Source: an uncultured Lentisphaerota bacterium (GTDB lineage: Bacteria; Verrucomicrobiota; Lentisphaeria; Victivallales; UBA1829). From it: a stretch of 64,000 bases of DNA. Positions 1 to 64,000 of the stretch are shown here, piece after piece. Under the pieces are notes generated by a model. It did not search any database and was not told the origin of the DNA. It saw only the letters and a program-made list of their open reading frames with translations. The DNA is taken from positions 31 to 64,030 of the forward strand of contig ONQZ01000005.1 of NCBI GenBank assembly GCA_900320095.1. The letters run 5' to 3'. The translations under genes were made by a program, and so were the position numbers. Each line of letters starts with the position of its first letter. The first letter of the stretch is position 1.

Positions 1-454
1 GGAAGATCGGAATCTCAAGGTGTGTCCCTTTCGCGGCGGTAAAGAGCTTTTCTACCTCGTCACTATCATAGAAGCTGCCAATAAACCGATTCTTTTTGGG
101 GCGCTCCACCTTGTCCGCAGGATTCGTTGGAATCAGGTCAATCTTTACGGCATATTTCAGAGCTTTATGGATATTGGCGTGGTAATGAATGACCGAGCTC
201 GCTGAAACCCGTTTTAGCTGATCCATATAGAACGCTTGGATGTCAGTTGCTTTCAGATCTCCGAGAGAGATCTTTTTCGCCTTGAAATAAGGGACGATTA
301 CACCCTTAACCATATTGGAATAGGACGAATAGGTAGTAATCGCAATTGTAGGTTTTACGATCTCTAGCCATTGGAGCATGAAATCTGAAAACAGGATGCC
401 TTGCTCCAATGGCTTTTCATCCGGTACAAATTCCTTTCGCAGCTCCATGAGCAT
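1..454 (-). CDS. tyrosine recombinase / phage-type integrase, partial (runs off left window edge); N-terminal arm-binding region appears to be missing
   Basis: Reverse-strand translation reads ...KKKAEKMLMELRKEFVPDEKPLEQGILFSDFMLQWLEIVKPTIAITTYSSYSNMVKGVIVPYFKAKKISLGDLKATDIQAFYMDQLKRVSASSVIHYHANIHKALKYAVKIDLIPTNPADKVERPKKNRFIGSFYDSDEVEKLFTAAKGTHLEIPIF. This is the typical SAM-like core-binding N-domain of phage integrases. The first in-frame ATG is at 454. The region is visibly AT-richer than the rest of the window. It is absent from the ORF track because it is open at the edge. Confidence 0.6.
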   Translation of the reverse strand, partial: MLMELRKEFVPDEKPLEQGILFSDFMLQWLEIVKPTIAITTYSSYSNMVKGVIVPYFKAKKISLGDLKATDIQAFYMDQLKRVSASSVIHYHANIHKALKYAVKIDLIPTNPADKVERPKKNRFIGSFYDSDEVEKLFTAAKGTHLEIPIF

Positions 455-533
455 CTTTTCCGCTTTTTTCTTGTTCCGGACTTGATTTCTCCGACAAAAG
501 ATGTATAGTAATAAATCCTCTTTTGAAACACCC

Positions 534-607
534 GCGGGTATAGTTCAACGGTAGAACATTAGCCTTCCAAGCTAATTGTGAGGGTTCGATTCCCTCTACC
601 CGCTCCA
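534..607 (+). tRNA. tRNA-Gly (anticodon TCC), CCA encoded
   Basis: Manual cloverleaf: acceptor gcgggta/tacccgc, D stem gttc/gaac, anticodon stem ttagc/gctaa with loop cttccaa, T arm gaggg-ttcgatt-ccctc, discriminator t plus cca. Confidence 0.9.
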
Positions 608-620
608 AGTGCTGTTTCCT

Positions 621-705
621 GGTGGGGTTGCAGAGCGGTCAAATGCAGTAGACTGTAAATCTACCGGCCATGCCTTCGATGGTTCGAATCCATCCCCCAC
701 CACCA
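621..705 (+). tRNA. tRNA-Tyr (anticodon GTA), long variable arm, CCA encoded
   Basis: Acceptor ggtgggg/ccccacc, anticodon stem gtaga/tctac with loop ctgtaaa, long variable arm, T arm gatgg-ttcgaat-ccatc, discriminator a plus cca. Length is 85 nt. Confidence 0.9.
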
Positions 706-718
706 TTTTGATCTTCAC

Positions 719-755
719 GGGTTTGCATCTTGTGTGCGAACCCTTTTTTGTTTTT
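719..755 (+). terminator. rho-independent terminator after the tRNA-Gly/tRNA-Tyr pair
   Basis: 9-bp stem gggtttgca/tgcgaaccc (one G-U pair) with a 7-nt loop, followed by ttttttgttttt. Confidence 0.7.
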
Positions 756-837
756 AAAAACCGGGGAGGGAGAAAACGGGGAGGCGTCCGCTTCGATTTG
801 AGGCTGGAAAATGCCCGGGAACGAGGGCACAAAAAAG

Positions 838-910
838 TGAGCTGGCAGGGACTCGAACCCTGGACACCCGCCTTAAAAGGGCGATGCTCTACCGACTGAG
901 CTACCAGCCC
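838..910 (-). tRNA. tRNA-Lys (anticodon TTT)
   Basis: The reverse complement gggctggtagctcagtcggtagagcatcgcccttttaaggcgggtgtccagggttcgagtccctgccagctca folds as a cloverleaf. Anticodon loop is cttttaa and the T loop is ttcgagt. Confidence 0.9.
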
Positions 911-1223
911 ACGACAAAAAATACGTGAAACACTATAAAATACCACGTTTTTCCAAAAATGCAAACGTAAAGAGGAAAAAAGCGCGAAAATAAGCTGAAA
1001 GGGACAGGCTTGGAACCATATATTTTTCGGCGCTGATTCCTTCTATTCTTTCGTTTCTCCGCCTTTCGGCATCAATTCGACGCCTTTTTCCCGTTTCCGG
1101 TTTGAAAAATCCCCGTTTCGGCTGTATAATTAATTCACACCGTTTTTTAGAGAATGGACACGCGCGTCTCCCGCCGCCGTCCATGGATTGAATTCAACGC
1201 AAACGATTAGGGATACGGGAATT

Positions 1224-4200
1224 ATGGCTACGGATTTCGTGCATCTGCACCTGCATACGGACTACAGCCTGCTGGACGGCGCGTGCGCCATCTCGTGGGC
1301 GAAGCTGAAAAAAGAGGACGCCGAAGGCAAGGTCGACCTGGTCACCATGGCGAAGGAATACGGCATGAAGGCCTGCGCGATCACCGACCACGGCGTCATG
1401 GGCGGCTGCTACGAGTTCCACAACGCCATGAAGAAGGCGGACATCAAGCCGATCATCGGCTGCGAGACGTACATCGCACCCGGCAGCCGCCTGGAAAAAA
1501 CGCCCGGCGTCCCGAACATCAAGGGATTCCACCTGATCCTGCTGGCGAAGAACAACGTCGGCTACCACAACCTTTGCAAGCTCAATTCCGAAGCGCACAT
1601 GACCGGGTTCTACTACAAGCCGCGCATCGACCGCGAGCTTCTCTCGAAATACCACGAGGGCATCATCGGCATGAGCGCGTGCCTGCAGGGCGAGATCGAC
1701 GTGGCGATCCTGCGCGGCGGCGTGGACGCCGGCCGCAAGGTGCTGTTCGACTACCTCGACCTCTTCGGCGGCAGGGAGAACTTCTGCCTCGAGCTCATGT
1801 ACCACGGGATCGCGGACCAGAAGACCGTGAACCGCGGCCTCATCCAGCTCGCCCGCGAGAACGACGTCCGGCTGGTCGCCACGAACGACGTGCACTACCT
1901 GAAGAAGGAGCATGCGCGTTCCCACGAGATCATGCTGTGCATCCAGACGCGCACCACGCTGAGTGACGAACGCCGCATGAAGATGGAGTACGACGAGTTC
2001 TACTTCAAGTCCGGCGACGAGATGATGAAGGTCTTCGGGACCGAGGCCCCGGACGCCATCACGAACACGCTCGCGGTCGCGGAGCAGTGCGACGTCACGA
2101 TCGGCTACGAGAACCACTACCCGGAATACACGCCGCCGCAGGAGTTCGTCGACACGCTCGACCTGGACGCCATCCGCGCCGAGTCCGTGCAGGAGATCGA
2201 CGCCGAGATCGCGAAGGACCACGAGAAGGATCCGGAAAAGCCGCTCCCCGACGACGCCAAGCGCGCCAACCTCGTCGAACGCCGCATCGTCATGAAGAAA
2301 TCCGCCGCCTACCTCCGCAGCATCTGCCTGTACGGCACGGGCCGCGCGGACAGCGTCTGCGGCTACGAGAAGAAATACGGCTACGACCCGTTCAATCCTC
2401 CGGAGGACAAGAAGGAGGAGGCGAAGCGCAACCTCGAGCGCATGGACTTCGAGCTGTCGGTCATCAACCGCACGAAATACCCGAGCTACTTCCTCTGCGT
2501 GTGGGACTTCATCAACTGGGCGAAGGAGCACGGCATCCCGGTCGGACCGGGGCGCGGCTCCGGCGCAGGCTCCATCGTGGCGTACCTGAGCGGCATCACG
2601 AACATCGACCCGATGAAATACGACCTGCTGTTCGAGCGCTTCCTGAACCCGGACCGCGTGTCGCCGCCCGACTTCGACACGGACTTCTGCGAACGCCACC
2701 GCCAGGAGGTCATCGACTACGTGATTCAGAAGTACGGCGAGGACAGCGTGTCGCAGATCGGCACGTACGGCACGCTGAAGGCGAAAGCCGTCGTGAAGGA
2801 CGTCGCGCGCGTCCTCGGGCGCACCCCGGCCGAGGGCAACATGATCACGAAGCTCATCCCCGAGGACCCGAAGATGACGCTCTCGAAGGCCGTCAAGGAA
2901 TCGCCCGAGCTCAAACAGCTGCTCGAAAAGGAAGCCTGGGTCCGCGATATCTTCCAGTACTGCGCCCCGATCGAACAGCTCAACCGCCAGATGGGCATCC
3001 ACGCCTGCGGCGTCATCATCTGCAACCAGCCGCTCGCCGACCTCGTCCCGCTCGGACGCGGCGCGCACGAGGAAGTCATCACGCAGTACGTCGCGCCGCT
3101 CTGCGAAAGCATCGGCCTCCTGAAAATGGACTTCCTCGGCCTCCGCACGCTGACCGTGATCCAGGACGCCGTGGACAACGTGAAGCGCACGCACGGCGTC
3201 ACGCTCGACATGGACGCGATCCCGCTGGACGACCAGAAGACCTACGATCTCATCAACCGCGGCGACACCGTCTCCGTGTTCCAGCTCGAATCCGGCGGCA
3301 TGCAGGACCTCTGCCGCAAGTTCGGCGTGGAAAATCTCCGGCACATCATCGCCCTCGTGGCGCTCTACCGCCCCGGCCCGATGCAGTTCCTCGACCTCTT
3401 CGTCGGACGCAAAAAAGGCACGATCCCGCTCGAATACGACCATCCGCTCATGGAGCAGTACCTGAAGGAAACGTACGGCATCATGCTCTACCAGGAGCAG
3501 ATCATGCAGTGCGTGCAGGTGCTCGCAGGATTCTCACTCGGCCAGGCCGACATCCTCCGCCGCGCCATCGGCAAGAAGAAGATCAAGGACATGGAGGCGC
3601 AGCACGACAAGTTCATCGACGGCTGCGCGAAAACGAACAGCATCCCGACCGCGCAGGCGGAGCGCATCTGGGAGAACATCAAGAAATTCGCCGAGTACGG
3701 CTTCAACAAGTCGCACAGCGCCGCCTACGCGCTCCTGTCCTACCGTACCGCCTACCTGAAGGCAAACTACCGTTCCGAGTTCATGGCGGCCGTGCTCACA
3801 AGCGAACTCTCCAACGCGAAAAAGCTCACCTTCCTCATCAACGAGTGCCGCACGACCGGCATCCGCATCCTGCCGCCGGACGTGAACACCAGCGACGTGA
3901 ACTTCACCGTGGACGGCGGCGCGATCCGTTTCGGCCTCGGCGCGATCAAGGGCTTCGGGCAGGGCGTCTCCGCCTCCATCATTGAGGCGCGCAAGGACGG
4001 CCCGTTTACCTCGATGTCCAATCTGGCGGAACGCACGGAAGGACTGAACGCCAAGAGCCTCGAGGCGCTCATCCGCTGCGGCGCGCTCGACTCTACCGGC
4101 CTCAAGCGCTCCCAGCTCGTCGCCATGATCGACTCCGCGCTGACGTCCGCTTCGGCCGCCCGCCGCGACCGCGAATCCGGCCAGGCCAGCCTGTTCGATA

Positions 4201-5084
4201 TGCTGGACGACCCGAAGGACGCCGGGCTGGAGGAACAGGCGCCGCCGGACATCCCGGAGTTCCCGGACAGCGAGATGCTGGAGGACGAGAAACAGCTCCT
4301 CGGGTTCTACGTCTCCGGGCATCCGCTTTCCTCCTCGAAAAAGATCATCGACACATTCTCCACCGCCAACCTCGCGGAGATCTCGCGCATGCCCGGCGAC
4401 ATCGGCGTCAAGTTCGGCGGCCTCGTGACCTCGGTCGCCAAGAAATACACCAAGAGCGACAGCAAGCCGTTCGCCATCGTCCAGATCGAGGACCTCACCG
4501 ACACCATCGAGTGCGTCTGCTACAACCGCCTCTACACCGAGGTCAACGCCCTGCTTTTCGAGGGCGCGAAGGTCTTTGTCCGCGCCGTCACCAAGAAGAG
4601 CGGCGACGAGGAGGACGCCGAGGTCTCGCTTCAGCTCGAGGACGTGATCCAGCTGGAGGACGCCCCGTTCTTCAACGCCAGCACCCTTCAGGTCAATCTC
4701 TTCGAGGACGATATGAAGCCGGACGCTTGCGAGAAACTGCGCGATCTGCTCGCGCGTCACGCCGCGCCGCCGCCCGAGCTCTTCCCGGCCGGGGTCGAGC
4801 CGGAAGAGGCCGACGATCCGGCGGCACGGCGCAGAAAAACGAAGCAGAAACAGGGGCCGGAACCCGTGCCCGTGCTCGTCTGCGCCGCCACGAAGGACCG
4901 TCTGGCGGCCTTCATCGAACTGCCGCAGTCCGTCCGCGTCTACGTCTCCAGAGGGCTCCTGAACGACCTCGACGCGCTGCTCGGAGAGAACCACTATACG
5001 ATCAAACCAAACGACGACGTCCCGCAGCCGCGCCGCCAGTGGCGACGGGACAAGGAATCCGAATCCGAACCGGCTTCGGCATGA
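1224..5084 (+). CDS. dnaE: DNA polymerase III alpha subunit
   Basis: N-terminal PHP motif FVHLHLHTDYSLLDGA. Conserved pol III alpha core (GPGRGSGAGSIVAY, FNKSHSAAYAL). Start set to ATG 1224 (MATDFVHLH) rather than the TTG at 1188 used by the track. Confidence 0.97.
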   Translation: MATDFVHLHLHTDYSLLDGACAISWAKLKKEDAEGKVDLVTMAKEYGMKACAITDHGVMGGCYEFHNAMKKADIKPIIGCETYIAPGSRLEKTPGVPNIKGFHLILLAKNNVGYHNLCKLNSEAHMTGFYYKPRIDRELLSKYHEGIIGMSACLQGEIDVAILRGGVDAGRKVLFDYLDLFGGRENFCLELMYHGIADQKTVNRGLIQLARENDVRLVATNDVHYLKKEHARSHEIMLCIQTRTTLSDERRMKMEYDEFYFKSGDEMMKVFGTEAPDAITNTLAVAEQCDVTIGYENHYPEYTPPQEFVDTLDLDAIRAESVQEIDAEIAKDHEKDPEKPLPDDAKRANLVERRIVMKKSAAYLRSICLYGTGRADSVCGYEKKYGYDPFNPPEDKKEEAKRNLERMDFELSVINRTKYPSYFLCVWDFINWAKEHGIPVGPGRGSGAGSIVAYLSGITNIDPMKYDLLFERFLNPDRVSPPDFDTDFCERHRQEVIDYVIQKYGEDSVSQIGTYGTLKAKAVVKDVARVLGRTPAEGNMITKLIPEDPKMTLSKAVKESPELKQLLEKEAWVRDIFQYCAPIEQLNRQMGIHACGVIICNQPLADLVPLGRGAHEEVITQYVAPLCESIGLLKMDFLGLRTLTVIQDAVDNVKRTHGVTLDMDAIPLDDQKTYDLINRGDTVSVFQLESGGMQDLCRKFGVENLRHIIALVALYRPGPMQFLDLFVGRKKGTIPLEYDHPLMEQYLKETYGIMLYQEQIMQCVQVLAGFSLGQADILRRAIGKKKIKDMEAQHDKFIDGCAKTNSIPTAQAERIWENIKKFAEYGFNKSHSAAYALLSYRTAYLKANYRSEFMAAVLTSELSNAKKLTFLINECRTTGIRILPPDVNTSDVNFTVDGGAIRFGLGAIKGFGQGVSASIIEARKDGPFTSMSNLAERTEGLNAKSLEALIRCGALDSTGLKRSQLVAMIDSALTSASAARRDRESGQASLFDMLDDPKDAGLEEQAPPDIPEFPDSEMLEDEKQLLGFYVSGHPLSSSKKIIDTFSTANLAEISRMPGDIGVKFGGLVTSVAKKYTKSDSKPFAIVQIEDLTDTIECVCYNRLYTEVNALLFEGAKVFVRAVTKKSGDEEDAEVSLQLEDVIQLEDAPFFNASTLQVNLFEDDMKPDACEKLRDLLARHAAPPPELFPAGVEPEEADDPAARRRKTKQKQGPEPVPVLVCAATKDRLAAFIELPQSVRVYVSRGLLNDLDALLGENHYTIKPNDDVPQPRRQWRRDKESESEPASA

Positions 5085-5104
5085 CGCACCCGGAGGGAAC
5101 CACC

Positions 5105-6733
5105 ATGACCAGCACGATCCGCACCCGTCTGCTTCTTCTCTGCATAATCCTGTTCGCCGCGTCCGGTGTCCTGCTTCACGCCGCCCCGATCAAAAAGCTC
5201 CCCGACGAACCGGAGGAATCCGAATCCGCCGTGAAAGAGGTTTCCGGCGACGAGCAGGAAAAGCCATTCGCCGAGGCGGAAAAAGACGCAAAAACGGAGG
5301 AGAAGAAACCCGCGAAGACCGAGGCCGAGGCGATCAGGGAGATCACGGAACGCCTCGACAGGATGATCTATCCCTACAAACCGCTTCAGCGCAACCGCGA
5401 ACCGATCATGAACCGGGACCTCTCCGACGACGTCGTTCCGTCCTGGCGGCTGATCTACGTGAAGCCCTTCGACAAGCCGCAGGAGGAAGCGAAGACGGAA
5501 AACGCCGCCGCTTCTTCTGCCGCCGCCGCTTCTGCCGCTGCCGCGGACGACGATGAAGAGGAGAAGGAGGATTACGCCGCGATCACGCTGATCCCGGTTA
5601 AATCCATCCGCCTTTCCAACGCCCTGAAGCTCAGCGCCATCGGCAAACCGGAGGAGACGATCCTCCAGCCGCTCTTCTTCACGAAATACGGCATCATGTG
5701 GCGCAAGCTCCAGACGCAGTACGAGAACTTCACGCTCTACCTCGGCGCGACGGAGGATTTCCACGTGTTCGCCTCCGCCAACATCGGCGTCATCTACACG
5801 CTGTTCCGCAACGTCGACATGTCGGGCGGCATCGACCTGATCTCCCTGTTTGTGGACTGCCTCGACATCGAGGATGAGGATTACTTCACGAACCGGTTCG
5901 CGCTCGTGCATCTGAAGGAATTCGGCGACGCCTCGATCCCGGCCCTGCAGCGTGCCATCAAGCGCATCGCCGCCGCCGGGCAGACGCCGATCCAGCAGTT
6001 CCTCGGCCTCACGAACCTCGCTCCGGTCTCGGAGAAGGCGATCGAACTGCTCAACGAAGCGTCGGATTCCAAGGACGCCCAGATACGCGACGCCGCGTTC
6101 ACGGCGATGATCGGGATGCCGTCCGTGATGAGAGAACTGAAGCATTCGTATGTTCGCATGGTCGAGTCGCGCGAAAAGATCTGGGCGGGATTCGCCGCAT
6201 GCGACATCCTTGAATGCGCCAGGGAGCTTTCCCCGCTGCTCGACGCCTACTACGCGAGACCGAGTTCCGTGGCGGAGTTCGAGACCGTCGCCCGCGCCCG
6301 CTGGATGCTCAAGGACCCGGACCTGAAACTCATTCACAACAGCGCGCTGAACGAGATCACCATCGCGTCCATCCGAAGCGGCGAGATCGCCAATTCCCCG
6401 CTGTACCGGAACGTGCAGGAGACGGACGCCTCGCGCAACGCGCGGCTTCAGGTCGAGGACGAAAAGCGCATCGCGTCCGCGAAGGAGGCCATCCTGAAAG
6501 CGCCCCAGACCGACCTCAGCGTCTGCGCCGGGATCGAACTCGTCATGTTCACGACCAAGGACAAGCGCGTTTCCACGCAGTACATCAGCCGCGTGAACAG
6601 CGTCGGCATCGACATCCTCCGCGCGCTGCCGCGCCAGGAGACGTTCCGTTATCTGGACGCCCTGATCCGCTACAACGCGTCCGTCCCGGAGGCGGAAAAG
6701 CTGTCCGACATCCGCGCCAGGGTGGGAAAGTGA
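5105..6733 (+). CDS. hypothetical exported protein with acidic/Ala-rich low-complexity linker
   Basis: MTSTIRTRLLLLCIILFAASGVLLHA looks like a signal peptide, and a GGAGGG RBS lies just upstream. The track ORF 4511..6733 is an artefactual 5' extension overlapping dnaE. No family was recognised. Confidence 0.6.
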   Translation: MTSTIRTRLLLLCIILFAASGVLLHAAPIKKLPDEPEESESAVKEVSGDEQEKPFAEAEKDAKTEEKKPAKTEAEAIREITERLDRMIYPYKPLQRNREPIMNRDLSDDVVPSWRLIYVKPFDKPQEEAKTENAAASSAAAASAAAADDDEEEKEDYAAITLIPVKSIRLSNALKLSAIGKPEETILQPLFFTKYGIMWRKLQTQYENFTLYLGATEDFHVFASANIGVIYTLFRNVDMSGGIDLISLFVDCLDIEDEDYFTNRFALVHLKEFGDASIPALQRAIKRIAAAGQTPIQQFLGLTNLAPVSEKAIELLNEASDSKDAQIRDAAFTAMIGMPSVMRELKHSYVRMVESREKIWAGFAACDILECARELSPLLDAYYARPSSVAEFETVARARWMLKDPDLKLIHNSALNEITIASIRSGEIANSPLYRNVQETDASRNARLQVEDEKRIASAKEAILKAPQTDLSVCAGIELVMFTTKDKRVSTQYISRVNSVGIDILRALPRQETFRYLDALIRYNASVPEAEKLSDIRARVGK

Positions 6734-6866
6734 ACTTTTTTTCGTGTGATTTAGATATTTATCTAAAAAAACTTTCCGCCGCGTTTGAAAAATAAAAAAC
6801 AGCGTGTAAAGTATTAAGATAAATTATATACTTCAACCGCTATCAAAACAATCAGGAACGGAGCGA

Positions 6867-8108
6867 ATGATTCCCGTTGTCATCACTGGCCGTGGTCTGA
6901 TCACCCCGATCGGGCTGAGTCTGGCCGAAAATTTGGAGTCGCTGAAAACCGGAAAGAACGGGATCACGCAGGTTCCGTACTGGCATGAACTCAATCTGGA
7001 CTCGCAGGTCGCCGGCGTGGTGGATCTCGAAGGGTTCGAATGTCCCGCGTTCGACCGCAAACAGCTCCGCTTCATGACGCAGAGCGGCGTCATGGCGGTG
7101 GCCGCCGCATACGAAGCCATCACCGAGGCGGGCTACACCATGGAAACGCTGCCCGGCTCGAAAATGGCGGTGATCACCGGCTGCGGCGGCAGCAGCTACG
7201 CCGAGTATTACAAATCGGTCATGACGTACGAACGGACGCATTCGACGCGCAAGATTTCCCCGTTCAGCATCCCGCGTATCATGCCGTCGTCCGCCGTCGC
7301 CAACCTTTCGCTCGTGTACAAGATCGGCGGCGAGAGCTACGACGTCAGCTGCGCCTGCACCAGCGGCGCGGTGGCGCTCATCCAGGCGATCCGCCTGATC
7401 CAGTCCGGCGCGTACGACATCGTCATGGCGGGCGGCTGCGAGGAACTCTGCTGGCAGCAGGCGCTCGGGTTCGGTGCGATGCACGCGCTGTCGCACAACT
7501 TCAACGACGAACCGGAAAAGGCAAGCCGTCCGTTCGACAAACAGCGCACCGGATTCGTGCTTTCCGAGGCCGCCGGCATCATGATCCTGGAGAGCGAAGC
7601 CCACGCGAAGGCGCGCGGCGCGAAGATCCGCGCACGGGTCAGCGGCTACGCCTGCAACAGCAATGCCTGCGACATGGTCGCGCCCAGCCGCGAAGTCTCC
7701 GCGGCGGTCATGCGCGACGCTATCGCGAACGCCAATCTCAAGCCCTCCGACATCGACTACGTCAACACGCACGGCACGGGCACCCCGGTCGGCGACCCCG
7801 TCGAAGTCGACGCCCTGAAGTCCGTGTTCCATGACAACGGCGCGTCCCCGATGATCAACAGCACCAAGTCCCAGACCGGCCACCCGATCGGAGCCGCCGG
7901 CGCGATCGAGCTGATCTTCTGCACCCAGATGATGGAGCATTCCTTCGTCAGCCCGTCCGTCAACGCGGACGACATCGAGGAATCCATGGCATGGGCGGAC
8001 ATCGTGCGCACGCCGCGCATGAACGTCCCGATCCGCCACGCGCTCAGCAACAGCTTCGGATTCGGCGGCACCAACGCCGCGATCATCGTTTCCCGCGACG
8101 ACGCCTGA
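6867..8108 (+). CDS. fabF: beta-ketoacyl-ACP synthase I/II family (KAS II-like)
   Basis: Cys-His-His triad contexts are present: SCACTSGAVAL, NTHGTGTPVGD, TGHPIGAAGA. The C-terminal SNSFGFGGTNAAII is also present. Confidence 0.85.
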   Translation: MIPVVITGRGLITPIGLSLAENLESLKTGKNGITQVPYWHELNLDSQVAGVVDLEGFECPAFDRKQLRFMTQSGVMAVAAAYEAITEAGYTMETLPGSKMAVITGCGGSSYAEYYKSVMTYERTHSTRKISPFSIPRIMPSSAVANLSLVYKIGGESYDVSCACTSGAVALIQAIRLIQSGAYDIVMAGGCEELCWQQALGFGAMHALSHNFNDEPEKASRPFDKQRTGFVLSEAAGIMILESEAHAKARGAKIRARVSGYACNSNACDMVAPSREVSAAVMRDAIANANLKPSDIDYVNTHGTGTPVGDPVEVDALKSVFHDNGASPMINSTKSQTGHPIGAAGAIELIFCTQMMEHSFVSPSVNADDIEESMAWADIVRTPRMNVPIRHALSNSFGFGGTNAAIIVSRDDA

Positions 8109-8118
8109 GGTCGATTTC

Positions 8119-9138
8119 ATGCCCCCCGAGCTGTATCCGCCGGGTGCGGCCGTCATGGCGCCCATTGCCGGGCACACCGACATCCCGTTCCGCCGCATGA
8201 TTCGGCGGTTCGGCTGCCGCCATGCGTTCACCGAAATGATCGACGCGGGCTCCCTCGTGTTCCAGGGGGAGAAGACGCTCCGGCTCGCGCAGCGGGGTTC
8301 CGACGCGGGTTTCCTCGGCATCCAGCTGGTCGGGTCCGACCTCCCCACGCTCAAACGCGCCGCCGAGCTTATCAACAACATGGATTTCGACGTGCTGGAT
8401 TTCAACCTCGGCTGTCCCGCGCCGAAAGTCGCCCGCAAATGCGAGGGCATCCGCTTCGCGCTGGAGGACCCGGACGGAGCCGTCCGCGCGTTCGAGACGC
8501 TCGTTTCCGCCTCACGCCTGCCCGTTACCGCCAAGACGCGCATCCAGGACGAATCCGACCCCGCGCCGACCGTGGCGTTCTGCCGCCGTCTGCGCGACGC
8601 GGGCGCGAAATCCATCACGATCCACGGCCGCCTCATGCGCAATTTCTATTCCGGGCCGGTCTTTTACGGGATCATTTCCGCAGTCCGCGAATCGCTCGAC
8701 ATCCCGGTGGTCGCCAACGGCGGCGCGATGGACGGTGCATCGTTCCGCACGCTGCTGCACGAAACGGGGTGTTCCGCCGGCATGGTCGCGCGCGGCGCGC
8801 TCGGCAATCCGTGGATCTTCCGGGAGATCGCCGATCCGTCCGCGTCTCCGCCGGACGTGGCGGAGTTCACGGAGACGATCCGCGTGTACATGGAGGACAT
8901 GCTGGACTGCTACGGGCCGCGGTTCGCGTACGTCGTGGCGCGCAAATCCCTGCTGGAGTTTCTGCGCGGACGCGGCTATCCCGGCGCACTCCGGGCGTCG
9001 ATCTCGTACCTGGATTCCGCCGACGCCCTGCAACGGCTGCTCGATGCGGTCGCGGCGGGTCCGAACGAACGCTACCTGGAAAATCTGAGCCTGCATCCCG
9101 AGTCCATCGAACGGAAACTCGTCCGCAGCCATTCGTAA
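8119..9138 (+). CDS. dus: tRNA-dihydrouridine synthase
   Basis: MAPIAGHTDIPFRRM, LDFNLGCPAPKV and ITIHGR motifs typical of the Dus family. Confidence 0.85.
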   Translation: MPPELYPPGAAVMAPIAGHTDIPFRRMIRRFGCRHAFTEMIDAGSLVFQGEKTLRLAQRGSDAGFLGIQLVGSDLPTLKRAAELINNMDFDVLDFNLGCPAPKVARKCEGIRFALEDPDGAVRAFETLVSASRLPVTAKTRIQDESDPAPTVAFCRRLRDAGAKSITIHGRLMRNFYSGPVFYGIISAVRESLDIPVVANGGAMDGASFRTLLHETGCSAGMVARGALGNPWIFREIADPSASPPDVAEFTETIRVYMEDMLDCYGPRFAYVVARKSLLEFLRGRGYPGALRASISYLDSADALQRLLDAVAAGPNERYLENLSLHPESIERKLVRSHS

Positions 9139-9171
9139 AAGAGGGGAAAAAGAAAAAAACGCCGAAGCGGT

Positions 9172-9660
9172 TCAGCCCCGGCGTCTTGCGGCGACGGCGC
9201 GCCGCATGTCCATGTCGTCCTGCTTGCGGCGGAGCGTCTCGCGTTTGTCTCCGAACGTCTTGCCGCGGGCGAGTCCGAGCTCGACCTTCACGTGCATGCC
9301 CTTCAGGTACATTTTCAGGGGGATGAGCGCATAGCCCTTTTCCCTGACCTTGTTTGCAAGGCGCAGGATCTCCTTCTTGTGCATCAGGAGCTTGCGCGGG
9401 CGTTTCGTCTCGTGGTTGAACCGGTTGCCGAACGCATACAGCGAGATATGGATGCCGTAGGCGAGGAGTTCGCCGTTCTCGATCCGCGCGAAACAGTCCT
9501 GCAGCTGGACGCTGTGGCCGCGGCAGCTCTTGACCTCGGTCCCGACGAGCACGATCCCCGCCTCGCAGGTCTCGATGATCTCGTAGTCGTGGAACGCTTT
9601 GCGGTTGCGCGCGATGACGGGATCGCTGCTGTTTTTGTCTTTGCTTTTAGCCGAGGCCAT
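9172..9660 (-). CDS. smpB: SsrA-binding protein
   Basis: IARNRKAFHDYEI...GTEVKS...LLMHKKEI are hallmark SmpB sequences. Confidence 0.93.
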   Translation of the reverse strand: MASAKSKDKNSSDPVIARNRKAFHDYEIIETCEAGIVLVGTEVKSCRGHSVQLQDCFARIENGELLAYGIHISLYAFGNRFNHETKRPRKLLMHKKEILRLANKVREKGYALIPLKMYLKGMHVKVELGLARGKTFGDKRETLRRKQDDMDMRRAVAARRRG

Positions 9661-9685
9661 GGTGCGTATCCGGTTCGGTTATGGG

Positions 9686-10900
9686 TTATGTGTGCAGGAA
9701 TTTCGCCGCTTTCGCGCGGAATTCTGCCTGTTTCGGGTAGTTCGCGCCGGTCAGCCCGAGCGAAGCGATCGCCTTCTGCTGTTCGGCGGTCAGGCCGGAC
9801 GGGATCTCCACGAGGATGCGGACGATCTGGTCGCCCCTCGCGCCGCCCTTCAGCGCCGGTACGCCCTTTCCGCGCAGACGCAGCATCGTTCCGTTCTGCG
9901 TGCCGGGCGCGATCTTCATGCGTGTGCGGCCGGACACGGTCGGCACGTCCACGACGCCGCCCTGAAGCGCGCATTCAAGCGTGATCGGCAGTTCGCAGAT
10001 CAGGTCCTGGCCCTTGCGTTCGAAGACGGCGTGCGGGCGCAGTCCGATGATAACGTACAGGTTGCCCGCCGGACCGCCGCCCGTGCCGGGTTCGCCCTGG
10101 CCCGCGACGCGCAGCTTGGAGCCTTCGTCGACTCCGGGCGGGATATGGATCTGGAGCTCCCTGTCCACGCGCACCACGCCGCGTCCGCCGCAGCGCTTGC
10201 ACGGATGCAGGATCACGCTGCCGGTGCCGTGGCATGCCGGGCATGCCTCCTGCTGCTGGAAGAATCCCTGGCCGGACACGACGAAGCCCGAGCCGCCGCA
10301 GGACGGACAGGACTTGCGCGAGGAGCCGGGCTCCGCGCCCGATCCGCCGCAGGACGGACAGGTCTCGTCTTTGGCGAGGCGGATCTTCTTGTCCGCGCCG
10401 AGGATGGCATCCTCGAGGTCGATCTCCACGCGGCAGTTCAGGTCAGCGCCCTTGCGTGCGCCGGACGCCGAACGCCTCCGCGCGCTGCGGCCGTTTCTCA
10501 TGCCGCCGAGCAGGTCGTCGAACGAGAATCCGCCGTCGCCGCCGCCGAACACCTGGCTGAAGATGTCGCGCGGGTCGGAGAAGCCGTTGAAATTGAAGTT
10601 GGACGAGGAGAATCCGCCCGGACCTCCGCCTCCGCCGAAACCGCCCGCGCCGGGGCCGTAGCCCTGGCCTCCGGTCCGTTCGAAGAGATCGGGCCCGAAC
10701 TGGTCGTACTGCTTGCGCTTCTTCTCGTCGCTGAGGACTTCGTAGGCGCGGGAGACTTCCTTGAACTTCTCCTCGGCGGCCTTGTCCCCGGGGTTCTTGT
10801 CCGGATGGTATTTGACGGCGAGCTTGCGGTACGCTTTCTTGATCTCGTCCGCGGACGCCGTTTTGGATATTCCAAGTATGTCGTAATAATCCTTTGCCAT
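9686..10900 (-). CDS. dnaJ: molecular chaperone DnaJ
   Basis: J-domain [37 protein letters not shown], a G/F-rich region and four CxxCxGxG zinc-finger repeats. Confidence 0.97.
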
Positions 10901-10981
10901 GTATGTTACCTCAAATTGCTGAAATACAGGGACCCGCCGCCGGCCTCCGGTCTCCCGGCGCGCCCGGCGGATCCGGCTTGC

Positions 10982-11665
10982 TTATTCTCCGTCCTTCTTT
11001 TCCGCGTCTTCGGCGGCGGCCGGGCCGGAGCTGACCACGACCATCGCGGGCTTCAGCAGACGCGTGCCGCACTGGTAGCCGCGGCTCCACTGGCGGATCA
11101 CGGTGCCGTTCGGCACGGTGTCGGAGGGCTCCTCGGCGACCGCCTCGTGCAGGGCGGGGTCGAACGGCTTTCCGGCGGCGTCGATCACGGTGATGTCGAG
11201 GTCGGCGAACGCCTTGTCGAATTCCTTCTGGATGATGTCCATGCCCTGAAGCAGCGATTCGAGCGAGCTGGATTTTCCGGCGGCGGCCACGGCCATCGTG
11301 AAATGGTCGAAGACCTGGAGGAACGGGAAGACGGTGTCCTGCGTGGTGTTGTAGCGCACATTCTCCATCTCCTTGGCGAGGCGCTTGCGCTGGTTGTCCA
11401 TCTCGGCGAGGGCGAGGAGGCGGAGACGCTCCGCCTCTTTCAGTTTTTCCTCGGTCTCCTTGAGCTTGGCTTCCAGCTTTTCGATCTTGGCGCATTCCGC
11501 CTCGTACTCGAAGTTCGCATCCGCCATCTTGGACGCCGCGGCCTGCGTCGCCTCGTCGAACGCCGCCTCGCCTTTCGGCTCCATGGTCGGCATTTCGCGC
11601 GCCTCGGCGGCCGCGTCGGCCTCTATTTTTTCGGCATGGTCGATACCGTGTTTCTTATTGTGCAT
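10982..11665 (-). CDS. grpE: nucleotide exchange factor GrpE
   Basis: Coiled-coil N-terminus followed by a GrpE core (YNTTQDTVFPFLQVFDHF...GYQCGTRLLKPAMVVV). Positioned directly upstream of dnaJ. Confidence 0.85.
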   Translation of the reverse strand: MHNKKHGIDHAEKIEADAAAEAREMPTMEPKGEAAFDEATQAAASKMADANFEYEAECAKIEKLEAKLKETEEKLKEAERLRLLALAEMDNQRKRLAKEMENVRYNTTQDTVFPFLQVFDHFTMAVAAAGKSSSLESLLQGMDIIQKEFDKAFADLDITVIDAAGKPFDPALHEAVAEEPSDTVPNGTVIRQWSRGYQCGTRLLKPAMVVVSSGPAAAEDAEKKDGE

Positions 11666-11724
11666 GATCTCTCTCCGGATTCAGAAATAATTGACGTTTT
11701 AATATAGCGTGCGAATCGTTTTTT

Positions 11725-14319
<2,595 letters not shown>

Positions 14320-14453
14320 AATCGCGACTCCTTTGTTTTTGACGGTTGATCTGATGTGTGTTGAATATGCCGGCTTCAATCAAGCAACTTGCGTGCCAAG
14401 AATTAAAATATTGTATGATCAACATGTTGCAACGTGGCTGACAACGGTTGATT

Positions 14454-14510
14454 GAGACAAAGTGTCTCATATTGATGTCTCATCTGCCCGTATGAAACTT
14501 TTGTCTCATA
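14454..14510. promoter_or_regulatory. candidate operator: GAGACA-N3-TGTCTC palindrome plus two further TGTCTCAT direct repeats in the clpB/gltA divergent intergenic region
   Basis: GAGACAaagTGTCTC lies at 14454-14468. TGTCTCAT recurs at 14463, 14476 and 14502 (spacings 13 and 26 nt). Confidence 0.3.
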
Positions 14511-14678
14511 TCGGTCTCTCTCCGGGGACTCCTGCCCGCTTTTCCTCCGCTTTCCTTAATTTATATTCGTTTTTCCGCTTGATTTTTCCGCGTATGGGGT
14601 GTACATTATTCAGTTTATATGTTTTTCATACAGTTCTGCAACCACGAACAGCCCGAACCAAACGAGAGAGGAGGCTGA

Positions 14679-15956
14679 ATGATGGCGAGTGAATTCGCGA
14701 CATTGTCCGTCAACGGACAGGAGATCAAGTTGCCGATTATTGTCGGGACCGAGGGCGAAAAGGCGATCGATATTACAGCCCTCCGCAAGACGACCGGCTG
14801 CCTGACGTTCGACCCCGGACTGATGAACACCGCGGTCTGCCGCAGCAGCATCACATACGTGAACGGAGAGAAGGGCATCCTGTGCTACCGCGGGATCCCG
14901 ATTGAGAAGCTTGTGGCGGACGAAAAACTCCGTTTCGTCCATGTGGCGTACCTGCTGGTCCACGGCAATCTGCCGAGCCCGGAGGAGGCGCGCGCGTTCT
15001 CCAAGCTCCTGAACGTCAACTCCCTGCTGCATGAGGACATGCGCCATTTCTTCGATCTGTATCCGCGCGGCGCGCACCCCATGCACATCCTCTCGACCAT
15101 GATCAACGCCCTCGCGGTGTTCTATCCGAACGTCGACCTGCTGTCGTTCCGCGAGGACATTGACACGTCGACGGCGCGCCTGATCTCCACGGTCCGCACG
15201 ATGGCGGCTTTCGCGTACAAGAAGAGCATCGGCGAACCGGTCGTATATCCGCGCTACGACCTGTCCTACTGCGCGAACTTCCTGAACATGATGTTCGACT
15301 CGCCGGTCATGCCGTACGAGATTTCCGAGGAGGCCGTGCGCGTCCTGAACGTCCTGCTGATCCTCCACGCCGACCACGAACAGAACTGCTCGACCACGAC
15401 CGTCCGCACGATCGGCAGCGCGCAGGTGAACCTGTACGCCACGATCTCCGCCGGCGTGTCCGCGCTGTCCGGCCCGCTTCACGGCGGCGCCAACCAGGAG
15501 GTCATCGAGATGTTCCGCCGCATCGAGCACGACGGCAACGTGAAGCGGTTCTTCGACCGCGTGAAGGACCACAACAATCCGGAGCGCCTCATGGGCTTCG
15601 GGCACCGCGTGTACAAGACGTTCGATCCGCGCGCAAAGATCATCAAGGCGGAGTGCGAAAAGTATTTCTCGAAGCGCCGCGTGACCGATCCGCTGCTCCA
15701 GGTGGCGTTCGAGGTCGAAAAGGCCGCCCTCAGCGACGACTATTTCGTCTCGCGCAACCTCTACCCGAACGTCGACTTCTACTCCGGCATCCTCTACCGC
15801 GCGCTTGGCATCCCGGAGAAGATGTTCACCGTGATGTTCGCGCTGGCGCGCCTGCCCGGCTGGATCGCCCACTGGCGCGAGATGATCGGCATGAACACCA
15901 AGATCGTGCGCCCGCGTCAGGTGTATGTCGGAAAAAAATGTGACATCAAGGCTTGA
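14679..15956 (+). CDS. gltA: citrate synthase
   Basis: LILHADHEQNCST, GPLHGGAN and GFGHRVYKTFDPRA signature blocks. Confidence 0.95.
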   Translation: MMASEFATLSVNGQEIKLPIIVGTEGEKAIDITALRKTTGCLTFDPGLMNTAVCRSSITYVNGEKGILCYRGIPIEKLVADEKLRFVHVAYLLVHGNLPSPEEARAFSKLLNVNSLLHEDMRHFFDLYPRGAHPMHILSTMINALAVFYPNVDLLSFREDIDTSTARLISTVRTMAAFAYKKSIGEPVVYPRYDLSYCANFLNMMFDSPVMPYEISEEAVRVLNVLLILHADHEQNCSTTTVRTIGSAQVNLYATISAGVSALSGPLHGGANQEVIEMFRRIEHDGNVKRFFDRVKDHNNPERLMGFGHRVYKTFDPRAKIIKAECEKYFSKRRVTDPLLQVAFEVEKAALSDDYFVSRNLYPNVDFYSGILYRALGIPEKMFTVMFALARLPGWIAHWREMIGMNTKIVRPRQVYVGKKCDIKA

Positions 15957-16039
15957 AAACACTGCTTTTGCGGTGTAAATTACTCACCGGAATACAAATC
16001 AAACAATTGTTTTTGAATAAAAACCGAAAGGAAACAACC

Positions 16040-16720
16040 ATGAAACTGTTCTCCATTCTGACGGCCGCCGCATGCGCACTGGTCGTTTCGGCATGCGCTT
16101 CGACTCCGGAACCGACCGATGAACGCGTCCACGTGATCGAAGCGGACGGCGCGGCGGATATCCAGCCCGGCAACATCTACATCTCGGCGGATGCCGCGAA
16201 GATCTTCACGTTCCGCGACGCCGAGAGCGAGATCAACGAAAACGGCTATCTCGCCGTGCGCGTTTCCGGCACGACGCCCGAGCTTTCCGCCCTGAAGTGG
16301 GCGTTCTTCGGCGACGTCGACTACGAGTTCGCCTACCGCTTCTACTGGCTCGACGCCGACGGCAATCTCGTTCCCGAGCAGGAATCCTATCGTCTCCGTT
16401 CGACCATCCCCGGCGATCCCGTGCGTTTCGTCGGCCACGCTCCGACCGAGGAAGTCCGCAGCTTTGCCATGAGCCTGTTCACTGCTTCCGAAAAGCCCGT
16501 CTCCGACGGCGTGGAACCCGCCGACGGGGAAGCCGATGAAGCCGCGGAAGCCGATGCCGAAACCGATGCCGCCGAGGCCGAAGGGGAAAAGATCAAGGAA
16601 ATCCTCCCCGAACTTCCCGAGCAGAACGTTTCCGGCGACAAGCAGGACGTCAAGGTCATCGGCATCTCGGACAAGGACGCCGACTCCGTTCCGAAGGCCG
16701 TCCCCACCAAAAAAGAATGA
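16040..16720 (+). CDS. putative lipoprotein (possibly YcfL/DUF1425-like) with acidic C-terminal tail
   Basis: MKLFSILTAAACALVVSAC contains a lipobox. The FAYRFYWLDADGN block resembles YcfL-type lipoproteins (from memory, unverified). The 5' part of the track ORF (15953) was discarded. Confidence 0.55.
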   Translation: MKLFSILTAAACALVVSACASTPEPTDERVHVIEADGAADIQPGNIYISADAAKIFTFRDAESEINENGYLAVRVSGTTPELSALKWAFFGDVDYEFAYRFYWLDADGNLVPEQESYRLRSTIPGDPVRFVGHAPTEEVRSFAMSLFTASEKPVSDGVEPADGEADEAAEADAETDAAEAEGEKIKEILPELPEQNVSGDKQDVKVIGISDKDADSVPKAVPTKKE

Positions 16721-16752
16721 CCCTGTCACGCACCGATTTGGACTGACTGAAC

Positions 16753-17130
16753 ATGATCGAACTTGATTTCAAGAAGAGCGGCGGACTCATCCCCGCCATC
16801 GCCCAGGACTGGAAGACCGGCGAGGTCCTCATGCTCGCCTACATCAACGAGGAATCCTGGAAAGAGACCCTCAAGACCGGACACGGCGTCTACTGGTCCC
16901 GTTCCCGCTCCAAACTCTGGCACAAGGGCGAAGAATCCGGCAACGTGCAGATCGTGAAGGAGATCCTGGTGGACTGCGACGCGGACACCGTGATCTTCAA
17001 GGTCGAGCAGGTCGGCGGCGCCGCCTGCCACGAAGGCTATCACACCTGCTTCTTCCGCAAGGTCGTCGGCGACAATCTGGAAGTCGTTGGAGAACGCGTC
17101 TTTGATCCCAAAAAAGTTTACAAAAAGTGA
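16753..17130 (+). CDS. hisI: phosphoribosyl-AMP cyclohydrolase
   Basis: GLIPAIAQD...[11 protein letters not shown]...[18 protein letters not shown]...DCDADT...CH match the HisI family. Confidence 0.9.
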
Positions 17131-19000
17131 ACTGATCGCCGGAGCCGCCAGGGAGTTCCCCGGCATTGAGCTCGTCTCCGACGCCGTCTGGGCGGACCAC
17201 ACCTCCCTCGGCGCGGGCTCCGGCACATTTCTGTACGCCCGCGTCACCGATCCCGGCGTCACGCTCGAATTCCTGCGCTACATCCTCAGCGCCGGATGGA
17301 TCGCGCGCCCGCTCGGCGCGGGCACGAACCTGGTCGGCTCCGACGAACCGACCGACGGCACCGTCTACCTCAAGCCGTCCGGCGTCCTGGCAGAAGTCAC
17401 ATGCTCGGACGAGGGCCTCTGCACGGCGGGCGCGGGCACGAAGCTCACGGCTGTCCTGAACGAAGCGCTGAAGCACGGTTTCGGCGGCGCGGCGGGCCTC
17501 TGCGGCATCCCCGGCTCCATCGGCGGCGGCCTGCACATGAACGCCGGCGCGAACGGCCAGACCATTTCCGATTTCCTGCTGGACATGACGCTGCTCGACC
17601 TTGAGACCGCGTCCGTGTCCGTCGTCCCGAAGAACGCCTATCTCTGGCGCTACCGCGACTCCGGCATCCCGGAGAACATCATGGTCATGTCCGCCCGGTT
17701 CCGGTTCCGTCCGGTCGATCCCGCGGCGGAAAAAGCCGCCATGGACGCGGAGCACGAACGCCGCCGCCAGTCGCCCCAGGGGCGCAGCGCCGGCTCGATC
17801 TTCCGCAATCCCGCGCCCGAACTCTACGCGGGCCGTCTGCTGGAATCCGCCGGGATGAAGGGCAAGCGCTGCGGCGCGTTCGAGGTGTCTCCGGTCCACG
17901 CGAACTGGATCGTGCGCGACGCCTCGCCGTCTCCCGAGCTCCTGGCGCATTCCGGCCACGACTGCTACGAACTCATCCGCGCCATGCGCGGCGCGGTTTT
18001 CCGGCATTCCAACATCATCCTTCAACCCGAGGTCAAATCGATTAACATGAAAGAACAGGCGGCGGCCATGTGTCAGCAGAAACCCCTCGACATCCTCGTC
18101 CTCATGGGCGGGGCCAGCTCCGAACGCGAAATCTCGCTTCAGTCCGCGGCGAACGTCGCCAAGGCGCTCCGCGACGCCGGACACAACGTCACCACGTACG
18201 ACATCACGAAGCCGGAGATCACCGACCGGATGCGTGCCGCGGACGTCGTTTACCCCGTGCTCCACGGCGGATTCGGCGAGGACGGCACGATCCAGGCGCT
18301 CATGGAACAGGCCGGGATCCCGTTCGTCGGCGGTTCCGCCGAAGCCTGCCGCATCGTGATGGACAAGTTCGAGTCCAAGCGCGTGATGGACCAGGCGGGC
18401 ATCCGCAATGCCGCCTACGCGCTGATCGACGACCCCGAGGCGGAGATCCCCGCCGGGATGACGCTGCCGCTGATCGTGAAGCCGAATTCCGAAGGCTCCA
18501 CGTTCGGGCTGTCGCTCGTGCGCGATGCCTCCGAATGGAAGTTCGCGATCTCGACCGCGCTCAAATACGATAAGCGCGTGCTCGTCGAGGAGTTCATCGC
18601 CGGGACCGAGGCCACGGTCGGCGTCGTCCTCGGCGAAGTCTACCCCGTCGTCGAGATCCAGCACCCCGGCACCCTCTACGACTACGACGCCAAGTACACC
18701 CACGCGCAGGGCGAGACCAAGTATTTCTGCCCGCCGGTCACCATCGACCCGGCCGTCCAGAAGGAGATCGGCGCCGCCGCGCTGAAGTTCGCGCAGGCGG
18801 TCGGCAACACCACCCTCATCCGCATTGACGTCATCGTGCGCGACTCCGACAAGGCGGTGTTCATGCTCGAGGGCAACAGCCTCCCCGGATTCACGGCGTC
18901 CAGCCTGTTGCCGAAGTCGATCGCGGTCGTCGGGCGCACCTCCGCTGAGGTCTGCTCCGCGCTGGCGTACGCCGCCTACGGTCACGGGAAGAAAGCTTAA
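17087..19000 (+). CDS. murB-ddl: bifunctional UDP-N-acetylenolpyruvoylglucosamine reductase / D-alanine--D-alanine ligase (MurB-Ddl fusion)
   Basis: The N-terminal ~320 aa are MurB-like ([19 protein letters not shown]). The C-terminal ~310 aa are Ddl-like ([41 protein letters not shown]). It is one uninterrupted ORF. The start is uncertain (TTG 17087 or TTG 17102), and both overlap the end of hisI. Confidence 0.85.
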
Positions 19001-19087
19001 ACAAGAAAGCTCTTTGCTCTACGGTCTTTCAAACTCCCGGATGTGCTGAAAAACGTTCGGGAGTTTTTACTTTTCCAAGGATAACCC

Positions 19088-19858
19088 ATGCAGCCCGATC
19101 CCGAATACATTATGCTTGACCTGCCGGACGGCATGCCGCCCGTCTGCTGCGCGGTCCGCCGTTCGCTGAAGGCAAAACGTTTCTTCCTGCGCGTCACGCC
19201 GCATCCCTTTTCTGTGCAGCTGGTGATCCCGAAACGGCGGTCCGTGGCGTCTGCGCGGAAGTTCGCGGAGAGCAAGACCGCGTGGCTGGCCGCGACCATC
19301 CGCCGTCTCGCGCCCGAACCCGGCGCGATGCCCCGCGGGCCGGATGCGCCGAGGCGGATCCCGTCCGAAATCGAACTGCGCCTGACTGGAGAGCGCCTGC
19401 AGATCACGGTCGAGGAAGCGCCCGGCGCGGAAACGGTCCGGTGCTGGTACGATCCGCTGTTCAAGCAGATCGCCATGCGGGGCGATCCGGCGGACGGGAA
19501 AGGGTTCGCGCAGGCGTTTCTGTCCGTGCTGACGCAGCTGGCGGAACCTGTCCTGACCGCCCGAATCCGCGCTCATGCGGCGGCGCTTGGTCTCCCGGAG
19601 TTCCGTGTGCTGGTGCATCCTCAGAGATCGCGCTGGGGGAGCTGTTCCGTCACGGGGAAAGTCACGCTGAACACCCTGCTGATGCTGTTCCCGCCGGAGG
19701 TCGTGGACTACGTGATCCTGCACGAACTCTGTCACAAGTTCGAGATGAACCATTCCGAACGGTTCAAGGACAAAATGGACGACCTGTGTCCGGACTGGCG
19801 CGAACGCGACGCCCTGCTGCGGCAGTGCGCGAAACAGCTCCCGGATTTTCTTCTTTGA
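19088..19858 (+). CDS. YgjP-like (DUF45) zinc metallohydrolase
   Basis: The HELCHKFEMNHSERF motif (HExxH...NHS) and the ~250 aa length are typical of the family. Confidence 0.75.
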   Translation: MQPDPEYIMLDLPDGMPPVCCAVRRSLKAKRFFLRVTPHPFSVQLVIPKRRSVASARKFAESKTAWLAATIRRLAPEPGAMPRGPDAPRRIPSEIELRLTGERLQITVEEAPGAETVRCWYDPLFKQIAMRGDPADGKGFAQAFLSVLTQLAEPVLTARIRAHAAALGLPEFRVLVHPQRSRWGSCSVTGKVTLNTLLMLFPPEVVDYVILHELCHKFEMNHSERFKDKMDDLCPDWRERDALLRQCAKQLPDFLL

Positions 19859-19971
19859 AAAAGACGGTTTCCGGTTGAAAAAAACCGTACCACCTGTATA
19901 GTAGATAAGACGGTTTCGCGCCGTTTCATTTTGAACTTATTATCTGGAAAACATTTTGCAAGGAGGTTTTC

Positions 19972-20481
19972 ATGGATTTTTACGATGTGATCGAAGCCCG
20001 GCGCAGTGTCCGCGGCTATCTTGACAAAAACGTCCCGGACGAAGCGATCGCGAAGATTTCGCGCGCCGTTCAGCTCGCCCCGACAGCCTGCAACCGCCAG
20101 CCCTTTCAGCTGTTTCTGTTCCGCACCCCCGCCGCCCGTGCGAAGATCTGCGAAAAGATCATGTTCCCGTGGCTGAAGGAAGCGCCCGTCGTGGCGGTGC
20201 TGGCGGGGAACGCCTCCGCCGCGTGGGAACGTCCCGACGGCGGATCCATCGTGGACGTCGACGCGTCGATCGTGATGGAGCATTTCGTGCTTGCGGCGAC
20301 GGCGGAAGGGCTCGGCACATGCTGGATCTGCTGCTACAACCGCGCCGAAGTCGACGCCGCGGCCGGGATCGCCGCCCCGTGGCGGTCCGTCGCGGTCTCG
20401 CCGCTCGGATTTGGCAAGGAAAACGCCTGCCGTCCGCGTAACGTGAAACCCGTTGACGAGCTCGTGAAGGTGATCGGATGA
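19972..20481 (+). CDS. nitroreductase family protein
   Basis: The N-terminal FYDVIEARRSVRGY and overall ~170 aa size fit the nitroreductase fold family. Confidence 0.8.
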   Translation: MDFYDVIEARRSVRGYLDKNVPDEAIAKISRAVQLAPTACNRQPFQLFLFRTPAARAKICEKIMFPWLKEAPVVAVLAGNASAAWERPDGGSIVDVDASIVMEHFVLAATAEGLGTCWICCYNRAEVDAAAGIAAPWRSVAVSPLGFGKENACRPRNVKPVDELVKVIG

Positions 20482-21539
20482 ACTACAGACAATTTGAACA
20501 GACGCCCGACGGGCTCTGGCGGCTCGGCGGCGAAGGCGTCGGCTTCGAGCTGGACAAGCCCGCGGCCGGACTCTTCACGCTGACGCCGTTCGACGGCCTC
20601 ACCGTCACCTCGCGGGAGGCGGTCCCCGGCGAATATCCCGAGTCCATGGCGCTCGCCGGACTCCGCCGTCCGCATCACTCCGACGACGGCGCGGAGGTCT
20701 CCTTCGACAGCGAAAGCCGCATCCCGTTCGGCATCCCGACCGTGATCACGCATCACTACAAGCTCGACGATACTTCGCTTGCCGTTCAGACCGGATTCGA
20801 GCTGCCGCACTCGTTCGAGCTCCGCAGCCTCACGGCGGGCGGCCTGCGGTTCCACGGATCCATCGCCGCGTATGCCGTCGTGAAGACTCCGTCCGCCGAG
20901 GGCATCGTGAAGGAACCAGCCATGACGCCGTTCGACGGTTCCGATGCCGAGCTCTACAAGGGCGCCACGCCGCCGCTCGCGGTCCTGTTCCGCCTCGCCG
21001 ACGGCCGCGTCGTGCGCTTCGAGACCGGCAAGGACATCTGGCGCTGGGCGAACGCCGCCCGCATCGGCGACGGCACGTCCACGTTTATCGTCCGCAGCGA
21101 AGGCGGCGACCTGATCTGCACCTGGAGCCTGTACGTTTTCTCTCCGTCCGACGCGGAAACGCCGCCTCCGCCGGGCCGCAACTGGAACATCACCTGGTCG
21201 GTCCAATGGGGCGATCCCGCCGCCGCAGACGCAAAAAAATACGCCGACGTGCTGGACCTGCGCGCCGAATGCGACGAATGCGCCTGCGCCCAGGCCACTG
21301 AAAACTACCTGAAAAAGTGGGTGCGGACGCGTCTCGCTTCCGCGAAGGAAGGCGACGTCTTCGCCATCGCGATCGGCGGAGGACGCTTCTGCCGCCGTGC
21401 AGGTCACCTCGACCGCGGCCGCAAGAAAGATCTGCCGCACTGGGATCTGCCCGCGCTCCGGGAATTCGCCCGCTGGGCGAACCGCCAGCTGCGGAAATCC
21501 GGCGCGTCGCTGGTTTTGATTGATGGAAAGGATGCCTGA
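20478..21539 (+). CDS. hypothetical protein
   Basis: 353-aa ORF with host-like high-GC3 codon usage and an ATGA overlap with the upstream gene. No recognisable family. Confidence 0.55.
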   Translation: MNYRQFEQTPDGLWRLGGEGVGFELDKPAAGLFTLTPFDGLTVTSREAVPGEYPESMALAGLRRPHHSDDGAEVSFDSESRIPFGIPTVITHHYKLDDTSLAVQTGFELPHSFELRSLTAGGLRFHGSIAAYAVVKTPSAEGIVKEPAMTPFDGSDAELYKGATPPLAVLFRLADGRVVRFETGKDIWRWANAARIGDGTSTFIVRSEGGDLICTWSLYVFSPSDAETPPPPGRNWNITWSVQWGDPAAADAKKYADVLDLRAECDECACAQATENYLKKWVRTRLASAKEGDVFAIAIGGGRFCRRAGHLDRGRKKDLPHWDLPALREFARWANRQLRKSGASLVLIDGKDA

Positions 21540-21542
21540 CCC

Positions 21543-22214
21543 ATGCTGAACGCGGCTTTGGATTTTTCGTGCGGCGAGCTTTCGTTTGCGGCCGTGTATC
21601 CGTGCGGCCATGCCGCCGCTTCGTTCCAGGTCGATCTGCCCGGACGCGATTCCTCCTCGCTCCCGATCCTCGTCGGCAACGCGCTGGTGGAGGCGGGATT
21701 CACGTACGACGACATCAGCACGTGGACGGTCGGGACTGGCCCCGGTTCCTTTACCGCTCTGCGTGTGGCGGCGGCGTTCGTGCTCGGCGCGTCGCGCGGC
21801 AGGAACCAGACCGTGCGAGGGATCCCGTCCGCGTGCGGCTTCGAGGGCGAAACGTCATTCGGCGACCGTGTCCTGGTGCTGTACGACGGACGCAAACACG
21901 AACTGCTCGGCTTCGGGCTGAAACGCGACGGCTGTTTCTGGATCCCGGACGGCTGGCAGGGCGTGCTGGAGACCCCGGACAAGCTTGCCGAACTGCGTGG
22001 CTCCTACGACACCTTCACGGCCAGTCCGCACGACATCGAAGCCGTCCGCCTGTTCGATCCGTCGCTCCCCGTGGTCCTCTCTCCACACGTGAATGCCGCC
22101 ACGCTCGCGAACATCCCGCCCGGCGTCTGCGACATGCCGCCCACGGAGCTGATCTATCTGCGTCCCGCGGTCTTCGTCGACCCGAAGCCCATCCGCACAT
22201 TTCCCGGAGCCTGA
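21543..22214 (+). CDS. tsaB: tRNA t6A37 threonylcarbamoyltransferase complex subunit TsaB
   Basis: The GTGPGSFTALRVAAAF motif (GPGSFTGLRI-type) in a ~220 aa protein. Confidence 0.7.
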   Translation: MLNAALDFSCGELSFAAVYPCGHAAASFQVDLPGRDSSSLPILVGNALVEAGFTYDDISTWTVGTGPGSFTALRVAAAFVLGASRGRNQTVRGIPSACGFEGETSFGDRVLVLYDGRKHELLGFGLKRDGCFWIPDGWQGVLETPDKLAELRGSYDTFTASPHDIEAVRLFDPSLPVVLSPHVNAATLANIPPGVCDMPPTELIYLRPAVFVDPKPIRTFPGA

Positions 22215-22217
22215 CGC

Positions 22218-23867
22218 ATGAAGGACCGCGTCGGCAGAACCCCGTTTGATCCCCGGATGCCCCTGTCTTCATTCCGGGCATTCCTCCTGCCGATGCTGTT
22301 CCTGACCGTGTTCCTCTGCGCGTGCCTCTCCGGCGCGTCCCTGCCGCTGCCGCATCCGATCCCGCCGCCCGCCGAGGACCCCCCGCCCGCGACGAAGAAG
22401 CCCGTGCAAACCACGACTACGACGAAACCGGCGACGACGACGAAACCGGCAATGCAACCAACGACCACGACGACGCAGAAGCCTGCGGCTACGACCACGA
22501 CAACGCCAAAAACGGCTACGACCACCACGTCCGCTCCCTCGGCTCAGCCTCCTGTTCAGACGACGACCACGTCTTCCTCATCCTCGCCGATCCGCGTGAA
22601 TTCGCAGCCGCTGCGCGACATCTCCGGCAACGTCGTCGCGATGAACGGGAATTACGGCGGCGGGACCGTCCTGCTCCCCGCCTCCTACACGGCGAAGCCG
22701 AACGAGTTCCGGGGTGTCTGGGTCGCGACCGCGTTCAACCTGGATTTCGCGAAGCATGCCACCACGGCGGAATTCCAGAAGTCCTTCCGTTCGCTTGTCG
22801 CCAGGCTCGCCGACATGGGGTTCAACACCATCATGTTCCAGGTGCGCCCGAGCTGCGACGCCATCTACAAATCCTCGATCAATCCGTGGTCGCGCTGGCT
22901 GACCGGGGAGGAGGGCAAGGCGCTCGACGGCGGGTTCGATCCGCTGGAGTTCATGATCGCTGAAGCGCACCGGCGCGGCCTGAAGCTATACGCGTGGATG
23001 AACCCGTACCGGGTCGGACAGGTCAATACATCCGCGGCTTCCACGTACCTCAGGACGCTTTCGTCCGGCAGTTTCGCGCGGCAGAATCCCGGGCTCGTGG
23101 TGCGCTGGGACAACAAGAAGACGAACATCTCGTTTTTCTTCCTGGACCCCGGCCGCACCGAGGTCGTGGCGCATATCGTCAACAGCGTCCGCGAGGTGCT
23201 GGAACGCTACAGGCCGGACGGGATCGTGTTCGACGACTATTTCTACCCGATCGGCGTGGACGAAACCTGCGACGCCGCCACGTTCCGCAAATACGGCAAG
23301 AAAGGCCAGACGCACGCCGACTGGCGGCGCGCCAACACCGAACTCCTGGTCCGGAGCGTGTCCGGCACCGTCCGCGCGTTCAATAAGCTGAACGGAACCT
23401 CCATCCCGTTCGGCATCAGTCCGGTCGGGATCTGGGCGAACCGTTCGGCGGCATTCCCCGAAGGTTCCCCGTCCAAGGGCGTCGAGGCCTACTCGCAGTC
23501 TTTCGCCGACGTCCGAAAATGGGTGAAAAACTCCTGGATCGACTTCGTGATCCCGCAGATTAACTGGGGATTCGCGAACAAGATCGCGCCGTTCGCCGGG
23601 ATCGTAAACTGGTGGGCCGACCTCGTGCGCGGCACAAACGTGAAGCTGTACGCCGGGATCGGCGTGTACAACGCGGGTGTGACCGCGGGCATGGAGTCGC
23701 CGTCCGAGATATCCAACCAGGTCCTCTACCTCATTCTGAGGCGGGAAGTCTCCGGCACGGTTCTCTTCGCCGCGCGGCACTGCCTCAACCCGGAAAACAA
23801 CGCCCAGCGGACGTCCCTGCGCACGATTTTCAACAGCTACTGGCGCACCGCGTCGCCGTCGAAGTGA
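22218..23867 (+). CDS. GH10-like (GHL10/DUF187) glycosyl hydrolase lipoprotein with Thr/Pro-rich linker
   Basis: Signal/lipobox LFLTVFLCAC, then ~75 aa of T/P/S-rich linker. The catalytic domain follows: FRGVWVATAFNLDF...GFNTIMFQVRP...GLKLYAWMNPYRV. Confidence 0.75.
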   Translation: MKDRVGRTPFDPRMPLSSFRAFLLPMLFLTVFLCACLSGASLPLPHPIPPPAEDPPPATKKPVQTTTTTKPATTTKPAMQPTTTTTQKPAATTTTTPKTATTTTSAPSAQPPVQTTTTSSSSSPIRVNSQPLRDISGNVVAMNGNYGGGTVLLPASYTAKPNEFRGVWVATAFNLDFAKHATTAEFQKSFRSLVARLADMGFNTIMFQVRPSCDAIYKSSINPWSRWLTGEEGKALDGGFDPLEFMIAEAHRRGLKLYAWMNPYRVGQVNTSAASTYLRTLSSGSFARQNPGLVVRWDNKKTNISFFFLDPGRTEVVAHIVNSVREVLERYRPDGIVFDDYFYPIGVDETCDAATFRKYGKKGQTHADWRRANTELLVRSVSGTVRAFNKLNGTSIPFGISPVGIWANRSAAFPEGSPSKGVEAYSQSFADVRKWVKNSWIDFVIPQINWGFANKIAPFAGIVNWWADLVRGTNVKLYAGIGVYNAGVTAGMESPSEISNQVLYLILRREVSGTVLFAARHCLNPENNAQRTSLRTIFNSYWRTASPSK

Positions 23868-23979
23868 CTGCCCGGCGCATTCTTTTTCCCGCGCCGCCCC
23901 TTTTCCGCTTGAAAAATCCGTCTTTTGTGGTACATTAATCCAATAAGAAAAACATCCCGAATCCCGGAGTCCACAAACC

Positions 23980-24642
23980 ATGTTCCAGCGTTTTTTCCTG
24001 ACCGCCCTGATGATCGTATCCGCCGTGCTCGTTTCGGCGTGTTCCTCCGTGACGCCCGCCCGGTTCCAGCGCGGATTCACCGTGGGCGGCGTGATCCATG
24101 AGACCGTTGTGGACGCGGACGGCGAAACCTCGCATTTCATGGTGACCGGAACGCCGATGGAACGCCTCTTCTCGAAATACCGGCTCGAAAACCCGTCCTC
24201 CGTGCTCTTCGTCGGCTTCTTCTTCCATCAGGACAAAAGGAGCTCCGGCAGCGGCACCGGCACCGCCGACGTCGTGAACCGCACGGCGTTTCTGGCGCTG
24301 GATCTGCCGCCCGGGCAGGGCGCCTCGGTCGCGGCGGAACTCCAGACCTGTCTGCTGAAAAACGATTATGACCGCGCCACGGAGATCTACGAAAAGCTCG
24401 CGAAGGACGCGGACGTCACGTCGGAGATGGAGCGTTTCCCCGAAAGCGGCTATCCGAAGGCCATCCACGAGTTCAAATACAGCGCCACGGGAGAAAAGGT
24501 CCTGCACGGCCTGACGCGCAACTTCCACGAAAACGGCATGATCGCGAGCGACTGTTTCTTCCGCGACGGCAAGCCCGAAGGCGAGGCGCGCGAATACAGC
24601 GACCTCGGCGTGCCGCTGAACGCGCCCGCGCGGGAACCGTGA
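23980..24642 (+). CDS. putative lipoprotein with MORN/YwqK-like repeat at C-terminus
   Basis: MFQRFFLTALMIVSAVLVSAC contains a lipobox. The C-terminal HGLTRNFHENGMIASDCFFRDGKPEGEAREY resembles MORN-variant repeats. Confidence 0.55.
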   Translation: MFQRFFLTALMIVSAVLVSACSSVTPARFQRGFTVGGVIHETVVDADGETSHFMVTGTPMERLFSKYRLENPSSVLFVGFFFHQDKRSSGSGTGTADVVNRTAFLALDLPPGQGASVAAELQTCLLKNDYDRATEIYEKLAKDADVTSEMERFPESGYPKAIHEFKYSATGEKVLHGLTRNFHENGMIASDCFFRDGKPEGEAREYSDLGVPLNAPAREP

Positions 24643-24696
24643 CCCGCCGCACCTGAAAACCGACACATCAACCCCCTCAATTCTGGAGATACCACC

Positions 24697-25770
24697 ATGA
24701 TCGACGCAAAAGCGAAAAAGTTTCTCGAAGAACTCCTGATGACCTGCGGACCCTCCGGGTTCGAATTCGAACAGGCGAAGGTCTACCGCGACTACCTCAG
24801 GCCGTTCGCGGACGACATCCGCACGGACGTGCTCGGCAACACCATCGCGCGCCTCAATCCCGACGCGAAGTTCCAGTTCATGCTGTCCGGCCACTACGAC
24901 GAGATCGGTTTCCAGGTCGTCAGCATCATGCCGCAGGGCCTGGTCTCGTTCCGGCCCGTCGGCGGCATCGATCCGCTCACGCTCCCCGGCACCGGCGTCG
25001 AGATCCTCACCGAAAAAGGCCACATCCCCGGCGTGATCGGACGCAAGCCGATCCACCTGCAGACACCGGACGAACGCAAGGCCGTTCCGAAGATCGAAGA
25101 CCTGTGGATCGACATCGGCGCGGCGGACCAGAAGGCCGCGGCGAAACTCGTCCAGGTCGGCGATCCCGTTGCTTTCTCCCGTAATTTCGAGATGCTCAGC
25201 AAGACCTGCGTCCACTCGAAGAGCCTCGACGACAAGATCGGCGCGTTCGTCATCGCCGAAGCCTTCCGCCAGCTCGCCAAACGCAAGATCAAGGTCGGCG
25301 TCGCCTGCGTCGGCACCGTGCAGGAGGAACTCGGCCTCCGCGGCGCGATCACCGGCGCGTTCGGCGTGAACCCGGACGCCGCCATCGCGGTCGACGTCGG
25401 ATTCGCCACGGACGTCCCCGGCATCAAGCCCGAACTCCTCGGCGACATCAAGCTCGGCGCGGGCGCGGAACTCCAGCGCAACGCCGACAACAATCCGCCG
25501 CTCCTGAACCGCATTCTGAAGGCCGCCGCGAAGCATAAGATCCCGTACCAGATGACCACCGGCCACCGCGCCACCGGCGGCACCGACACCGCCGCCATCC
25601 AGATGACGCGCGGCGGCGTGGCAACGGCGCTCATCAGCATCCCGAACCGCTACATGCACACGCCCGCCGAGATCTGCGACCTGCGCGACGTGGAGTCCGC
25701 GATTGATCTGATCGTGGAGACCATCGCCTCCCTCACCGGCAAAGAGACCTTCATCCCTGGCATCGACTGA
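24697..25770 (+). CDS. M42 family metallopeptidase (glutamyl aminopeptidase/FrvX-like)
   Basis: LSGHYDEIGF, SKSLDDKIG and VQEELGLRGA metal-ligand blocks of M42. Confidence 0.85.
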   Translation: MIDAKAKKFLEELLMTCGPSGFEFEQAKVYRDYLRPFADDIRTDVLGNTIARLNPDAKFQFMLSGHYDEIGFQVVSIMPQGLVSFRPVGGIDPLTLPGTGVEILTEKGHIPGVIGRKPIHLQTPDERKAVPKIEDLWIDIGAADQKAAAKLVQVGDPVAFSRNFEMLSKTCVHSKSLDDKIGAFVIAEAFRQLAKRKIKVGVACVGTVQEELGLRGAITGAFGVNPDAAIAVDVGFATDVPGIKPELLGDIKLGAGAELQRNADNNPPLLNRILKAAAKHKIPYQMTTGHRATGGTDTAAIQMTRGGVATALISIPNRYMHTPAEICDLRDVESAIDLIVETIASLTGKETFIPGID

Positions 25771-25775
25771 CTCCC

Positions 25776-26906
25776 ATGGGCGCTTTCTACCTGATTTCCG
25801 GCAACGAGGACTACGCGGTCAAGGAGCGCGCCAACGAGATGATGCGCGCGCTCTGCGGCGACCCGCCGGACGACAATCCGTCGCTGGAGATCATCCGGGG
25901 CGACTCGGACAACGAGAAAGCGCCCCAGGTCCTGGACAAACTCCTGCTGTCGCTGGATTCCCCGGCGTTCTTCTCCAGCGAGAAGATTGTCTGGCTGAAG
26001 CATTTCCTGAAGTTCGACGAGGCGTTCTCCGAGCCCTCGACCAAGAAAAAGCCGTCGCGGCTCGACCGTCTGGCGGCGTTCCTCCAGGACGGCATTCCCG
26101 CCGACATCACGCTCGTGATCGACGGCCCCGGACTCGACCGCCGCAAGGCGTTCTACAAGGTCGCCTCCGCCGCCTGCGAAGCCTCCGGCGGCAAGCTCGA
26201 ATGGTTCGAGAAGGCCGACCCGAAGACCAAGGGCTTCGCGAAGATGCTCATCCGCCGGATCCAGTCCATCGTGATGGACCGCGGGAAACGCATTGAGGAC
26301 GCCGCCGCGTCGTTCCTCGCCGAGACCATCGGCGCCGACGAGGCGCGTCTGGGCACCGAGATCGAAAAACTCCTGACCTACGCCGGAGACAAGCCGGTCG
26401 TGACGTTCGCCGACTGCCGCGAGGTGTGCAGCCGCGCCACCGAAACGCTCGCCTGGGCGTTCTCGTCCGCGCTCGTGGAACGCAACTCGCGCAAGGCGCT
26501 GGAGCTGATCCCGAGCATCATGGAACATCTGGAACAGGACAAGGGCGCGTCCAAGCCGGAGATCATGCTGATCTACTCCGTCATGGGCGAATTCCGCAAC
26601 CTCGCCTCGGTCAAATGCGAGGGCGTCAAGCTCGGCATCCCCGAGGACGCCTCCTCCGATTATTTCTACCGCATGAACGAGCGCTACAAGCAGTCGCCGC
26701 CGCCCGTCAAGTCCCCGCTTTTCTCCATGCACCCGTTCCGGGCGTACAAGGCGTGGGAGAACGCCCGGCGTTTCACCGACCGCGAACTCGTTCTGGCGTT
26801 CCGCGCGCTGGTCGACGCCAACCGCGCCATCGTGTCCTCCGCCGGAAACGCCCGTATCGCGCTGGAACTCCTGACCATCCGGATCGCGGAAGGGACTCTC
26901 GCATGA
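25776..26906 (+). CDS. holA: DNA polymerase III delta subunit
   Basis: FYLISGNEDY N-terminus, length, and an all-helical C-terminal domain pattern typical of HolA. Similarity was judged by eye only. Confidence 0.6.
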   Translation: MGAFYLISGNEDYAVKERANEMMRALCGDPPDDNPSLEIIRGDSDNEKAPQVLDKLLLSLDSPAFFSSEKIVWLKHFLKFDEAFSEPSTKKKPSRLDRLAAFLQDGIPADITLVIDGPGLDRRKAFYKVASAACEASGGKLEWFEKADPKTKGFAKMLIRRIQSIVMDRGKRIEDAAASFLAETIGADEARLGTEIEKLLTYAGDKPVVTFADCREVCSRATETLAWAFSSALVERNSRKALELIPSIMEHLEQDKGASKPEIMLIYSVMGEFRNLASVKCEGVKLGIPEDASSDYFYRMNERYKQSPPPVKSPLFSMHPFRAYKAWENARRFTDRELVLAFRALVDANRAIVSSAGNARIALELLTIRIAEGTLA

Positions 26907-27520
26907 GCACGGAGACGGCAAAAAGCATTTCCGCGCCCGTCATCGCGCTCGACATCGGAAACGTCAGCATGAAGCTGAATTTCGACGAGATGTACCGCCG
27001 GTTCGACATCGATCCGACCGACAGCGAGAGCATCGGGCGGCTGTGGGAACACGGCGCGGCGCTGGAGACCGGACGCATCACGGTCCCGGAGTTTCTGGAC
27101 CGGCTTGAGGCGTTCACCGGACACCGACGCACGCGGGAGTATCTGCTCGACGCCTGGCGGTGCGGCGTTCAGGACCCGATGCCCGGCATGCTGGAAACCG
27201 TCCGCGCGCTTGCCGCAAAAGGGGCGCGGTTCTCGTACATGTCCGACATCTCCCCGATCCACCTGGACCAGGTCTTCAAATACTGCGAGTTCGTGCACCT
27301 GGTCACGGGCGGCATCTACAGTTTCGAGGCGGGCGCGTTCAAACTTCAGGGTCGCGTCATGTTCGACGCCTTCGAACGCCGCTACGGACGTCCGCTCGTG
27401 TTCTTCGACGACCGCGTCGAGATCATCGAACACGCCCGCGGACTCGGCTGGAACGCCGTCCGCTTCGAGTCGCCGGAACAGGTCCTGCGCGATGCCTCGG
27501 CGCTGCTTGCTGCTCTCTGA
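26903..27520 (+). CDS. HAD-superfamily hydrolase-like protein (degenerate motif I)
   Basis: The start ATG overlaps the holA stop (ATGA). VIALDIGNV sits at the motif-I position and FFDDRVEIIEHARGLGW is a motif-IV-like block. The upstream part of track ORF 26426 was discarded. Confidence 0.55.
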   Translation: MSTETAKSISAPVIALDIGNVSMKLNFDEMYRRFDIDPTDSESIGRLWEHGAALETGRITVPEFLDRLEAFTGHRRTREYLLDAWRCGVQDPMPGMLETVRALAAKGARFSYMSDISPIHLDQVFKYCEFVHLVTGGIYSFEAGAFKLQGRVMFDAFERRYGRPLVFFDDRVEIIEHARGLGWNAVRFESPEQVLRDASALLAAL

Positions 27521-28192
27521 TTATCCGTAGGGAAATCCCCGCGTAAAACGGCGCACGTTCAATCCTTTCGGGATCGTCAGCTGGTCCAGCGACGTCAGTT
27601 TCCCGGATTTGCCGTAAATATACATTTGGTCGGAAACATAAATCCTCGTGTTCCGGTCGTCGGCGTCTCTCAGGACGAACGGAGCGATCATGCCCCGGAT
27701 TCCGAACCGGAGCAGGATCTCGAAAATGAACCCCGAGCTTTTTTTCCCGTCATAGCTCCGGATGAGGTCATAGATGTCTTTCCTGCTCAGCTGAAACATG
27801 TAGCCGCAGTCGATGTTGTGGTATACTTCATTGGAGGAGACGTTCAGCCTGATATTTTCTTTGACCTGGATATGTTTTTTGTAACAGATCGCGATACGCT
27901 CCATTTCGAAGACTTTTATGAGGTTCTTGACGGCGGCGACGTATTTGTTTTCCCAGGTCATGTACGTACGGAAGGATTTGATGCCTTTGTAGTTTTTGAT
28001 CTTATGATCTCCCGGGACGTCGATCCAGTCTCCTCCGTCCCAGACGACATTGAACGGCTTGTGCCCGTCCCAGCCGATCTCCTCGATTCCCGTCCAGACT
28101 TCCGGGAGTTTGGACCGGTTTTTCCGAAACCATTCCTGGGAATGCAAATCGCCCCAGTAACTGAATGAATGCTTTGAGATTTTGACCTGCAA
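27521..28192 (-). CDS. hypothetical protein, AT-rich orphan (likely horizontally acquired)
   Basis: 223-aa ORF, Trp/Lys/Tyr-rich, markedly lower GC than its neighbours. Its stop abuts the stop of the convergent HAD gene with zero spacer. No family was recognised. Confidence 0.6.
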   Translation of the reverse strand: MQVKISKHSFSYWGDLHSQEWFRKNRSKLPEVWTGIEEIGWDGHKPFNVVWDGGDWIDVPGDHKIKNYKGIKSFRTYMTWENKYVAAVKNLIKVFEMERIAICYKKHIQVKENIRLNVSSNEVYHNIDCGYMFQLSRKDIYDLIRSYDGKKSSGFIFEILLRFGIRGMIAPFVLRDADDRNTRIYVSDQMYIYGKSGKLTSLDQLTIPKGLNVRRFTRGFPYG

Positions 28193-28214
28193 GATGTCAG
28201 TCTCCTGTTGGTTT

Positions 28215-30083
28215 TTACGCCTCGGGCCTGTCCGCGTTCTTGCGGAAGAGCCAGTTGTTCCGCAGGACCATCGCCATGCCGCCCGCGAAGATCACCCACA
28301 GCACCAGCACGAACACGTTTCCGAAGCGCACGTAGAAGGTCGGCGTGTAATGTTTCGGCACCCTCACCGTCATGACCGCCGAAGCCGCCTTCTGCTCCCA
28401 CGGCGTCAGCTCGGTGTCGCCCGTCGCCGGGTCGATCCGCTTCGTCACGCTGTCCACGGTGCGCCCGAACTGGTCAATCAGCACACTGTAGTTGGAGTTG
28501 CCGCAGCGGAGCATGGGCAGGCGCGTCTCGACCGTGCGCAGGACGGAGTTCGCGTAGTGCTGTTCCGGCTCCGTGCTGGTCGGGTACCACGCGTCGTTCG
28601 TGATGACGAGCAGGAAGTTCGCGCCGTTGCGAACCAGTTCGCGCGAGGCGTAGGCGAACACGTCCTCGTAGCAGATCATGATCCCGGCGCGCACGTCCTT
28701 CGTGAGGTCGACCGGACGGAACGCCCTGCCGGGCGTGAGGTTGCGCCCCATGCCGACCAGCCTGCCGATGGCGGGGAACTTGTCGTTCAGCGGGATGAAC
28801 TCGCCGAACGGCACGATGTGGACCTTGTCGTAACGCCCCGCGGTGTCCGCGTCGTACTTGATGTTGCCGCCGGTCAGGGGGAATTCCTTCAGCAGGAGCG
28901 CCGAGTTGAACATGTCGAACTCGGTGTTGCTGCGGATGTTGTCGTAGGAGAGCGTGCCGACCAGGAACGGCGTGCCGCCTTCGCGGATCATGCGGCGTAC
29001 GCGGGAACGGTACTCCGAGGCGACGGGTCCGCCGCCGTAGTAGGCGGTGGGGACGGCGGTCTCCGGCCAGACGATGAGCTGGAGCGTGGACGGGGCGGGC
29101 TGGCCGACGGGGATGGAATCGAATTCGGCGGAAACGGCCTCCGCGGCCTTTTTGTCGGCGATCAGGGCTTCGGACAGACGCGAACACACGTCAAGCGCTT
29201 CCCGCGTGCTTTCGTCGCCGCCGGCGCGCCGCTGCGACAGGTCCGGTTGCACTACGCCCACCTTGTATTCCGTCACGTTCTCCGGCGCGTAGATTCGGTT
29301 GTATTTCTTCCAGACGCCCATGCCGGAGACCGCGGCCGCCGCGACGATGGCGAGCGCCGCGTAGAGCGTGAAGGGACGGCGGTATTTCGCGCCGCGCGAG
29401 ACCGCCAGCAGGTCCTTCGCTGTGAAGAAGAGCGCGGTGTTGACGAGGATGACGAGGAAGCTCAGGCCGTAGATGCCCGTGTATTCGCAGATCTGGATCA
29501 GGTTCAGGTTCTTCCACTGCGTCGCCGCCAGCAGGTTCCACGGGAATCCCGTGAAGATCCACGACCGGATCCACTCCAGGATCACCCACCACGCCGCCAG
29601 CGTGAACATCGCCAGGATCTCGTCGCGCACCTGGGAGCGTGGATAGGACGCGACCGCCGCCGAGCCGCGCACGCGCACCTCCGGCGGGATCAGCAGGCTC
29701 CGGCACACGACCGGGATCAGCATCGCCCAGAACGCGATGAAGACGCCCAGTACCGCGCCGAAGACGAACGGGATCGCGATGTTGATCTCACGCAGGAAAA
29801 ATGTGCTCGTGAGGCTCCAGAAATATCCCCACGTCATGCCGTAGGCGAACGCGCGGCGTTTCGACACGTCCGCGCAGAGCCACAGCAGCGGCGCGATGCA
29901 CACCCATGCCGCCGGCTGGAAGTTCACGCCGGGGAACGCCGTGGTCAGCGCCATGCCGGTCAGCGCCAGCACCAGCAGATCACGCACGGTGCGCTTCCAC
30001 GAGACGCGGAACGCCAGTTCCTCCGGCGTCGCCCTGTCGGCGCGGAAAGGGCGGAAAAATATCGAAAAACGGCTTTCTTTCAT
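28215..30083 (-). CDS. lnt: apolipoprotein N-acyltransferase
   Basis: Multi-TM N-terminal half plus a CN-hydrolase domain (QPDLSQ..., ICYEDVF, VITNDAWY). Confidence 0.9.
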   Translation of the reverse strand: MKESRFSIFFRPFRADRATPEELAFRVSWKRTVRDLLVLALTGMALTTAFPGVNFQPAAWVCIAPLLWLCADVSKRRAFAYGMTWGYFWSLTSTFFLREINIAIPFVFGAVLGVFIAFWAMLIPVVCRSLLIPPEVRVRGSAAVASYPRSQVRDEILAMFTLAAWWVILEWIRSWIFTGFPWNLLAATQWKNLNLIQICEYTGIYGLSFLVILVNTALFFTAKDLLAVSRGAKYRRPFTLYAALAIVAAAAVSGMGVWKKYNRIYAPENVTEYKVGVVQPDLSQRRAGGDESTREALDVCSRLSEALIADKKAAEAVSAEFDSIPVGQPAPSTLQLIVWPETAVPTAYYGGGPVASEYRSRVRRMIREGGTPFLVGTLSYDNIRSNTEFDMFNSALLLKEFPLTGGNIKYDADTAGRYDKVHIVPFGEFIPLNDKFPAIGRLVGMGRNLTPGRAFRPVDLTKDVRAGIMICYEDVFAYASRELVRNGANFLLVITNDAWYPTSTEPEQHYANSVLRTVETRLPMLRCGNSNYSVLIDQFGRTVDSVTKRIDPATGDTELTPWEQKAASAVMTVRVPKHYTPTFYVRFGNVFVLVLWVIFAGGMAMVLRNNWLFRKNADRPEA

Positions 30084-30204
30084 GAAAAATCGCCTTTTGT
30101 TTAAAGTTCGCGGGAAAAAAACTGGAAAAAAACAGGTTTACAATGTAATTTATATCATGTTTGTTGAAATTAAAAATCGCTTTTGTGATTTTGGACGAAA
30201 AAAA

Positions 30205-31881
30205 ATGCAGACAGCCAAGGAATGTTATTTCGACCATCTGGTCATAGGCAGCGGACTGGCGGGCCTCTCCACCGCCCTCATGCTCGCGGAACATCACGCC
30301 GGATCCATCGGCATCATCACGAAAAGCTCCATCGACGACTGCAACTCGAAGATGGCGCAGGGCGGCATCGCCTGCGTGACCGACGTCGGCGACACCTTCG
30401 AGGAACACCTCGCGGACACGCTTGAAGCCGGGGCGCATCTGTGCAGCCCGCAGGCGGTCATGGACATCGTGCGGCGCGGCCCGGAGCGCATCAAGTGGCT
30501 TATCAACGACATCGGTACGCACTTCACCACGCGCGAGGAGATGGGCAAGGCCCCCGCCGAGGCGGGCCACAGCGATTTCGACCTCGGACGCGAGGGCGGC
30601 CACCACAAGCGCCGCATCCTCCACGCGGGCGACATCACCGGCGAGGAGGTCGAACGCTCCCTCATCGCCGCCTGCCGCGCCAACCCGGACATCCACGTGC
30701 TCGAATACCACGTGGCAATCGACCTCATCAGCACCTGGCACATGGGCTGGATGGGCGAAAACCGCTGCATCGGCGCGTACGCGCTGGACAGCCGCGAGAA
30801 CGCCGTCGTCGCGATCACCGCGCTCTCCACCACGCTCGCCACAGGCGGCTGCGGCAAGGTCTACCTCTACACCAGCAACCCGGACGTCGCCTGCGGCGCG
30901 GGCGTCGCCATGGGCTACCGCGCGTTCGCCAAGATCGCGAACATGGAGTTCTACCAGTTCCACCCGACCATCCTGTTCCACCCGAAAGTGAAGTCGTTCC
31001 TCATCAGCGAGGCGCTCCGCGGCGAGGGCGGCGTGCTGAAGATCTCCCGCGACGGCGGCGAGCCGGTCGAGTTCATGCAGGACTACCACCCGATGAAGAG
31101 CCTCGCGCCCCGCGACGTCGTGGCGCGCGCCATCGACAACGAGCTGAAGCGGTCCGGCCAGACCTGCGCCTGGCTCGACATGCGCTGCCACGACCGCGAC
31201 TTCCTGCAGCGCCGGTTCCCGAACATCTTCGCGAAGTGCCTGGAGGCGGACGTCGACATGTCGCGCGACCTCATCCCCGTGGTCCCGGCCGCGCATTTCA
31301 GCTGCGGCGGCGTGAAGACCGACGTGAACGGCTACACGGGCATCCCCGGCCTGTACGCGGTCGGCGAGACCGCCTGCACCGGCCTACACGGCGCGAACCG
31401 GCTTGCCAGCAACAGTCTCCTTGAGGCGCTCGTGGTCCCCGCGAACGCCGCCGAGCACATCATGGCGAACATCGACGATCTCCGCAAGGGCCTCGACAAC
31501 CACAAGGCCCCGCCGTGGTCCAGCGGCGACGCCACGAGCTCCGACGAACAGGTCGTGATCACCCACAACTGGGAGGAGATCCGCAGGTTCATGTGGGACT
31601 ACGTCGGCATCTACCGCACCAACAAGCGCCTCGAACGCGCCAAGAGCCGCATCGTGAACATCCGCCGCGAGATCGACAAGTACTACTGGGATTTCCACCT
31701 CACGAAAGACCTGATCGAACTCCGCAACCTCGCCACCGTCGCCGAGCTCATCATCGACTCCGCCATGAGCCGGAAGGAAAGCCGCGGCCTTCACTTCAAC
31801 GCCGACTATCCGGACCGCGATCCGTCGCTCGACGGCGTCGACACGATCCTCCAGAAACACTTCTCCCCGATCTCCCGGTAA
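30205..31881 (+). CDS. nadB: L-aspartate oxidase
   Basis: FAD motif DHLVIGSGLAGLS, then AQGGIA, RALRGEGG and a HGANRLASNSLLE block. Start set to ATG 30205 (MQTAKECYF). Confidence 0.93.
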   Translation: MQTAKECYFDHLVIGSGLAGLSTALMLAEHHAGSIGIITKSSIDDCNSKMAQGGIACVTDVGDTFEEHLADTLEAGAHLCSPQAVMDIVRRGPERIKWLINDIGTHFTTREEMGKAPAEAGHSDFDLGREGGHHKRRILHAGDITGEEVERSLIAACRANPDIHVLEYHVAIDLISTWHMGWMGENRCIGAYALDSRENAVVAITALSTTLATGGCGKVYLYTSNPDVACGAGVAMGYRAFAKIANMEFYQFHPTILFHPKVKSFLISEALRGEGGVLKISRDGGEPVEFMQDYHPMKSLAPRDVVARAIDNELKRSGQTCAWLDMRCHDRDFLQRRFPNIFAKCLEADVDMSRDLIPVVPAAHFSCGGVKTDVNGYTGIPGLYAVGETACTGLHGANRLASNSLLEALVVPANAAEHIMANIDDLRKGLDNHKAPPWSSGDATSSDEQVVITHNWEEIRRFMWDYVGIYRTNKRLERAKSRIVNIRREIDKYYWDFHLTKDLIELRNLATVAELIIDSAMSRKESRGLHFNADYPDRDPSLDGVDTILQKHFSPISR

Positions 31882-31890
31882 TACCCCCGT

Positions 31891-33228
31891 ATGTCAAAAT
31901 CCCTGAAAAACAAAATCGACCCCTATATCATCGACGTCATCGGACGCCTCCGCTCCGCCGGATTCGAGACCTATCTCGTCGGCGGCGCGGTCCGCGACAT
32001 CCTGCTCGACCGCACCCCGAAGGACTACGACGTCTCCACCGCCGCCACGCCCGAGGAGGTCCGCCGCGTCTTCCGCGACCGCCACACCCTCATCATCGGC
32101 AAGCGGTTCCGTCTGGTCCACCTCATCCGCGGACGCGACATCACCGAGATCAGCACGTTCCGCAAGCGTCCCGACCAGGAGGACCAGGCCGACCGCCCGA
32201 AACGCTGCGAGAACGCCCCCGAAAACATGATCTTCCACGACAACGCGTTCGGCACCTCGCGCGACGACGCGTTCCGGCGCGATTTCACCGTGAATGCCAT
32301 TTTCTACGATCCCATCGACGACAAACTGGTCGACCACACCGGGCTCGGCGTGAGCGACCTCCGCGACGGCATCGTCCGCACCATCGGCGACCCGGCGCTG
32401 CGGTTCGAGGAGGACCCCGTGCGCGTGCTCCGCGCGATCAAGCTGGTCGGTCAGTACGGGTTCACGATGGAGCCGGAGACGGGGAAAGCCGTGCGCGCCT
32501 CGCTGGACCTGATCCTCCACGCCTCGCCGTCGCGCCTCTCGCTCGAGCTCGAAAAGATCCTCCGCAACTCCTACACAGGATCCATCCTGAAGGCGTTCCA
32601 CGACTACGGGTTCCTGCGCTATTATCTGCCGGACCTCGACGCCGTCTTCGAGACGCCGGAAATGGACTACGCGCTGGAACTGCTCGCGCTCCGCGGCGAA
32701 CGCATCCGGTCCGGCGTCTTCCGCGCCAGCCTCTCCACCGCCGTCGCCATGGTCGCGCTGCCGTTCGCCGAGACCGAACTCGGCCAGACGGGACGCGGCG
32801 GCCTCTGGGATTACTACCTGGGCGTTGAGGGCGACCTCCGCCGCATCATCCTGCGGCTGTTCCATCCGCTCGTCCTGACCCATCGCACCACGTCCGACGC
32901 CGTCAACAACCTTCTCATGCAGCTCCGCTTCAAAACGCACCGGCGTCTGCATTCCTGCGCCGACCGCAAGGGTTATCCCGGCGCGCGCGAATTCGCCATC
33001 ATCCAGAACATCGCTGCCTGGCACATCCCCGATTTCGAGGACAGCTGCCCGCTCCCGGTCCGTTCCTCCGGCGTGCCGAACAAGAAACGCCGCCGCGGGC
33101 ATCGCGGGGGGCGGCGCGGCGGAAACGCAAACGGGAATCCGGACCAGGCGCAGACCGTGCATGCCGCAGCGCAGGCGGCGGAATCCTCCGCACCGGCAAC
33201 CGAACCAGAAAGGGATTTCAACGCATGA
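31891..33228 (+). CDS. pcnB: poly(A) polymerase I / CCA-adding enzyme family nucleotidyltransferase with Arg-rich tail
   Basis: YLVGGAVRDILLDRTPKDYDVSTAATPEEV and GKRFRLVHL are PcnB-type motifs. The C-terminal tail is basic (KKRRRGHRGGRRGG). Confidence 0.75.
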   Translation: MSKSLKNKIDPYIIDVIGRLRSAGFETYLVGGAVRDILLDRTPKDYDVSTAATPEEVRRVFRDRHTLIIGKRFRLVHLIRGRDITEISTFRKRPDQEDQADRPKRCENAPENMIFHDNAFGTSRDDAFRRDFTVNAIFYDPIDDKLVDHTGLGVSDLRDGIVRTIGDPALRFEEDPVRVLRAIKLVGQYGFTMEPETGKAVRASLDLILHASPSRLSLELEKILRNSYTGSILKAFHDYGFLRYYLPDLDAVFETPEMDYALELLALRGERIRSGVFRASLSTAVAMVALPFAETELGQTGRGGLWDYYLGVEGDLRRIILRLFHPLVLTHRTTSDAVNNLLMQLRFKTHRRLHSCADRKGYPGAREFAIIQNIAAWHIPDFEDSCPLPVRSSGVPNKKRRRGHRGGRRGGNANGNPDQAQTVHAAAQAAESSAPATEPERDFNA

Positions 33229-34349
33229 AACACGCATTCTTCACAGCCGTGCTCGCCGGATTTCTGCTGGCGTCCGCGACGATTCTTTCCGCCGCGGAAG
33301 TCGGCGGCATCGTGACCCCGGCCAAGGACCTCGGCAAACTCTCCCTCGTGACCGGGACCGTCCCGAAACCCGCGTCCTCGCTTCAGGTGTTCCTGTTCTT
33401 CGACCCCGCTCTGCCCGGCGCGAAGGATGTCCTCCGCATGGTCGATTCCCTCTACGAGCAGTCGCTCGAAAACAAGGAAAAGCCCGCCTCGTTCTATGCG
33501 ATCTCGCGTTCGAGCAAGGCGCGCACCGCCGCGCTGGAGCTTTCGAAGTTCCGCATGCCCGTCTACGGCGACGACCACGGCGACGTCTACCCCGAATTCG
33601 CCGGGACCGAGGTCGTCATCCCGTTCGTCATCGTGGCGGACGACGGCAAGATCGTTTGGAAGGGCGTGCCGCAGGAACTTGAAACCGTGATCCGGGACCT
33701 CCAGTCCGGCAAGTTCAGTTTCGATTCCCAGCTGAAGCTCGAGGTCATGCACAAGGACCTTCAGAACGCCATCCAGACCGGGCTCTCCTCCGTCATTATC
33801 GCCACCGCCGACAAGATCCTCGCGCTGCGCCCCGACGACCAGATCGCCATCCAGGCGAAGCTGTTCGTCTACGAGAGCACCGGCCGCGTCCGCGAAAACA
33901 ACGCCGCCGTGCAGGCGATCGCCGCGAAGGTGAAGGACAACGCGGACGTGCGCCTGCTCCTGCTCGGCTACTACGAGCGCACCGGCGAGATGGAGAAATT
34001 CTCCGCCGAGCTCAAGGCCGCTTTTAAGGATTTCGCCGCGTCCCCGACCGCGCTGTCCCGCCTGCTCGCCTATTCCTTCGAGCAGACGCCGTTCGGCTGG
34101 CTCCCCGTGCAGGACGTCGTGTCCGCCGCCGCGTCCGTGAAGAAAGCCTTTGCGGGCACCGGCGGCACCGGCGAGGCGTTCTCCTGCGAGTTCTCCGCGC
34201 GCGCCGCCTACCTCGCGCTGGACATCGACGCCGCCATCGCCGACCAGACGCGCGCCGTGTCGCTCTTCAACGGGACCGAGTTCCTCGCCGAGGCGAAGCA
34301 GACGCTTGCTTTCTACCAGAGCGTGAAGGCGCTGAAGGCGAATCCCTGA
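33225..34349 (+). CDS. hypothetical exported protein
   Basis: N-terminal signal-like MKHAFFTAVLAGFLLASATILSA, an ATGA overlap with pcnB, and host-like codon usage. No family was recognised. Confidence 0.55.
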   Translation: MKHAFFTAVLAGFLLASATILSAAEVGGIVTPAKDLGKLSLVTGTVPKPASSLQVFLFFDPALPGAKDVLRMVDSLYEQSLENKEKPASFYAISRSSKARTAALELSKFRMPVYGDDHGDVYPEFAGTEVVIPFVIVADDGKIVWKGVPQELETVIRDLQSGKFSFDSQLKLEVMHKDLQNAIQTGLSSVIIATADKILALRPDDQIAIQAKLFVYESTGRVRENNAAVQAIAAKVKDNADVRLLLLGYYERTGEMEKFSAELKAAFKDFAASPTALSRLLAYSFEQTPFGWLPVQDVVSAAASVKKAFAGTGGTGEAFSCEFSARAAYLALDIDAAIADQTRAVSLFNGTEFLAEAKQTLAFYQSVKALKANP

Positions 34350-34356
34350 CCGCGCC

Positions 34357-35172
34357 ATGAGCACGAAGTTCGTCCTTTTCTCCGACATCCACGAACACGC
34401 GGTCTTTTCGCCGCGCGCCCTGCTCGACAAACGTTTCTTCGGACTCATGAACTCGACGTTCTGCCGGCGCGGTGCATACCGTATGGAGCGCATCGACGCC
34501 GCCGTCCGCGCGATCCTGGATTCCCTGCGGCCTGATCTCGTGGTCTTCACGGGCGACGCCGTCAGCACGTCCGATCCGCGCGAATTCGAGGCGGCGCTGA
34601 AGCAGCTCCGTCCGCTGATCGAATCCGGCATCCCCATCCTGTATGCGCCCGGAAACCACGACCGCTATGTGCGCGACCGCGCCTGCCGCGAGGCGTTCGA
34701 GCGATTCCGCGCCGAGCTCACGAAACACTGTCCCATGACGCTCCCCGGCGTGTACGAAACGCCCGAACTGCGCTTCGCCGTGATCGACTGCGCGCGGCCG
34801 TTCACGCCCGTACTGTCCTGCGGCGAGATGACGCCGGAGACGGCGGATTTCCTGGAACGCGAGGCGGCGAAGGACGATCCGCGTCCGCTCGTCTGCGCGG
34901 GGCATTTCCCGCTTCGCGGCAACGAAAAACTGAAGGCGTTCCGGCACCGTCTGATCCATTATGAACGCGCCGAAGCCCTCCTGAACGCCGGAAAGATCGC
35001 GCTGTCCGTGGCGGGGCATATCCATGCGCCGTTCCAGAAGCTGGATACGCGCGGTTGCGGCGAACTCGTGGTCGGCTCCCTTACGAAAAAAGACATCCTG
35101 CGCGAGATCACGTTCGACAACGGCGTCTTCACCGTGCGCAACCTGACCTCCAATGGTCAACCGTGTAACTGA
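34357..35172 (+). CDS. metallophosphoesterase
   Basis: LFSDIHE, VVFTGDAV, GNHD and GHIH motifs of calcineurin-like phosphoesterases. Confidence 0.8.
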   Translation: MSTKFVLFSDIHEHAVFSPRALLDKRFFGLMNSTFCRRGAYRMERIDAAVRAILDSLRPDLVVFTGDAVSTSDPREFEAALKQLRPLIESGIPILYAPGNHDRYVRDRACREAFERFRAELTKHCPMTLPGVYETPELRFAVIDCARPFTPVLSCGEMTPETADFLEREAAKDDPRPLVCAGHFPLRGNEKLKAFRHRLIHYERAEALLNAGKIALSVAGHIHAPFQKLDTRGCGELVVGSLTKKDILREITFDNGVFTVRNLTSNGQPCN

Positions 35173-35213
35173 TTTTACCTCACACAGTTTCCGTGCCGTA
35201 GCGTAGCACGGCA

Positions 35214-36170
35214 CTACTGCAGTGGAGGACTTGTCCTCCGTGTGTTTCTTTCCCAGAAGACGCCGTCCTCGTAGCCCTGGATCGTTTTGTCGGCGTCCGC
35301 CCGGTGCAGGCGTTCGAGCGCGAGACAGCAGTAGTCGCGGTCCTGTTCGATGGCGGTGAACGCCCGCCCGAGCTTCTTTGCCGTGACGGCGGTCGTGCCG
35401 CTGCCGGAGAAGGGGTCGAACACGATGTCGCCGGGGGCGGTCGAGGCGAGGATGAGCTTCGCGATCAGCTTTTCGGGTTTCTGCGCCGGGTGGTCGGTGT
35501 TTTCCGGCATCGACCAGAAGGGCACCGAGATGTCGTCCCAGAAATTCGAGGCGCCGGTGAGGCGGAATTTCCCGCCGGATTCCTCGCTCCAGTCCTTTGG
35601 ACGGCCGTTCTCGCGGTACGGCGCGATCACCTTGCGTTTCATGCGCACGGCGTCGGAGTGGAAGATCGCGGCGTCTTCCGGCGGCGCGACGGCGTACCAG
35701 ATGTCCTCGCAGGCGTTTTTCCAGTTCGATTCCGAGGCGCGTCCCTTTTCGCGCTGCCACGTGATGCGGTTCCTCACGATGAAGTGCTGCCGCAGGATCT
35801 CGAAACACGCCGCGCTGCACCGCCAGTCGCAGCACAGATACACCGCGCCGCCGGGCCGGACCAGACGCTTCACGAGCGGCATCCAGCTTGCCAGATAGTC
35901 GCGGTAGGCGTCCTCGGATCGGCTGTGGAAGGTGGACAGATTGAACGTCTTCGTGAGGTTGTACGGCGGGTCGAGCAGCGCCATCGCAACGAAGGCGTCC
36001 GGCAGATGCGTCATGATCGCCGTGCAGTCGCCCTGAAACACGCGGTTCGCGGCCTCGTCCGGAGTCAATGCGGCGTCCGGCGCGGGCGTGATTTCCCGCG
36101 CCAGAAGCGCTTTCCGTTCGCCGCTCAGGACGATCGTGCGGTTGTTTTTCGCGCGGACTTTCCCCGCCAT
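35214..36170 (-). CDS. site-specific DNA methyltransferase (N6-adenine/N4-cytosine, beta-class order), apparently orphan
   Basis: Motif IV LLDPPYN lies near the N-terminus and motif I FDPFSGSGTTAV near the C-terminus. No nuclease-like neighbour is present. Confidence 0.85.
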   Translation of the reverse strand: MAGKVRAKNNRTIVLSGERKALLAREITPAPDAALTPDEAANRVFQGDCTAIMTHLPDAFVAMALLDPPYNLTKTFNLSTFHSRSEDAYRDYLASWMPLVKRLVRPGGAVYLCCDWRCSAACFEILRQHFIVRNRITWQREKGRASESNWKNACEDIWYAVAPPEDAAIFHSDAVRMKRKVIAPYRENGRPKDWSEESGGKFRLTGASNFWDDISVPFWSMPENTDHPAQKPEKLIAKLILASTAPGDIVFDPFSGSGTTAVTAKKLGRAFTAIEQDRDYCCLALERLHRADADKTIQGYEDGVFWERNTRRTSPPLQ

Positions 36171-36183
36171 GGTCAGATGCCCG

Positions 36184-38595
36184 TCAGAACTTGAACGGCG
36201 TTTCCTTCACGAAGAAACGGAAGTCCTTGATCCTGCCGTTGGTATTGCGGTCGGTGCGCGGCAGGATGCGGAATCCGCCGACGAGCTTGGATTCGCCCAT
36301 GTCGATCACGACCGAATGCGGCAGCGGGGTCTGCTTCGCGCTCCATTCGGAGTGCCAGAACGTGGATTCCTGCTGGTCGATCAGTTTTTCCGCGCCGTTG
36401 TTCTCGCGGTCGGTCTCCTCGCTGTCGGCGTAGACGATGTTCCAGCCGATGCGGCTGAGGTCCCTGCCGTCGGCGCCGGTCGCGATGAGCTCGGCGGCGG
36501 ACGTCATGGTCGTGCTGCCGCCCTGTTCGCTGAGCGCTTCGAGGCAGATGTAACGGCCCTGGACTAGCTTGTCGAACTTGACCGTCTGCCAGCCGTCGGC
36601 GTTCGGGAGCGTGCCGCGGATCGCGGGCGTCTCGCCTGTGAGGTCGAGGTCCTGGCCGGGCAGGCGGTGTTTGAGCGAGAGATCGGACTGTATCTGGTCG
36701 AGCACGGGCTCCTTCACGCCGCGGAATTCGGGCGTGTCCGTGGGCATGGTGTCGAGGATGATGAACTCATTGTCGCCCTTCTTCAGCCAGCAGCCGGGCA
36801 GGTACAGCGTCTGCTGCGGCCCGATCTTCCAGTAACGGCCGAGGTTGTGGCCGTTGACCCAGACCATGCCCTTGCCGAACTTCGACATGTCGAGGAACGT
36901 GTCGCCGACTTCGTCGAGCTTGATCGTGGTCTTGTACAGCATGGGAGCTTTCTCGTACTGGACGCCCAGGGGCGGGACAGCCGCGCTGACGGGAGTGAAG
37001 TAGTTGGAGTTTGTGACGATTTTTTGCATGAAATCGTAGTCGAACGGAATGCGGAAGACCTGCCAGCCGCGCAGGGCGGTCGCCTTGCCGTCCGCGCCGA
37101 TCACTTCCACGGACTTCGTGATGCCCTTGCGGTCGATGATCGCCTCGCCGTAGTTCACGCGGCCGTTGTTGTCGACGAGGATGTCGAGCCGCACCGCCTT
37201 GTCGAACGCGGGCAGCTTTACGGTGTTCTGGTTCAGGCGGCGGTCGAGGATGGTCTTCAGCGGCTTGCCGTCGAGGAAGAAATGTGCGATGTCGTGCAGC
37301 TCGGTCAGCTTCAGCTGCTGTCCGGATGCGGACGCCGGGAGCGTGGTGCGGTACAGGATCAAGCCGTAGCCGAGGTCGAATTCCTCCATCGGCTTGATCT
37401 CTTCGGATTCGACGGCTTTCCCCAGGCCGGAGAAGAGCGGCGCGGGCCGGCCCGCGCCCACGTTCTGCGCCGGGATCTCAATGAGCGGCTTTGCCTCGGG
37501 GACCTCGGCCAACGTTTCGCCTTCGTTCAGGTAGTTTTTCAGCAGGTCGCGCACGGCGAAGAACTTGTCCGTGGTCCAGCCCGCCTCAGTGATCGGCGCG
37601 TTGTAGTCGTAGGACGCCACCATGGACGAATACGGCGGCGCGTTGGCTCCGCCCCACTGCCCGAACGTGGTCCCGCCGTGCGCCATGTACAGGCTGAACG
37701 AGATGTTGCGGTCCAGCATGTCCTTCAGGCTGCCGATGAACGTCTCCACGCCGCGCGTCTCGTGCGGCTTGCCCCAGTGGTCGAACCAGCCGGTCCAGTA
37801 TTCGCTGCACATGAGCGGGTTGTTCGGGAACTGGCGTTTGAGGTTGCGGAATTCGTTGTCGACGTTGGATCCAGCGCCGAAGTTGATGCACGGGACCACG
37901 CCGTCGACCTTGTAGTTGTTGAAGTTGGAGCCCCAGTCGCAGCGCATGAGCGTGACCTTGTCGAATCCGGCGTTGCGGAGCGTGTCGCGCACGCCCTCCA
38001 TGTAGCTGCCGTCGTTCCCGAAGCACGCGTACTCGTTTTCGACCTGCACGAGGATGATCGGGCCGCCGTTCTGGATCTGGTACGGCGCGAGCCGCTTGCC
38101 GACCTCGGTCAGCCATTCCTGCGTCTGCTGCTTGAAGAGCTCGTCCTTGAACGTGCGGATCTTCAGGTCGTCCTTCTTCAGCAGCCACCAGGGCAGGCCG
38201 CCCATTTCCCACTCGGCGCAGGAGTACGGGCCGGGACGCAGGATGCAGTACATGCCGTTCTCCTGGATCAGCTTCACGAACTCGACGATGTCCTTTTCGC
38301 CCTCGAAATCGAACTTGTCCTTCTCCATCTCGTGGTAATTCCAGAAGAGATAGATGCAGATGGTGTTCATCCCGAGCGCCTTTGTCATCTTGATGCGGTG
38401 GTCCCAATATTCGCGCGGGATGCGCGAATAGTGCAGCTCGCCCGCACGGACCAGGAAGGGCTTGCCGTCCAGCAGGAACGCTTTGTCGCCCGCTTCGAAT
38501 TGGTGCGGTTCGTGCGTCGCGGCACAGGCGGTGAGGAACGGTGCGGCCATTCCGGCACAGCAGAAAAGAGTCTTCAGCATGGTTTTCAGCTTCAT
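36184..38595 (-). CDS. GH35 beta-galactosidase with C-terminal F5/8 type C (discoidin) domain
   Basis: Signal peptide MKLKTMLKTLFCCAGMAAPFLTACA. GH35 blocks are present (GELHYSRIP, NTICIYLFWNYHE, VQVENEY). The C-terminus has a discoidin-like pattern (STFWHSEW...HSVVIDMG...GFRILPR). Start set to ATG 38595. Confidence 0.9.
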   Translation of the reverse strand: MKLKTMLKTLFCCAGMAAPFLTACAATHEPHQFEAGDKAFLLDGKPFLVRAGELHYSRIPREYWDHRIKMTKALGMNTICIYLFWNYHEMEKDKFDFEGEKDIVEFVKLIQENGMYCILRPGPYSCAEWEMGGLPWWLLKKDDLKIRTFKDELFKQQTQEWLTEVGKRLAPYQIQNGGPIILVQVENEYACFGNDGSYMEGVRDTLRNAGFDKVTLMRCDWGSNFNNYKVDGVVPCINFGAGSNVDNEFRNLKRQFPNNPLMCSEYWTGWFDHWGKPHETRGVETFIGSLKDMLDRNISFSLYMAHGGTTFGQWGGANAPPYSSMVASYDYNAPITEAGWTTDKFFAVRDLLKNYLNEGETLAEVPEAKPLIEIPAQNVGAGRPAPLFSGLGKAVESEEIKPMEEFDLGYGLILYRTTLPASASGQQLKLTELHDIAHFFLDGKPLKTILDRRLNQNTVKLPAFDKAVRLDILVDNNGRVNYGEAIIDRKGITKSVEVIGADGKATALRGWQVFRIPFDYDFMQKIVTNSNYFTPVSAAVPPLGVQYEKAPMLYKTTIKLDEVGDTFLDMSKFGKGMVWVNGHNLGRYWKIGPQQTLYLPGCWLKKGDNEFIILDTMPTDTPEFRGVKEPVLDQIQSDLSLKHRLPGQDLDLTGETPAIRGTLPNADGWQTVKFDKLVQGRYICLEALSEQGGSTTMTSAAELIATGADGRDLSRIGWNIVYADSEETDRENNGAEKLIDQQESTFWHSEWSAKQTPLPHSVVIDMGESKLVGGFRILPRTDRNTNGRIKDFRFFVKETPFKF

Positions 38596-38786
38596 GGTTG
38601 GTTGTATCCTGTCGGGGTGGGGGTGAAAGATCATGCGCTCCGGCGCGGTCGCTCCTGTTAGGACGTGCTCGTCCGGGCGCGTATGCGTTTTCAAAACCTA
38701 ATATACACGCCGGAAATGCTTTTTCAAACAGGATTCCGCCGAAAAAGCGGGAAAAAGACGACTGCCCGGAATCATCTTCGGGGGAT

Positions 38787-39320
38787 CTACCTTAACCACC
38801 AGGGTGTGTCGAACGGATCTGAAGCTTTCGTTTTGTTCGCGCAGGTCGTGAAGAACGCGGCGATGTAGAAGACGATCAGAAGCCCTGCTCCGGCGAGAAT
38901 CGACGCGAATCCCAGGACGGGATAAATGTCCGCCGCATAAACGTCAAGCGGAGTGTACCGGATCGCCATCACCGGAAGACCGACAATAAAACCAAGGTGG
39001 TAATAGACGGAACTCTTTGTAATAAAGCATTTGTGATAAGTGAGCAGGAACCAGCAGTACCGCGTCGCATAAAGCCAAAGCGCGAGCAGAAGCGTCGCAT
39101 GGCACAGGCGTTCGTAGAACCGTCCCTTCAGCACGAACAGGAACAGCACGGCGAACACCGGAACGGCGAGCGCGGGAATCAGCAGAAGCAGGCGGTTCAT
39201 GCCTTCCGAGGCACGTTTCACCCGGTCCGGGATGATGAACTGGCACGTGGCGATGCTTTCGACGAGTAACGCTCCTGCAAGGAAGGCAAGCGCTGCCAAT
39301 GCGATCAGTGTGTTGTTCAT
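38787..39320 (-). CDS. hypothetical integral membrane protein
   Basis: About five hydrophobic segments and lower GC than surrounding genes. No family was recognised. Confidence 0.5.
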   Translation of the reverse strand: MNNTLIALAALAFLAGALLVESIATCQFIIPDRVKRASEGMNRLLLLIPALAVPVFAVLFLFVLKGRFYERLCHATLLLALWLYATRYCWFLLTYHKCFITKSSVYYHLGFIVGLPVMAIRYTPLDVYAADIYPVLGFASILAGAGLLIVFYIAAFFTTCANKTKASDPFDTPWWLR

Positions 39321-39359
39321 CTCATCCCCTCGAAAGTATCCCTGCCGCGTTTCAGTCGG

Positions 39360-40304
39360 TCAGGGCTGTTTTTTGCCTTTGCCTTTGTACTCTTCGTACA
39401 GGCCGTCGTACTTGGAAACGAGCAGCACGCCATCGCTGCGGATCGCGAAACGGCAGTCGCCGATGTGGTTCAAGTCCTTGTCTTCGACCAGGACAAACGG
39501 TTCGTCACCGGCCTTTTTGCCTCTGCCATGATAGACGTAGTGGTTGGCGGTGTATTTTGCAGCGGGGGCCGGTTTCTCGGGAAGCTCCGCCGGGAACGCG
39601 CCGTCGTTGAGTTCCGCGTACTCGATGCAGATGATATGGAAGTTGCGGAGGCAGTCGCGGCAGGCGCTGCGTGCGAATTCTTCGGCCGGGCGTCCGGTAC
39701 CCATCGGGATGGAGAAGATCGCCGCCGCGCCGAGCGCGGGGAGCAGTTTCAGCACATTGCGCTGCCAGTGGCGTTCCGCCTGCTGCATCAGGAATAGCAT
39801 GATGCCGACGGCTACCAGGAGCGTGAACTGAAACGGAAGTCGGATTATGAATGCCTTGTTCATGACCAGGAATTCCTGCCAGCGGAAGAAAGTCTCGGCG
39901 GAGGAGAAACTGCTCTTGTGGGCGTTGAGCTGGGAGAGCACGATCCCGGAGTTCATGACGAACAGGAAAATGAGCGACAGGAAAAGCAGGATGTAGGGAT
40001 ACGCGTAAATGGACTTGAAAAGCAGCTTGAGGTTTTCGAGGATCCCGGAGGGAGACAAATTGAAAATATGAAAATGACGGTGGCGGTGATGGTGGTGATG
40101 ATGGTGGTGATGCTTATGCTCGCTGTGCTCGCCGTGCTCGCCGTGCTCGCCGTGTTTGTGCTTGTATTCATCAGGATTGGTGAAAGCAAGGTTGTCGGTC
40201 TTTGCTGCTGCGGCAGCCGTGTTTTCCGCGACAGGCGCAGAGGAAGCCGCCTGCGTGATTTCGGAGGCTTTCGTTTCTTCAGGCTGGTCGGTGTTTTGTG
40301 ACAT
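39360..40304 (-). CDS. hypothetical membrane protein with poly-His tract and H-X9-DG-like C-terminal domain
   Basis: HKHGEHGEHGEHSEHKHHHHHHHHHRHRHFH is followed by ~3 TM segments. The C-terminal ...YVYHGRG...LNHIGDCRFAIRSDGVLLV resembles the H-X9-DG domain common in PVC prepilin-like proteins, with spacing off by one. Confidence 0.55.
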   Translation of the reverse strand: MSQNTDQPEETKASEITQAASSAPVAENTAAAAAKTDNLAFTNPDEYKHKHGEHGEHGEHSEHKHHHHHHHHHRHRHFHIFNLSPSGILENLKLLFKSIYAYPYILLFLSLIFLFVMNSGIVLSQLNAHKSSFSSAETFFRWQEFLVMNKAFIIRLPFQFTLLVAVGIMLFLMQQAERHWQRNVLKLLPALGAAAIFSIPMGTGRPAEEFARSACRDCLRNFHIICIEYAELNDGAFPAELPEKPAPAAKYTANHYVYHGRGKKAGDEPFVLVEDKDLNHIGDCRFAIRSDGVLLVSKYDGLYEEYKGKGKKQP

Positions 40305-40394
40305 GGAGACAACTCCTGATTGCTATGATGTTGTGCGGAAATCTCCCGGAATCCGGCGCCCGCTTTGTGTTTGTTCGAAATATCTTGAAATTAT

Positions 40395-40422
40395 AATATA
40401 GATTGAAAAATGATTTTTGCAA
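40395..40422 (-). promoter_or_regulatory. sigma70-like promoter candidate for the His-rich membrane protein gene
   Basis: On the minus strand: TTGCAA, a 16-nt spacer, then TATATT, in an AT-rich gap ~90 nt upstream of the ATG at 40304. Confidence 0.3.
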
Positions 40423-40493
40423 GAAATGCGAGGCAGAAAACGATCATTTTTCCTGAAAAAAAGACTCAGCAGGAAAACCGCCGGAAACGCTGT

Positions 40494-40943
40494 CTATCCG
40501 CCGATTGCCTGTTCCAGCAGCCAGTCCGCCAGCTCCGGTTCGATCTCGCGCACCGGGACCATCACGAAATCGCGCCGCGCCGCCTCGGGATGCGGCACGG
40601 TCAGGTCTGGCAGACGAATCGTCTCCCGTCCGAACGCAATGATGTCGAGGTCGAGCGTCCGCGACACATGGTGCGCATGGTCGTTCGGACGCCCGTTGTC
40701 CGCCTCGATCCGCTGACAAACTTTGAGTAAATCCGTGGCACTGCCGTCCCAGAACCCGGACAGCGCGGCGTTGAAAAATTCCGGCGCGCCGGGCTCGCAT
40801 CCGACGGGCGCGGTCTGGATCGGAGACGAAAAACGCCGGATGCGGAATCCGGCGTCGGAGAGAGCTTCACAGGCCCGGCGGAAGGCGGCGGGGACGTCCC
40901 CGAGGTTTCCGCCGAGCGCGATGACGCAGAGCGTTTCAGCCAT
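40494..40943 (-). CDS. folK: 2-amino-4-hydroxy-6-hydroxymethyldihydropteridine pyrophosphokinase
   Basis: VIALGGNLGD...LDLDII...VPHP are HPPK motifs. The ATG overlaps the serA stop. The upstream part of track ORF 40494..41432 is out-of-context shadow sequence. Confidence 0.85.
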   Translation of the reverse strand: MAETLCVIALGGNLGDVPAAFRRACEALSDAGFRIRRFSSPIQTAPVGCEPGAPEFFNAALSGFWDGSATDLLKVCQRIEADNGRPNDHAHHVSRTLDLDIIAFGRETIRLPDLTVPHPEAARRDFVMVPVREIEPELADWLLEQAIGG

Positions 40944-42499
40944 CAGCAGTCGAACGTGAACGCGTTGATCGCGTTGACGGCCTCGGAGATCTCCTTGACG
41001 AGTTCGGCCGGGATGGTGCTTTCGGCGTTTACTGCGAGGATCGAGTGGGAGTTTTCGAGGCTGTGCGGAGCGCGGACGTCGGTGATGTTGATGTTGTTCT
41101 TGCCGAGGACGCCGGCGATCTTGCCGATGATGCCGGGGGCGTCTTCGTATTCGACGAAGAGGTAGTTTCCGGCGGGATGGATGTAGATGCCGTCGAACGA
41201 GTTGATGCGGGAGACCATGAGGCGGCCTTCGGCGATGGTGCCGCGGATGGAGATGCGTTCGGATCCGGCGATGAAGTCGATCGTGATGGCTTCGCCGTAG
41301 TGCTTGCTCTCGTCGACTTCGCGGACGATGAACTGGATGCCGCGGGATTCGAGGAGCTTCAGCGCCTCGTCCGCGCCGCTGAAGGCGTCGAACTGCGGGC
41401 AGATGGCGGCGGTGACCGGGGCGATCATCCACTTGGAGAACTGGTGGAGCTTGCCGTAGCAGCTGAGCTCGATCTTGGAGACCGCGCGGCCGTTCAGGTA
41501 CGCCACGCCGAGTCCGGCGAGCACGGAGGCGAGCTTCTGGTAGTTCGCGTCGAGCCCGTCCGGCACGCCCTTGTTCACGACGCAGGCGGTCACGCCGTCC
41601 TCGAAGTAGGCGACGGTCTGGTCGGCGGCGCGTTTGGCGGCGAGGAAGTTGGCTTCCTTCGTGCTTGCGCCGAGGTGCGGGAGCATGATGTCGGCGATGT
41701 CGGCGACGGACTTGTCGCCCGCGGCGTCCTTCGCGTAGACGTCGTTGCAGAAGATCAGGTCTTTTTCCTGCTTGGCGGCGCGGATAGCCTCTTCGTCGAC
41801 GATGCCGGCGCGGGCGCAGTTCACGAGCATGGCGCCCTTCTTCATGAGGCCGAGCAGCTTGGCGTTGATCATGCCGCGGGTCTTGTCATTTTCCGGGATG
41901 TGCAGGGAGACGATGTCGGACTGCGCGAAGACTTCCTCGACCGTGCAGAGCTGCGCGCCGAGGTGGGCGGCGAGGTCGGCGGAGAGGATCGGGTCGTAGG
42001 CGAGGATCTTCACGTCGAAGCCGGAGAGACGCTTGATGAGCAGGCGGCCGATGTTGCCGAGGCCGAGGATGCCGACGGTCTTGCCGGTCAGCTCGCGGCC
42101 CATGAAGCTCTTCTTCTCCCATTTGCCGGCGCGGGTGGACTGGTCGGCGGGGACGAGCTTACGGTAGGCGGCGAGGATCAGGGCGATGACTTCTTCCGCG
42201 ACGGCGTTGGAGTTCGCGCCCGGGGTGTTCATGACGTCGATGCCGAGCTTGCGTGCGTGGCGGATGTCGATGTTGTCGAAACCGGCGCCGGCGCGGACGA
42301 CCAGCTTCAGGTCCTTCAGTCCGTCCATGATCTCGGGCGTGACCTTCTCGCTGCGGACGATGATCGCGGAGGCGTCGGAGTTCTCGGAGGCCAGATCGGC
42401 CAGCTGCACGTCCGGGTTCTGGACCACGGTGAAACCGTGTTCGCTCAGGATTTTTTCAACGACCTTGTCGAGTTTGGTGGGAATGAGGACTTTTCTCAT
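40943..42499 (-). CDS. serA: D-3-phosphoglycerate dehydrogenase (long form with ASB/ACT domains)
   Basis: NAD motif GILGLGNIGR, a HLGAST catalytic region and a C-terminal ACT-like domain. Start set to ATG 42499 (MRKVLIPTKL) with an AGGAGA RBS. Confidence 0.92.
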   Translation of the reverse strand: MRKVLIPTKLDKVVEKILSEHGFTVVQNPDVQLADLASENSDASAIIVRSEKVTPEIMDGLKDLKLVVRAGAGFDNIDIRHARKLGIDVMNTPGANSNAVAEEVIALILAAYRKLVPADQSTRAGKWEKKSFMGRELTGKTVGILGLGNIGRLLIKRLSGFDVKILAYDPILSADLAAHLGAQLCTVEEVFAQSDIVSLHIPENDKTRGMINAKLLGLMKKGAMLVNCARAGIVDEEAIRAAKQEKDLIFCNDVYAKDAAGDKSVADIADIMLPHLGASTKEANFLAAKRAADQTVAYFEDGVTACVVNKGVPDGLDANYQKLASVLAGLGVAYLNGRAVSKIELSCYGKLHQFSKWMIAPVTAAICPQFDAFSGADEALKLLESRGIQFIVREVDESKHYGEAITIDFIAGSERISIRGTIAEGRLMVSRINSFDGIYIHPAGNYLFVEYEDAPGIIGKIAGVLGKNNINITDVRAPHSLENSHSILAVNAESTIPAELVKEISEAVNAINAFTFDC

Positions 42500-42670
42500 G
42501 GGTGTCTCCTTGTGCGTCTTCACGCACGGTTGGGTTGTCCAAAAAAACTTGGAGCATATAATATACACCGTGTGCGCGAAACTTTCCACCGGATTCCGTC
42601 AAATAGTCCCGTTTTGCCGTGAAAATGAGCGGCGGGAAAGGGCGGAACGGCAGATGATGTGTCGCCGCCG

Positions 42671-45139
42671 TCAGATGCCCAGGCGGTCCTGCCGCATCAG
42701 CTCCGCGTCGCGGAAATCCATGTGCGGCGTGTAGCCGTCCAGCGGCAGAATGAGCGTGTGGATCGCGTCCAGGATCCAGTCCGGCTGCGGATAGTAGCTT
42801 GTTTCCAGCTCGGGGCACGGCGAGATCTCGTTCGGCGCGCCGATCGCGACGGGCGGCGCGTCCAGGTCGTCGAAACAATACCGCGCGATCCGGGCGGCGA
42901 GCGTCTGCGTCCAGGAACCGCGTTCGCACGCCTCCGACACGATCAGGATGCGTCCGGTCTTCCGCACGGACTGCACGACCAAGTCGAAGTCGAACGGCAC
43001 GAGCGACCGCGCGTCGATGACCTCTGCGGACAGACGGAATTCGCGTTCGAGGCGTTCCGCCGCGCGCATCGCCGGATACAACGCCGGGCCGACCGTCAGG
43101 ATCGTGAGGTCGTTTCCGGCTCGTTTTATGTCGGGCGTCCCGAGCGGGATCTCGTAGTCCTCCTCCGGTACGCCGTCCGCATGAAACATCTCCGGTGTGT
43201 CGTACAGGCGCTGGCTTTCGAAGAAGACGACCGGATCGGTTCCCGCGAGCGCCGCCGCCAGCATGCCCTTCGCGTCGTACGGGGTCGCCGGATAAACGAC
43301 CTTCAGTCCGGGGATGTGCGTGCAGAGCGCGGTCCAGTCCTGCGCGTGCTGGGCGCCGTATTTCGCCCCGACGGACACGCGCAGCACCACCGGCATTTTG
43401 AGCATGCCCGCCGACATCGCCTGCCATTTCGAGAGCTGGTTGAACACCTCGTCTCCGGCGCACCCGATGAAATCGCTGTACATGAGTTCGATCAGCATGT
43501 GTCCGCCGCACATCGCGCAGCCGACCGCCGTCCCGACGATCGCCGCCTCGGAGATCGGGGCGTTGAACAGCCGATGATAAGGCAATGCCTCGGTCAGTCC
43601 GGTGTACACGCCGTACGCGCCGCCCCAGTCGCGGTTGTCCTCGCCGTAGATGACGAGCCTGTCGTCGGCGTATGCCCGGCTCAGGACCGCCTCGAACAGC
43701 GCGTCGCGCAGCGTGAACGCCTTCAGTTTGGAAACCGGATTGCCCGCGGCGTCCAGGTAAAACCTTGTTTTTTCCGCAAGCTTTTTCTCCCTCGCGTTCT
43801 CCTCGATCGGCTGCGTGACGTCGCGCCCGACTTCCGCCGGATGCGCCTCGCTTCGCCCGTTCGAGAAATTGTACTTGCGGAACGCATCGGGTTCACGGGT
43901 CGGGTCGGGCCGTGGTGAGATAGTTGTATCCGCCGCCAGACGCGTGAGGTGTGTGATATGTTCGATGATCCGAGCGTCCATCGCCTCGAACTCGGCGGAA
44001 GAGACAAGCCCGGCATCTTCCATATTTCTTCTCAGCGCCAAAATCGAATCCGCCTTGCGCCATTCCTCGATCTCTTCCTGCGAACGGTACGAGTTAGCAT
44101 CCGTGGCGGAGTGCCCCGCGTAACGGTATGTGATCGTTTCAAGGAAGACCGGGCCGCGGTTCGCCTCGATAAGCGCGCGTTTCCGGCGGAAGGCGTCGAT
44201 CACCGCCAGCGGATCGTAGCCGTCGACGCGTTCCGCGTGCATGGCCTCCGGGTTCACGCCGGCGGCGACACGTGCGGCGCATCCGTATGCCATCGTCTCG
44301 CCGGAGGTCTGCCCGCCCATGCCGTAACAGTTGTTGATGCAGTTGAAGATGACCGGCAGGCCGCCCCGGTAGCCTTCCTCCCAGAGCATATTGAACTGGT
44401 CCATGGCGGCGAAGTTCATCGCCTCCCACACCGGGCCGCGCCCGAGCGCGCCGTCCCCGAAATTGCAGACCGCGAGCCCGCCGCTCCGGGTCACTTTCCG
44501 GTAGAGCGCCGCGCCCGCCGAGATCGTCGCCGAACCGCCCACGATGGCGTTGTTCGGGTAGATGCCGAACGGCGGGAAGAAGACGTGCATGGAGTTGCCG
44601 TGCCCGCGGTTGAACCCGTTTGCGCGCCCGAAGACCTCGCAGATGAACCCGTAGAGCAGGAAATCCGCCGCGAGTTCGCGGATGTTGCCGCTTTGAGCAT
44701 TTTGTTCCACGACGCGCAGGATGTCCGGGCGCGATTTCATGATGCCGTCAAGCTCGGTTTCGCTCAGCGTCCGGACGGCGCGGAATCCGCGCGCGAGGAA
44801 TTCGCCGTGGCTCCGGTGCGACCCGAAGATGATGTCGTCGCGGTCGAGCGTGAACGCCATGCCGACGGCCGCGGCCTCCTGTCCGGTGGAGAGGTGCGCC
44901 GGACCGGTGTAACAGTATTCGATGCCGTTGTAGTTTTTGACCGTGCGGACGCCGTAGATCATGGTCTCGACCTCGCGGATGTACCGCATGTCGAGGTAGA
45001 TACCCTTCAGTTCGTCAGGCGAAAACGCCCTCAATTCCTCCTCGAAGGCTTTATTGTACTGATTCAGCGGGATCTCCGGCATTTCGAGCCGTCCCGCCCG
45101 CCTCAGGTCCGAGGGATGAATGATCTGTGTCTTCGGCAT
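42671..45139 (-). CDS. 2-oxoacid dehydrogenase E1 component, fused alpha/beta subunits (TPP-dependent)
   Basis: The N-terminal half is E1-alpha-like (GSHRSHGEFLARG, GNSMHVF, IVGGSA). The C-terminal half is E1-beta/transketolase-like (FNAPISEAAIVGTAVGCAM). It is a single 822-aa ORF. Confidence 0.88.
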   Translation of the reverse strand: MPKTQIIHPSDLRRAGRLEMPEIPLNQYNKAFEEELRAFSPDELKGIYLDMRYIREVETMIYGVRTVKNYNGIEYCYTGPAHLSTGQEAAAVGMAFTLDRDDIIFGSHRSHGEFLARGFRAVRTLSETELDGIMKSRPDILRVVEQNAQSGNIRELAADFLLYGFICEVFGRANGFNRGHGNSMHVFFPPFGIYPNNAIVGGSATISAGAALYRKVTRSGGLAVCNFGDGALGRGPVWEAMNFAAMDQFNMLWEEGYRGGLPVIFNCINNCYGMGGQTSGETMAYGCAARVAAGVNPEAMHAERVDGYDPLAVIDAFRRKRALIEANRGPVFLETITYRYAGHSATDANSYRSQEEIEEWRKADSILALRRNMEDAGLVSSAEFEAMDARIIEHITHLTRLAADTTISPRPDPTREPDAFRKYNFSNGRSEAHPAEVGRDVTQPIEENAREKKLAEKTRFYLDAAGNPVSKLKAFTLRDALFEAVLSRAYADDRLVIYGEDNRDWGGAYGVYTGLTEALPYHRLFNAPISEAAIVGTAVGCAMCGGHMLIELMYSDFIGCAGDEVFNQLSKWQAMSAGMLKMPVVLRVSVGAKYGAQHAQDWTALCTHIPGLKVVYPATPYDAKGMLAAALAGTDPVVFFESQRLYDTPEMFHADGVPEEDYEIPLGTPDIKRAGNDLTILTVGPALYPAMRAAERLEREFRLSAEVIDARSLVPFDFDLVVQSVRKTGRILIVSEACERGSWTQTLAARIARYCFDDLDAPPVAIGAPNEISPCPELETSYYPQPDWILDAIHTLILPLDGYTPHMDFRDAELMRQDRLGI

Positions 45140-45154
45140 CGCGTCCGCCCGTTG

Positions 45155-46531
45155 TTACAGTTCCATCAATGCGGCGTCGCGCAGGACTTCCGCCACGGTC
45201 GGGTGCGGAAACACCGTCTGCGCAAGGTCGGCGGCGGTCATGCGCTGCGTGATCGCCACCGCCATCGCCGGGATGATCTCGGACGCCGGATTGCCGAGCA
45301 TGCACGCGCCGAGGATGCGCTTCTCCTCGTCCAGCACCAGCTTCATGATGCCGTTTCCGCCCTCGTTTTCCGCCTGGTACCGCCCGCTGAAAAGCAGCGG
45401 CAGCTTGACCGTCTTCACGTTCAGCCCCTTTTCCGTCGCGGTCTCCTCGGTCTCGCCGACGGACGCCGCTTCCGGGTTCGTGTAGATGACCGACGGGATC
45501 GCGTCGTAGCGCATCGTGTCGTCCACGCCGCGGATCACGTTCACCGCCACTTCCGCCTCGCGGTACGCCGTGTGCGCCAGCATGGATACGCCGTTCGCGT
45601 CTCCGGCGGCGAACACGCCCGGCACGTTCGTTTGCATTTTCTCGTCCGTGCGGATGCCGCCGTTCGCGCCGAGTTCGATCCCGAGCGATTCGAGTCCGAT
45701 ATTCCGCGTGTTCGGTTTTCGCCCGGCGGCGACCAGTATCTTGTCTGCCTCCAGCTCGAATTCGTCGCCATTCGCCTTCATGCCGCGGACGCGGCCCGCC
45801 TTAATTGCCTGAATCCGGCTTCCGGTCAGGAATTTGACCCCGCGTGCCGTGTAGTTCCGCTGGAGCAGTGCCGCGATGTCGCGGTCGATGCGACCGCCGA
45901 TCCGGTTGAGCATCTCGACGACCGTCACGTCCGATCCGGCGGAATTGAAATACGACGCCATTTCCAGACCGATCGCGCCCGCGCCCATCACGATGAGTTT
46001 CTTCGGGACCTCGGTCATCGACAGGATTTCCCGGTTCGTGACCGCGAATCCATCCGCGAGCGCTTCCTTCAGCCCGGGGATCGGCGGGACCGCCGCGGAT
46101 GATCCGGTCGCGATGAGTACGTTTTTCCCGGTGAACATCTCTCCGCCCGCCTCGATCACGAACTCGCCCGCCTCGTTTCTGCCCGCCAGCACGCCGTTTT
46201 CGCGTATGACGTTCGCACGGGCTTTCTTCATCTGCATTTCCACGCCCGCGACGAGCTTTTTCACGATCTTGTCCTTGCGTGCCACCACGAACGCATGGTC
46301 GAGCACGGCGTCCTTCGCCGTCACGCCGTATTTCTCCGCGCCGCCCTTCGCATAGTCGTACAGCTTCGCGGAATACAGCATCGTCTTGGTCGGGATGCAT
46401 CCCTCGTTGAGGCAGACTCCCCCCAGCGTTTTCCCTTCGAAGATCGCAGCGTTCAGCCCGAAATGCCCGGCGCGTTCCGCAGCGCGGAATCCGGCGGGGC
46501 CGCCGCCCAGGATCAGCAGATCGTATGTCAT
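45155..46531 (-). CDS. lpdA: dihydrolipoyl dehydrogenase (E3)
   Basis: DLLILGGGPAGF, the redox-active GGVCLNEGCIPTK and a C-terminal HPTVAE. Start set to ATG 46531. Confidence 0.93.
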   Translation of the reverse strand: MTYDLLILGGGPAGFRAAERAGHFGLNAAIFEGKTLGGVCLNEGCIPTKTMLYSAKLYDYAKGGAEKYGVTAKDAVLDHAFVVARKDKIVKKLVAGVEMQMKKARANVIRENGVLAGRNEAGEFVIEAGGEMFTGKNVLIATGSSAAVPPIPGLKEALADGFAVTNREILSMTEVPKKLIVMGAGAIGLEMASYFNSAGSDVTVVEMLNRIGGRIDRDIAALLQRNYTARGVKFLTGSRIQAIKAGRVRGMKANGDEFELEADKILVAAGRKPNTRNIGLESLGIELGANGGIRTDEKMQTNVPGVFAAGDANGVSMLAHTAYREAEVAVNVIRGVDDTMRYDAIPSVIYTNPEAASVGETEETATEKGLNVKTVKLPLLFSGRYQAENEGGNGIMKLVLDEEKRILGACMLGNPASEIIPAMAVAITQRMTAADLAQTVFPHPTVAEVLRDAALMEL

Positions 46532-46562
46532 GTGTTTTATCCTTATGTGAGGTTGTTTGCGT

Positions 46563-47771
46563 TTATGGTTCCGTCCCGCCCGGTTCGAGCTGAAGGGCGA
46601 GTTCATTCAAAAATCCTGCCGCCCGGAGCGCATCGACGCCCGCGCGGTCGTATGCGAGCGTCAGCCGGATCGCCGGATACGCCTCGATCCCGCCTCGTTC
46701 GTCGGCTTTTGTCCGCATGGTGACCGCGCCGATCCCGAGCGCGCAGAGTTCCGGCGGCGTCAGCTCCGGCGTGAAGCAATCCACGCCGTATGTGCTCAGG
46801 TCCGCCACGGAGAACGTCCCTTCCTGAAACTCCTGCGGCTTCGAGGCGAAAACCTTGCAGCGCTCCGTGGCGTTCCGCATCAGCACGGACAGTTCGTCCG
46901 CCGCATACATTTCCGCGCACCGGATGACCGGTTTCAGCGTGCCGGACGATGTTTCCACGTTCAGACGCAGATGCACCGTGTTGTATTCGTAGATCTTGTC
47001 GCCGTGACGCCGCGCGTTCAAATCGGGGTTCTTGACGAGAAGCCGCGTCAGTTCGCGGCAGATCATTTCGCCGGCCGCGAGCCTGTTTTGAGGCGTACAT
47101 CCCGCCAGGACTTTTCGTGCATCGAACACTCTGCTGACGAATCCGGTCTGACCTGCATTTTTCTCGCAAATCTGCCTCATATTGACGCGATCGGCGATCG
47201 TCAGCGGACGCCCGGAATAGATTCCTCTTGTTTTACTCGCGGCCTCATATTGAACAGCGCCAAGCACATCGCGTTCGAGGATTCTTCCGTCCGGGCCGCT
47301 GCCCATAAAAATCGCACTTAAATCCACGCCCAGCTCGTTTGCCGTTTTTCTTGCACGCGGTGAAATCTTCTGCTTTGCGTTCTGCGCCTTTTGAGCGAAA
47401 ACATGCACAGCTGCGGAAGCCGGATTCTTTTCTATCGGAATGTCAACTGTTTCTTCTGTGTGATCCAGTTTTTTCCCCGCCGTTTTGCCAAGTTCATTCA
47501 GCAGCGTTTCCAGCCCGGATTCCTCGAAAGCCGTTGTGCCGGACAGGATGCCGACCGGGCTCCCGACCGCGGCCTCCTCGCCTTCTCCGGTCAGGATACG
47601 CACGAGGAACCCGTCCGATTCCGCCTCGTACTGGAACGTCGCCTTGTCGGTCTCGAGGGAGAAAACGGGCTGCCCTTTGCGGACGTGTTCCCCCTCGCGG
47701 ACCAGCCATTTCGACAGGATCGCGCATTCGTCGGAGACGCCCATCTGGGGCATCCTGATCACGCTCGGCAT
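46563..47771 (-). CDS. 2-oxoacid dehydrogenase E2-like protein (lipoyl domain + E3-binding region + acyltransferase-fold domain with substituted catalytic residues)
   Basis: Lipoyl domain with the SLETDKATFQYEAE lipoyl-Lys context, then PRARKTANELGVDL (PSBD). In the C-terminal domain the canonical DHRxxDG reads YDRAGVDA and (T/S)xSN reads SVAD. Confidence 0.8.
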   Translation of the reverse strand: MPSVIRMPQMGVSDECAILSKWLVREGEHVRKGQPVFSLETDKATFQYEAESDGFLVRILTGEGEEAAVGSPVGILSGTTAFEESGLETLLNELGKTAGKKLDHTEETVDIPIEKNPASAAVHVFAQKAQNAKQKISPRARKTANELGVDLSAIFMGSGPDGRILERDVLGAVQYEAASKTRGIYSGRPLTIADRVNMRQICEKNAGQTGFVSRVFDARKVLAGCTPQNRLAAGEMICRELTRLLVKNPDLNARRHGDKIYEYNTVHLRLNVETSSGTLKPVIRCAEMYAADELSVLMRNATERCKVFASKPQEFQEGTFSVADLSTYGVDCFTPELTPPELCALGIGAVTMRTKADERGGIEAYPAIRLTLAYDRAGVDALRAAGFLNELALQLEPGGTEP

Positions 47772-47798
47772 AATCGTTTCCGCCTGCCTGTCTTGAGT

Positions 47799-48557
47799 TC
47801 AGAGCACGTGGACGCCCGCCGCCCGGAACGCCGCCTTGATCGACTCCGGCGCCTTCGAGTCCGTCACGATCGTGTCGATGTCGGAGAGCTGTGCGAACGT
47901 GAACGGCAGGATCGAGTTCAGTTTCGAGCTGTCCATCAGCATGATCACGCGCCGCGCCGATGCGATGATCGCGCGTTTCAGCACGCATTCGTGCTGGCCG
48001 CCGACGGAGAATCCGGTCGCGTCGGTGTACCCGGAGGCGCACACGAACGCCGTGTCGATGTTCAGCGTCTTGAGCTGGTCCAGCACGTTCAATCCGCATG
48101 TCGAGATCGTTTTCCGCTGGAGCGTCCCGCCCAGCAGGATGACCGTCGGATTCTTCTTCTTGAGCACGATCTCGATCCCGATGTTCGGCGCGGACGTGGT
48201 GATGATCAGGTTGCGGTCCGGCAGTTCGCGCGCCAGCATCATCGCGGTCGACCCGGCGTCGAGGTACATGCTGATGTCCGTCTCGACCAGCGCCGCCGCC
48301 TTCGCCGCGATCTCCTGTTTCAGGTCGCAGTTGCGCTTCTCGCGTTCGCCGTACATGCCCACGCTCACTTCGTAGCTTGTCGGCATGATGCGCGCGCCGC
48401 GTTTCGTGCGGATCAGGAACCGTCTCTGCTCCAGAAACTCCAGGTCCCGGCGGATCGTCATCTCCGACCAGTCGGAAAACTCCTTGGTAAGCTCGGACAG
48501 CGTCACGTCGCCCTTGCGTTCAATGTAGCGTTTGATGGCTTCCTGTCGTTCTTTCAT
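47799..48557 (-). CDS. DeoR family transcriptional regulator
   Basis: N-terminal HTH ERQEAIKRYIERKGDVTLSELTKEFSDWSEMTIRRDLEFLE and a DeoR C-terminal sensor domain. Start set to ATG 48557. Confidence 0.88.
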   Translation of the reverse strand: MKERQEAIKRYIERKGDVTLSELTKEFSDWSEMTIRRDLEFLEQRRFLIRTKRGARIMPTSYEVSVGMYGEREKRNCDLKQEIAAKAAALVETDISMYLDAGSTAMMLARELPDRNLIITTSAPNIGIEIVLKKKNPTVILLGGTLQRKTISTCGLNVLDQLKTLNIDTAFVCASGYTDATGFSVGGQHECVLKRAIIASARRVIMLMDSSKLNSILPFTFAQLSDIDTIVTDSKAPESIKAAFRAAGVHVL

Positions 48558-48732
48558 GGCTTTTCCTTTGCGTGGTTGCGTGGTTGAACAGCGTTTCGAG
48601 TTCGGCGTGCGCACTGCCGCGGGTCCGTTTCGAGCTGCGCGGCCGGACGGCGGCATTGTTTCCTTCCGGCGGTTTCCGGGACCGGCAGTCCGTTCCCTAA
48701 AATATTGCAGCATTATAATTTATCACAGATCG

Positions 48733-48768
48733 TTTGTGAATTCAACTCCGTTTTGTGAATTTTTCACA
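48733..48768. promoter_or_regulatory. operator-like repeats upstream of the DeoR/E2/E3/E1 operon (TGTGAATTCA and TGTGA-N5-TCACA)
   Basis: TTTGTGAAT occurs at 48733 and 48752. The second copy extends to a perfect inverted repeat TGTGAatttTTCACA (48754-48768). This is CRP/FNR-like half-sites with a spacer one nt shorter than the TGTGA-N6-TCACA consensus. Confidence 0.3.
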
Positions 48769-49400
48769 TCTTTTCTGGTTTCTTCTCAAAAAAAAGATAC
48801 GGCCGAGGTCACGGCCTTGACGATCCCGCTCAGGATGGATGCGTTTCCCGTGGTCCGCGGATTCGACGTGCCTGCGTTTGCCGCGCCGTCTGTCTTTCCC
48901 GCCGCGCATCGGTTTTTTGACGGCGATACCGTTTTCGTTGACGGAACGGGCGTGCCGGGAGATTTTGCCTCCCTTCAAAACGCTTTCCTCTGTCTGAATG
49001 TATAAAAACCTAAAACAAAATCGTAACAATTGAACTTAAAACGCGGACATCGTCCCGGCGCATTGTATCGTTTGCAAAATGCTCATATATTTTGCTGATT
49101 CTGTGCGCGAAAAACGAAAAAGAAAACGAGTAAAAACGCCTGCGTCCGGAAGCGTCTCAAAAAGTCCCGGGCGGACAGAACGGACGCCTCCGATCCTCCC
49201 GGCGGAAAAACGGATCACGATCTTAAACGACCGGAACAGTTATGTTTTCCCTTGCGGCCGCATCCACGGCTGCCGGATTCGCCGTGCGCGGTGTCGGTCC
49301 CGGCGGCTTTTCCGGCTTGTCAAGGGGCATCCGGGCGGCTTTCATAAATCAAAAATGAAGCTGATTGTAACTTTTTTTTTGTTTTTTTTCTTAGATTCCC

Positions 49401-49429
49401 TTGACTTTCCGGGGTTGCAAGTGTATTGT
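49401..49429 (+). promoter_or_regulatory. sigma70-like promoter candidate upstream of the giant-gene locus
   Basis: TTGACT (49401-49406), a 17-nt spacer, then TATTGT (49424-49429), preceded by a T-rich UP-like tract. The track ORF 'start' at 49401 is this -35 box. Confidence 0.35.
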
Positions 49430-49517
49430 ATTAGTGTTTAAGATCGTCGCGCACAATGAAAAAAGTGCTTCGGTGATCGTTTTTGAGCTCAAAATACAAG
49501 ATTTCGAAAGACCGGAC

Positions 49518-50093
49518 ATGACTGAATCGTACAACACGACATGCATGCAGAGGCATCTCATTGACCTCGGGACAACTGTGCCCCCGTCCCTCCGTGTCTT
49601 CACGCCCGACGCTCTGTTCCGGGAGCAATCCAAGTTCATTTCCGCCTCAATGCAACTTGATTTCGGGCTCCACTGCGCGCTCGTCATGGAGGCTCGCCAG
49701 GCGAACGGCCTGCACTTCTCTATCCGCGCGCAAGCACCCGAGGCGCCTCAATCCCTGTTCGGTTTCACCTCGGCATCCGCCGTGGAGGTCCTGCCTTCCT
49801 TCCGTGTCGCCGTGGAGTTCACGGCCGCCTCGAAGGAAACCCAGCTTTTCGTGTCGTCGCGAAGCACGGCGCTTCCGCAGTGGGGGATTTATCCTCCCAT
49901 TTCGTTCCGCGGCAGCCTCGATTTCGGCACGGTCATTTCCGTTCGCGGCACCTTCGACTTCGTCCGTTCGCTTTCCAGGGCTGCCGCGAAGCGCGCCTCG
50001 GCCTCGGCCGACGCCCTGCGTCGTTCCCGTCGTTTCGAGGTCCGTCACAACAACTGCGGAGGTCTCGCCTCCGGGAGGGCCCTGCGGCTATGA
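49518..50093 (+). CDS. hypothetical protein (191 aa) upstream of the giant repeat protein
   Basis: From about 49600 onward this frame shows host-like GC3-rich codon usage (ctc gtc atg gag gct cgc cag gcg aac ggc ctg cac ttc...). The start was chosen at ATG 49518 (MTESYN). No family was recognised. Confidence 0.45.
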   Translation: MTESYNTTCMQRHLIDLGTTVPPSLRVFTPDALFREQSKFISASMQLDFGLHCALVMEARQANGLHFSIRAQAPEAPQSLFGFTSASAVEVLPSFRVAVEFTAASKETQLFVSSRSTALPQWGIYPPISFRGSLDFGTVISVRGTFDFVRSLSRAAAKRASASADALRRSRRFEVRHNNCGGLASGRALRL

Positions 50094-50446
50094 CTCGTTT
50101 CGTTTCCGCCTCCGCGGCGTCCTTCAATCTCATTTCCGCGTTCGATGCGAAAGCTCAACAAGAGGCCTTCGCCCGGCTTGATACCGCCGGGCGGAGAGTT
50201 CCTGTTGTGTTTTCGCATTTTCTTTTAACCTCTACTTATAATAACATCATCAAGAAAGGAGTCGCAAGGAATCATTCCCTTTCCGCCGGCGGGTCGTCCC
50301 GCCACCTCTCCCACAACCTCAACCAAGGAGGCAAAAACTCTCACTTCGCACGCGGGGTATACACCCCTTCTTTCTTGAAATTCGAACCAATCAATTCTTT
50401 TTCTTATAACCAGCCGTAACCATTCGGCAAAACAAAGGAAAAAACA

Positions 50447-53400
50447 ATGTCTGAATTTACTAAAGACACTTATCTCCTGCAGGAATCCTTCACCGAACCG
50501 ACTATTGATGTACTGATAGATGAAGGTTACAAAGCATACGATCGTTTCGCGGAAGCCTATCTCAACTACAAAAATGAAACGACAAAGCCGGGAACCTTCA
50601 ATGTTTATGGCGGAAGCTATTCCATGAAGAACTCGGAAGTCCCCGTTGAGATCGGGGCGACGAATATGACCATTTCCAGCGCGCTGTACGAAGGCGGGTT
50701 TGTGGAAGCGAACACGAAGTTCGAACTCACGGCCACGAATTTCATCAATAATGGCACGATCAGTATTATTGACGAGTCGGAAGATACTTATTCCGTCACA
50801 TTTAAGAGCAGCAATGCAGAGTTCGTGAACAATAGCAGCGTGACCGTCAGCAACGCCATTTTTGATGTTGCAACCGTTTCGAACGCTGCCAATGCCACGT
50901 TCGCTCTGACCAATGGCGCCGTGTTCACCGCCGCAAGCGTCACCAACAGCGGTTCCTTCTCTCTGGACAATGCCGCGTTCACCGCCACGACCGTCAACAA
51001 CAACGCCGGTGCCACCTTCAATCTGACGAATGATGCTTCTATTGAACTCGCCGCCGTTACCAACGACGGTACCTTCAATATTGTCAAAGGCAATGTCGCT
51101 GGAAAATTCAGCGGTACTGGCACCATTGAGATCAACACCAATACTCTTGAGGCCAATACTATCGATATTTCCGGTACCGGTACCGTCAACCTGAAAGGTA
51201 TCGCCAGCTCCAAGTATGTTAAGCTCGGAAGTGCAAAAATCGAAGCTGCGACTATTTCCTCCACCAAGCGTGTCGATCTGGATGGTGCTACGCTGAAAGC
51301 CACTACGGCCACTCTTGCCGATATGAGACTTTCCGGAACCAATACTTTTGATTTTGGAAGCCTCACCGCCGGTACGCTCTACATGATGGCAAACAGTCAG
51401 ATCAAGGGTTCTAATATTGGTTCCGAGTCCGGCACGAAAGCTACGATCCAGTCCTGGTCTTCGAATCCTACGGTTTCCATCTCTGGCGAGAACGACCTTT
51501 ATGCGACCATTACGAACAAAGGCACTCTCAACATTGCTGCTGCGGGAAAAATCTATACGGCTTCGATCGTGAACTCCGGTGCAGACTCCAAGATCATCAG
51601 CGACGGTGCGAACGTTGTCCTCGGTTCTGAGGAGAAGAGGGTCAGCCTTTCGAACACCAAAGGCCTTATCGGTCTGGAACACAACGCAACCGTCGTTGCG
51701 TCCTCCATCTCCGGCGACAGCGGCGCCACGTACGAGATCACTGATTCCTCTGTCACTGCGGAATCCCTTTCTCTTACCTCTTCCTGCGCATTTGTCGTCG
51801 AAGGCGTAAGCTCTCTGAATATTGGCACTGTCTCCAGCAACAGCACGATCACACTTCAGAAAGCCACCATCTCTGCTTCCTCCATCAGCGGCGGCAAGGT
51901 CAGCATCCCCAAGCAATATGATACCGGAAACGGAACTCCCGAAGAGCCGGCAATGGCTGACAACACCGTTACGTTCAGCGGCGATAACAGCATCCTCTCC
52001 ACCATCACCAACAACGGCGCGATCATCGTCAACGACACGCTGACTGCCGGTGCTGTCACCAACAACGGCGCGATCACCGTCAACGGCACGCTGACTGCCG
52101 GTGCTGTCACCAACAACAGCGGCAGCTCCCTCACGCTCGCCAAAAACGCTACCCTGAATGCTTCTTCTCTGACGGTCGATGGCGGCTCCCTCTCCCTGGG
52201 AGTGGGCAGCACCGTGGATCTCGGCGAAGAAGGCGATCTCATCAGCAGCGTTGGCCTCACCATCACGTCTGCAACTGTGATTGCCGACGAGATCAAGGCA
52301 GAAGGGAAAGCCCTTTCTTTCGTTACGTCCAATATCACGGCTAATACGATTACCGCCAACACTGCTGAGGTTCGTGGCAATGCGACCATGGATGTCGGTA
52401 CCATCGGCGATACAGTTATGACGATCAAGAGCATTAATGTAGACAAACGCACGACGATCACGGACAGCTCGATCGGTACTGGTTCTGTCAACACTCTGCT
52501 CAATGTTGATTTCGTTGGAACGAACACCTTCGATGCTATCACCAACGGAGGCAAAGTTACTGTTTCCGGTTCCCTGACCGCGACCAGCATCACCAATGGC
52601 GAAAACGCTACCTTCACCGTTTCCGCCGCCGGCACTCAGCTGAACACCAAGTTCACCGGCACAATCACGTTCGCCGACGGCGCTACCCTCGGCAAATCCT
52701 CCTTCGGTGCGGACAGCGTCATCACCGCCACTAACTTCGCGATTGCGGATGAAGCCGCAGTTACTCTCACGGTTGGCGAAGCCACGAAGCTTAACGCCAA
52801 CATCTCCTCCGGCACGATCAACCTTGTTTCCGGTTTTGACGCTGAAACGGCGCCCGAATGGGACCTCTACCAGCTCATTAATGGTACGATTGGTGATGAT
52901 GTCACGTTTACGGTTGACGGAGTGCAAGCGGGATCCATCAAGCTCGGAGACGAGACCTATGGCCTTATCAAGCTTGATACCGGTCTTTGGCTTACGAAAG
53001 GCCAGGACAACGAGAAGCTTTACATCAATGCCGCTTATGCTGGTTTAACCCCTGGTGCGAAAACTGATGATGGTCACATCTACGGCTACAACGCGTTCAG
53101 CAGCCTGAGAGATCCTGCCCTGTCCTACAACGCCACAGGCGTTGGTCAGGATATCAAAGATGCCGCTAAGAACGCGAAGAATCTCGTCCTCACCGGTTCG
53201 ATCACTGACGGCAGAACCCTGTTCTACACGGATCAGCCCACTGTTACCATCACCACCACCGGCGAGAACGGCGCTTCCTTCACGGAACGCCTCTATCTGA
53301 TGCACGATATCATCTACAAGAAGGAAGGTGACTCCTTCGTAGTCTACGACAAGGACGGCGAAACTCCGATCACTCAAGCCACGCTCCCCGAGTTCATTCT

Positions 53401-56400
53401 CGCTGAAGGCGCCAAGCTGAACGGTGGTTCCATGCTGAAAGTCGGCGAATCGCTGGATAAAGATGATTACAGTGAAGAAACGGGCTTCACGCGTACCGCA
53501 GGCGCGGTCAAACTGACTGTCAACGGCGACATCAAGTCCTTCATTCAGGTCAATCCCTATTCGTCCGTGAAGGTTTCCAAGACCGGTTCCGTGATCAGCG
53601 AGTCTAACGGCACCGGCGTGACCGAGAATGAAGATCGGCAGAGCACCTACATCCGCGTGAACGGCAGCCTGACTGTCAACGGCGATCCTGATGCTGAACT
53701 CAAAGTGCTCCAGTTTAAGATGCAGCGTCTCACCTTCACGGATGGCGGCACCCTGGCGCTGAACAACACGAATGCCCAGTTCAGCCGCATCCGTTTCTAT
53801 GATGAAGGCTTCACCATTCCGACCGGAAAGGCCACGATCACGGTGACGAACTCCATCGTGAACAACTTCGAGAACAATGCTCTCGACAACCTCGAAGGCG
53901 GCTATAACTTCTTCGTTTACGGTGCCTCTGAGACTGCGGCAGTTAAGAGCAAACAGACTGTCGAACTGACTCTCGACAACTCCGAGATGAAAGTCTCGGA
54001 TAAGGCCGTTTTCAATCCGAACGCCAACACCACGATCAACGTCAAGAACGCCTCTACTTTGACCGTTGGCAATGTCACGAACGACGGCGCGATCAATCTC
54101 GAGAATGGAGCCGAGCTCGACGTCAACGGCGCTGTTACCAACAATGCCACTGGCGTCATCAACGTCGGCAAGGCCGGTGACGAGGATGAATCCGAACTGT
54201 TCGCCAACAGCATCGAGAACGCCGGCACGATCACGGTTACCGACTCCACGCTGAATGCGACGGTAGTCAATACCAGTGCGGTTGGCGCAAAATTCACGGT
54301 TGGCGGCACCTCCACGCTGAATATTTCCGGAACCGGCAGCTCGCTCACCGGCACCATCACGCTGGCTGACGGCGCAAACGTCAAGGCGACCATCGCCAGG
54401 GGCGGCACGCTCAATGTTGCGGCTGACACTGCGGCAACTCTCGCTGAGGGTTCTTCTGTTGCTTCCTTGATCACGAACGCCGGTACGCTCACGCTCGATG
54501 GCGTTACGAAGACCGGAAGAATCACGAACAATGGTACGGTTAACGGCAGCGCGAGCACCGTCGGCGGTATCATCAACAATGTCGGAAGCGTCTCCCTCAC
54601 GGGCAAGAGCTTCAGCAGCGTCACGGTCAAAGACGGAACAGTGTCTCTGATCGCCGAAAGTGCTGATACCGGAATCGCGGTCGGTTCGATCACGAACGGC
54701 ACGAAGGGCACAACAAGGGCCGCCGCCATTGACGGAACCTTTGACGCCAATGGCAATGTGACGGGCTCCGGCGCGATCACGAACAACGCCGGCAGCATCA
54801 AAGTCACGGGCAACCTGACCCTGACCCCGAACAGTACGACTGGTGTTCGTCCCGCTATCACCAACGGCTCCATCTATACCTCTGGCAATATTGTTCAGGT
54901 TGGCGTCGGCAGCATTGAGGTCACCGGCGCGCTGACTGCCGGCGACTTCGTGAACAATGCCGGCGCCACGGCTCAGGTCAGCAGCGCCGAGCTCGTCAGC
55001 CTCACGAACAACGGTTCGTTCACCGCCACCAGCGCCGTGACTGCCGGCGCGATCACGAACGGCACCGCGGCAACGACGGATCCCGTCGCTGCTGCTGTGG
55101 AAGGTTCGTTCTCCGCTGCTGGTCTGACCGCTTCCGGCGACCTCGTGAACAACGCCGGTTCCGTCTCCGTCACCGGCAACGCTGTGTTCAAGAAGGACAC
55201 CACTCTGTTTGACATCACGAACTCCGCTTCCGGCCTCACCGGCATCGAGGAGTCTGTCGGCTTCAAGGTCACCGGCGCGCTGACTGCCGGCGACTTCGAA
55301 AACAAGGCCGGCGCCACGGCTCAGGTCGGCAGCGCCGAGCTCTCCAGCCTCACGAACAACGGTTCGTTCACCGCCACCGGCACCGTGACTACCACCGGTG
55401 AGATCGCCAACAGTGAATCTGGCGAAATCATTGTCTCCGGCAAGATCACCGGCGCATCCGTCGGCAACGTCGGCACGATCGAAGCCGGCAGCATTAAAAC
55501 CACCGGTGAATATGGCCTCGGAAACTCCGGCACGATCGGAAGCACCTCCGCGACGGCGATTGAGACCACCATTCTCTCCAACTCCGGCACGATCTATGCA
55601 AGCACTCTGAATGCCGCCAGCATCAACAACAGCTCCGCGACCGCTTCGATCACCGCCGTCAGCATTGAAGGTACTGGCACGGCCAGCCTCATTGAGAACG
55701 CCGGTTCGATCACCGCCACCAACGTGAGCGCTGCCACTGTTTCCACCAATGGCGCATCGTTCACGGTCGGCGGCGAATCCTCCGAGCTGAATATCAGCAA
55801 AAAGCTCACCGGCACCATCACGCTGGCTGACGGCGCAAACGTCACCGCAATGGTCAAGGGCGGCACGCTCGACGTCGAAAACGGTTCCACCGTTTCTCTT
55901 ACCGGCGCCGAAGGCAATACCGCCGCTGTCACGAACCTCGGCAATCTCACGATCGCCGGCGGCACGATCGGCGCTGTCACGAACAAACAGGTAGTTGTTG
56001 ATAAGGATACTGTCAAAGGCACGCTCACCGTCGAATCCGATAAAGCGATTCAGACGGGCGCCTTCACGAACAATGCCATTGTCAACGTCAACTCCGCGTT
56101 CACGGTCAAAGGCAACTTCAACAACCAGGCAGGTGCAACGATCACGATCGATGCCACCAAGTTCGATTTCACGGAATCCAATACCGTGTGTGCCATCGAG
56201 GTGACCGGAACCCTGACGAACGCCGGCGAGATCAGCGTCACCGGTGGTGCTCCGGGAGAATACGACCTCATCGTCAAGAACGACGGCACTGACAAGGGCG
56301 TGTATCTCTACAAGAATAGCGATCCGGATGATCCGGTCGACATGAGCTACCTGCTTGTGTACAGCGATCTTGCAAGCCAGTATAAACCCGGTGAACCGTT

Positions 56401-58780
56401 CCCGTTTGGCGGTCATGAATACGTGTATGCTCTGAGTGCTTTCGCCACTGCCACTGCGATGACGAAGATTGGGGAAGACACCGAAGAGATCGATTTCGTG
56501 ACGCAGAGCGGCACTTATGGCAACCTGAATCTGACCCTCTTTGCCGATCAGGAGATTAACGTCTACGTGGTCAACGGAACCGGCAAAAAGGTCTCCGCCG
56601 ATCTCAACTTCAACAACCTGAGCATTGCTGCGTCCGAGGCTGGGGAAGATGAAGACGTTGGGGCTATCACTTTCAACAATGACGTCGTGACCGGTGCCGA
56701 AGTTGCCAATACGACGGTCGCCATCTCCACCGCGACGGTCGACTTCCAGGGCGCCAACTTCTCCGCAAGCAAGAGCGTCACCATCAAGGATGATGCGCAC
56801 GTCACGTTCAGCGACGATTTCAGCGCTGCTGCTGCCACCATCACCGGTTCCGAGGTTGTGTTCGGCGGCAATGCCGCCTTCGCCGGCAATGCCGCCATCA
56901 CCGCCGGTTCCGAGGTTTACTTCCGTGATGAAGCGAACTTCGCCGGCACTGCGAACATCAGCGGTTCCACGGTTTACTTCCGTGATGAAGCGAACTTCGC
57001 CGGCAATGCGACCATCAGCGGTTCCACGGTTGCGTTCGGCGGCGCTGCCACATTCTCCAACGGAGAAACGGACGGTGCCGTGAATGCGACCATCAGCGGT
57101 TCCACGGTTGTGTTCGGCGGCGCTGCCACGGTTGAAGGCCTTCTCAAGCTCACCGGATCGGAAGTTACCGCAGAAGCTGAGATTACCGCCAGCTCCACCA
57201 ACCTGGATAAGAATTCTACGCTCAACCTCTCGACGGAAGACGCCAAGCTGGGCGACCTCACGACTGCAGCGGGCAGCAAGATCAACCTGACGTATCAATC
57301 CAAGCTGAGTTTCACAGCTACCGCCGTCCAGGGCAACTTTGACATTGATGTGACCGGCCTCACGAGCACGAAGAACACTGCTTCTGCGACGATCACGGGC
57401 ATTCCCTCTGTCACTAAGGTCTCCATCGTTGGAAACAACACCGAAAACAACGTTGCGAAATACTTCAATTACAACACTGAGAACAAAACCCTCACTCTGA
57501 TCAAAGAAGCCTGCAACGAGATCAAGGTCAACAGCAAGTCGTCCCTCGACAACGCTCTTAAGTATACTTGGGAAGGCGATGATGGCGAGACGTACTACGC
57601 CGACAATGTGATCGTTCAGGATGTGACCTATGCAGACGCTCTGTATTTCGTGAACGCTGCCAGAACGGCTCATGTCAATCAGTACATCACGATTGAGGGC
57701 GGCGAGTTCCAGAAGAGTGTGTTCGGCGGCAAAAAGCAGGAAACTGCGGGCACCGGCAGATTCGATGTCGTTGATCTCGGTGGGAATCTCAACCTCACGA
57801 TTGAAGACGGTCATTTTACAAGGACCGTCGTTGCCGGCGACAACATCAAGGTCAAAGGCCTGTTCTATCGTGAAGGCACGATCACCACGACCATCAGTGG
57901 CGGTACGTTCGACTACAACTTTGCCGGCGGTCTGCTTTACAACCTCACGGATGTTACTTCCCAGGCAATCGTCACGGGCACGAGCCTGACGATCAACAGC
58001 GAAACCGCCGATACAATCTTCAATGATACGGTTTACGGTGGTAACTTCTCGCAGAAGAAGGCCGGTTCCAACTGCACGTTCATTGACGAGAAAGCCATTG
58101 TCAGAATTGAGGCCGGTGAAGAGAATACGATCCAGATGAAAGCTCTGATCGTTGGTTCCTATGGCAACGGCGTCATCGAAAAAGGTACGGAACTTACCCT
58201 GACCGGTAACGGCGACAACCTCGAGATCGAGTCCGTCTGGGGCGGCTGCGGCAGTGATTACTACACGGAAGATGCAAAACGTGAGTATGTCACCACGATG
58301 GCTGCGAATGCGACGAGAACGCTGACGTTCGAAGGCTTCAAAAACACGTTCAACTGCACGTCGATCCGCGGCTTCTCCGATGTCATCGTCAAGTCCGAAA
58401 CGGAAGTTACGCTGATCAACACGGATAAGTACGGCCTGGCCGATGCCAGCAACTGGACGTTCGAATTCGGCAGCTCGCTGAACGGCGCGTTCGCGAACAA
58501 CTTCGCCGGCGACGATCTGACCCTGACCGGAATCGAAGCTATGAAGACGGTAGCTGAAGGTGGGGACCCCTGGGTCATCTGCGACAATATCAACTTCGAG
58601 ACATTCGCTTTCAAGGGTATCAAGAGCATCAACGGTGCTACCGGTGACGACCTCGTGTTTGCCGACAACGCCTACACGTTTGCTGCTGGTGACAACCAGT
58701 ACAAGCTCTCCTTCGGCGATTATAATGTGGGTGAGAGTGAGGAAACGAGCAGCGCCATGTACCTCACGCGTCTTGCCTAA
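50447..58780 (+). CDS. giant (2,777 aa) beta-helix-type repeat protein, adhesin/Pmp-like; no N-terminal signal peptide, no recognisable C-terminal barrel or sorting signal
   Basis: AAAGGAAAAAACA precedes the ATG. There are hundreds of 17-25 aa repeats of the type (T/S)xxNxGxhxh..., including GGA/FxxN-like units (FGGAATFSNG, FRDEANFAGNATI) reminiscent of chlamydial Pmp repeats. The acidic N-terminus MSEFTKDTYLLQESFTEPTIDVL has no hydrophobic h-region. Cys content is very low. Confidence 0.9.
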   Translation: MSEFTKDTYLLQESFTEPTIDVLIDEGYKAYDRFAEAYLNYKNETTKPGTFNVYGGSYSMKNSEVPVEIGATNMTISSALYEGGFVEANTKFELTATNFINNGTISIIDESEDTYSVTFKSSNAEFVNNSSVTVSNAIFDVATVSNAANATFALTNGAVFTAASVTNSGSFSLDNAAFTATTVNNNAGATFNLTNDASIELAAVTNDGTFNIVKGNVAGKFSGTGTIEINTNTLEANTIDISGTGTVNLKGIASSKYVKLGSAKIEAATISSTKRVDLDGATLKATTATLADMRLSGTNTFDFGSLTAGTLYMMANSQIKGSNIGSESGTKATIQSWSSNPTVSISGENDLYATITNKGTLNIAAAGKIYTASIVNSGADSKIISDGANVVLGSEEKRVSLSNTKGLIGLEHNATVVASSISGDSGATYEITDSSVTAESLSLTSSCAFVVEGVSSLNIGTVSSNSTITLQKATISASSISGGKVSIPKQYDTGNGTPEEPAMADNTVTFSGDNSILSTITNNGAIIVNDTLTAGAVTNNGAITVNGTLTAGAVTNNSGSSLTLAKNATLNASSLTVDGGSLSLGVGSTVDLGEEGDLISSVGLTITSATVIADEIKAEGKALSFVTSNITANTITANTAEVRGNATMDVGTIGDTVMTIKSINVDKRTTITDSSIGTGSVNTLLNVDFVGTNTFDAITNGGKVTVSGSLTATSITNGENATFTVSAAGTQLNTKFTGTITFADGATLGKSSFGADSVITATNFAIADEAAVTLTVGEATKLNANISSGTINLVSGFDAETAPEWDLYQLINGTIGDDVTFTVDGVQAGSIKLGDETYGLIKLDTGLWLTKGQDNEKLYINAAYAGLTPGAKTDDGHIYGYNAFSSLRDPALSYNATGVGQDIKDAAKNAKNLVLTGSITDGRTLFYTDQPTVTITTTGENGASFTERLYLMHDIIYKKEGDSFVVYDKDGETPITQATLPEFILAEGAKLNGGSMLKVGESLDKDDYSEETGFTRTAGAVKLTVNGDIKSFIQVNPYSSVKVSKTGSVISESNGTGVTENEDRQSTYIRVNGSLTVNGDPDAELKVLQFKMQRLTFTDGGTLALNNTNAQFSRIRFYDEGFTIPTGKATITVTNSIVNNFENNALDNLEGGYNFFVYGASETAAVKSKQTVELTLDNSEMKVSDKAVFNPNANTTINVKNASTLTVGNVTNDGAINLENGAELDVNGAVTNNATGVINVGKAGDEDESELFANSIENAGTITVTDSTLNATVVNTSAVGAKFTVGGTSTLNISGTGSSLTGTITLADGANVKATIARGGTLNVAADTAATLAEGSSVASLITNAGTLTLDGVTKTGRITNNGTVNGSASTVGGIINNVGSVSLTGKSFSSVTVKDGTVSLIAESADTGIAVGSITNGTKGTTRAAAIDGTFDANGNVTGSGAITNNAGSIKVTGNLTLTPNSTTGVRPAITNGSIYTSGNIVQVGVGSIEVTGALTAGDFVNNAGATAQVSSAELVSLTNNGSFTATSAVTAGAITNGTAATTDPVAAAVEGSFSAAGLTASGDLVNNAGSVSVTGNAVFKKDTTLFDITNSASGLTGIEESVGFKVTGALTAGDFENKAGATAQVGSAELSSLTNNGSFTATGTVTTTGEIANSESGEIIVSGKITGASVGNVGTIEAGSIKTTGEYGLGNSGTIGSTSATAIETTILSNSGTIYASTLNAASINNSSATASITAVSIEGTGTASLIENAGSITATNVSAATVSTNGASFTVGGESSELNISKKLTGTITLADGANVTAMVKGGTLDVENGSTVSLTGAEGNTAAVTNLGNLTIAGGTIGAVTNKQVVVDKDTVKGTLTVESDKAIQTGAFTNNAIVNVNSAFTVKGNFNNQAGATITIDATKFDFTESNTVCAIEVTGTLTNAGEISVTGGAPGEYDLIVKNDGTDKGVYLYKNSDPDDPVDMSYLLVYSDLASQYKPGEPFPFGGHEYVYALSAFATATAMTKIGEDTEEIDFVTQSGTYGNLNLTLFADQEINVYVVNGTGKKVSADLNFNNLSIAASEAGEDEDVGAITFNNDVVTGAEVANTTVAISTATVDFQGANFSASKSVTIKDDAHVTFSDDFSAAAATITGSEVVFGGNAAFAGNAAITAGSEVYFRDEANFAGTANISGSTVYFRDEANFAGNATISGSTVAFGGAATFSNGETDGAVNATISGSTVVFGGAATVEGLLKLTGSEVTAEAEITASSTNLDKNSTLNLSTEDAKLGDLTTAAGSKINLTYQSKLSFTATAVQGNFDIDVTGLTSTKNTASATITGIPSVTKVSIVGNNTENNVAKYFNYNTENKTLTLIKEACNEIKVNSKSSLDNALKYTWEGDDGETYYADNVIVQDVTYADALYFVNAARTAHVNQYITIEGGEFQKSVFGGKKQETAGTGRFDVVDLGGNLNLTIEDGHFTRTVVAGDNIKVKGLFYREGTITTTISGGTFDYNFAGGLLYNLTDVTSQAIVTGTSLTINSETADTIFNDTVYGGNFSQKKAGSNCTFIDEKAIVRIEAGEENTIQMKALIVGSYGNGVIEKGTELTLTGNGDNLEIESVWGGCGSDYYTEDAKREYVTTMAANATRTLTFEGFKNTFNCTSIRGFSDVIVKSETEVTLINTDKYGLADASNWTFEFGSSLNGAFANNFAGDDLTLTGIEAMKTVAEGGDPWVICDNINFETFAFKGIKSINGATGDDLVFADNAYTFAAGDNQYKLSFGDYNVGESEETSSAMYLTRLA
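52007..52108 (+). repeat. tandem 51-nt (17-aa) coding repeat, two near-identical copies
   Basis: ACCAACAACGGCGCGATCAtCGTCAACGaCACGCTGACTGCCGGTGCTGTC is repeated immediately with ~2-3 substitutions (TNNGAIIVNDTLTAGAV / TNNGAITVNGTLTAGAV). Confidence 0.9.
54918..55378 (+). repeat. 348-nt-period duplication inside the giant gene (~113-nt near-identical blocks at 54918-55030 and 55266-55378)
   Basis: AGGTCACCGGCGCGCTGACTGCCGGCGACTTCG...CTCACGAACAACGGTTCGTTCACCGCCACC occurs twice, 348 nt apart, with a handful of mismatches. Confidence 0.9.
56906..57019 (+). repeat. tandem 57-nt (19-aa) coding repeat, two near-identical copies plus degenerate copies to ~57130
   Basis: GSEVYFRDEANFAGTANIS / GSTVYFRDEANFAGNATIS, followed by GSTVAFGGAATFSNG... 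and GSTVVFGGAAT... Confidence 0.9.
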
Positions 58781-58822
58781 TCAACCAACAACAAACCTAA
58801 CAAGGAAAGGATAACACAACCT

Positions 58823-58969
58823 ATGAAACACATGCAAATCATTGCGCAGGAGCCCTACGAGGCTCCTGCGATCTCCGAAATCGCCCCGGTCACGCTGATT
58901 TACGGGTCTGCCGGGGGCGGTTCCGGAACTGGTGAATCTGATGATAACTCCGAAGGTATTGATGACTGA
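58823..58969 (+). CDS. candidate RiPP-type precursor peptide (48 aa): MKHMQIIAQEPYEAPAISEIAPVTLIYGSAGGGSGTGESDDNSEGIDD
   Basis: Not in the ORF track (under 60 aa). AAGGAAAGGA RBS lies ~12 nt upstream of the ATG. It lies 42 nt after the giant-gene stop and is immediately followed by a strong terminator, then by PqqD/kinase/GT/peptidase genes. The composition is bipartite: a hydrophobic/Pro N-half and a Gly/Ser/Thr then Asp/Glu C-half. Confidence 0.55.
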   Translation: MKHMQIIAQEPYEAPAISEIAPVTLIYGSAGGGSGTGESDDNSEGIDD

Positions 58970-59011
58970 TTCATTCATGCATATTTGCATGATCAGTTAA
59001 AATCAGAACTC

Positions 59012-59050
59012 TCTGCATTGCGGCGGCAACGCCGCAATGCAGAACTTTTT
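59012..59050 (+). terminator. strong rho-independent terminator/attenuator between the peptide gene and the enzyme genes
   Basis: Perfect 12-bp GC-rich stem TGCATTGCGGCG/CGCCGCAATGCA (extendable to 14 bp) with a GCAA (GNRA) tetraloop, followed by AACTTTTT. Confidence 0.8.
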
Positions 59051-59065
59051 CCAGCCTATTTTACT

Positions 59066-60013
59066 ATGAATTCAAGTGTTCAGGACAGTCAGGAAATCAA
59101 AACGCATCATCAGGCGTACCGCCGGATCGTGTTGAATCTGCACGGCGGCGGTCACATCATATTATGTACAGAACCCCCGGAAGAGAAGATACTGTTTGAT
59201 GGCTTTACGCAGCTTTTATGTATGGAAGCAAATCCTTCCGAACGGGAATCGGGAACATTTGATCTGGAGTTTGTTCCCCCGTCCGAGCTTCCGGAAAAAC
59301 GACATCCGCTGATCAAAACGGCATTGACCGAGGTGGCGTATACGGAGGACTGGAGTCATATTCTGATCGGCGGATGGAAAAAGGCTCCCCATGACAAACA
59401 CTACTATAAAAACTATCTCTGGCTGACGGGACTGATCTTCGCCGGGATGAACGCGCTTTTGCGCGGGGAGAAGGCGGTATTGGTGCATTGTACGGCGCTG
59501 GAGACGGACCGCGGCGTGGTGCTGCTGTTCGGGGAAAGCGGGATGGGGAAAAGCACGGTATCGGCGCGGTGGCGCGCGCACGGAGGGAAATGTATTTCCG
59601 ACGACATGGCGCTGATGGATTTCAGCGGAGGGGATACGGTGTATGTTCGGCGGATGCCGACGTGGAGCGCATGTCGCGAGGGGAAAAATGAGTGGAACTA
59701 CCCGGCTGGGGAGGAACTGCCGTTGATCGGTGTCCTGGCGCTTGGGCGCAATGAGAGCAGGACCGGCGGGGACCAGATCGTGGAATTGAGCGCGGCGCAG
59801 TATTACGCGCAGTGCTACCGGTCGATGTTCTACTGGAACCTGCTTTATGCGGACAAACTGCCGGAGGCGATGCAGCGGCGTCTGGGAGACCGCATCCGGG
59901 CGCTGACGAACATCATCACGGGGAAATACCCGCCGCGTGCGCTGCTGACCGTACTTGAGGGGAATCCGATCCCGGTGATCGAATCCTATCTGGAAAGCCT
60001 TGGTGTGCGATGA
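59066..60013 (+). CDS. HPr kinase-like (HprK C-terminal domain family) serine kinase
   Basis: HCTALETDRGVVLLFGESGMGKSTVSARW...GKCISDDMALMD matches the HprK P-loop plus downstream DD motif. Start moved to ATG 59066 because the track start (TTG 58985) would place the terminator hairpin inside the CDS. Confidence 0.75.
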   Translation: MNSSVQDSQEIKTHHQAYRRIVLNLHGGGHIILCTEPPEEKILFDGFTQLLCMEANPSERESGTFDLEFVPPSELPEKRHPLIKTALTEVAYTEDWSHILIGGWKKAPHDKHYYKNYLWLTGLIFAGMNALLRGEKAVLVHCTALETDRGVVLLFGESGMGKSTVSARWRAHGGKCISDDMALMDFSGGDTVYVRRMPTWSACREGKNEWNYPAGEELPLIGVLALGRNESRTGGDQIVELSAAQYYAQCYRSMFYWNLLYADKLPEAMQRRLGDRIRALTNIITGKYPPRALLTVLEGNPIPVIESYLESLGVR

Positions 60014-61050
60014 AACCGAAAGTGTCGATTATCATCCCCGTGTACAACGGGGAAAAGACTGTGCGGGAAAGCTTGGAATCGGTTTTAACGCAGTCCCTGC
60101 GCGAAATCGAGGTGCTTTGCATCAACGACGGTTCGACGGACGGGACGGCGGCTGTCCTGCGTGAAATGGCCGCGGGCGACAGCCGCGTGCGGCTTTACGG
60201 ATTCGAGAAGAACCATGGGATCGTGCTGGCGGTGAAGACGGGGCTGCTGGAAGCGCGCGGGGACTATGTGATGTTCGTGGACGCGGACGACATCCTGCTG
60301 CCGGGGGCGATCGAGAACGCGGTGCGTCTGATCGAGCAATATGACGTGGACATCCTGCAGTTCGCGATTCGCGTAAAACACCCGAAAGGGGCAAACATCG
60401 GCGCATTCATGAAATCGCTGCAGTGTTTGCCGATGGAATCGTCCGGGGCAAAGATCCTGTACGACTGCTTCTGTATGCACCGGTTCCCGCACAACGTTTA
60501 TACGAAGATCTATCGGAGCAGTGTTTGCCGTACCGCAGCGGAAAACATGCCGGACATTGAGCTTAAACAATTCACGGACCTGTACCTGTCGTTCTTTTTT
60601 CTGTACTTTGCGAAGACATTCCGGAGCGTGGTGGAGGGGCCGTACTACGAATATCGGTTCCTCGGGGCCGGGGTGTTTTCCGCGCCACCGACAGCGTTGC
60701 AATTCGAGCAGATGTGCGCGACAAGCGAAATCCTGCCGCTGATCGAAGAATTCCTTCGGGACCGGCACGAATACGCCGCCCGGAAGTTCCTGGTGGACTC
60801 CATCGGCGTCATCCTGCGATGCGGCGTGCTGGACAAACTGATGGGGCTGCCCGAGATCACGGCGGAGACGATCAAGCTGGCTGAGGAACACTGGGGCAGC
60901 GACCTGATCTACGAATTTATCCGGGAAACCGGGCTGCTTGACGTGCCGTGCGAAACCCGGCGCGGCATCGTAACAAAGCTGGCCGGGGAAAACCGGAAAC
61001 TCCGGAACAACCAAACAACGATAACGATATCAAATACGAAGGGAATCTGA
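60010..61050 (+). CDS. family 2 glycosyltransferase
   Basis: VSIIIPVYNGEKTVRESLESVLTQS...CINDGSTDGT...FVDADD are classic GT2 (GT-A, DxD) blocks. ATGA overlap with the kinase gene. Confidence 0.9.
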   Translation: MKPKVSIIIPVYNGEKTVRESLESVLTQSLREIEVLCINDGSTDGTAAVLREMAAGDSRVRLYGFEKNHGIVLAVKTGLLEARGDYVMFVDADDILLPGAIENAVRLIEQYDVDILQFAIRVKHPKGANIGAFMKSLQCLPMESSGAKILYDCFCMHRFPHNVYTKIYRSSVCRTAAENMPDIELKQFTDLYLSFFFLYFAKTFRSVVEGPYYEYRFLGAGVFSAPPTALQFEQMCATSEILPLIEEFLRDRHEYAARKFLVDSIGVILRCGVLDKLMGLPEITAETIKLAEEHWGSDLIYEFIRETGLLDVPCETRRGIVTKLAGENRKLRNNQTTITISNTKGI

Positions 61051-61052
61051 GG

Positions 61053-61313
61053 ATGAAACTGAACCCGTTTGCAACGATGGCGCCGCAATTCGACGGAACC
61101 GGCCTGGTATTCGACCCGAACACCAACGCGGCGTTTTCGCTGAACAAGACCGGCGTGTACCTTTGGAACCTGGTGAAAGAAGGCGCGACCGAGGCGGAAA
61201 TGATTTCCGGCCTGTGCGGCAAATACGAGGACGTGAGCGAGTCGCAGGCGGCCGAGGATGTGAGGGCGTTCCTGGAGGATCTTCGAAACCGGTCGCTGGT
61301 GTCGGAGGCGTGA
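61053..61313 (+). CDS. PqqD family protein (RiPP recognition element-like)
   Basis: 86 aa: ...GLVFDPNTNAAFSLNKTGVYLWNLVKEGATEAEMISGLCGKYEDVSESQAAEDVRAFLEDLRNRSLV. This is the canonical PqqD/RRE pattern (beta strands then a winged helix). It starts 2 nt after the GT2 stop. Confidence 0.8.
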   Translation: MKLNPFATMAPQFDGTGLVFDPNTNAAFSLNKTGVYLWNLVKEGATEAEMISGLCGKYEDVSESQAAEDVRAFLEDLRNRSLVSEA

Positions 61314-61320
61314 ATTTGCG

Positions 61321-61938
61321 ATGAACGGGCCGGGAACGCCGAAGGAGGCGCATTACACGGGGAACAGCATGCGGGGGGCATTCGTGCCCGGGGAAATCCT
61401 TTTCCTCGCGGAAACGGCCCTTGAAACGCTTCAGATCGGCGATGTGGTCGCGATCTTCGAGCGCACGCCATACTACGTGCACCGGATCGTCGAAAAAGAC
61501 GCGTCCGGCGCCGTCACGATGGGCGACAACAACGACCGTCCGGATTCGCTGAGGCTGACGCCGGACAGCCGGCTCAAACTGGTCGTCCGCGCACGATCTC
61601 TGAACGGGACCGTGCGGCCCGTGCCCGGCGGCGATGCCGGAATGGAGATGTTCCGCCGCCAGCAGCGCAGACGGAAGATGCGGCGGATTGCCGGTTGTCT
61701 GCTTCGCCCGTTCAAGCCGCTGAAATTCCTGCGGCTCCCGGCGAACACGGAAACGCGATTCCGCGACGGAACGGTGCAGTGGAGTTTCGGAAGGATCCCC
61801 GTGGCCGCCGGTGCGCCCGACGGGAAAAGGATGTATCTGCACTGGTCGAAACGTCTGTTTTTCCGGATTCCGAAGCAGGCATCGGGCTCGGCATCCGGGC
61901 AGTCCGCGCAGGAAAAACAAGCCGAAGGAGGGAAATGA
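61321..61938 (+). CDS. S26 (signal-peptidase-fold) serine peptidase-like protein, Ser/His type, without transmembrane anchor
   Basis: GNSMRGAF (nucleophile box), IGDVVAIF...YVHRIV (His where bacterial SPase I has the general-base Lys, as in ER/archaeal/SipW-type enzymes), and MGDNNDRPDS (GDN box). No hydrophobic segment precedes the Ser. The C-terminal half is basic. Confidence 0.65.
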   Translation: MNGPGTPKEAHYTGNSMRGAFVPGEILFLAETALETLQIGDVVAIFERTPYYVHRIVEKDASGAVTMGDNNDRPDSLRLTPDSRLKLVVRARSLNGTVRPVPGGDAGMEMFRRQQRRRKMRRIAGCLLRPFKPLKFLRLPANTETRFRDGTVQWSFGRIPVAAGAPDGKRMYLHWSKRLFFRIPKQASGSASGQSAQEKQAEGGK

Positions 61939-61941
61939 GCC

Positions 61942-63135
61942 ATGAGTTACGATTACGGGATTCCGTCTTGCCTTCTTCAGTTTCTCGGCGCCTGCATGTT
62001 CGGTGATGCCAAAGACTATTACAGCCGTCAGAACGAATCCCGGAGGGGCGAACTGGAATCCGAGGTGAAAAGCTTCGGCCTGACAGCGTGGGCCTACCGG
62101 TATCTGTACGATGCGCTGCCGGAAGCGGAGCGGACGGAATACCGGAAGGACTACCAGGCGCGACAGGTGAAGGCCCTGATGGGATCGCAGGAACTGAAAC
62201 GACTCTATCGCGTGCTGGCGGAGCATCACCTGCGATTCGTACCGATCAAAGGCGCGGACCTGGCATATCGCCTGTACCCGGATACCGCACTGCGCATGTT
62301 CGGAGACTGGGACATCTGGTTCCATCCCGATGACTGTGAACGTGCGCTCTCCGTACTGGCAAACGACGGCTGGAATGCGATGAAAATGTATTCGGACGCC
62401 CAGGATGCCGCATTCAAATCCACAGAACACCATTTCTCTCCGCATGCGCGCGGACCATACGTCATCGAACCGCATTTCACGCTCGCCAACTTCGATGGTA
62501 TTGATCCGCTCGAAATCTGGAAATACACCGTGGAATATCCCGCCGGGGACGGTCAGCGGGTCCTCTCCCCGGAAATGAATCTGCTTATGCTCACCCGCCA
62601 CGCCGCATCCCAGTCGTATTATCATGCCGACATCCCGAAACTGCTTACGGATGCGGCTGTAATAATACGAAACGAAAACATCGATTATGAAGGACTCCGG
62701 AATCTGGCGGCCCGATGGCATCTGCCGTATCCGGGCGACCTGCTGGCGGCTTTCCCCGAGTTCTTCCCCGCCGATGCGATCGCGGATTTCAAGGCGGATT
62801 TGAAGAAAACCGCCGATTTCCGCCGGATCTTCGAACTCCGCGGCAAACTCGGAAAACCCGAAAACGTATCCCTTCTTCTGAGCAGGAATCAAGCACAGGG
62901 ACATGTCGTCGGAGGCGTGCTGGAGGTGATCCGGACTCATAACCCCATCATGATACGCCGAGTGTACCATCTGCCAAAACATGGCGCATGGGACCGGGTC
63001 CTGTGGGGGTATGTCTGCTGGTTCTGGACGCGGGGCTGCCGCGCGGTTTCCGCATGTTTCCGATGGAATCCGAACCTGAAAAAGTATACCGCCCTTGTCG
63101 AGTCCGTGGATTCGACGTCATCCCGGACCAAATAG
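61942..63135 (+). CDS. NTP_transf_5-type 'uncharacterised nucleotidyltransferase' family protein
   Basis: ...LRFVPIKGADLAYRLYPDTALRMFGDWDIWFHPDDCERALSVLANDGW... is the hallmark block of this family (KG..L....Y....R...D.D.....). It starts 3 nt after the peptidase stop. Confidence 0.7.
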   Translation: MSYDYGIPSCLLQFLGACMFGDAKDYYSRQNESRRGELESEVKSFGLTAWAYRYLYDALPEAERTEYRKDYQARQVKALMGSQELKRLYRVLAEHHLRFVPIKGADLAYRLYPDTALRMFGDWDIWFHPDDCERALSVLANDGWNAMKMYSDAQDAAFKSTEHHFSPHARGPYVIEPHFTLANFDGIDPLEIWKYTVEYPAGDGQRVLSPEMNLLMLTRHAASQSYYHADIPKLLTDAAVIIRNENIDYEGLRNLAARWHLPYPGDLLAAFPEFFPADAIADFKADLKKTADFRRIFELRGKLGKPENVSLLLSRNQAQGHVVGGVLEVIRTHNPIMIRRVYHLPKHGAWDRVLWGYVCWFWTRGCRAVSACFRWNPNLKKYTALVESVDSTSSRTK

Positions 63136-63169
63136 TCGGCCGCACTCGGCCGGACAGTTCCATCCGCTC

Positions 63170-63241
63170 CGGACAACAGCGTGTATCATTTCTTTATTTA
63201 TGCAGCGGACAACAGCCCGTATTTTTTTCTGTTTATGATGT
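63170..63241. repeat. imperfect 36-bp tandem direct repeat just downstream of the operon
   Basis: CGGACAACAGCgtGTATcatTTCTtTaTTTATG (63170) and CGGACAACAGCccGTATtttTTTCTgTTTATG (63206) lie head to tail. Confidence 0.6.
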
Positions 63242-63352
63242 TTGGATGGTTTGGCAACGGCGTATTACAGTATTCATAGCTTCGATAAAGAACGAAAGAC
63301 GTTGAAGCGTCTTTTCGGACGCTGAGAGAACTCACGCATCCTCATTGAAGTC

Positions 63353-63387
63353 GCCGATGAGACCTCCTTTTTTTCATCGGCTTTTTG
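63353..63387 (+). terminator. rho-independent terminator candidate
   Basis: GCCGATGA / TCATCGGC 8-bp stem with a 13-nt loop, followed by TTTTTGCTTTT. Confidence 0.5.
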
Positions 63388-63832
63388 CTTTTCCGGATTT
63401 GATATTTCTCAGCTATGGGAGAACGGCGGGAGTGAATGCCCCCGGCGCTCAACATAAATTCTCTGCGTTCGTCCAAATCGTTTTCCTCTCGAAAAAACGT
63501 AGGTCAAGTTTGTCGCGGAAAAGCGGTAGGCATATGGGAGTTGAAAGGCCTTACGTTTTGGGTCATTTTGAGGTTAAACCGCTGAATCGGGGATGTCTCG
63601 CGACGTTTTCGGACCCCAAAAGAGAAAGAGTTTTTTTGAACCGTATGCCAACCATATGTCCAGGACAAACTCGTGGTCACATGACTTACGAAACAGGGTA
63701 TAAGAGCTTAGAAACGGCACATAAGAACTCGTACCCCCATGCCGGAACCAATCCGGCATGGGGGTGCAGTATTTGAATATATATTTTTAGCCTACAGAAA
63801 GAAAACCTGAACCCATACCATCGGAATTGACA

Positions 63833-64000
63833 TCAAATATACCAGACCGGAATCTGAAGCACATTTTCCCGAAGTCGTCCAGGCTGTGGACAGTTGCAGA
63901 GAATTGCGCCGGAACCTCGCTTCGAGGATTTGACCTTGTCCAGAATCTGGAATGCTGCAGTTTCCGTTGCTTTCACGTTGGCGCTCTGCTTAATCTCAAT
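63833..64000 (-). CDS. C-terminal end of an unidentified ORF entering from the right window edge
   Basis: The reverse strand is open from the window edge: IEIKQSANVKATETAAFQILDKVKSSKRGSGAILCNCPQPGRLRENVLQIPVWYI*. No family was recognised. Confidence 0.3.
   Translation of the reverse strand: MEIKQSANVKATETAAFQILDKVKSSKRGSGAILCNCPQPGRLRENVLQIPVWYI

Follow-up and report, generated by a model that had tools for sequence, protein, structure and literature searches.

The window analyzed here is a 64,000-nt stretch of a contig (ONQZ01000005.1) from an uncultured Lentisphaerota bacterium. Its largest gene, as a first-pass annotation of this DNA had already said, encodes an acidic, signal-less beta-solenoid protein of 2,777 aa (50447..58780, + strand), hereafter called the giant; the runner-up is DnaE, with 1,298 aa. 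The open reading frame starts with ATG and cannot be extended upstream, and the identical protein is present on 7 independently assembled contigs, which rules out an assembly artefact. The gene is preceded by a conserved non-coding 5' leader, and 42 nt after its stop codon begins the gene of a 48-aa precursor-like peptide (MKHMQIIAQEPYEAPAISEIAPVTLIYGSAGGGSGTGESDDNSEGIDD; 58823..58969, +), homologues of which follow every member of the giant's family. Beyond a terminator-like hairpin lie genes for an ScmC-type HprK-like P-loop protein, a family-2 glycosyltransferase (GT2), a PqqD-family peptide chaperone, a soluble S26-type signal-peptidase-like protein and an NTP_transf_5 nucleotidyltransferase, all on the + strand.

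The giant is a beta-solenoid with degenerate repeats

The giant is rich in Thr (13.8%), Gly (10.9%), Ala (10.8%), Ser (9.2%) and Asn (8.6%), contains few Cys and carries 294 Asp and Glu residues against 153 Lys and Arg. Autocorrelation of its sequence gave peaks at lags of 17-20 residues and at their doubles in several segments, while tandem arrays in the DNA of the gene are just two, of 51 nt and 57 nt (17 and 19 aa), indicating that the repeats are highly degenerate. AF2 models of the first 560 residues (pLDDT 69.8) and of the last 640 residues (pLDDT 74.9) are both beta-solenoids, with strand starts spaced by ~18-21 residues and rungs of ~19-20 residues. Together, the models and the autocorrelation bear out the initial description of a beta-helix repeat protein.

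The composition of the gene is atypical for its surroundings, as had also been noticed, especially for its first third: GC is 0.50-0.52 over the first 1.5 kb and rises to 0.61 in mid-gene, whereas the housekeeping genes between 40.5 and 46.5 kb have 0.62-0.645, and GC3 is 0.69, compared with 0.83-0.91 in most housekeeping genes. The gene is also mosaic: BLASTP against homologues delimited a module (aa 773-1286; 52763..54304, +) that is 62% identical to aa 2842-3347 of homologue P0002, outside of which the two proteins are barely related.

No canonical export or anchoring signal is found in the giant

That the giant has no export or anchoring signal, as first annotated, holds: no canonical secretion domain was detected by Pfam, NCBIfam or Foldseek. 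A Sec signal peptide is absent, the N-terminus being acidic (net charge of the first 30 residues, -5), and hydropathy in 19-residue windows peaks at 0.05 in the N-terminal 60 residues and at 1.35 over the whole protein, so that no stretch reaches the level of a transmembrane (TM) segment. Among 8 homologues, the first 60 residues reach at most 0.83 and none has a signal-peptide-like start. Sorting tails of the LPXTG, PEP-CTERM, GlyGly-CTERM and Por CTD types were not found in the giant, as judged from the missing TM-level segment and from Pfam and NCBIfam, and the RTX nonapeptide GGxGxDxUx (PF00353) is represented by one chance-like GGCGSDYYT without a Pfam match. A candidate double-glycine leader, NVYGG (aa 52-56), was rejected because it corresponds to the 'aGtY' strand of the beta-helix cap, which the homologues keep without the GG. 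Pfam gave nothing at E<=1, NCBIfam gave a chance-level YidC match only (E=0.4), and searches against PHROG, PADLOC and the PDB gave zero matches. Readings of the locus as a defence system, a phage element or part of a viral contig found no support in the PADLOC, PHROG and viral-contig searches; no viral contig carried the PqqD protein or the leader pattern of the peptide described below.

Autotransporter passengers and chlamydial polymorphic membrane proteins (Pmps) resemble the giant in their right-handed beta-helix, in rung motifs rich in Gly and in a host from the PVC superphylum, whereas the giant lacks their Sec signal, their barrel and any HMM match. Its GGA/FxxN-like units had been likened to Pmp repeats, a likeness that did not survive the searches: neither Pfam nor NCBIfam returned Autotransporter (PF03797), PF02415/Chlam_PMP or TIGR01376 at E<=1, and the GG-x-F...GG-[DN] rungs of the family were seen by eye only. 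Foldseek with the C-terminal model retrieved autotransporter passengers only, none below E 1e-3, and the weak, non-significant fold neighbours of the giant (SepA, EspC, Hbp, pertactin and Ag43) also include the type-1-secreted S-layer protein RsaA. The predominance of passengers among these best neighbours is what favours classing the giant as type 5 (autotransporter- or Pmp-like) and supposing that its signal peptide and barrel escaped detection. This reading is nevertheless largely refuted and we give it next to no weight, since the reading frame offers no room for an upstream extension, the full-length family members inspected have no signal-peptide-like start, and the model of the last 640 residues is solenoid to its end, with no 12-strand barrel, in line with the missing Autotransporter and Chlam_PMP matches.

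The giant belongs to a rare family with a conserved C-terminal domain

A profile search (E<=1e-3) identified 319 cluster representatives of the giant's family among 1.84 billion, and the shared domain is C-terminal in every one of them. In the giant, this family-defining solenoid domain covers ~aa 2400-2777 (57644..58777, +), as delimited by family alignment, profile search and AF2; it displays invariant G/F/D/R columns in the alignment and ends in ...SSAMYLTRLA, matching the conserved family ending ...M-x-L-[ST]-x-x-[LI]-A. The N-termini inspected (those of the 8 homologues and of the Met-starting members among the first 60 representatives) read MAT-x-Y-x-V-N, and none is signal-peptide-like. 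All named records with a linked cassette are rumen or gut Lentisphaeria/Victivallales genomes assembled from metagenomes, in agreement with the PVC origin proposed at first. The giant thus belongs to an undescribed, rare family of Lentisphaeria; our literature search found no paper on giant proteins of these bacteria.

Several features of the family recall type-1 secretion. LapA, SiiE, MpIBP and RsaA are, like the giant, very large, acidic, repetitive and N-terminally signal-less, and type-1 adhesins and S-layer proteins likewise combine a conserved C-terminal region with a variable bulk. HlyB/TAP-like ABC exporters and RTX proteins also occur in giant-related loci: the former lie inside the cassette at L005, L015, L016, L017 and L025, and RTX/AIDA-type proteins adjoin loci L002, L005, L006 and L026. 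Unlike type-1 systems, the giant has no RTX nonapeptides and no adjacent membrane-fusion or TolC-type gene (none was found in the DNA examined, in the window or at any locus), and the solenoid that forms its C-terminal domain is novel and closes with an invariant ...[LI]-A. The giant is also obligatorily paired with a RiPP-like peptide gene, and we know of no type-1 adhesin with such a partner. No ABC exporter gene lies within the window, and the cassette exporter of the other loci, which falls below the cut-off of every curated family, may serve the peptide alone. We regard the C-terminal solenoid domain as a candidate export or folding module, and the giant may be secreted through a C-terminal signal in a type-1-like manner, with which its conserved extreme C-terminus is compatible.

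A small peptide gene follows every giant gene of the family

We compared 17 giant-side loci: those of 8 homologues from the word search, those of 3 representatives that are distant or short (one has 741 aa), and 6 loci from genomes. In all of them (17/17), a gene for a peptide of 40-56 aa lies ~10-46 nt downstream of the giant gene. Conversely, we searched from the peptide side with a degenerate DNA pattern built by hand for the leader, which gave 33 rumen loci; upstream sequence is available for 31, and in 30 of these the peptide gene comes shortly after the end of a C-terminal domain of the giant's family. Since no giant of the 17 loci occurs independently of a peptide, the adjacency in the window is not fortuitous, and the coupling to the peptide that had been proposed from this single locus stands. 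Among the other genes annotated together with the peptide, ScmC and PqqD usually flank it in the other loci too, while GT2 proved to be optional. The order of giant, then peptide, is kept even in L025, whose enzyme genes are rearranged, in L002 and L007, where they are degraded, and in loci that lack them.

The peptide combines a conserved lasso-like leader with a variable acidic tail, with the consensus E-x-YEAP-x-[IV]-x-[DE]-I-x-PV[TS]-x(3-6)-G-[DE]-S, in which the Ser of the G-[DE]-S motif is nearly invariant. A read-through or frameshift fusion of the peptide to the giant was considered and discarded, the two being in frame in 4/7 loci, which is near chance. Peptide identity covaries moderately with that of the giant's C-terminal domain (rho 0.55, a value that linkage alone might produce) and with that of PqqD (rho 0.48), and the pairwise identities of peptide tails do not follow those of ScmC N-domains (rho -0.02); these values are too weak to indicate co-evolution beyond linkage.

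The unit is exchanged between near-identical strains

The comparison of the window with locus L009 revealed a cassette-like hypervariability between strains. Up to base 50455 the flanks share 99.1% identity; from there on, an unrelated giant, an unrelated peptide and an unrelated N-terminal half of ScmC occupy the same site; the sole match within this gap is 161 nt long (80% identity) and lies in the giant gene, and beyond the gap identity returns to 79-93%. The transition falls inside ScmC, whose N-terminal 135 aa have diverged and whose C-terminal 180 aa are ~93% identical. Being swapped between near-identical strains marks the unit as a strain-specific, probably surface-exposed module.

A giant, filament-like protein that directly precedes a tiny variable ORF, in a unit that is swapped between strains and built of mosaic modules, could also be read along the lines of CDI or Rhs systems, the protein being a polymorphic toxin or a giant bacteriocin and the small peptide conferring immunity to it. 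We consider this very unlikely, because the polarity is reversed (the C-terminal domain is conserved and the N-terminal bulk variable), because no toxin domain and no TPS, PAAR or Rhs feature was detected, and because the conserved half of the peptide is a RiPP-type leader of the kind served by PqqD.

Conserved non-coding elements frame the giant-peptide pair

The region upstream of the giant gene (49500..50446, +) aligns at the DNA level with the upstream regions of L005-L009, although the giants of these loci are only ~30% identical. Gene callers place a 191-aa ORF at 49518-50093, which we rejected as a real protein: it has no Pfam or NCBIfam match, and the translations of this leader show no protein conservation between L001 and L005. 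Since its DNA is conserved and its translation is not, we treated the region as non-coding. Within it, an extended hairpin of 76 nt is followed by UUUUCUUUU (50144..50228, +), ~300 to 220 nt upstream of the giant's ATG. Its predicted RNA fold has an energy of -48.4 kcal/mol (z = -8.2), and 0/200 shuffled sequences were as stable. The core motif of the hairpin, GCGAAAGCWCAACAAGAGG, recurs on the upstream side of the ATG, at a distance of ~300 nt in L001/L009, L005, L006, L007 and L008 and of ~280-300 nt in L024 and L032. Rfam did not match it, three tRNAs being the sole Rfam matches, and the element is terminator- or attenuator-like. We discarded an integron attC site or an invertible promoter, given that conserved flanking inverted repeats are missing, that the swap boundary is 220 nt away from the hairpin, which sits within the conserved flank, and that integrases occur at some loci only.

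A second element, a 14-bp GC-rich hairpin (59012-59043) with a T-run (59012..59052, +), separates the peptide gene from the enzyme genes. It is terminator-like, similar hairpins lie 3' of the peptide gene in L005, L006, L008, L009 and L027, and it may act as an attenuator that sets stoichiometry. The shared transcription unit of the first-pass annotation therefore stands in part only: the giant and the peptide are probably co-transcribed, as the 42-nt gap makes plausible, while the enzyme genes are split off by this strong hairpin.

The cassette enzymes point to the peptide as their probable substrate

The first enzyme gene encodes the ScmC-type protein (59066..60013, +; PF27840), with the Walker A motif GESGMGKST. 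It gave weak matches to TIGR04249 ScmC (1e-08) and TIGR04352 HprK_rel_A (9.5e-07) and, at the superfamily level, to Hpr_kinase_C (E 0.0067) and PEPCK_ATP (3.9e-4). Its scores come nowhere near the curated cut-off of any kinase family, so that it is the P-loop that suggests a kinase activity. Its 177 homologues all match PF27840; the few that are named are 'hypothetical protein' entries, two of them in Lentisphaeria bacterium records. It is followed by the GT2 (60010..61050, +; PF00535, 3.8e-34) and by PqqD (61053..61313, +; PF05402, 4.7e-17), a RiPP recognition element that also matches ScmD (2.1e-12) and, below cut-offs, two lasso PqqD models (1.5e-09 and 9.4e-08); PqqD shows 100% identity to its counterpart in L009 and 53-74% identity to those in the other loci. 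The S26-type protein (61321..61938, +; TIGR02228, 2.3e-09, below cut-off) is of the ER/archaeal type, has the GNSM and YYVHRIV motifs (Ser/His), lacks a TM segment and is a candidate for the leader peptidase; homologues lie after PqqD in L005, L009, L011, L015, L016, L017, L019, L021 and L025. The last enzyme is NTP_transf_5 (61942..63135, +; PF14907, 9.5e-31), which is optional, as are the ABC exporter, the S26-type peptidase and GT2.

ScmC and PqqD adjoin in 8 of the 9 evaluable giant-side loci, the ninth (L002) retaining a remnant only. On the peptide side, ScmC is intact at 11/18 loci, a remnant at 3/18 and absent from 4/18, and 5 of 13 PqqD loci (L015, L016, L017, L019 and L022) lack both giant and peptide, which suggests either that the enzymes can act in trans or that their link to the pair is looser.

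Such maturation genes without giant and peptide, together with the hairpin that splits the enzymes from the pair, the moderate covariation of giant, peptide and enzymes, and the integrases that flank several loci, are what one would expect if co-mobility or co-regulation were all that joins a variable surface antigen and an independent secreted peptide (a signal or an antimicrobial RiPP), residing on one island without contact. We consider this explanation unlikely, if worth keeping in mind: the ~10-46-nt spacing and the fixed order in 17/17 loci are tighter than island co-residence predicts, and the pairing survives where the enzymes are rearranged, degraded or absent.

Most parts of the cassette have counterparts in lasso peptide clusters. 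In lasso precursors, a Ser is phosphorylated by HprK homologues and an NTP-transferase then adds a hexose to the phosphate (PMC8498205; PMC7533575). The paeninodin and pseudomycoidin clusters share with our cassettes PqqD (B1), an HprK-like kinase, NTP_transf_5, an ABC exporter and sometimes GT2, and lasso precursors have a Y-x-x-P-x-L-type leader with a Thr near its end (at -2), which the conserved YEAP-x-[IVL] and PV[TS] motifs of our peptides resemble. In contrast to lasso clusters, neither the B2 transglutaminase protease nor the Asn-synthetase-like cyclase C was found in the cassettes of the window, L005, L006, L008-L010, L025 and L027; an S26-type peptidase takes their place. Moreover, the Y-to-T spacing of the peptide is 12 and not 15, its tail is acidic, Gly-rich and not Ser-ended, and the peptide is tied to a giant gene. 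Among protein families, the kinase-like protein and PqqD match best those of the SynChlorMet (TIGR04249/04248) and HPr-rel-A (TIGR04352/04353) systems, which are likewise peptide-modification cassettes and are orphans with regard to substrate; we found no paper on ScmC or SynChlorMet cassettes. The window differs from SynChlorMet in that ScmC (34.9 vs 125 bits) and ScmD (47.1 vs 100 bits) score far below the curated cut-offs, in that the radical-SAM/SPASM proteins ScmE and ScmF are absent (the window cassette has no radical-SAM gene), and in that a candidate substrate peptide is evident.

Operons of the tapA-sipW-tasA type encode a fibre protein together with a dedicated ER-type signal peptidase, and here too an ER/archaeal-type S26 peptidase is encoded beside a fibre-like protein. 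Unlike in those operons, the peptidase has no membrane anchor and the giant no signal peptide, and the leader of the small peptide is the likelier substrate.

The giant had been proposed as a glycosylation substrate in its own right, and one could extend this to a giant that is glycosylated and phosphorylated by GT2 and ScmC while the peptide serves as a leader or activator in trans. Giant adhesins adjoined by dedicated glycosyltransferases are well known (HMW1-HMW1C, AIDA-Aah), Ser and Thr make up 23% of the giant, and GT2, present in the window, is duplicated in L005 and L009. The proposal is weakened by the cassettes L010, L025 and L027, which are complete and yet have no GT2. Furthermore, PqqD domains bind short leaders, and the lasso-type Y-x-x-P leader is carried by the small peptide, no leader-like motif having been seen in the giant. 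We therefore regard modification of the giant itself as quite improbable; the logic of PqqD and leader motif points to the small peptide as the likely substrate.

Discussion

We propose that the giant is an adhesin- or S-layer-like beta-solenoid fibre that varies between strains, is exported independently of Sec and is paired with a linear phospho(glyco)peptide, a reading to which we assign a probability of roughly 50%. In this model, giant and peptide would form an obligate two-gene unit, giant first, whose transcription would start behind a ~1-kb leader with an attenuator-like hairpin and largely end at the hairpin after the peptide gene. The giant would be synthesised in the cytoplasm, carry no signal peptide and be exported C-terminus first, like a type-1 (ABC-dependent) substrate minus the RTX repeats, its C-terminal solenoid domain and ...M-x-L-[ST]-x-x-[LI]-A end serving as export signal and folding nucleus. 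The peptide would be a RiPP-type precursor, its YEAP...PVT leader held by the PqqD chaperone while the ScmC/HprK-like kinase phosphorylates the Ser of G-[DE]-S and, in cassettes that have them, NTP_transf_5 and GT2 attach sugar. The leader would be cut off by the soluble S26-type peptidase at [VIA]-x-G | [DE]-S, a site that fits the -3/-1 rule, and the ABC exporter would release a short polyanionic phospho(glyco)peptide. The mature peptide may finally act together with the giant, for example by capping or anchoring it or as its cognate cofactor. What the data show directly are the gene, its fold and family, the missing signals, the near-invariant linkage of giant and peptide, the frequent linkage of ScmC and PqqD, and the cassette-like variation between strains; we infer from them that the protein is on the surface, how it gets there, how the peptide is modified and that peptide and giant are physical partners.

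A bolder version is that PVC bacteria possess a two-component system of a new type, for export or for the cell surface, in which the giant and a ribosomal, PqqD-guided phospho(glyco)peptide are obligate partners. We offer this as a speculative possibility, in which the peptide could be a trans-acting cofactor of secretion or anchoring, or could work as a key, specific to each strain, by which the fibre is capped or attached. If true, it would represent a previously unrecognised route that places giant proteins on a diderm surface, and would provide a long-sought substrate context for orphan HprK-like/PqqD ('HPr-rel-A'/ScmC-ScmD) systems.

Irrespective of that version, the near-invariant pairing offers the YEAP-leader peptide as a candidate substrate of orphan PqqD plus HprK-like cassettes, and the cassette suggests a possible RiPP class of linear, lasso-leader-type phospho(glyco)peptides that dispenses with a cyclase and is processed by a soluble S26 peptidase. 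The locus also bears on how diderms export solenoids of several thousand residues that carry no recognisable signals. Lentisphaeria (Victivallales) are widespread, almost unstudied bacteria of the gut and rumen, and to our knowledge nothing is known of their surface architecture. The locus is probably a strain-typing surface module of these bacteria and, given its wholesale swap between 99% identical strains, it likely governs phage/host recognition or attachment to feed particles.

A giant beta-solenoid protein without a recognised export or anchoring signal

The largest gene of the window, as the first-pass annotation had noted, is an open reading frame (ORF) at 50447-58780 (+) that starts at the first ATG past an upstream stop and encodes a protein of 2,777 residues (P0001, hereafter the giant), compared with 1,298 for the runner-up, DnaE; seven independently assembled contigs carry the identical protein. 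It is rich in Thr (13.8%), Gly (10.9%), Ala (10.8%), Ser (9.2%) and Asn (8.6%), has acidic residues outnumbering basic ones two to one (294 versus 153) and only 7 Cys; the GC3 of its gene is 0.69 versus 0.83-0.91 for most housekeeping genes. AlphaFold2 models built from 8-sequence alignments folded both its last 640 and its first 560 residues into a beta-solenoid (pLDDT 74.9 and 69.8, respectively) with strands recurring every 18-21 residues and with weak, cap-like helices confined to the first ~45 residues, and the sequence autocorrelates at lags of 17-20 in several segments, bearing out the beta-helix-type repeats proposed from the sequence alone. The only DNA tandem repeats in the gene are two short arrays (51 and 57 nt).

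No 19-residue stretch of the giant reaches the hydropathy of a membrane helix (overall maximum 1.35). Hydropathy peaks at 0.05 in the first 60 residues, and the first 30 carry a net charge of -5; the same picture was found in all 8 homologues. The sequence lacks an RTX block, and it gave zero Pfam matches at E<=1, a single, chance-level NCBIfam match (YidC, E=0.4) and none to PHROGs, PADLOC or PDB sequences. For both models, Foldseek returned only generic beta-helix proteins with TM-scores of 0.3 or less, none of them below E 1e-3 in the PDB for either model. The earlier failure to see an export or anchoring signal therefore stands, and no canonical secretion or anchoring domain emerged at either end. 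The resemblance to chlamydial Pmp repeats claimed at the same time has no statistical support from Pfam or NCBIfam. The weak structural neighbours include autotransporter passengers, EtpA, Ag43, RsaA (a type-1-secreted S-layer protein), VacA, ice-binding proteins and tailspikes, and no beta-barrel appeared among the Foldseek results for the two models; that the giant is an autotransporter whose signals were missed strikes us as extremely improbable.

A new family defined by its C-terminal domain

Among 5.8 billion proteins, a word-indexed search yielded only seven relatives of the giant (2,955-3,968 aa), none of which has a Pfam domain. BLASTP comparisons revealed a mosaic in which the last 300-600 residues are common to all, and in which one module of the giant (aa 773-1286) is 62% identical to the relative P0002 while the remainder is barely alignable. 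When a profile of the last 640 residues was run against 1.84 billion cluster representatives, it matched 319 proteins at E<=1e-3, of which 150 reached E<=1e-30, including full-length members as short as 740-1,400 aa, and the domain was invariably C-terminal. Family N-termini read MAT-x-Y-x-V-N, which is a beta-helix cap and in no case a signal peptide, and C-termini end in M-x-L-[ST]-x-x-[LI]-A. The protein family is new and has no model in any library. Genomic relatives reached via the linked PqqD gene are all rumen or gut metagenome-assembled genomes, and because the named records among them are Lentisphaeria, Victivallales or Victivallaceae, the initial guess of a PVC origin was right.

The giant gene is coupled to a short peptide gene

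Immediately 3' of the giant gene lies a 48-aa ORF (58823-58969, +). Mutually homologous ORFs of 43-56 aa occupy this position in 8/8 homologues, and a peptide gene also follows the giant in six genome loci and in three extra representatives picked as distant or short (P0012, P0029 and P0134). The P0134 locus is ordered giant, 42-aa peptide, ScmC, PqqD, and P0029, of only 741 aa, has its enzymes upstream (NTP_transf_5, ABC, ScmC, PqqD, S26-like, X, peptide). With a degenerate DNA pattern of the peptide leader as query, the reverse search picked up 33 loci from rumen metagenomes, 31 of them with upstream sequence, and an ORF with the family C-terminal domain ended immediately 5' of the peptide in 30 of these 31. 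The coupling is thus real and not a chance adjacency. That giant and peptide are two independent products that merely reside together seems unlikely to us; a toxin and immunity pair is far less plausible still, the polarity of conservation being the wrong way round.

In locus L013, a family giant (3-6374), a peptide gene (6410-6556) and a second family ORF of ~800 aa (6562-9069) lie in tandem, so that the one peptide may serve both proteins. At L007 13080-13652, the family protein P0003 is truncated and its missing C-terminal tail is found in the next ORF (108 aa, SNWTFDVDSTLDGAF...), reflecting either a frameshift/stop pseudogene or a sequencing error.

The linked enzymes are less constant. 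ScmC and PqqD are adjacent in 8/9 evaluable giant-side loci, with ScmC reduced to a 115-aa remnant in L002; among 18 evaluable peptide-side loci, 11 have an intact ScmC, 3 a remnant and 4 none. NTP_transf_5, the peptidase, the ABC exporter and GT2 are each absent from some complete cassettes. To the question whether homologues are always followed by a peptide/kinase/GT2/PqqD set, the answer is yes for the peptide and no for the enzymes, which lie in cis usually, not always; the invariant core thus consists of giant and peptide. On the PqqD side, 5/13 genome loci hold orphan cassettes of the type ScmC-PqqD-S26-NTP(-ABC) without giant and peptide, which suggests that these enzymes can act on peptides whose genes lie elsewhere. 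These orphans (L015, L016, L017, L019 and L022) often carry an ABC exporter and have neither a giant nor a YEAP peptide within ~9 kb.

The peptide has a lasso-like leader and a putative S26-type processing enzyme

The peptide consensus, E-x-Y-E-A-P-x-[IV]-x-[DE]-I-x-P-V-[TS]-x(3-6)-G-[DE]-S, is followed by a variable tail rich in Asp, Glu, Gly and Pro. Its Y-x-x-P-x-[LIV] and later Thr resemble the leader of lasso precursors that is bound by PqqD-type B1 proteins, and the PqqD of the window matches PF05402 at 4.7e-17, its best NCBIfam matches being the ScmD and lasso PqqD models. The kinase-like protein has the P-loop GESGMGKST and matches PF27840 (ScmC), with weak matches to ScmC, HprK_rel_A and Hpr_kinase_C. 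In lasso precursors, a Ser is phosphorylated by HprK homologues and hexoses are then added to the phosphate by an NTP-transferase (PMC8498205; PMC7533575). Unlike lasso clusters, which have a cyclase and a B2 protease, none of the cassettes examined contains either; PqqD is followed instead by a soluble S26-type protein that lacks a TM segment, matches TIGR02228 at 2.3e-09 and whose GNSM...YYVHRIV motifs are those of the ER/archaeal Ser/His type. The peptide would be cleaved between [VIA]-x-G and [DE]-S, a predicted site that fits the -3/-1 rule of S26-type peptidases. Both this PqqD/leader logic and the existence of GT2-less cassettes weaken the idea that the giant itself is the glycosylation substrate, which we hold to be rather improbable.

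Giant, peptide and half of ScmC vary as a block between strains

The near-identical strain represented by L009, from the same sequencing project, shares the flanking genes HPPK ... E1/E3/E2 ... DeoR. As far as base 50455, nine nucleotides inside the giant ORF, L009 and the window share 99.1% identity. Similarity then all but disappears until 59481, in mid-ScmC, the only match in between being a 161-nt stretch of 80% identity inside the giant gene. Past 59481, the remaining ScmC and most of GT2 align at 79% identity, and the stretch between the GT2 start and 63696 at 93%. PqqD is 100% identical; for ScmC the figure is ~20-25% in the first 135 residues and ~93% in the last 180. This abrupt loss of identity between like flanks points to the swapping, between conserved handles, of one block made up of giant and peptide plus ScmC's N-terminal half, the pattern seen where diversifying selection acts on capsule, O-antigen or adhesin loci. 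L005, L006 and L008 are flanked by tyrosine recombinases, and none of the viral contigs searched carries the system.

The neighbourhood 3' of the cassette is variable and defence-island-like: in L001 (23387-28334, a stretch that runs on past the window end at 64000), opposite-strand AAA_14/DUF4143, DUF499 and KAP-NTPase-like genes lie directly 3' of the cassette, and L009 has HipA/HTH and transposase-like genes at that place.

Hairpins bracket the giant and peptide genes

A near-perfect 76-nt hairpin followed by UUUUCUUUU (a U-run) lies at 50144-50228 (hairpin proper 50144-50219; -48.4 kcal/mol, z = -8.2), within a ~1-kb conserved leader of giant genes, and has no Rfam family. Its core motif recurs ~300 nt 5' of the ATG in L001/L009, L005 (from 9705), L006 (from 9705), L007 (from 2363) and L008 (from 3293), and at ~280-300 nt in L024 (from 186) and L032 (from 1649). 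The hairpin is, we infer, an attenuator within the long leader, and it could work as a conditional terminator that requires antitermination. Two NusG paralogues near L006 (2649-3173 and 3825-4346) suggest processive antitermination. Between the peptide gene and scmC, a second hairpin (59012-59052, hairpin proper 59012-59043; 14 bp, GC-rich, with a T-run) has counterparts 3' of the peptide gene in L005, L006, L008, L009 and L027, and probably acts as a partial terminator that keeps giant and peptide high relative to the enzymes.

Other genes of the window

Three tRNA genes (Rfam RF00005) lie at the window start (534-604 (+), 621-702 (+) and 838-910 (-)). A 637-aa ORF at 17087-19000 (+) combines MurB domains (FAD_binding_4, MurB_C) with D-Ala-D-Ala ligase domains and appears to be a MurB-Ddl fusion. 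A GHL10 glycosyl-hydrolase-like protein (22218-23867, +), an N6/N4 DNA methylase (35214-36170, -) and a GH35 beta-galactosidase with an F5/8 type C domain (36184-38694, -) fit a glycan-degrading gut or rumen organism.

A possible type-1-like export route

Neither giant beta-helix surface proteins nor RiPP cassettes are new in kind. What is new above all is the near-obligate pairing of giant and peptide, on which a literature search found nothing; a lasso-leader-type peptide made with a soluble S26 peptidase but no cyclase would be new as well. That the unit embodies a truly new export or anchoring principle is unlikely.

The giant is like type-1 substrates in being acidic, signal-less and Cys-poor and in the conservation of its C-terminal domain and extreme end. 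Such a route is also favoured by HlyB/TAP-like ABC exporters inside five related cassettes and by the large AIDA/HemolysinCabind (RTX-type) proteins that adjoin the giant-peptide unit in four loci (L002 19127-25822; L005 2056-6402 (-); L006 22406-24709; L026 2870-5389). The family C-terminal domain is absent from these four neighbours, one of which also has Peptidase_C10 and CARDB domains. Against this route stand the lack of RTX repeats and of an MFP or TolC in the window and the loci examined, and the cassette exporter may serve the peptide alone. Our preferred reading, to which we give a probability of about one half, is that of a strain-variable fibre that would leave the cell by a Sec-independent route with its C-terminus leading, as type-1 substrates do, and whose partner, a linear phospho(glyco)peptide, would act together with it.

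Follow-up and report, generated by a model that had tools for sequence, protein, structure and literature searches.

Gene content of the locus

The locus lies on the plus strand of the 64-kb stretch of DNA that was analyzed (the window) and contains genes for a 48-aa peptide, an HprK/ScmC-like kinase, a GT2 glycosyltransferase, a PqqD-type RRE, an S26-type peptidase and an NTP_transf_5 protein (Table 1). All six ORFs were found as originally predicted, and their coordinates bore out the tight coupling that had been noted: the kinase and GT2 genes share an ATGA overlap at 60010-60013, followed by gaps of 2 nt (GT2 to PqqD), 7 nt (PqqD to S26-like) and 3 nt (S26-like to NTP_transf_5). The extent of the operon held from the peptide gene to the NTP_transf_5 gene but not at its upstream boundary, since the gene for a 2777-aa protein, which ends 42 nt before the peptide gene, belongs to the conserved locus.

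Table 1. Positions in the window of the genes and the hairpin at the locus
Feature	Position	Strand	Basis
Giant 2777-aa repeat-rich protein	50447..58780	+	Own CTD HMM; no Pfam match
Precursor peptide, 48 aa	58823..58969	+	Peptide HMM, 12 homologues
Terminator-/attenuator-like hairpin	59012..59050	+	Fold energy vs shuffles
HprK/ScmC-like P-loop kinase, 315 aa, LppK analogue	59066..60013	+	Profile matches, motifs, AF2 model
Soluble GT2 glycosyltransferase, 346 aa, DADD motif	60010..61050	+	Glycos_transf_2
Discrete PqqD-type RRE, 86 aa, LppB analogue	61053..61313	+	Pfam PqqD, PDB sequence matches
TM-less S26B Ser/His/Asp peptidase, 205 aa, LppS analogue	61321..61938	+	Triad alignment, fold
NTP_transf_5 nucleotidyltransferase-fold protein, 397 aa, LppN/PsmN analogue, GDWDI motif	61942..63135	+	Profile match

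The most likely start of the kinase is ATG 59066 (315 aa) rather than TTG 58985, since gene calling and the alignment of homologues concur. With this start, the spacer between the peptide and kinase genes is 96 nt and contains a GC-rich 14-bp hairpin, with 9 GC pairs and a 4-nt loop, and then ACTTTTT. Its predicted stability (dG -40.7, z -7.8) was equaled by none of 200 shuffles. Comparable hairpins were found 3′ of the peptide gene in related loci L002 (z -6.0) and L029 (z -4.25), and none was found there in L018, L027 and L028. The giant gene and the peptide gene appear to share a transcript, with the terminator-like hairpin 3′ of the peptide gene.

The window and the next 10 kb contained no ABC signature, no PP-loop and no credible radical SAM gene, and no lasso cyclase, B2 protease or radical SAM enzyme was present in about 20 related loci (10 kb on each side). 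The lack of a lasso cyclase, B2 protease, radical SAM enzyme and ABC exporter that had been noted holds for the window and the adjoining 10 kb, and neither a cyclase nor a B2 gene was found in that stretch past the window edge. One related locus (L013/L014) carries an extra ABC_membrane+ABC_tran pump; no exporter was found in the window or 10 kb downstream.

The maturation proteins

Linear polyphosphorylated peptides (LPPs) are RiPPs described by Popov et al. (Nat Commun 2026; PMC13381572) and stated there to be restricted to Bacillota. Their reference cluster is lppA-K-B-S-D-N of Paenibacillus alginolyticus DSM5050, and the general order is lppA-K-B-S-(D)-N. The precursor has the leader consensus YxxPxVLxHQxIxFETxxS and a variable core, and no cyclase is involved. 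LppK poly-phosphorylates core Ser3, and LppS (S29/H68/D93) cuts only if LppB is present, docking on LppB via its N-terminal helix (PMC13381572). The domain table of that study lists TIGR02228, PqqD, NTP_transf_5 and TIGR04249, the models that were matched in the window.

Profile searches placed the five proteins of the operon in the predicted families, the kinase and S26 calls being weak by sequence. The kinase consists of a variable N-terminal region of ~120 aa and a catalytic C-domain with an FGESGMGKST P-loop and SDDM, both invariant among homologues. Its matches to local Pfam and NCBIfam profiles were weak (ScmC TIGR04249, 1e-8; HprK_rel_A, 1e-6); it carries a precomputed PF27840 ScmC annotation, and its AF2 model (pLDDT 87) matches PEPCK and HprK/P folds. 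A suggested kinship with the TIGRFAM 'HPr-rel-A system' (TIGR04352/TIGR04353) was rejected, as the kinase scored 28.2 bits (cut-off 200) and the PqqD protein 26.2 (cut-off 35).

The RRE (Pfam PqqD, 4.7e-17) is encoded directly upstream of the peptidase. Its PDB sequence matches were TbiB1 (3e-6) and LppB (9x8z, 2e-4), and it is 27% identical to the latter. N33/Y60/D70/F74 of LppB align with N31/Y58/D69/F73, and the residues by which LppB holds the leader Tyr and Pro are conserved in the window RRE.

Assignment of the peptidase to S26 was weak by sequence (TIGR02228, 2.3e-9, under its cut-off; SEC11A, 1e-4). Its modeled N-domain matches the LexA/SEC11/SipA fold, and S16, H54 and D75, which vary little or not at all across 34 homologues, align on S29/H68/D93 of LppS. 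Overall similarity to LppS is remote (pairwise BLASTP E 0.031; hhalign E 1e-3, 19.6% probability). The enzyme is of the S26B, archaeal/ER type (SipW/SEC11-like) and has no TM segment, the maximum of its 19-residue hydropathy profile being 1.32, below a TM-like level. It has in addition a basic helix at residues 104-137 and, at its C-terminus, a small beta domain.

The GT2 (Glycos_transf_2, 3.8e-34; soluble) and the NTP_transf_5 protein (9.5e-31) are dispensable across related loci, where the kinase, RRE and peptidase (K-B-S) form the constant core. The GT2 gene is accessory and occurs only in the window locus type and the L002 type, and NTP_transf_5 is optional in the Lentisphaeria lineage (7 of ~17 related loci). 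LppN, the NTP_transf_5 protein of LPPs, was inactive and its authors found no partner for it (PMC13381572); in pseudomycoidin, the NTP_transf_5 protein PsmN is required to add a hexose onto the phosphate (PMC6993621). Because a GT2 is encoded within the operon, the window locus is a candidate source of the missing partner of LppN.

The precursor peptide and the giant upstream protein

The precursor peptide (MKHMQIIAQEPYEAPAISEIAPVTLIYGSAGGGSGTGESDDNSEGIDD) contains the motif YEAPAI, an RRE-binding motif of the YxxPx[ILV] type, PV at Tyr+10/+11, and an acidic, Gly/Ser-rich tail; Ser29 (Tyr+17) is the predicted phospho-acceptor. A conserved small ORF across related loci, as expected of such a precursor, was looked for and found: the peptide HMM matched exactly once per locus (E 1e-12 to 1e-22), giving 12 homologous peptides in which the N-half is conserved and the C-half varies and is acidic. 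Y-x-x-P-x-[ILV] is present in 12/12 and P-V at Tyr+10/+11 in most, as in LppA. All 12 also have a Ser at Tyr+17 to +21; the phospho-Ser of LppA is at Tyr+18. HQxIxFET, the latter part of the LPP leader consensus, is missing, and the cores are acidic and 13-29 aa long. In eight K-B-S loci the peptide HMM detected no precursor inside 10 kb.

A pair of strains provided a natural swap. Their RREs, peptidases and NTP_transf_5 proteins are 99-100% identical, and the peptide core, kinase N-domain (13-37%), GT2s and giant protein have been exchanged. The RRE and peptidase track the leader, and the kinase N-domain, GT2 and giant protein track the core, a pattern that supports the leader/core logic of a RiPP precursor.

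The 2777-aa protein encoded upstream is repeat-rich and has no N-terminal signal peptide. It ends in a conserved domain of ~245 aa (CTD; about 58034-58777; last residues ...MYLTRLA) that had no match in Pfam, NCBIfam or PDB. An HMM built from 10 loci found this domain at the C-terminus of the protein 5′ of the peptide in 11 loci, and the family comprises 92 clusters at 50% identity with the domain C-terminal in all. No signal peptide was found at the N-termini of CTD proteins examined. The peptide gene lies directly 3′ of the CTD-protein gene in 12 of 13 cases. Two of these, L027 and L028, have no K-B-S cassette after the peptide. Where a K-B-S locus lacks a CTD protein, the peptide is missing as well. 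The original prediction had missed this gene as part of the conserved unit. The window giant bears a YxxP-like FTEPTI at its N-terminus, which is missing in its closest relative and 17 other family members. The Lentisphaeria variant was found only in Lentisphaeria, in loci from the rumen, and its kinase family (174 clusters) is about as large as its peptidase family (156 clusters), both being confined to one lineage.

Assignment, proposed pathway and known systems

We consider it likely, from homology, that the locus is a distant Lentisphaeria variant of the LPP-type RiPP pathway, because gene order is shared, the catalytic triad is alignable, the RRE contact residues correspond and a Ser follows the leader Tyr by 17-21 residues in 12/12 peptides. 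Among the features of LPP clusters, the window has the peptidase with its triad, the adjoining RRE, the HprK-like kinase and NTP_transf_5, has no macrolactam synthetase, and lacks the MsbA-like ABC exporter; of the leader features, YxxPx[ILV], PV at +10/+11 and Ser at +17 to +21 are common to both and HQ and FET are not. The published collection required BLASTP to LppS <0.001 and edges <1e-23 in SSN cluster 1, and the window peptidase, at E 0.031, falls outside it. This remote similarity argues against the assignment, as do the slightly higher score of the RRE against the lasso RRE TbiB1 than against LppB, the missing HQxIxFET, the short acidic cores, a peptidase without the docking helix, the lack of an exporter in the window and the K-B-S loci that have no precursor nearby.

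The view that the operon has no known class-defining core enzyme is superseded, because an SpI-like peptidase with an RRE, HprK kinase and NTP_transf_5 defines a described RiPP family. The pathway logic of the original prediction (an RRE-guided precursor, clipping by the S26-like enzyme, HprK-like phosphorylation, possible glycosylation by NTP_transf_5/GT2 and no cyclase) agrees with the LPP experiments (PMC13381572) and is very likely correct. By homology to the tested Paenibacillus system, on which all steps are based, the 48-aa precursor would be made from the giant-gene transcript, and the hairpin 3′ of it would reduce read-through into the enzyme genes. The PqqD RRE would bind the YEAPAI leader, and the HprK/ScmC-like kinase would add one or more phosphates to the conserved Ser just past it (Ser29). 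The S26B-type peptidase (Ser16/His54/Asp75) would then cut the leader off the RRE-presented peptide, and the NTP_transf_5 protein and GT2 of the window operon may decorate the phosphate with a hexose-type group. Such a pathway would yield a linear phospho(glyco)peptide of ~20 residues that is very acidic.

A different role for the peptide, which we regard as unlikely, is that the cassette matures or exports the giant protein, with the peptide as an accessory chaperone, adaptor or in-trans tag rather than the end product. In its favor, the peptide gene is linked more closely to the gene of the CTD protein than to those of the enzymes, L027 and L028 have the peptide but no K-B-S cassette after it, K-B-S loci that lack a CTD protein lack the peptide, the giant and peptide genes seem to be co-transcribed, with the hairpin following them, the giants have no signal peptide and so need a dedicated exit route, and giant, peptide core and kinase N-domain are exchanged together between strains. 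It is opposed by the position of the RRE-binding motif on the small peptide, by the poor conservation of FTEPTI and by the homologous Bacillota system, which targets a small precursor (PMC13381572).

It is very improbable that the locus is an ordinary phosphorylated lasso cluster of the paeninodin/pseudomycoidin type with its cyclase and B2 protease elsewhere in the genome. The lasso-type YxxPxL leader motif, the top match of the RRE to TbiB1 and the HprK kinase and NTP_transf_5, typical lasso tailoring genes, would suit such a cluster, but ~20 loci with 10 kb to each side contained neither an Asn-synthetase-like nor a transglutaminase-like gene, the window has no PP-loop protein, a dedicated S26-type leader peptidase replaces B2, and in the cores Gly/Ala/Ser/Cys at position 1 is paired with Asp/Glu at positions 7-9 in no consistent register. 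Least probable of all is that the enzymes belong to a polysaccharide or surface-glycan locus with non-peptide substrates and that the small ORF is spurious: GT2 and nucleotidyltransferase genes are common in glycan loci and the Bacillota LPP clusters sit in capsule loci (PMC13381572), but the ORF is conserved at the protein level in 12 loci with a conserved leader and variable core, the GT2 and NTP_transf_5 rather than the K-B-S core are dispensable, and the window locus is flanked by no genes for a flippase, a polymerase or sugar precursors.

If the LPP-type assignment is right, LPP logic extends to a diderm PVC lineage through the window locus and roughly 150-170 relatives, whose sequences are beyond the reach of the published search, and the Lentisphaeria system is pared to a minimal core of precursor, kinase, RRE and peptidase. 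The tie of the precursor to giant non-Sec proteins with a new CTD points LPP function toward cell-surface/adhesin biology in a testable way. We tentatively suggest, as one possibility, that the mature phosphopeptide is a dedicated partner of these signal-peptide-less giant surface proteins, needed for their export, anchoring, folding or function, or attached to them. LPP-type machinery would then serve adhesin or cell-surface biogenesis rather than a free bioactive peptide, and this would be the first functional clue to LPPs generally, because the Bacillota clusters sit in capsule loci.

The closest known system is the LPP pathway. Gene order is A-K-(GT2)-B-S-N in the window and lppA-K-B-S-D-N in the reference cluster, and both have an HprK-like kinase, a discrete PqqD RRE, a TM-less SipW/SEC11-type Ser/His/Asp leader peptidase, NTP_transf_5, a YxxPx[VIL] leader with P-[VI] ten residues further and a Ser a few residues past the leader, no cyclase, and GT2 genes as occasional neighbors. 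They differ in host (Lentisphaerota versus Bacillota), in the cores (13-29 aa and acidic versus 37-45 aa and basic or neutral), in the leader, which lacks HQ and FET in Lentisphaeria, and in the peptidase, which has a C-terminal helix and beta domain instead of the N-terminal docking helix. The MsbA-like pump is mostly missing and NTP_transf_5 optional in Lentisphaeria. The Lentisphaeria locus stands beside giant proteins, not inside capsule loci; this link sets the variant apart and is known as gene linkage alone.

The SynChlorMet (SCM) cassette provided the best NCBIfam matches of the kinase (ScmC, 1e-8) and RRE (ScmD, 2e-12). It was rejected, as the scores were 34.9 bits against a cut-off of 125 (TIGR04249) and 47.1 against 100 (TIGR04248), and the radical SAM/SPASM genes that define it (ScmE, ScmF) are absent, the window having no credible radical SAM gene. 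Paeninodin and pseudomycoidin (psmCAKB1B2ND) share the HprK-family kinase, which there multiply phosphorylates one Ser, the PqqD RRE, the [Y/W]xxP leader and NTP_transf_5 (PMC6993621). Unlike them, the window locus has no macrolactam synthetase or B2 cysteine protease, its predicted target Ser lies close to the start of the core rather than at the C-terminus, and its leader is predicted to be removed by a serine peptidase. SipW, SEC11 and SipA of Streptococcus pyogenes pilus loci resemble the window peptidase in catalytic-domain fold and Ser/His/Asp arrangement. Unlike these enzymes, it has no membrane anchor, and its predicted substrate is an RRE-presented cytoplasmic peptide rather than a Sec signal peptide. 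S26 homologues devoted to surface-fibre proteins have precedents in SipW and SipA.

Gene layout and enzyme families

The contig originates from a rumen metagenome (ENA ERZ931065). Upstream of the gene for the 2777-aa protein (the giant), the minus strand carries housekeeping genes for a 2-oxoacid dehydrogenase complex, a DeoR regulator, a dehydrogenase and HPPK. Downstream of the operon, about 700 gene-free nucleotides are followed by minus-strand AAA_14/DUF4143, DUF499, KAP NTPase and DUF1156 genes, which look like a DNA-modification or defence-type island and continue past the window end in locus L001. An Rfam scan of the window returned three tRNAs and nothing else, and no ABC signature, PP-loop or credible radical SAM (rSAM) gene was found within these 64 kb.

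The ORF map bore out the original prediction of a small-peptide gene followed by five tightly coupled genes, with the overlap and gaps as claimed. The predicted start of the kinase gene, TTG 58985, was corrected. Because a GC-rich 14-bp hairpin with a T-run (z −7.8) separates the precursor gene from the kinase gene, and because the start picked by the gene caller agrees with the homologue alignment, translation most likely starts at ATG 59066. This strong hairpin is terminator-like and would place the giant gene and the peptide gene on one transcript, with less read-through into the enzyme genes. A universal terminator after the precursor was rejected, since such hairpins were strong in three loci (the window, L002 and L029) and missing in three others (L018, L027 and L028).

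Features of the window and of related loci (L002 to L029) and neighbouring DNA (L001); coordinates are those of the window unless a locus is named
Feature	Location	Remark
tRNA genes	534-604 (+), 621-702 (+), 838-910 (-)	Rfam scan
191-aa ORF	49518-50093	just 5′ of giant gene
Giant gene (2777 aa)	50447-58780	stops 42 nt short of peptide gene
FTEPTIDVL in giant	50489-50515	residues 15-23
C-terminal domain (CTD) of giant	about 58034-58777	
Peptide gene (48 aa)	58823-58969	ORF map
Hairpin and T-run	59012-59050	
Kinase gene	59066-60013	ORF map, gene caller, homologue alignment
Mosaic breakpoint in kinase gene	59066-59430; L002:6190-6560	window vs L002
GT2 gene	60010-61050	ATGA overlap with kinase gene; ORF map
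PqqD gene	61053-61313	2-nt gap before; ORF map
S26-like peptidase gene	61321-61938	7-nt gap before; ORF map
NTP_transf_5 gene	61942-63135	3-nt gap before; ORF map
Minus-strand island	63833-64000 and beyond; L001:11892-21194	
Second large-protein class	L009:10739-20278, L011:4529-10909, L013:9890-13063, L020:10712-13669, L027:7068-8474, L028:2459-2800	just 3′ of cassette or peptide
ABC_membrane+ABC_tran half-transporter	L013:4914-6566; L014:4390-6108	directly 5′ of kinase, RRE, peptidase and NTP_transf_5 genes
Extended S26-like ORF	L022:10001-12358	785 aa

Profile searches supported the predicted GT2 (3.8e-34), PqqD (4.7e-17) and NTP_transf_5 (9.5e-31) families. Profile matches were weak for the kinase (ScmC, 1e-8; HprK_rel_A, 1e-6) and for the peptidase (TIGR02228, 2.3e-9, under that model's cut-off), and both calls were backed by further evidence. 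The kinase holds a precomputed PF27840 ScmC annotation, its FGESGMGKST and SDDM motifs were invariant across 35 homologues, and its AF2 model (pLDDT 87, pTM 0.87) matched PEPCK and HprK/P folds in a fold search. In the peptidase family, S16, R55, D69 and D75 were invariant and H54 nearly invariant in the homologue alignment, the profile matched human SEC11A/C at 1e-4, and the N-domain of the model (pLDDT 84.5) matched the LexA/SEC11/SipA fold. A fold search with the whole peptidase model matched this N-domain alone and gave no match for the C-terminal domain; no TM-like segment was found in the protein. Membership in the SCM (SynChlorMet) system was excluded by scores under the cut-offs and missing rSAM genes. 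The HPr-rel-A system, raised in the original prediction as possibly related, was excluded by scores that likewise missed the cut-offs.

Linkage and exchange of the precursor and the giant

The 2777-aa giant gene is part of the conserved unit. The protein encoded 5′ of the peptide gene ends in a conserved domain of ~245 aa (CTD) with the terminus ...M-x-L-T-x-[IL]-A. A word-indexed search for CTD relatives was empty, and an exhaustive search gave a small family of 92 clusters at 50% identity; its proteins run from about 500 to 3300 aa, and the domain invariably sits at their C-terminus. Searches of Pfam, NCBIfam and PDB sequences gave no match for the CTD, and none of 18 family members examined had a signal peptide. 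We considered an RRE-binding leader on the giant itself, where FTEPTIDVL resembles the YxxPxL motif. It was absent from the nearest relative and 17 other family members, and we regard the resemblance as probably due to chance. A regulator shared upstream of the giant was also rejected: the 191-aa ORF there showed no similarity to the sigma factor of L027 and had no Pfam match.

With a peptide HMM, each locus yielded a single precursor, in every case directly 3′ of the CTD protein, and three further CTD family members that we looked up had one precursor each. Of 13 CTD proteins whose downstream sequence could be read, 12 were directly followed by a precursor, the exception being L023. The five loci that have the cassette of kinase, RRE and peptidase and no CTD protein nearby also lacked a precursor within 10 kb. 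After the precursor in L027 and L028 came a gene for an RTX/AIDA-type giant and not the cassette. These linkage data favor the alternative that the giant is the true client of the cassette and the peptide an accessory; however, it is the peptide that carries the RRE motif, and we consider this alternative unlikely.

A second giant, of RTX type, often lay 3′ of the cassette. Proteins of this class had an N-terminus fitting the pattern M..SSG..VSSGVTSTG, and AIDA and HemolysinCabind repeats were present in the three full-length proteins that had Pfam calls (L009, L011 and L013). The C-terminal ends of these three and of the L020 protein resembled T1SS substrates, and the L011 protein also held Peptidase_C10 and arylsulfotransferase domains.

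When the window was compared component by component with the L002-type locus of another strain, identity was 100% for the RRE, 99% for the peptidase, 100% for NTP_transf_5 and 93-97% for the catalytic half of the kinase. Identity was 13-37% for the N-terminal ~120 aa of the kinase, 61-70% for GT2 (two copies in L002) and 25% for the last 700 aa of the giant; the peptide retained its leader and had its core swapped. The leader-reading parts are retained and the presumed core-reading parts exchanged along with the core and the giant, consistent with RiPP leader/core logic. The pattern suggests that the kinase N-domain and GT2 carry core specificity.

Relationship to the LPP clusters of Bacillota

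Clusters for linear polyphosphorylated peptides (LPPs) were described in Bacillota by Popov et al. 2026 (PMC13381572), who regard LPPs as restricted to that phylum. Their hallmarks include an archaeal-type SpI/SipW-like peptidase, NTP_transf_5, an MsbA-like pump and no cyclase, and the precursors carry YxxPxVLxHQxIxFETxxS (PMC13381572). In Paenibacillus alginolyticus, up to four phosphates are put on core Ser3 by LppK; LppS (S29/H68/D93) takes off the leader only if LppB presents it; and LppN was inactive in a heterologous host, the authors proposing a 'missing partner' for it (PMC13381572). The window locus matches this described kind of system. The RiPP-like mechanism originally predicted is supported, and the claim that no known class applied is superseded.

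The window order, precursor-kinase-(GT2)-RRE-peptidase-NTP_transf_5, is the lpp order (A-K-B-S-D-N) minus the pump gene D. TIGR02228, PqqD, NTP_transf_5 and TIGR04249 are models both in the domain table of the LPP paper and matching here. The catalytic core of the window peptidase could be aligned with LppS (28-29% identity), the triad residues falling in register. The RRE was 27% identical to LppB, and N33, Y60, D70 and F74 of LppB were kept as N31, Y58, D69 and F73; in LppB, D70 H-bonds the leader Tyr and F74 packs on the leader Pro. When 12 Lentisphaeria precursors were placed in register with two LppA sequences from the supplement of the LPP paper, all 12 had Y-x-x-P-x-[ILV], and most had P-V at Tyr+10/+11, where LppA has P-V or P-I. 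All 12 also had Ser at Tyr+17 to +21 (Ser29 in the window peptide), and the phosphorylated Ser3 of LppA is at Tyr+18. An LPP-type pathway, its steps assigned by homology, is likely to be the best explanation. A lasso cluster with a remote cyclase is very improbable, and so is a glycan locus. A lasso register for the cores was rejected, since a consistent ring-forming Asp/Glu could not be placed in them.

Lentisphaeria cores span 13-29 aa and contain 4-9 acidic residues and 0-1 basic ones, whereas those of Bacillota LPPs span 37-45 aa and are either basic or neutral. The N-terminal helix by which LppS docks on LppB was absent from the window peptidase, which instead has a long basic helix and a small beta domain, both kept across the peptidase family. 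The window RRE scored about equally against the lasso RRE TbiB1 and LppB. The BLASTP match of the peptidase to LppS (E 0.031) was weaker than the 0.001 threshold used to collect homologues (PMC13381572), and the Lentisphaeria lineage was missed by that study for this reason.

The constant core over about 17 distinct loci was kinase, RRE and peptidase; NTP_transf_5 was present in 7, GT2 was confined to the window and L002, and the pump to L013/L014. Neither a precursor nor a CTD protein lay near this pump, the only LppD-like one seen in Lentisphaeria. The S26-like ORF that runs on to 785 aa in L022 may reflect either a fusion or an artefactual frameshift. Named homologues came from Lentisphaeria or Victivallales MAGs; the class Lentisphaeria belongs to the phylum Lentisphaerota of the PVC group. 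The 12 loci among 185,579 GTDB species representatives were labelled Lentisphaeria/Lentisphaerae/Victivallales or were rumen MAGs ('uncultured bacterium' RUG).

For pseudomycoidin, PsmN (NTP_transf_5) is required for hexose addition on phospho-Ser and may be a new kind of glycosyltransferase or a substrate supplier to one (PMC6993621). The in-operon GT2 would fit the supplier option for PsmN-type proteins, as well as the partner proposed for LppN. We found no other papers in the literature describing this system. The RiPP class is already published. New here are its occurrence in another phylum, its minimal core, a GT2 gene inside the operon and, most of all, the strict linkage of precursor and giant; all four bear on LPP function.

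Follow-up and report, generated by a model that had tools for sequence, protein, structure and literature searches.

The window analyzed here, by which we mean the whole stretch of 64,000 nucleotides from an uncultured Lentisphaerota bacterium (GenBank assembly GCA_900320095.1, contig ONQZ01000005.1), includes a small open reading frame (ORF) of 48 codons that follows the TAA of a giant gene after 42 nt. Downstream lie an RNA hairpin and a run of enzyme genes (Table 1). The order that recurs in related loci is a giant protein without Pfam matches, the peptide, a ScmC/HPr-kinase-like kinase, a PqqD protein, and a soluble SEC11/SipW-like S26 peptidase, with a family-2 glycosyltransferase (GT2), a PF14907 nucleotidyltransferase, and an ABC exporter as accessory components. 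The segment from peptide through kinase and PqqD to S26 peptidase is kept in this order in essentially all loci. No ABC exporter is encoded in the operon of the window.

Table 1. Genes and other features of the peptide locus (positions are those of the window)
Feature	Position	Strand	Remarks
Giant protein gene, 2,777 aa	50447..58780	+	Ends in the ~200-aa shared C-terminal module
Shine-Dalgarno sequence GAAAGGA of the peptide gene	58805..58811	+	11 nt before the ATG; lies in the conserved A/C-rich 42-nt spacer
Peptide ORF, 48 aa	58823..58969	+	Encodes MKHMQIIAQEPYEAPAISEIAPVTLIYGSAGGGSGTGESDDNSEGIDD
Predicted leader, residues 1-28 (MKHMQIIAQEPYEAPAISEIAPVTLIYG)	58823..58906	+	Based on alignments, synonymous-only changes, lasso-leader profile tests, and position statistics
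Predicted core, residues 29-48 (SAGGGSGTGESDDNSEGIDD), and stop codon	58907..58969	+	Net charge about -6.5; five Ser/Thr
RNA hairpin and AC-TTTTT (T5 at 59046-59050)	59012..59050	+	Based on folding, shuffles, and covariation
ScmC/HPr-kinase-like P-loop protein, 315 aa	59066..60013	+	Inferred precursor Ser/Thr kinase; no Shine-Dalgarno sequence
Family-2 glycosyltransferase (GT2)	60010..61050	+	Accessory; 0-3 copies in relatives
Stand-alone PqqD-type RRE, 86 aa	61053..61313	+	Pfam PqqD, E = 4.7e-17
Soluble S26 (SEC11/SipW-type) peptidase-like protein, 205 aa	61321..61938	+	Inferred leader peptidase
PF14907 nucleotidyltransferase, 397 aa	61942..63135	+	Accessory; last gene of the operon

The 48-codon ORF is a genuine, conserved gene, as judged by comparison of sequences and without translation data. 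We found 34 distinct homologues (40-57 aa), all from rumen Lentisphaeria/Victivallales, and the frame stays open in every one of them despite in-frame insertions and deletions in the tail. In a 16-codon block of the leader, the window differs from three relatives (L001, L032, and L033) by one, three, and four synonymous changes, and by no nonsynonymous change; conservation at the amino acid level accompanied by synonymous substitutions is also seen across clades. Of 23 distinct homologous peptide genes, 16 have the sequence GAAAGGA 9-13 nt ahead of their start codon. A terminator scan of the 42-nt spacer between giant and peptide genes revealed no terminator-like site, and an Rfam search of positions 58500-59300 gave no match better than E = 0.47. 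No peptide was seen in two of the loci that were identified through their kinase (L024 and L027).

We also considered whether the peptide might be attached to the giant protein by stop codon read-through. The two are in frame behind a single TAA only in the window and in L019, L021, and L025, which is about the one-in-three expectation for chance, and a read-through fusion was therefore rejected.

The N-terminal half of the peptide is a lasso-type leader, a conclusion that rests on reciprocal profile tests and not on binding data. Across the 34 homologues it follows the pattern Y-E-A-P-x-I-x-E/D-I-x-P-V-T, then V-x-G, and in the window the lasso-type YxxPxI motif is formed by Y12, P15, and I17 (Y12-E-A-P15-A-I17). 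In lasso leaders, the RRE-recognized motif is YxxPxL at positions -17 to -12 (PMC10368454). When an HMM of the family leader was compared with a database of 36 known lasso precursors, it detected leepeptin (3.4e-4), SyanA (9e-4), and both sviceucin and chaxapeptin (1.2e-3). In the other direction, when 9,907 six-frame ORFs were ranked with an HMM built from 36 known lasso leaders, the top 24 were all peptides of this family.

Where the leader ends is inferred. The conserved Gly falls at Y+16 in 20 of 34 members (the spacing between motif and Gly is 16, 17, or 18 residues), so the lasso register and the -3/-1 rule predict the identical cut. Of the 34 members, 29 have V, I, or L at -3. These position statistics, together with the -3/-1 rule, would place cleavage after the conserved V/I-x-Gly28. 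The family fails the lasso criterion of a penultimate Thr (rarely Ile or Val) followed by a core that starts with Gly, Ala, Ser, or Cys. With cleavage after Gly, a variable residue (Y, A, R, H, or others) would occupy -2, any of S, D, E, G, L, T, K, Q, A, and W would occupy +1, and the conserved Thr24 would sit at -5 or -7, not at -2.

The remainder is an acidic tail rich in Asp, Gly, Glu, Pro, and Ser, hypervariable in both sequence and length (11-28 aa) among the 34 homologues, with its composition kept. A Ser or Thr occurs within four residues after the conserved Gly in 30 of 34 members and is the sole conserved tail residue, which is unusual for a modified core. The tails are poor in bulky plug residues (the core of the window has one Ile only). 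Phosphorylation of a C-terminal Ser, as in paeninodin, was considered for this peptide and excluded because only one of the 34 peptides ends in Ser.

A reading of the window made from its letters and ORF translations, without database searches (the sequence-only reading), had described much of this arrangement. Its ORF with a good ribosome binding site, its 42-nt gap, and its spacer without a terminator held (sequence and terminator scan). Its suggestion of probable cotranscription with the giant gene fits the orientation of the peptide gene and its place directly after the giant in 23 of 24 loci, with transcription itself remaining an inference. The proposed leader/core layout with five Ser/Thr in the tail held as well, as a conserved lasso-type N-terminal half and a hypervariable acidic Gly/Ser/Pro tail. 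It had pointed to homologous peptides as a check on conservation of both leader and Gly/Ser core; in the 34 homologues the leader is conserved and the core is not, only its composition. The modifying enzymes that it envisaged for the hydroxyl sites (a kinase or glycosyltransferase) have counterparts downstream, where an RRE, a kinase, a GT2, and a nucleotidyltransferase are encoded, and modification is inferred. It had called the ORF unannotated; the exact 48-aa sequence is already in a public protein collection as an unnamed prediction.

The kinase-like protein is recognizable by its catalytic motifs. Both G156-E-S-G-M-G-K-S-T164 and S178-D-D-M181 occur unchanged in 14 homologues (54%-73% identical to the protein of the window), which fulfills the criterion of a Walker A plus DD motif for HPr kinase/PEPCK; kinase activity is inferred from these motifs only. 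Profile matches are to ScmC, HprK_rel_A, and PEPCK, with NCBIfam scores far below the family cut-offs. The Pfam matches to Hpr_kinase_C and PEPCK_ATP are weak and below cut-off, and the precomputed Pfam match in the public collection is PF27840 ScmC. Against the PDB, the kinase profile gave insignificant P-loop matches only, and an AlphaFold model built from the 14-sequence alignment (pLDDT 55, <50 in the P-loop region) was too poor to use.

The PqqD protein fulfills the criterion for a lasso B1-type RRE: its best solved relatives are lasso RREs, namely TbiB1 (E = 3.3e-6), 9x90, and TfuB1. Its scores for the NCBIfam lasso_PqqD models are below cut-off.

In the S26-like protein, S16, H54, and G68-D-N-N71 are invariant in nine homologues, and in a profile comparison the Ser, His, and GDNN align with the catalytic residues of SEC11A/C (marginal, E = 0.007). 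The match to TIGR02228 (2.3e-9) reaches 37 bits against a cut-off of 52. Like SEC11, SipW, and archaeal type I signal peptidases (MEROPS S26B), the protein has aligned and invariant GxSM, VHR His, and GDNN boxes, and the inferred site in its substrate obeys the -3/-1 rule of small or aliphatic residues. Unlike them, it fails the membrane-anchor criterion, with no hydrophobic segment in its 205 residues; because it lacks a transmembrane anchor, we consider it soluble and cytoplasmic. Two further differences are that its inferred substrate is not a Sec signal peptide and that its C-terminal half forms an additional basic domain, about 100 aa long and specific to the family. This half is strongly basic (pI 11.7, charge about +16, compared with about -6.5 for the peptide core). 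A single-sequence model of the protein (pLDDT 33) was unusable. In one relative only (L027), the S26 domain is joined to the cytoplasmic N-terminus of the ABC exporter, which implies that leader cleavage is coupled to export. In this respect L027 resembles the C39 peptidase-containing ABC transporters, in which a cytoplasmic peptidase domain likewise precedes an exporter belonging to that superfamily. The differences are that the enzyme is of the S26 Ser/His type and not a C39 Cys protease, that the inferred site is V-x-G and not double glycine, and that the peptidase of the window is free-standing.

Much of this gene set is familiar from phosphorylated and phosphoglycosylated lasso peptide clusters, and we compared the locus with paeninodin (PadeA/K), ThcoK, SyanK, pseudomycoidin (PsmA/K/N), and the Bradymonas cluster (BsfA/B1/K/N). 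In those systems, HPr-kinase homologues phosphorylate the lasso precursor (BsfK acts on core Ser3 and is accelerated by the RRE), and a PF14907 enzyme glycosylates the phospho-Ser of pseudomycoidin (PMC8498205). The features in common are a leader with Y/WxxPxL/I near the N-terminus, a stand-alone PqqD/B1 RRE, an HPr-kinase homologue (theirs acts on the linear precursor), a PF14907 enzyme (theirs adds a hexose to the phosphate), acidic Asp/Pro/Gly-rich cores, and a stand-alone ABC exporter (in relatives, not in the operon of the window).

One alternative is that the peptide is an ordinary tailored lasso precursor, like those of paeninodin and pseudomycoidin or like BsfA, and that the genes for its B2 protease and cyclase lie elsewhere in the genome. 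What favors this explanation is the phospho-lasso accessory set, made up of a lasso-type leader, a B1-like RRE, an HPr-kinase homologue, a PF14907 enzyme, and a stand-alone exporter. Against it, the lasso cyclase PP-loop SGGxDS was absent from all six frames of 468 kb (the window and 47 loci, not the rest of the genome), and the called genes of four long contigs (L008, L017, L019, and L021) contained no Pfam match to Asn_synthase or transglutaminase (B2). A dedicated S26-like peptidase takes the place of B2 in the cluster, and leader removal is assigned to it. In place of Thr(-2) there is the variable residue of V-x-G, the spacing between motif and Gly is not fixed, and the variable tails offer few plug residues. 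The cluster also differs from the phospho-lasso systems in being always joined to a giant gene and in its host phylum, Lentisphaerota. We regard this alternative as very unlikely.

Two other named systems are partly related. The best NCBIfam matches of the kinase and PqqD proteins are ScmC and ScmD of the SynChlorMet cassette (TIGR04249/TIGR04248; PF27840), but the equivalog criterion is not satisfied, as ScmC reaches 35.1 of the 125 bits required and ScmD 47.1 of 100. The SynChlorMet cassette is defined by its radical-SAM/SPASM partners ScmE and ScmF. The genes called in the window operon and in its relatives include no radical-SAM Pfam match, so that criterion fails as well, and the literature we searched makes no mention of the cassette. 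The HPr-rel-A system (TIGR04352 and TIGR04353, PqqD_rel_X) likewise combines a kinase-like protein with a PqqD chaperone, and our proteins match it weakly (8.6e-7 and 1.2e-5), with 28 bits against a cut-off of 200 for the kinase and 26 against 35 for PqqD. To our knowledge, no precursor has been described for the HPr-rel-A system.

Between the peptide and kinase genes, the arms 59012-59025 and 59030-59043 form 14 perfect pairs (nine of them G-C) around a GCAA loop. The hairpin alone folds at -27.5 kcal/mol, and the surrounding 111-nt region has z = -7.6 relative to dinucleotide shuffles, none of 200 of which folds as well. Across the family, 96% of cells pair and 7 of 12 pairs are compensatory, values reached by none of 500 shuffles. 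This covariation shows that the hairpin is under selection as RNA throughout the peptide family. We had taken it to be limited to one clade until the 5' coding regions of the kinase genes were inspected. Only in the clade of the window is the stem intergenic and followed by a T-run (U4-7 in most members, with only a weak run in L046 and L040). In other clades it falls inside the kinase gene, among its first ~20 codons, and the U-run is short or missing (U4 in the LEPYE clade, none in the K-EPYE clade). The GNRA loop, a candidate for a conserved feature, is not one: the loop is TTAC in L014, GCTTTTA in L005, and has other sequences elsewhere.

In the window, the element fulfills the sequence criterion for a Rho-independent terminator (a G+C-rich stem-loop plus a U-run). 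The stem ends 22 nt ahead of the kinase ATG, and room for a new promoter is lacking because of this short distance. From sequence alone, we infer that the hairpin, placed between the precursor gene and those for the enzymes, acts as a leaky terminator or damps expression. Since the stem lies inside kinase codons elsewhere, a leaky intrinsic terminator would be the form that an expression-damping hairpin takes in one clade. The microcin C operon offers a documented parallel (PMC6495379): its terminator between mccA and mccB likewise combines a strong hairpin with a U-run, immediately behind a short precursor gene and in front of the genes for the enzymes. That terminator differs from the present family, in which other clades have the stem within the kinase coding sequence and no U-run, and in which termination in the window is inferred.

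The claims that the sequence-only reading made about this region stood up, with refinements. Its perfect hairpin of 12-14 bp with a T-run at 59012-59050 held (14 bp and T5), and the absence of a hairpin from homologous loci, which it had named as grounds for refutation, was not borne out, as the hairpin occurs family-wide. Its leaky terminator setting the ratio of precursor to enzyme held in part (a selected hairpin, terminator-like in one clade only, with termination inferred), and the GCAA of its GNRA tetraloop is present in the window but incidental. It had moved the kinase start from the annotated 5' end of the ORF to ATG 59066, and this is supported. The long TTG-started ORF (58985..60013) traverses the hairpin, all gene callers of the public collection place the kinase start at the ATG corresponding to 59066, and the N-termini of homologues can be aligned with the 315-aa protein only from its residue 20 or so onward.

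The proximity of ORF and hairpin raises the possibility that the role of the ORF is mainly regulatory, as an upstream or leader ORF or as a conserved noncoding spacer: its translation, or its RNA alone, would tune termination at the hairpin, and its peptide would be functionless. Its position immediately 5' of a conserved hairpin speaks for this. So does a perfect 10-bp palindrome in the codons for QEPYEAPA (58845-58870), the first eight of the conserved block, whose synonymous sites are nearly invariant within the clade of the window. As a conserved structure, this internal palindrome is unsupported, showing no covariation in the family and being equaled by 64 of 500 shuffles. The idea is further opposed by the amino acid conservation and synonymous substitutions across clades, by survival of the frame through many tail indels, by the specific match of the leader to RRE-binding lasso leaders, and by the position of the peptide stop codon, which at 44 nt ahead of the hairpin is too distant for ribosome occlusion. 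We thus hold it to be very unlikely.

The upstream gene is harder to account for. The giant of the window is rich in Thr, Gly, Ala, Ser, and Asn (pI 4.3); its full length has no match in Pfam or NCBIfam, and it has no N-terminal signal peptide. Alignment shows that a C-terminal module of ~200 aa is common to every giant that precedes a homologous peptide, and phmmer maps place the peptide directly after a module-bearing giant in 23 of the 24 peptide-bearing loci with enough upstream sequence. A homologue search with the C-terminal 230 aa of the giant returned one match only, and a profile of the module found nothing credible in the PDB. A leader-like motif at the N-terminus of the window giant (QESFTEPTIDVL) was treated as chance, because the N-termini of homologous giants lack it and the leader HMM finds none in the giants.

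It is accordingly possible to argue that the enzymes modify or process the giant adhesin-like secreted protein, and that the peptide is an adaptor, chaperone, or cosecreted partner and not the matured product. The strict adjacency supports this, and so do the Thr/Ser/Asn-rich, acidic giants without signal peptides, the AIDA-like repeats (of a kind that are glycosylation targets) and RTX repeats of the neighboring giant in L019, the resemblance of the ABC exporter to type I secretion and bacteriocin exporters, and a GT2 copy number that ranges from 0 to 3. On the other side, the leader HMM detects no RRE-type motif in any giant (that of the window, as noted, is missing from homologues), RREs bind short leaders and the small peptide has the only lasso-type leader of the locus, and no membrane-fusion or outer-membrane components of type I secretion were seen in the clusters. 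On balance this explanation appears unlikely. It should be noted that a free-standing RiPP model leaves the link between giant and peptide unexplained, and that their strict adjacency counts against such a model.

The reading we favor, at a probability of roughly 0.6, is that the 48-aa ORF encodes the A (precursor) peptide of a RiPP-like pathway that derives from the lasso type, lacks a cyclase, and has to date been seen in rumen Lentisphaeria/Victivallales alone. Linear phosphorylated acidic peptides as its product are part of this best reading, for which there are no expression, peptide, or modification data. The YEAPxIxEI segment of the leader would be bound by the stand-alone PqqD/B1-type RRE, which would hand the peptide to the ScmC/HPr-kinase-like kinase. 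The kinase would phosphorylate a Ser or Thr where the acidic tail begins (inferred to be Ser29 or a residue close to it), and in the locus of the window the PF14907 nucleotidyltransferase and GT2 would probably add one or more sugars to the phosphate, glycosylation being likewise an inference. The S26 peptidase, its basic C-terminal half gripping the polyanionic tail, would cut off the leader after V/I-x-Gly28 by the -3/-1 rule, and the linear product of ~20 residues would leave through the ABC exporter, where one is encoded (export is inferred). The hairpin would keep the enzymes at a lower level of expression than the giant gene and the peptide, by partial termination in the window and by blocking the first codons of the kinase in other clades.

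A bolder version is possible, if less likely: an undescribed RiPP class in which a lasso leader/RRE module has been rewired to a cytoplasmic SEC11/SipW-type peptidase and an HPr-kinase-like enzyme, and in which linear phosphorylated, sometimes glycosylated, polyanionic peptides work with the giant non-Sec surface protein of the gene just upstream. Their function could, for example, be that of a cofactor in cation loading or folding, a partner in surface anchoring, or a coexported ligand; any biological role is inferred. This version would account for the peptide tail and the giant diversifying together while the enzymes stay conserved.

Literature searches on ScmC, SynChlorMet, PF14907, HPr-rel-A, and Lentisphaerae RiPPs uncovered no description of this peptide system. 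If the favored reading is true, the pathway would be RiPP-like and would reuse lasso recognition (leader motif, B1 RRE, and precursor kinase) without a lasso, and a homologue of S26 signal peptidases would have a leader-peptidase role, neither of which is described in the literature searched. The peptide would be a first candidate substrate for the large uncharacterized family of ScmC-like kinases paired with PqqD, and in the hairpin, selection has kept one RNA structure in two settings, as a terminator-like element between genes and as a stem within a coding sequence. For direct heterologous reconstitution, the enzymes, the candidate phosphosite, and the leader/core boundary are sufficiently defined. 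For the uncultured Lentisphaeria of the rumen, the finding would mean that a small modified peptide is tied to their giant surface-type proteins.

The 48-codon open reading frame (ORF), which encodes MKHMQIIAQEPYEAPAISEIAPVTLIYGSAGGGSGTGESDDNSEGIDD, is a real, conserved gene. A sequence-only reading had proposed a precursor-like peptide gene here, followed by a hairpin, and the ORF, spacer and hairpin it described are all present in the window. Its call for homologues was also met. Five relatives were recovered by word-indexed search and more by searching 1.84 billion representatives with a profile; scanning the fetched relative loci (L001–L047, from rumen Lentisphaeria/Victivallales) with a leader HMM, and metagenomes with a back-translated pattern, completed a set of 34 distinct members of 40–57 aa. 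All relatives were found in ruminant metagenomes or MAGs with the label Lentisphaeria, Victivallales or Victivallaceae, and the exact window sequence already exists, without name, in public gene predictions. Conservation marks the N-terminal half (Y12 and P15 never vary, and E10, E13, I20, P22 and V23 occur in ≥90% of members), the tail varies in sequence and length, and every indel is in frame. When the 16-codon conserved block is compared, L001, L032 and L033 depart from the window by one, three and four synonymous changes, respectively, and by no non-synonymous ones. A purely regulatory role for the ORF is very unlikely. Its Shine-Dalgarno sequence (GAAAGGA, 11 nt 5' of the ATG in the window) is retained in 16 of 23 distinct peptide genes. 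A perfect 10-bp palindrome (CGCAGGAGCC-CTACGA-GGCTCCTGCG) is formed by the (A)QEPYEAPA codons, which are nearly invariant at synonymous sites within the QEPYE clade; no covariation of this palindrome was detected across the family (64/500 shuffles score as high).

Features of the window and of relative loci, with coordinates
Sequence	Feature	Coordinates	Strand
Window	Upstream housekeeping genes	36184-48713	-
Window	191-aa ORF without assignment	49518-50093	+
Window	Giant gene (2,777 aa)	50447-58780	
Window	C-terminal module of giant	58058-58777	
Window	Giant stop to peptide start	58778-58825	
Window	Peptide gene	58823-58969	+
Window	(A)QEPYEAPA palindrome	58845-58870	
Window	Second small hairpin	58975-58992	
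Window	Main hairpin	59012-59043	
Window	Region 5' of kinase gene	59044-59068	
Window	ScmC/HPr-kinase-like P-loop protein	59066-60013	+
Window	GT2 glycosyltransferase	60010-61050	+
Window	PqqD-family protein	61053-61313	+
Window	S26 signal-peptidase-like protein	61321-61938	+
Window	PF14907 nucleotidyltransferase	61942-63135	+
Window	Convergent genes	~63833-64000 and beyond	
L008	Convergent genes	15011-20147	
L019	Second giant gene (2,126 aa)	11865-18245	
L021	Split PqqD gene	10957-11193	
L027	S26-ABC exporter fusion (785 aa)	9180-11537	

Between the TAA of a giant gene and the start of the peptide gene lie 42 nt, and a terminator scan found no terminator-like site in this spacer in the window. 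The genes 3' of it all share its strand and mostly overlap or nearly abut; on the same public contig, the operon ends with the PF14907 gene, which convergent genes face. Those convergent genes (AAA_14/DUF4143, DUF499, KAP-NTPase-like) resemble a defence-island neighbourhood. Upstream lie ordinary housekeeping genes (GH35 beta-galactosidase, an HPPK-domain protein, a 2-oxoacid dehydrogenase E1/E3/E2 set and a DeoR regulator) and, just 5' of the giant gene, the unassigned ORF. The A/C-rich spacer is highly conserved in close relatives, and the peptide ORF shares the giant gene's reading frame, with a single TAA between them. Because that layout recurs only in L019, L021 and L025, programmed read-through into the peptide is unlikely.

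Loci fetched via the peptide or via the kinase, both annotated by phmmer/HMM maps, gave the same map: a giant gene whose C-terminal module (~200 aa) is shared, then peptide, kinase, optional GT2, PqqD and S26 genes. Accessory genes are the PF14907 nucleotidyltransferase, zero to three GT2 genes and an ABC exporter. The giant module lies directly 5' of the peptide in 23 of the 24 loci that extend far enough upstream. The map has exceptions: L017, with a second giant-like gene between peptide and kinase, L024 and L027, in which no peptide was detectable, and L021, in which the PqqD gene is broken. In L021 (and L022) the PqqD gene is in two pieces, of 29 aa and 46 aa, with no S26 gene after them; the L021 copy is probably a decaying system, with giant gene, peptide and kinase still kept. 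Scanning all of GTDB with the kinase alignment returned only nine loci, all from rumen Lentisphaeria.

Reciprocal profile tests show, from sequence, that the leader is of lasso type, for which the published motif is YxxPxL at −17 to −12 (PMC10368454). We used 36 of the lasso precursors in the supplement of that paper. Against these, the family's 20-residue leader HMM matched leepeptin (E = 3.4e-4), SyanA (9e-4), and sviceucin and chaxapeptin (1.2e-3). Conversely, when all 9,907 six-frame ORFs from the window and loci were ranked with an HMM built from the 36 lasso leaders, only this peptide family appeared in the top 24; single E-values are weak (1–9), and the ranking is the evidence. The nearest solved structures to the window PqqD protein, a RiPP recognition element (RRE), are the lasso RREs TbiB1 (E = 3.3e-6), 9x8z/9x90 and TfuB1. 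An ordinary lasso system with distant genes for the transglutaminase-like leader protease (B2) and the Asn-synthetase-like cyclase (C) is nonetheless very unlikely. The cluster fails two defining lasso-cluster tests. No Asn_synthase or transglutaminase Pfam match was found on called genes of the long contigs L008, L017, L019 and L021, and no SGGxDS PP-loop, the lasso cyclase signature, in any frame of 468 kb of window plus loci. Thus, neither enzyme occurs in any locus searched; the rest of the genomes was not covered.

In the 34 peptides, the motif Tyr is at residue 10–13, and a conserved Gly follows it by 16 or 18 residues (17 in one member). The lasso register (Tyr at −17) would place the cut after Y+16, which is this Gly in 20 of 34 members. 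A cut there also satisfies the −3/−1 rule of type I signal peptidases, residue −3 being Val in 22/34, Ile or Leu in 7/34 and otherwise Thr, Cys or Ala. The tail beyond has 11–28 residues (median 19), is rich in Asp (23%), Gly (20%), Glu (12%), Pro (11%) and Ser (9%), contains only 1.4% Lys, Arg and His together, and lacks Cys. For the window peptide, with the cleavage site itself inferred from sequence alone, we predict a leader of residues 1–28 and a core SAGGGSGTGESDDNSEGIDD of net charge about −6.5. No tail lacks a Ser or Thr close to the Gly: the distance is at most seven residues in all members and at most four in 30/34. The C-terminal position varies, and only 1/34 ends in Ser.

HPr-kinase homologues are established precursor kinases of phosphorylated lasso peptides. 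Those of paeninodin and relatives target the C-terminal Ser; BsfK targets Ser3 of the core, and an RRE accelerates its reaction. In pseudomycoidin a PF14907 nucleotidyltransferase attaches hexose to the phosphate (PMC8498205). The kinase-like protein here, classed in a public collection as PF27840 ScmC, has Walker A GESGMGKST and SDDM invariant in 14 homologues (54–73% identity to the window protein) and matches ScmC, HprK-related kinase A, PEPCK and HPr kinase weakly.

The S26-like protein has invariant GNSM Ser16, VHR His54 and GDNN boxes, which align with the catalytic boxes of human SEC11A/C (TIGR02228 match 2.3e-9), and lacks a membrane anchor. Its family-specific C-terminal half is very basic (pI 11.7, charge about +16) and, judged only by sequence, would complement the polyanionic tail. 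In L027, one ORF joins an S26-like domain, N-terminal, to an ABC exporter (ABC_membrane plus ABC_tran) of MsbA/TAP/HlyB/bacteriocin type. To our knowledge no S26-ABC fusion has been described; the arrangement is that of C39 peptidase-containing transporters, and by this analogy it argues that leader removal may be coupled to export.

The main hairpin has a perfect 14-bp stem, a GCAA loop and then AC-TTTTT (−27.5 kcal/mol alone; region against shuffles z = −7.6). Our initial view that it was limited to the window's clade was overturned by examining more loci: in most, a 12–17-bp stem starts 29–50 nt past the peptide stop (+77 in L025), and L017 and L027 have none. In the QEPYE clade (window, L001, L005, L014, L034, L035, L038, L045, L042, L046) the stem is intergenic and mostly followed by T4–7, the run being weak in L046/L040. 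Its homologue in the LEPYE and K-EPYE clades is part of the kinase coding sequence, within the N-terminal codons, where the palindrome CTGCAT(G/C)AC...GT(C/G)ATGCAG encodes L-H-D/H-G-G-x-I-V-M-Q, and a U4 run follows in LEPYE only. An alignment of 16 distinct hairpins has a 12-pair consensus with compensatory changes at seven pairs and 96.4% of cells paired (23–52% in slid registers); 0/500 shuffles match its pairing or covariation. The actual codons of the coding stem are more stable than the mean of synonymous recodings in 8/8 loci tested (fraction of recodings at least as stable, 0.000 to 0.22). The sequence-only reading thus survives as to the hairpin, which most relatives have; the T-run is not general, an intergenic stem with T-run belonging to the window's clade, and the GNRA tetraloop fails as a feature and is incidental, since the loop is not conserved.

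Read in another frame, the window stem gives LHCGGNAAMQN, and CCGTCTGCATCAC is common to the stems of L038 and L045 and to coding sequence of L043; on this evidence the intergenic stem looks like what is left of an ancestral kinase 5' end. Within the window, its likeness to present kinase codons is modest (13/15 nt, p ~0.008). Only 22 nt, without a Shine-Dalgarno sequence, separate stem and kinase ATG (TTTTTCCAGCCTATTTTACTATG), which leaves read-through as the source of enzyme expression. The contrast with the conserved site of the peptide gene fits a high precursor:enzyme ratio. In microcin C a terminator is likewise documented between precursor and enzyme genes (PMC6495379). A second small hairpin (TCATGCA-TATT-TGCATGA) lies just past the peptide stop; L014 has a similar stem (CATGC-CAGTTT-GCATG), and GCATGATCAG is common to window and L001.

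The giant genes 5' of the peptide share the C-terminal module in the window and in L001, L005, L014, L017, L019, L021, L025, L026, L029, L031 and L034–L047 (VGSxGxG..LTG..IWGGCSxD..R.LTFTGF.G.L.C..I.GFS.V..NWTFE.GS.L.G.F.NDF.GD.L, ending M-x-L-T-x-x-A-COOH). It had no credible PDB match, the window giant matched nothing in Pfam/NCBIfam, and no N-terminal signal peptide was found in giant proteins; the module may be a secretion or anchoring signal. That the enzymes serve mainly the giant protein seems unlikely. No model we considered explains the constant placement after a giant, acidic, signal-peptide-less protein, whose body diverges fast while spacer, leader and enzymes are conserved. In L019, a second giant 3' of the S26 gene carries AIDA-like strand-loop-strand repeats, Peptidase_C10, arylsulfotransferase and RTX calcium-binding repeats. 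AIDA-like repeats are of the heptosylation-target type. These domains offer a tentative hint that giants are secreted adhesin or enzyme arrays.

The most economical reading, which we hold with moderate confidence (probability ~0.6), is a RiPP-like pathway of lasso descent in which the cyclase and B2 protease were lost or were never present. The RRE would bind the YEAPxIxEI leader, the kinase would phosphorylate Ser/Thr where the acidic tail starts, and GT2 and nucleotidyltransferase would elaborate the phosphorylated tail in some clusters. The soluble S26 peptidase would cut after V-x-G, and the ABC exporter, where present, would export a linear polyanionic product; the hairpin would keep enzyme stoichiometry low compared with the precursor. 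Beyond this and the three less likely readings named above, the remainder goes to an explanation not yet conceived. The parts are known (lasso leader, B1 RRE, HPr-kinase-type precursor kinase, PF14907 enzyme, S26 fold, terminator after the precursor gene); we found no description of their combination in the literature searched, and the cluster fails the SynChlorMet and HPr-rel-A equivalog tests. The cluster should be of solid interest to RiPP specialists and is directly testable by reconstitution.
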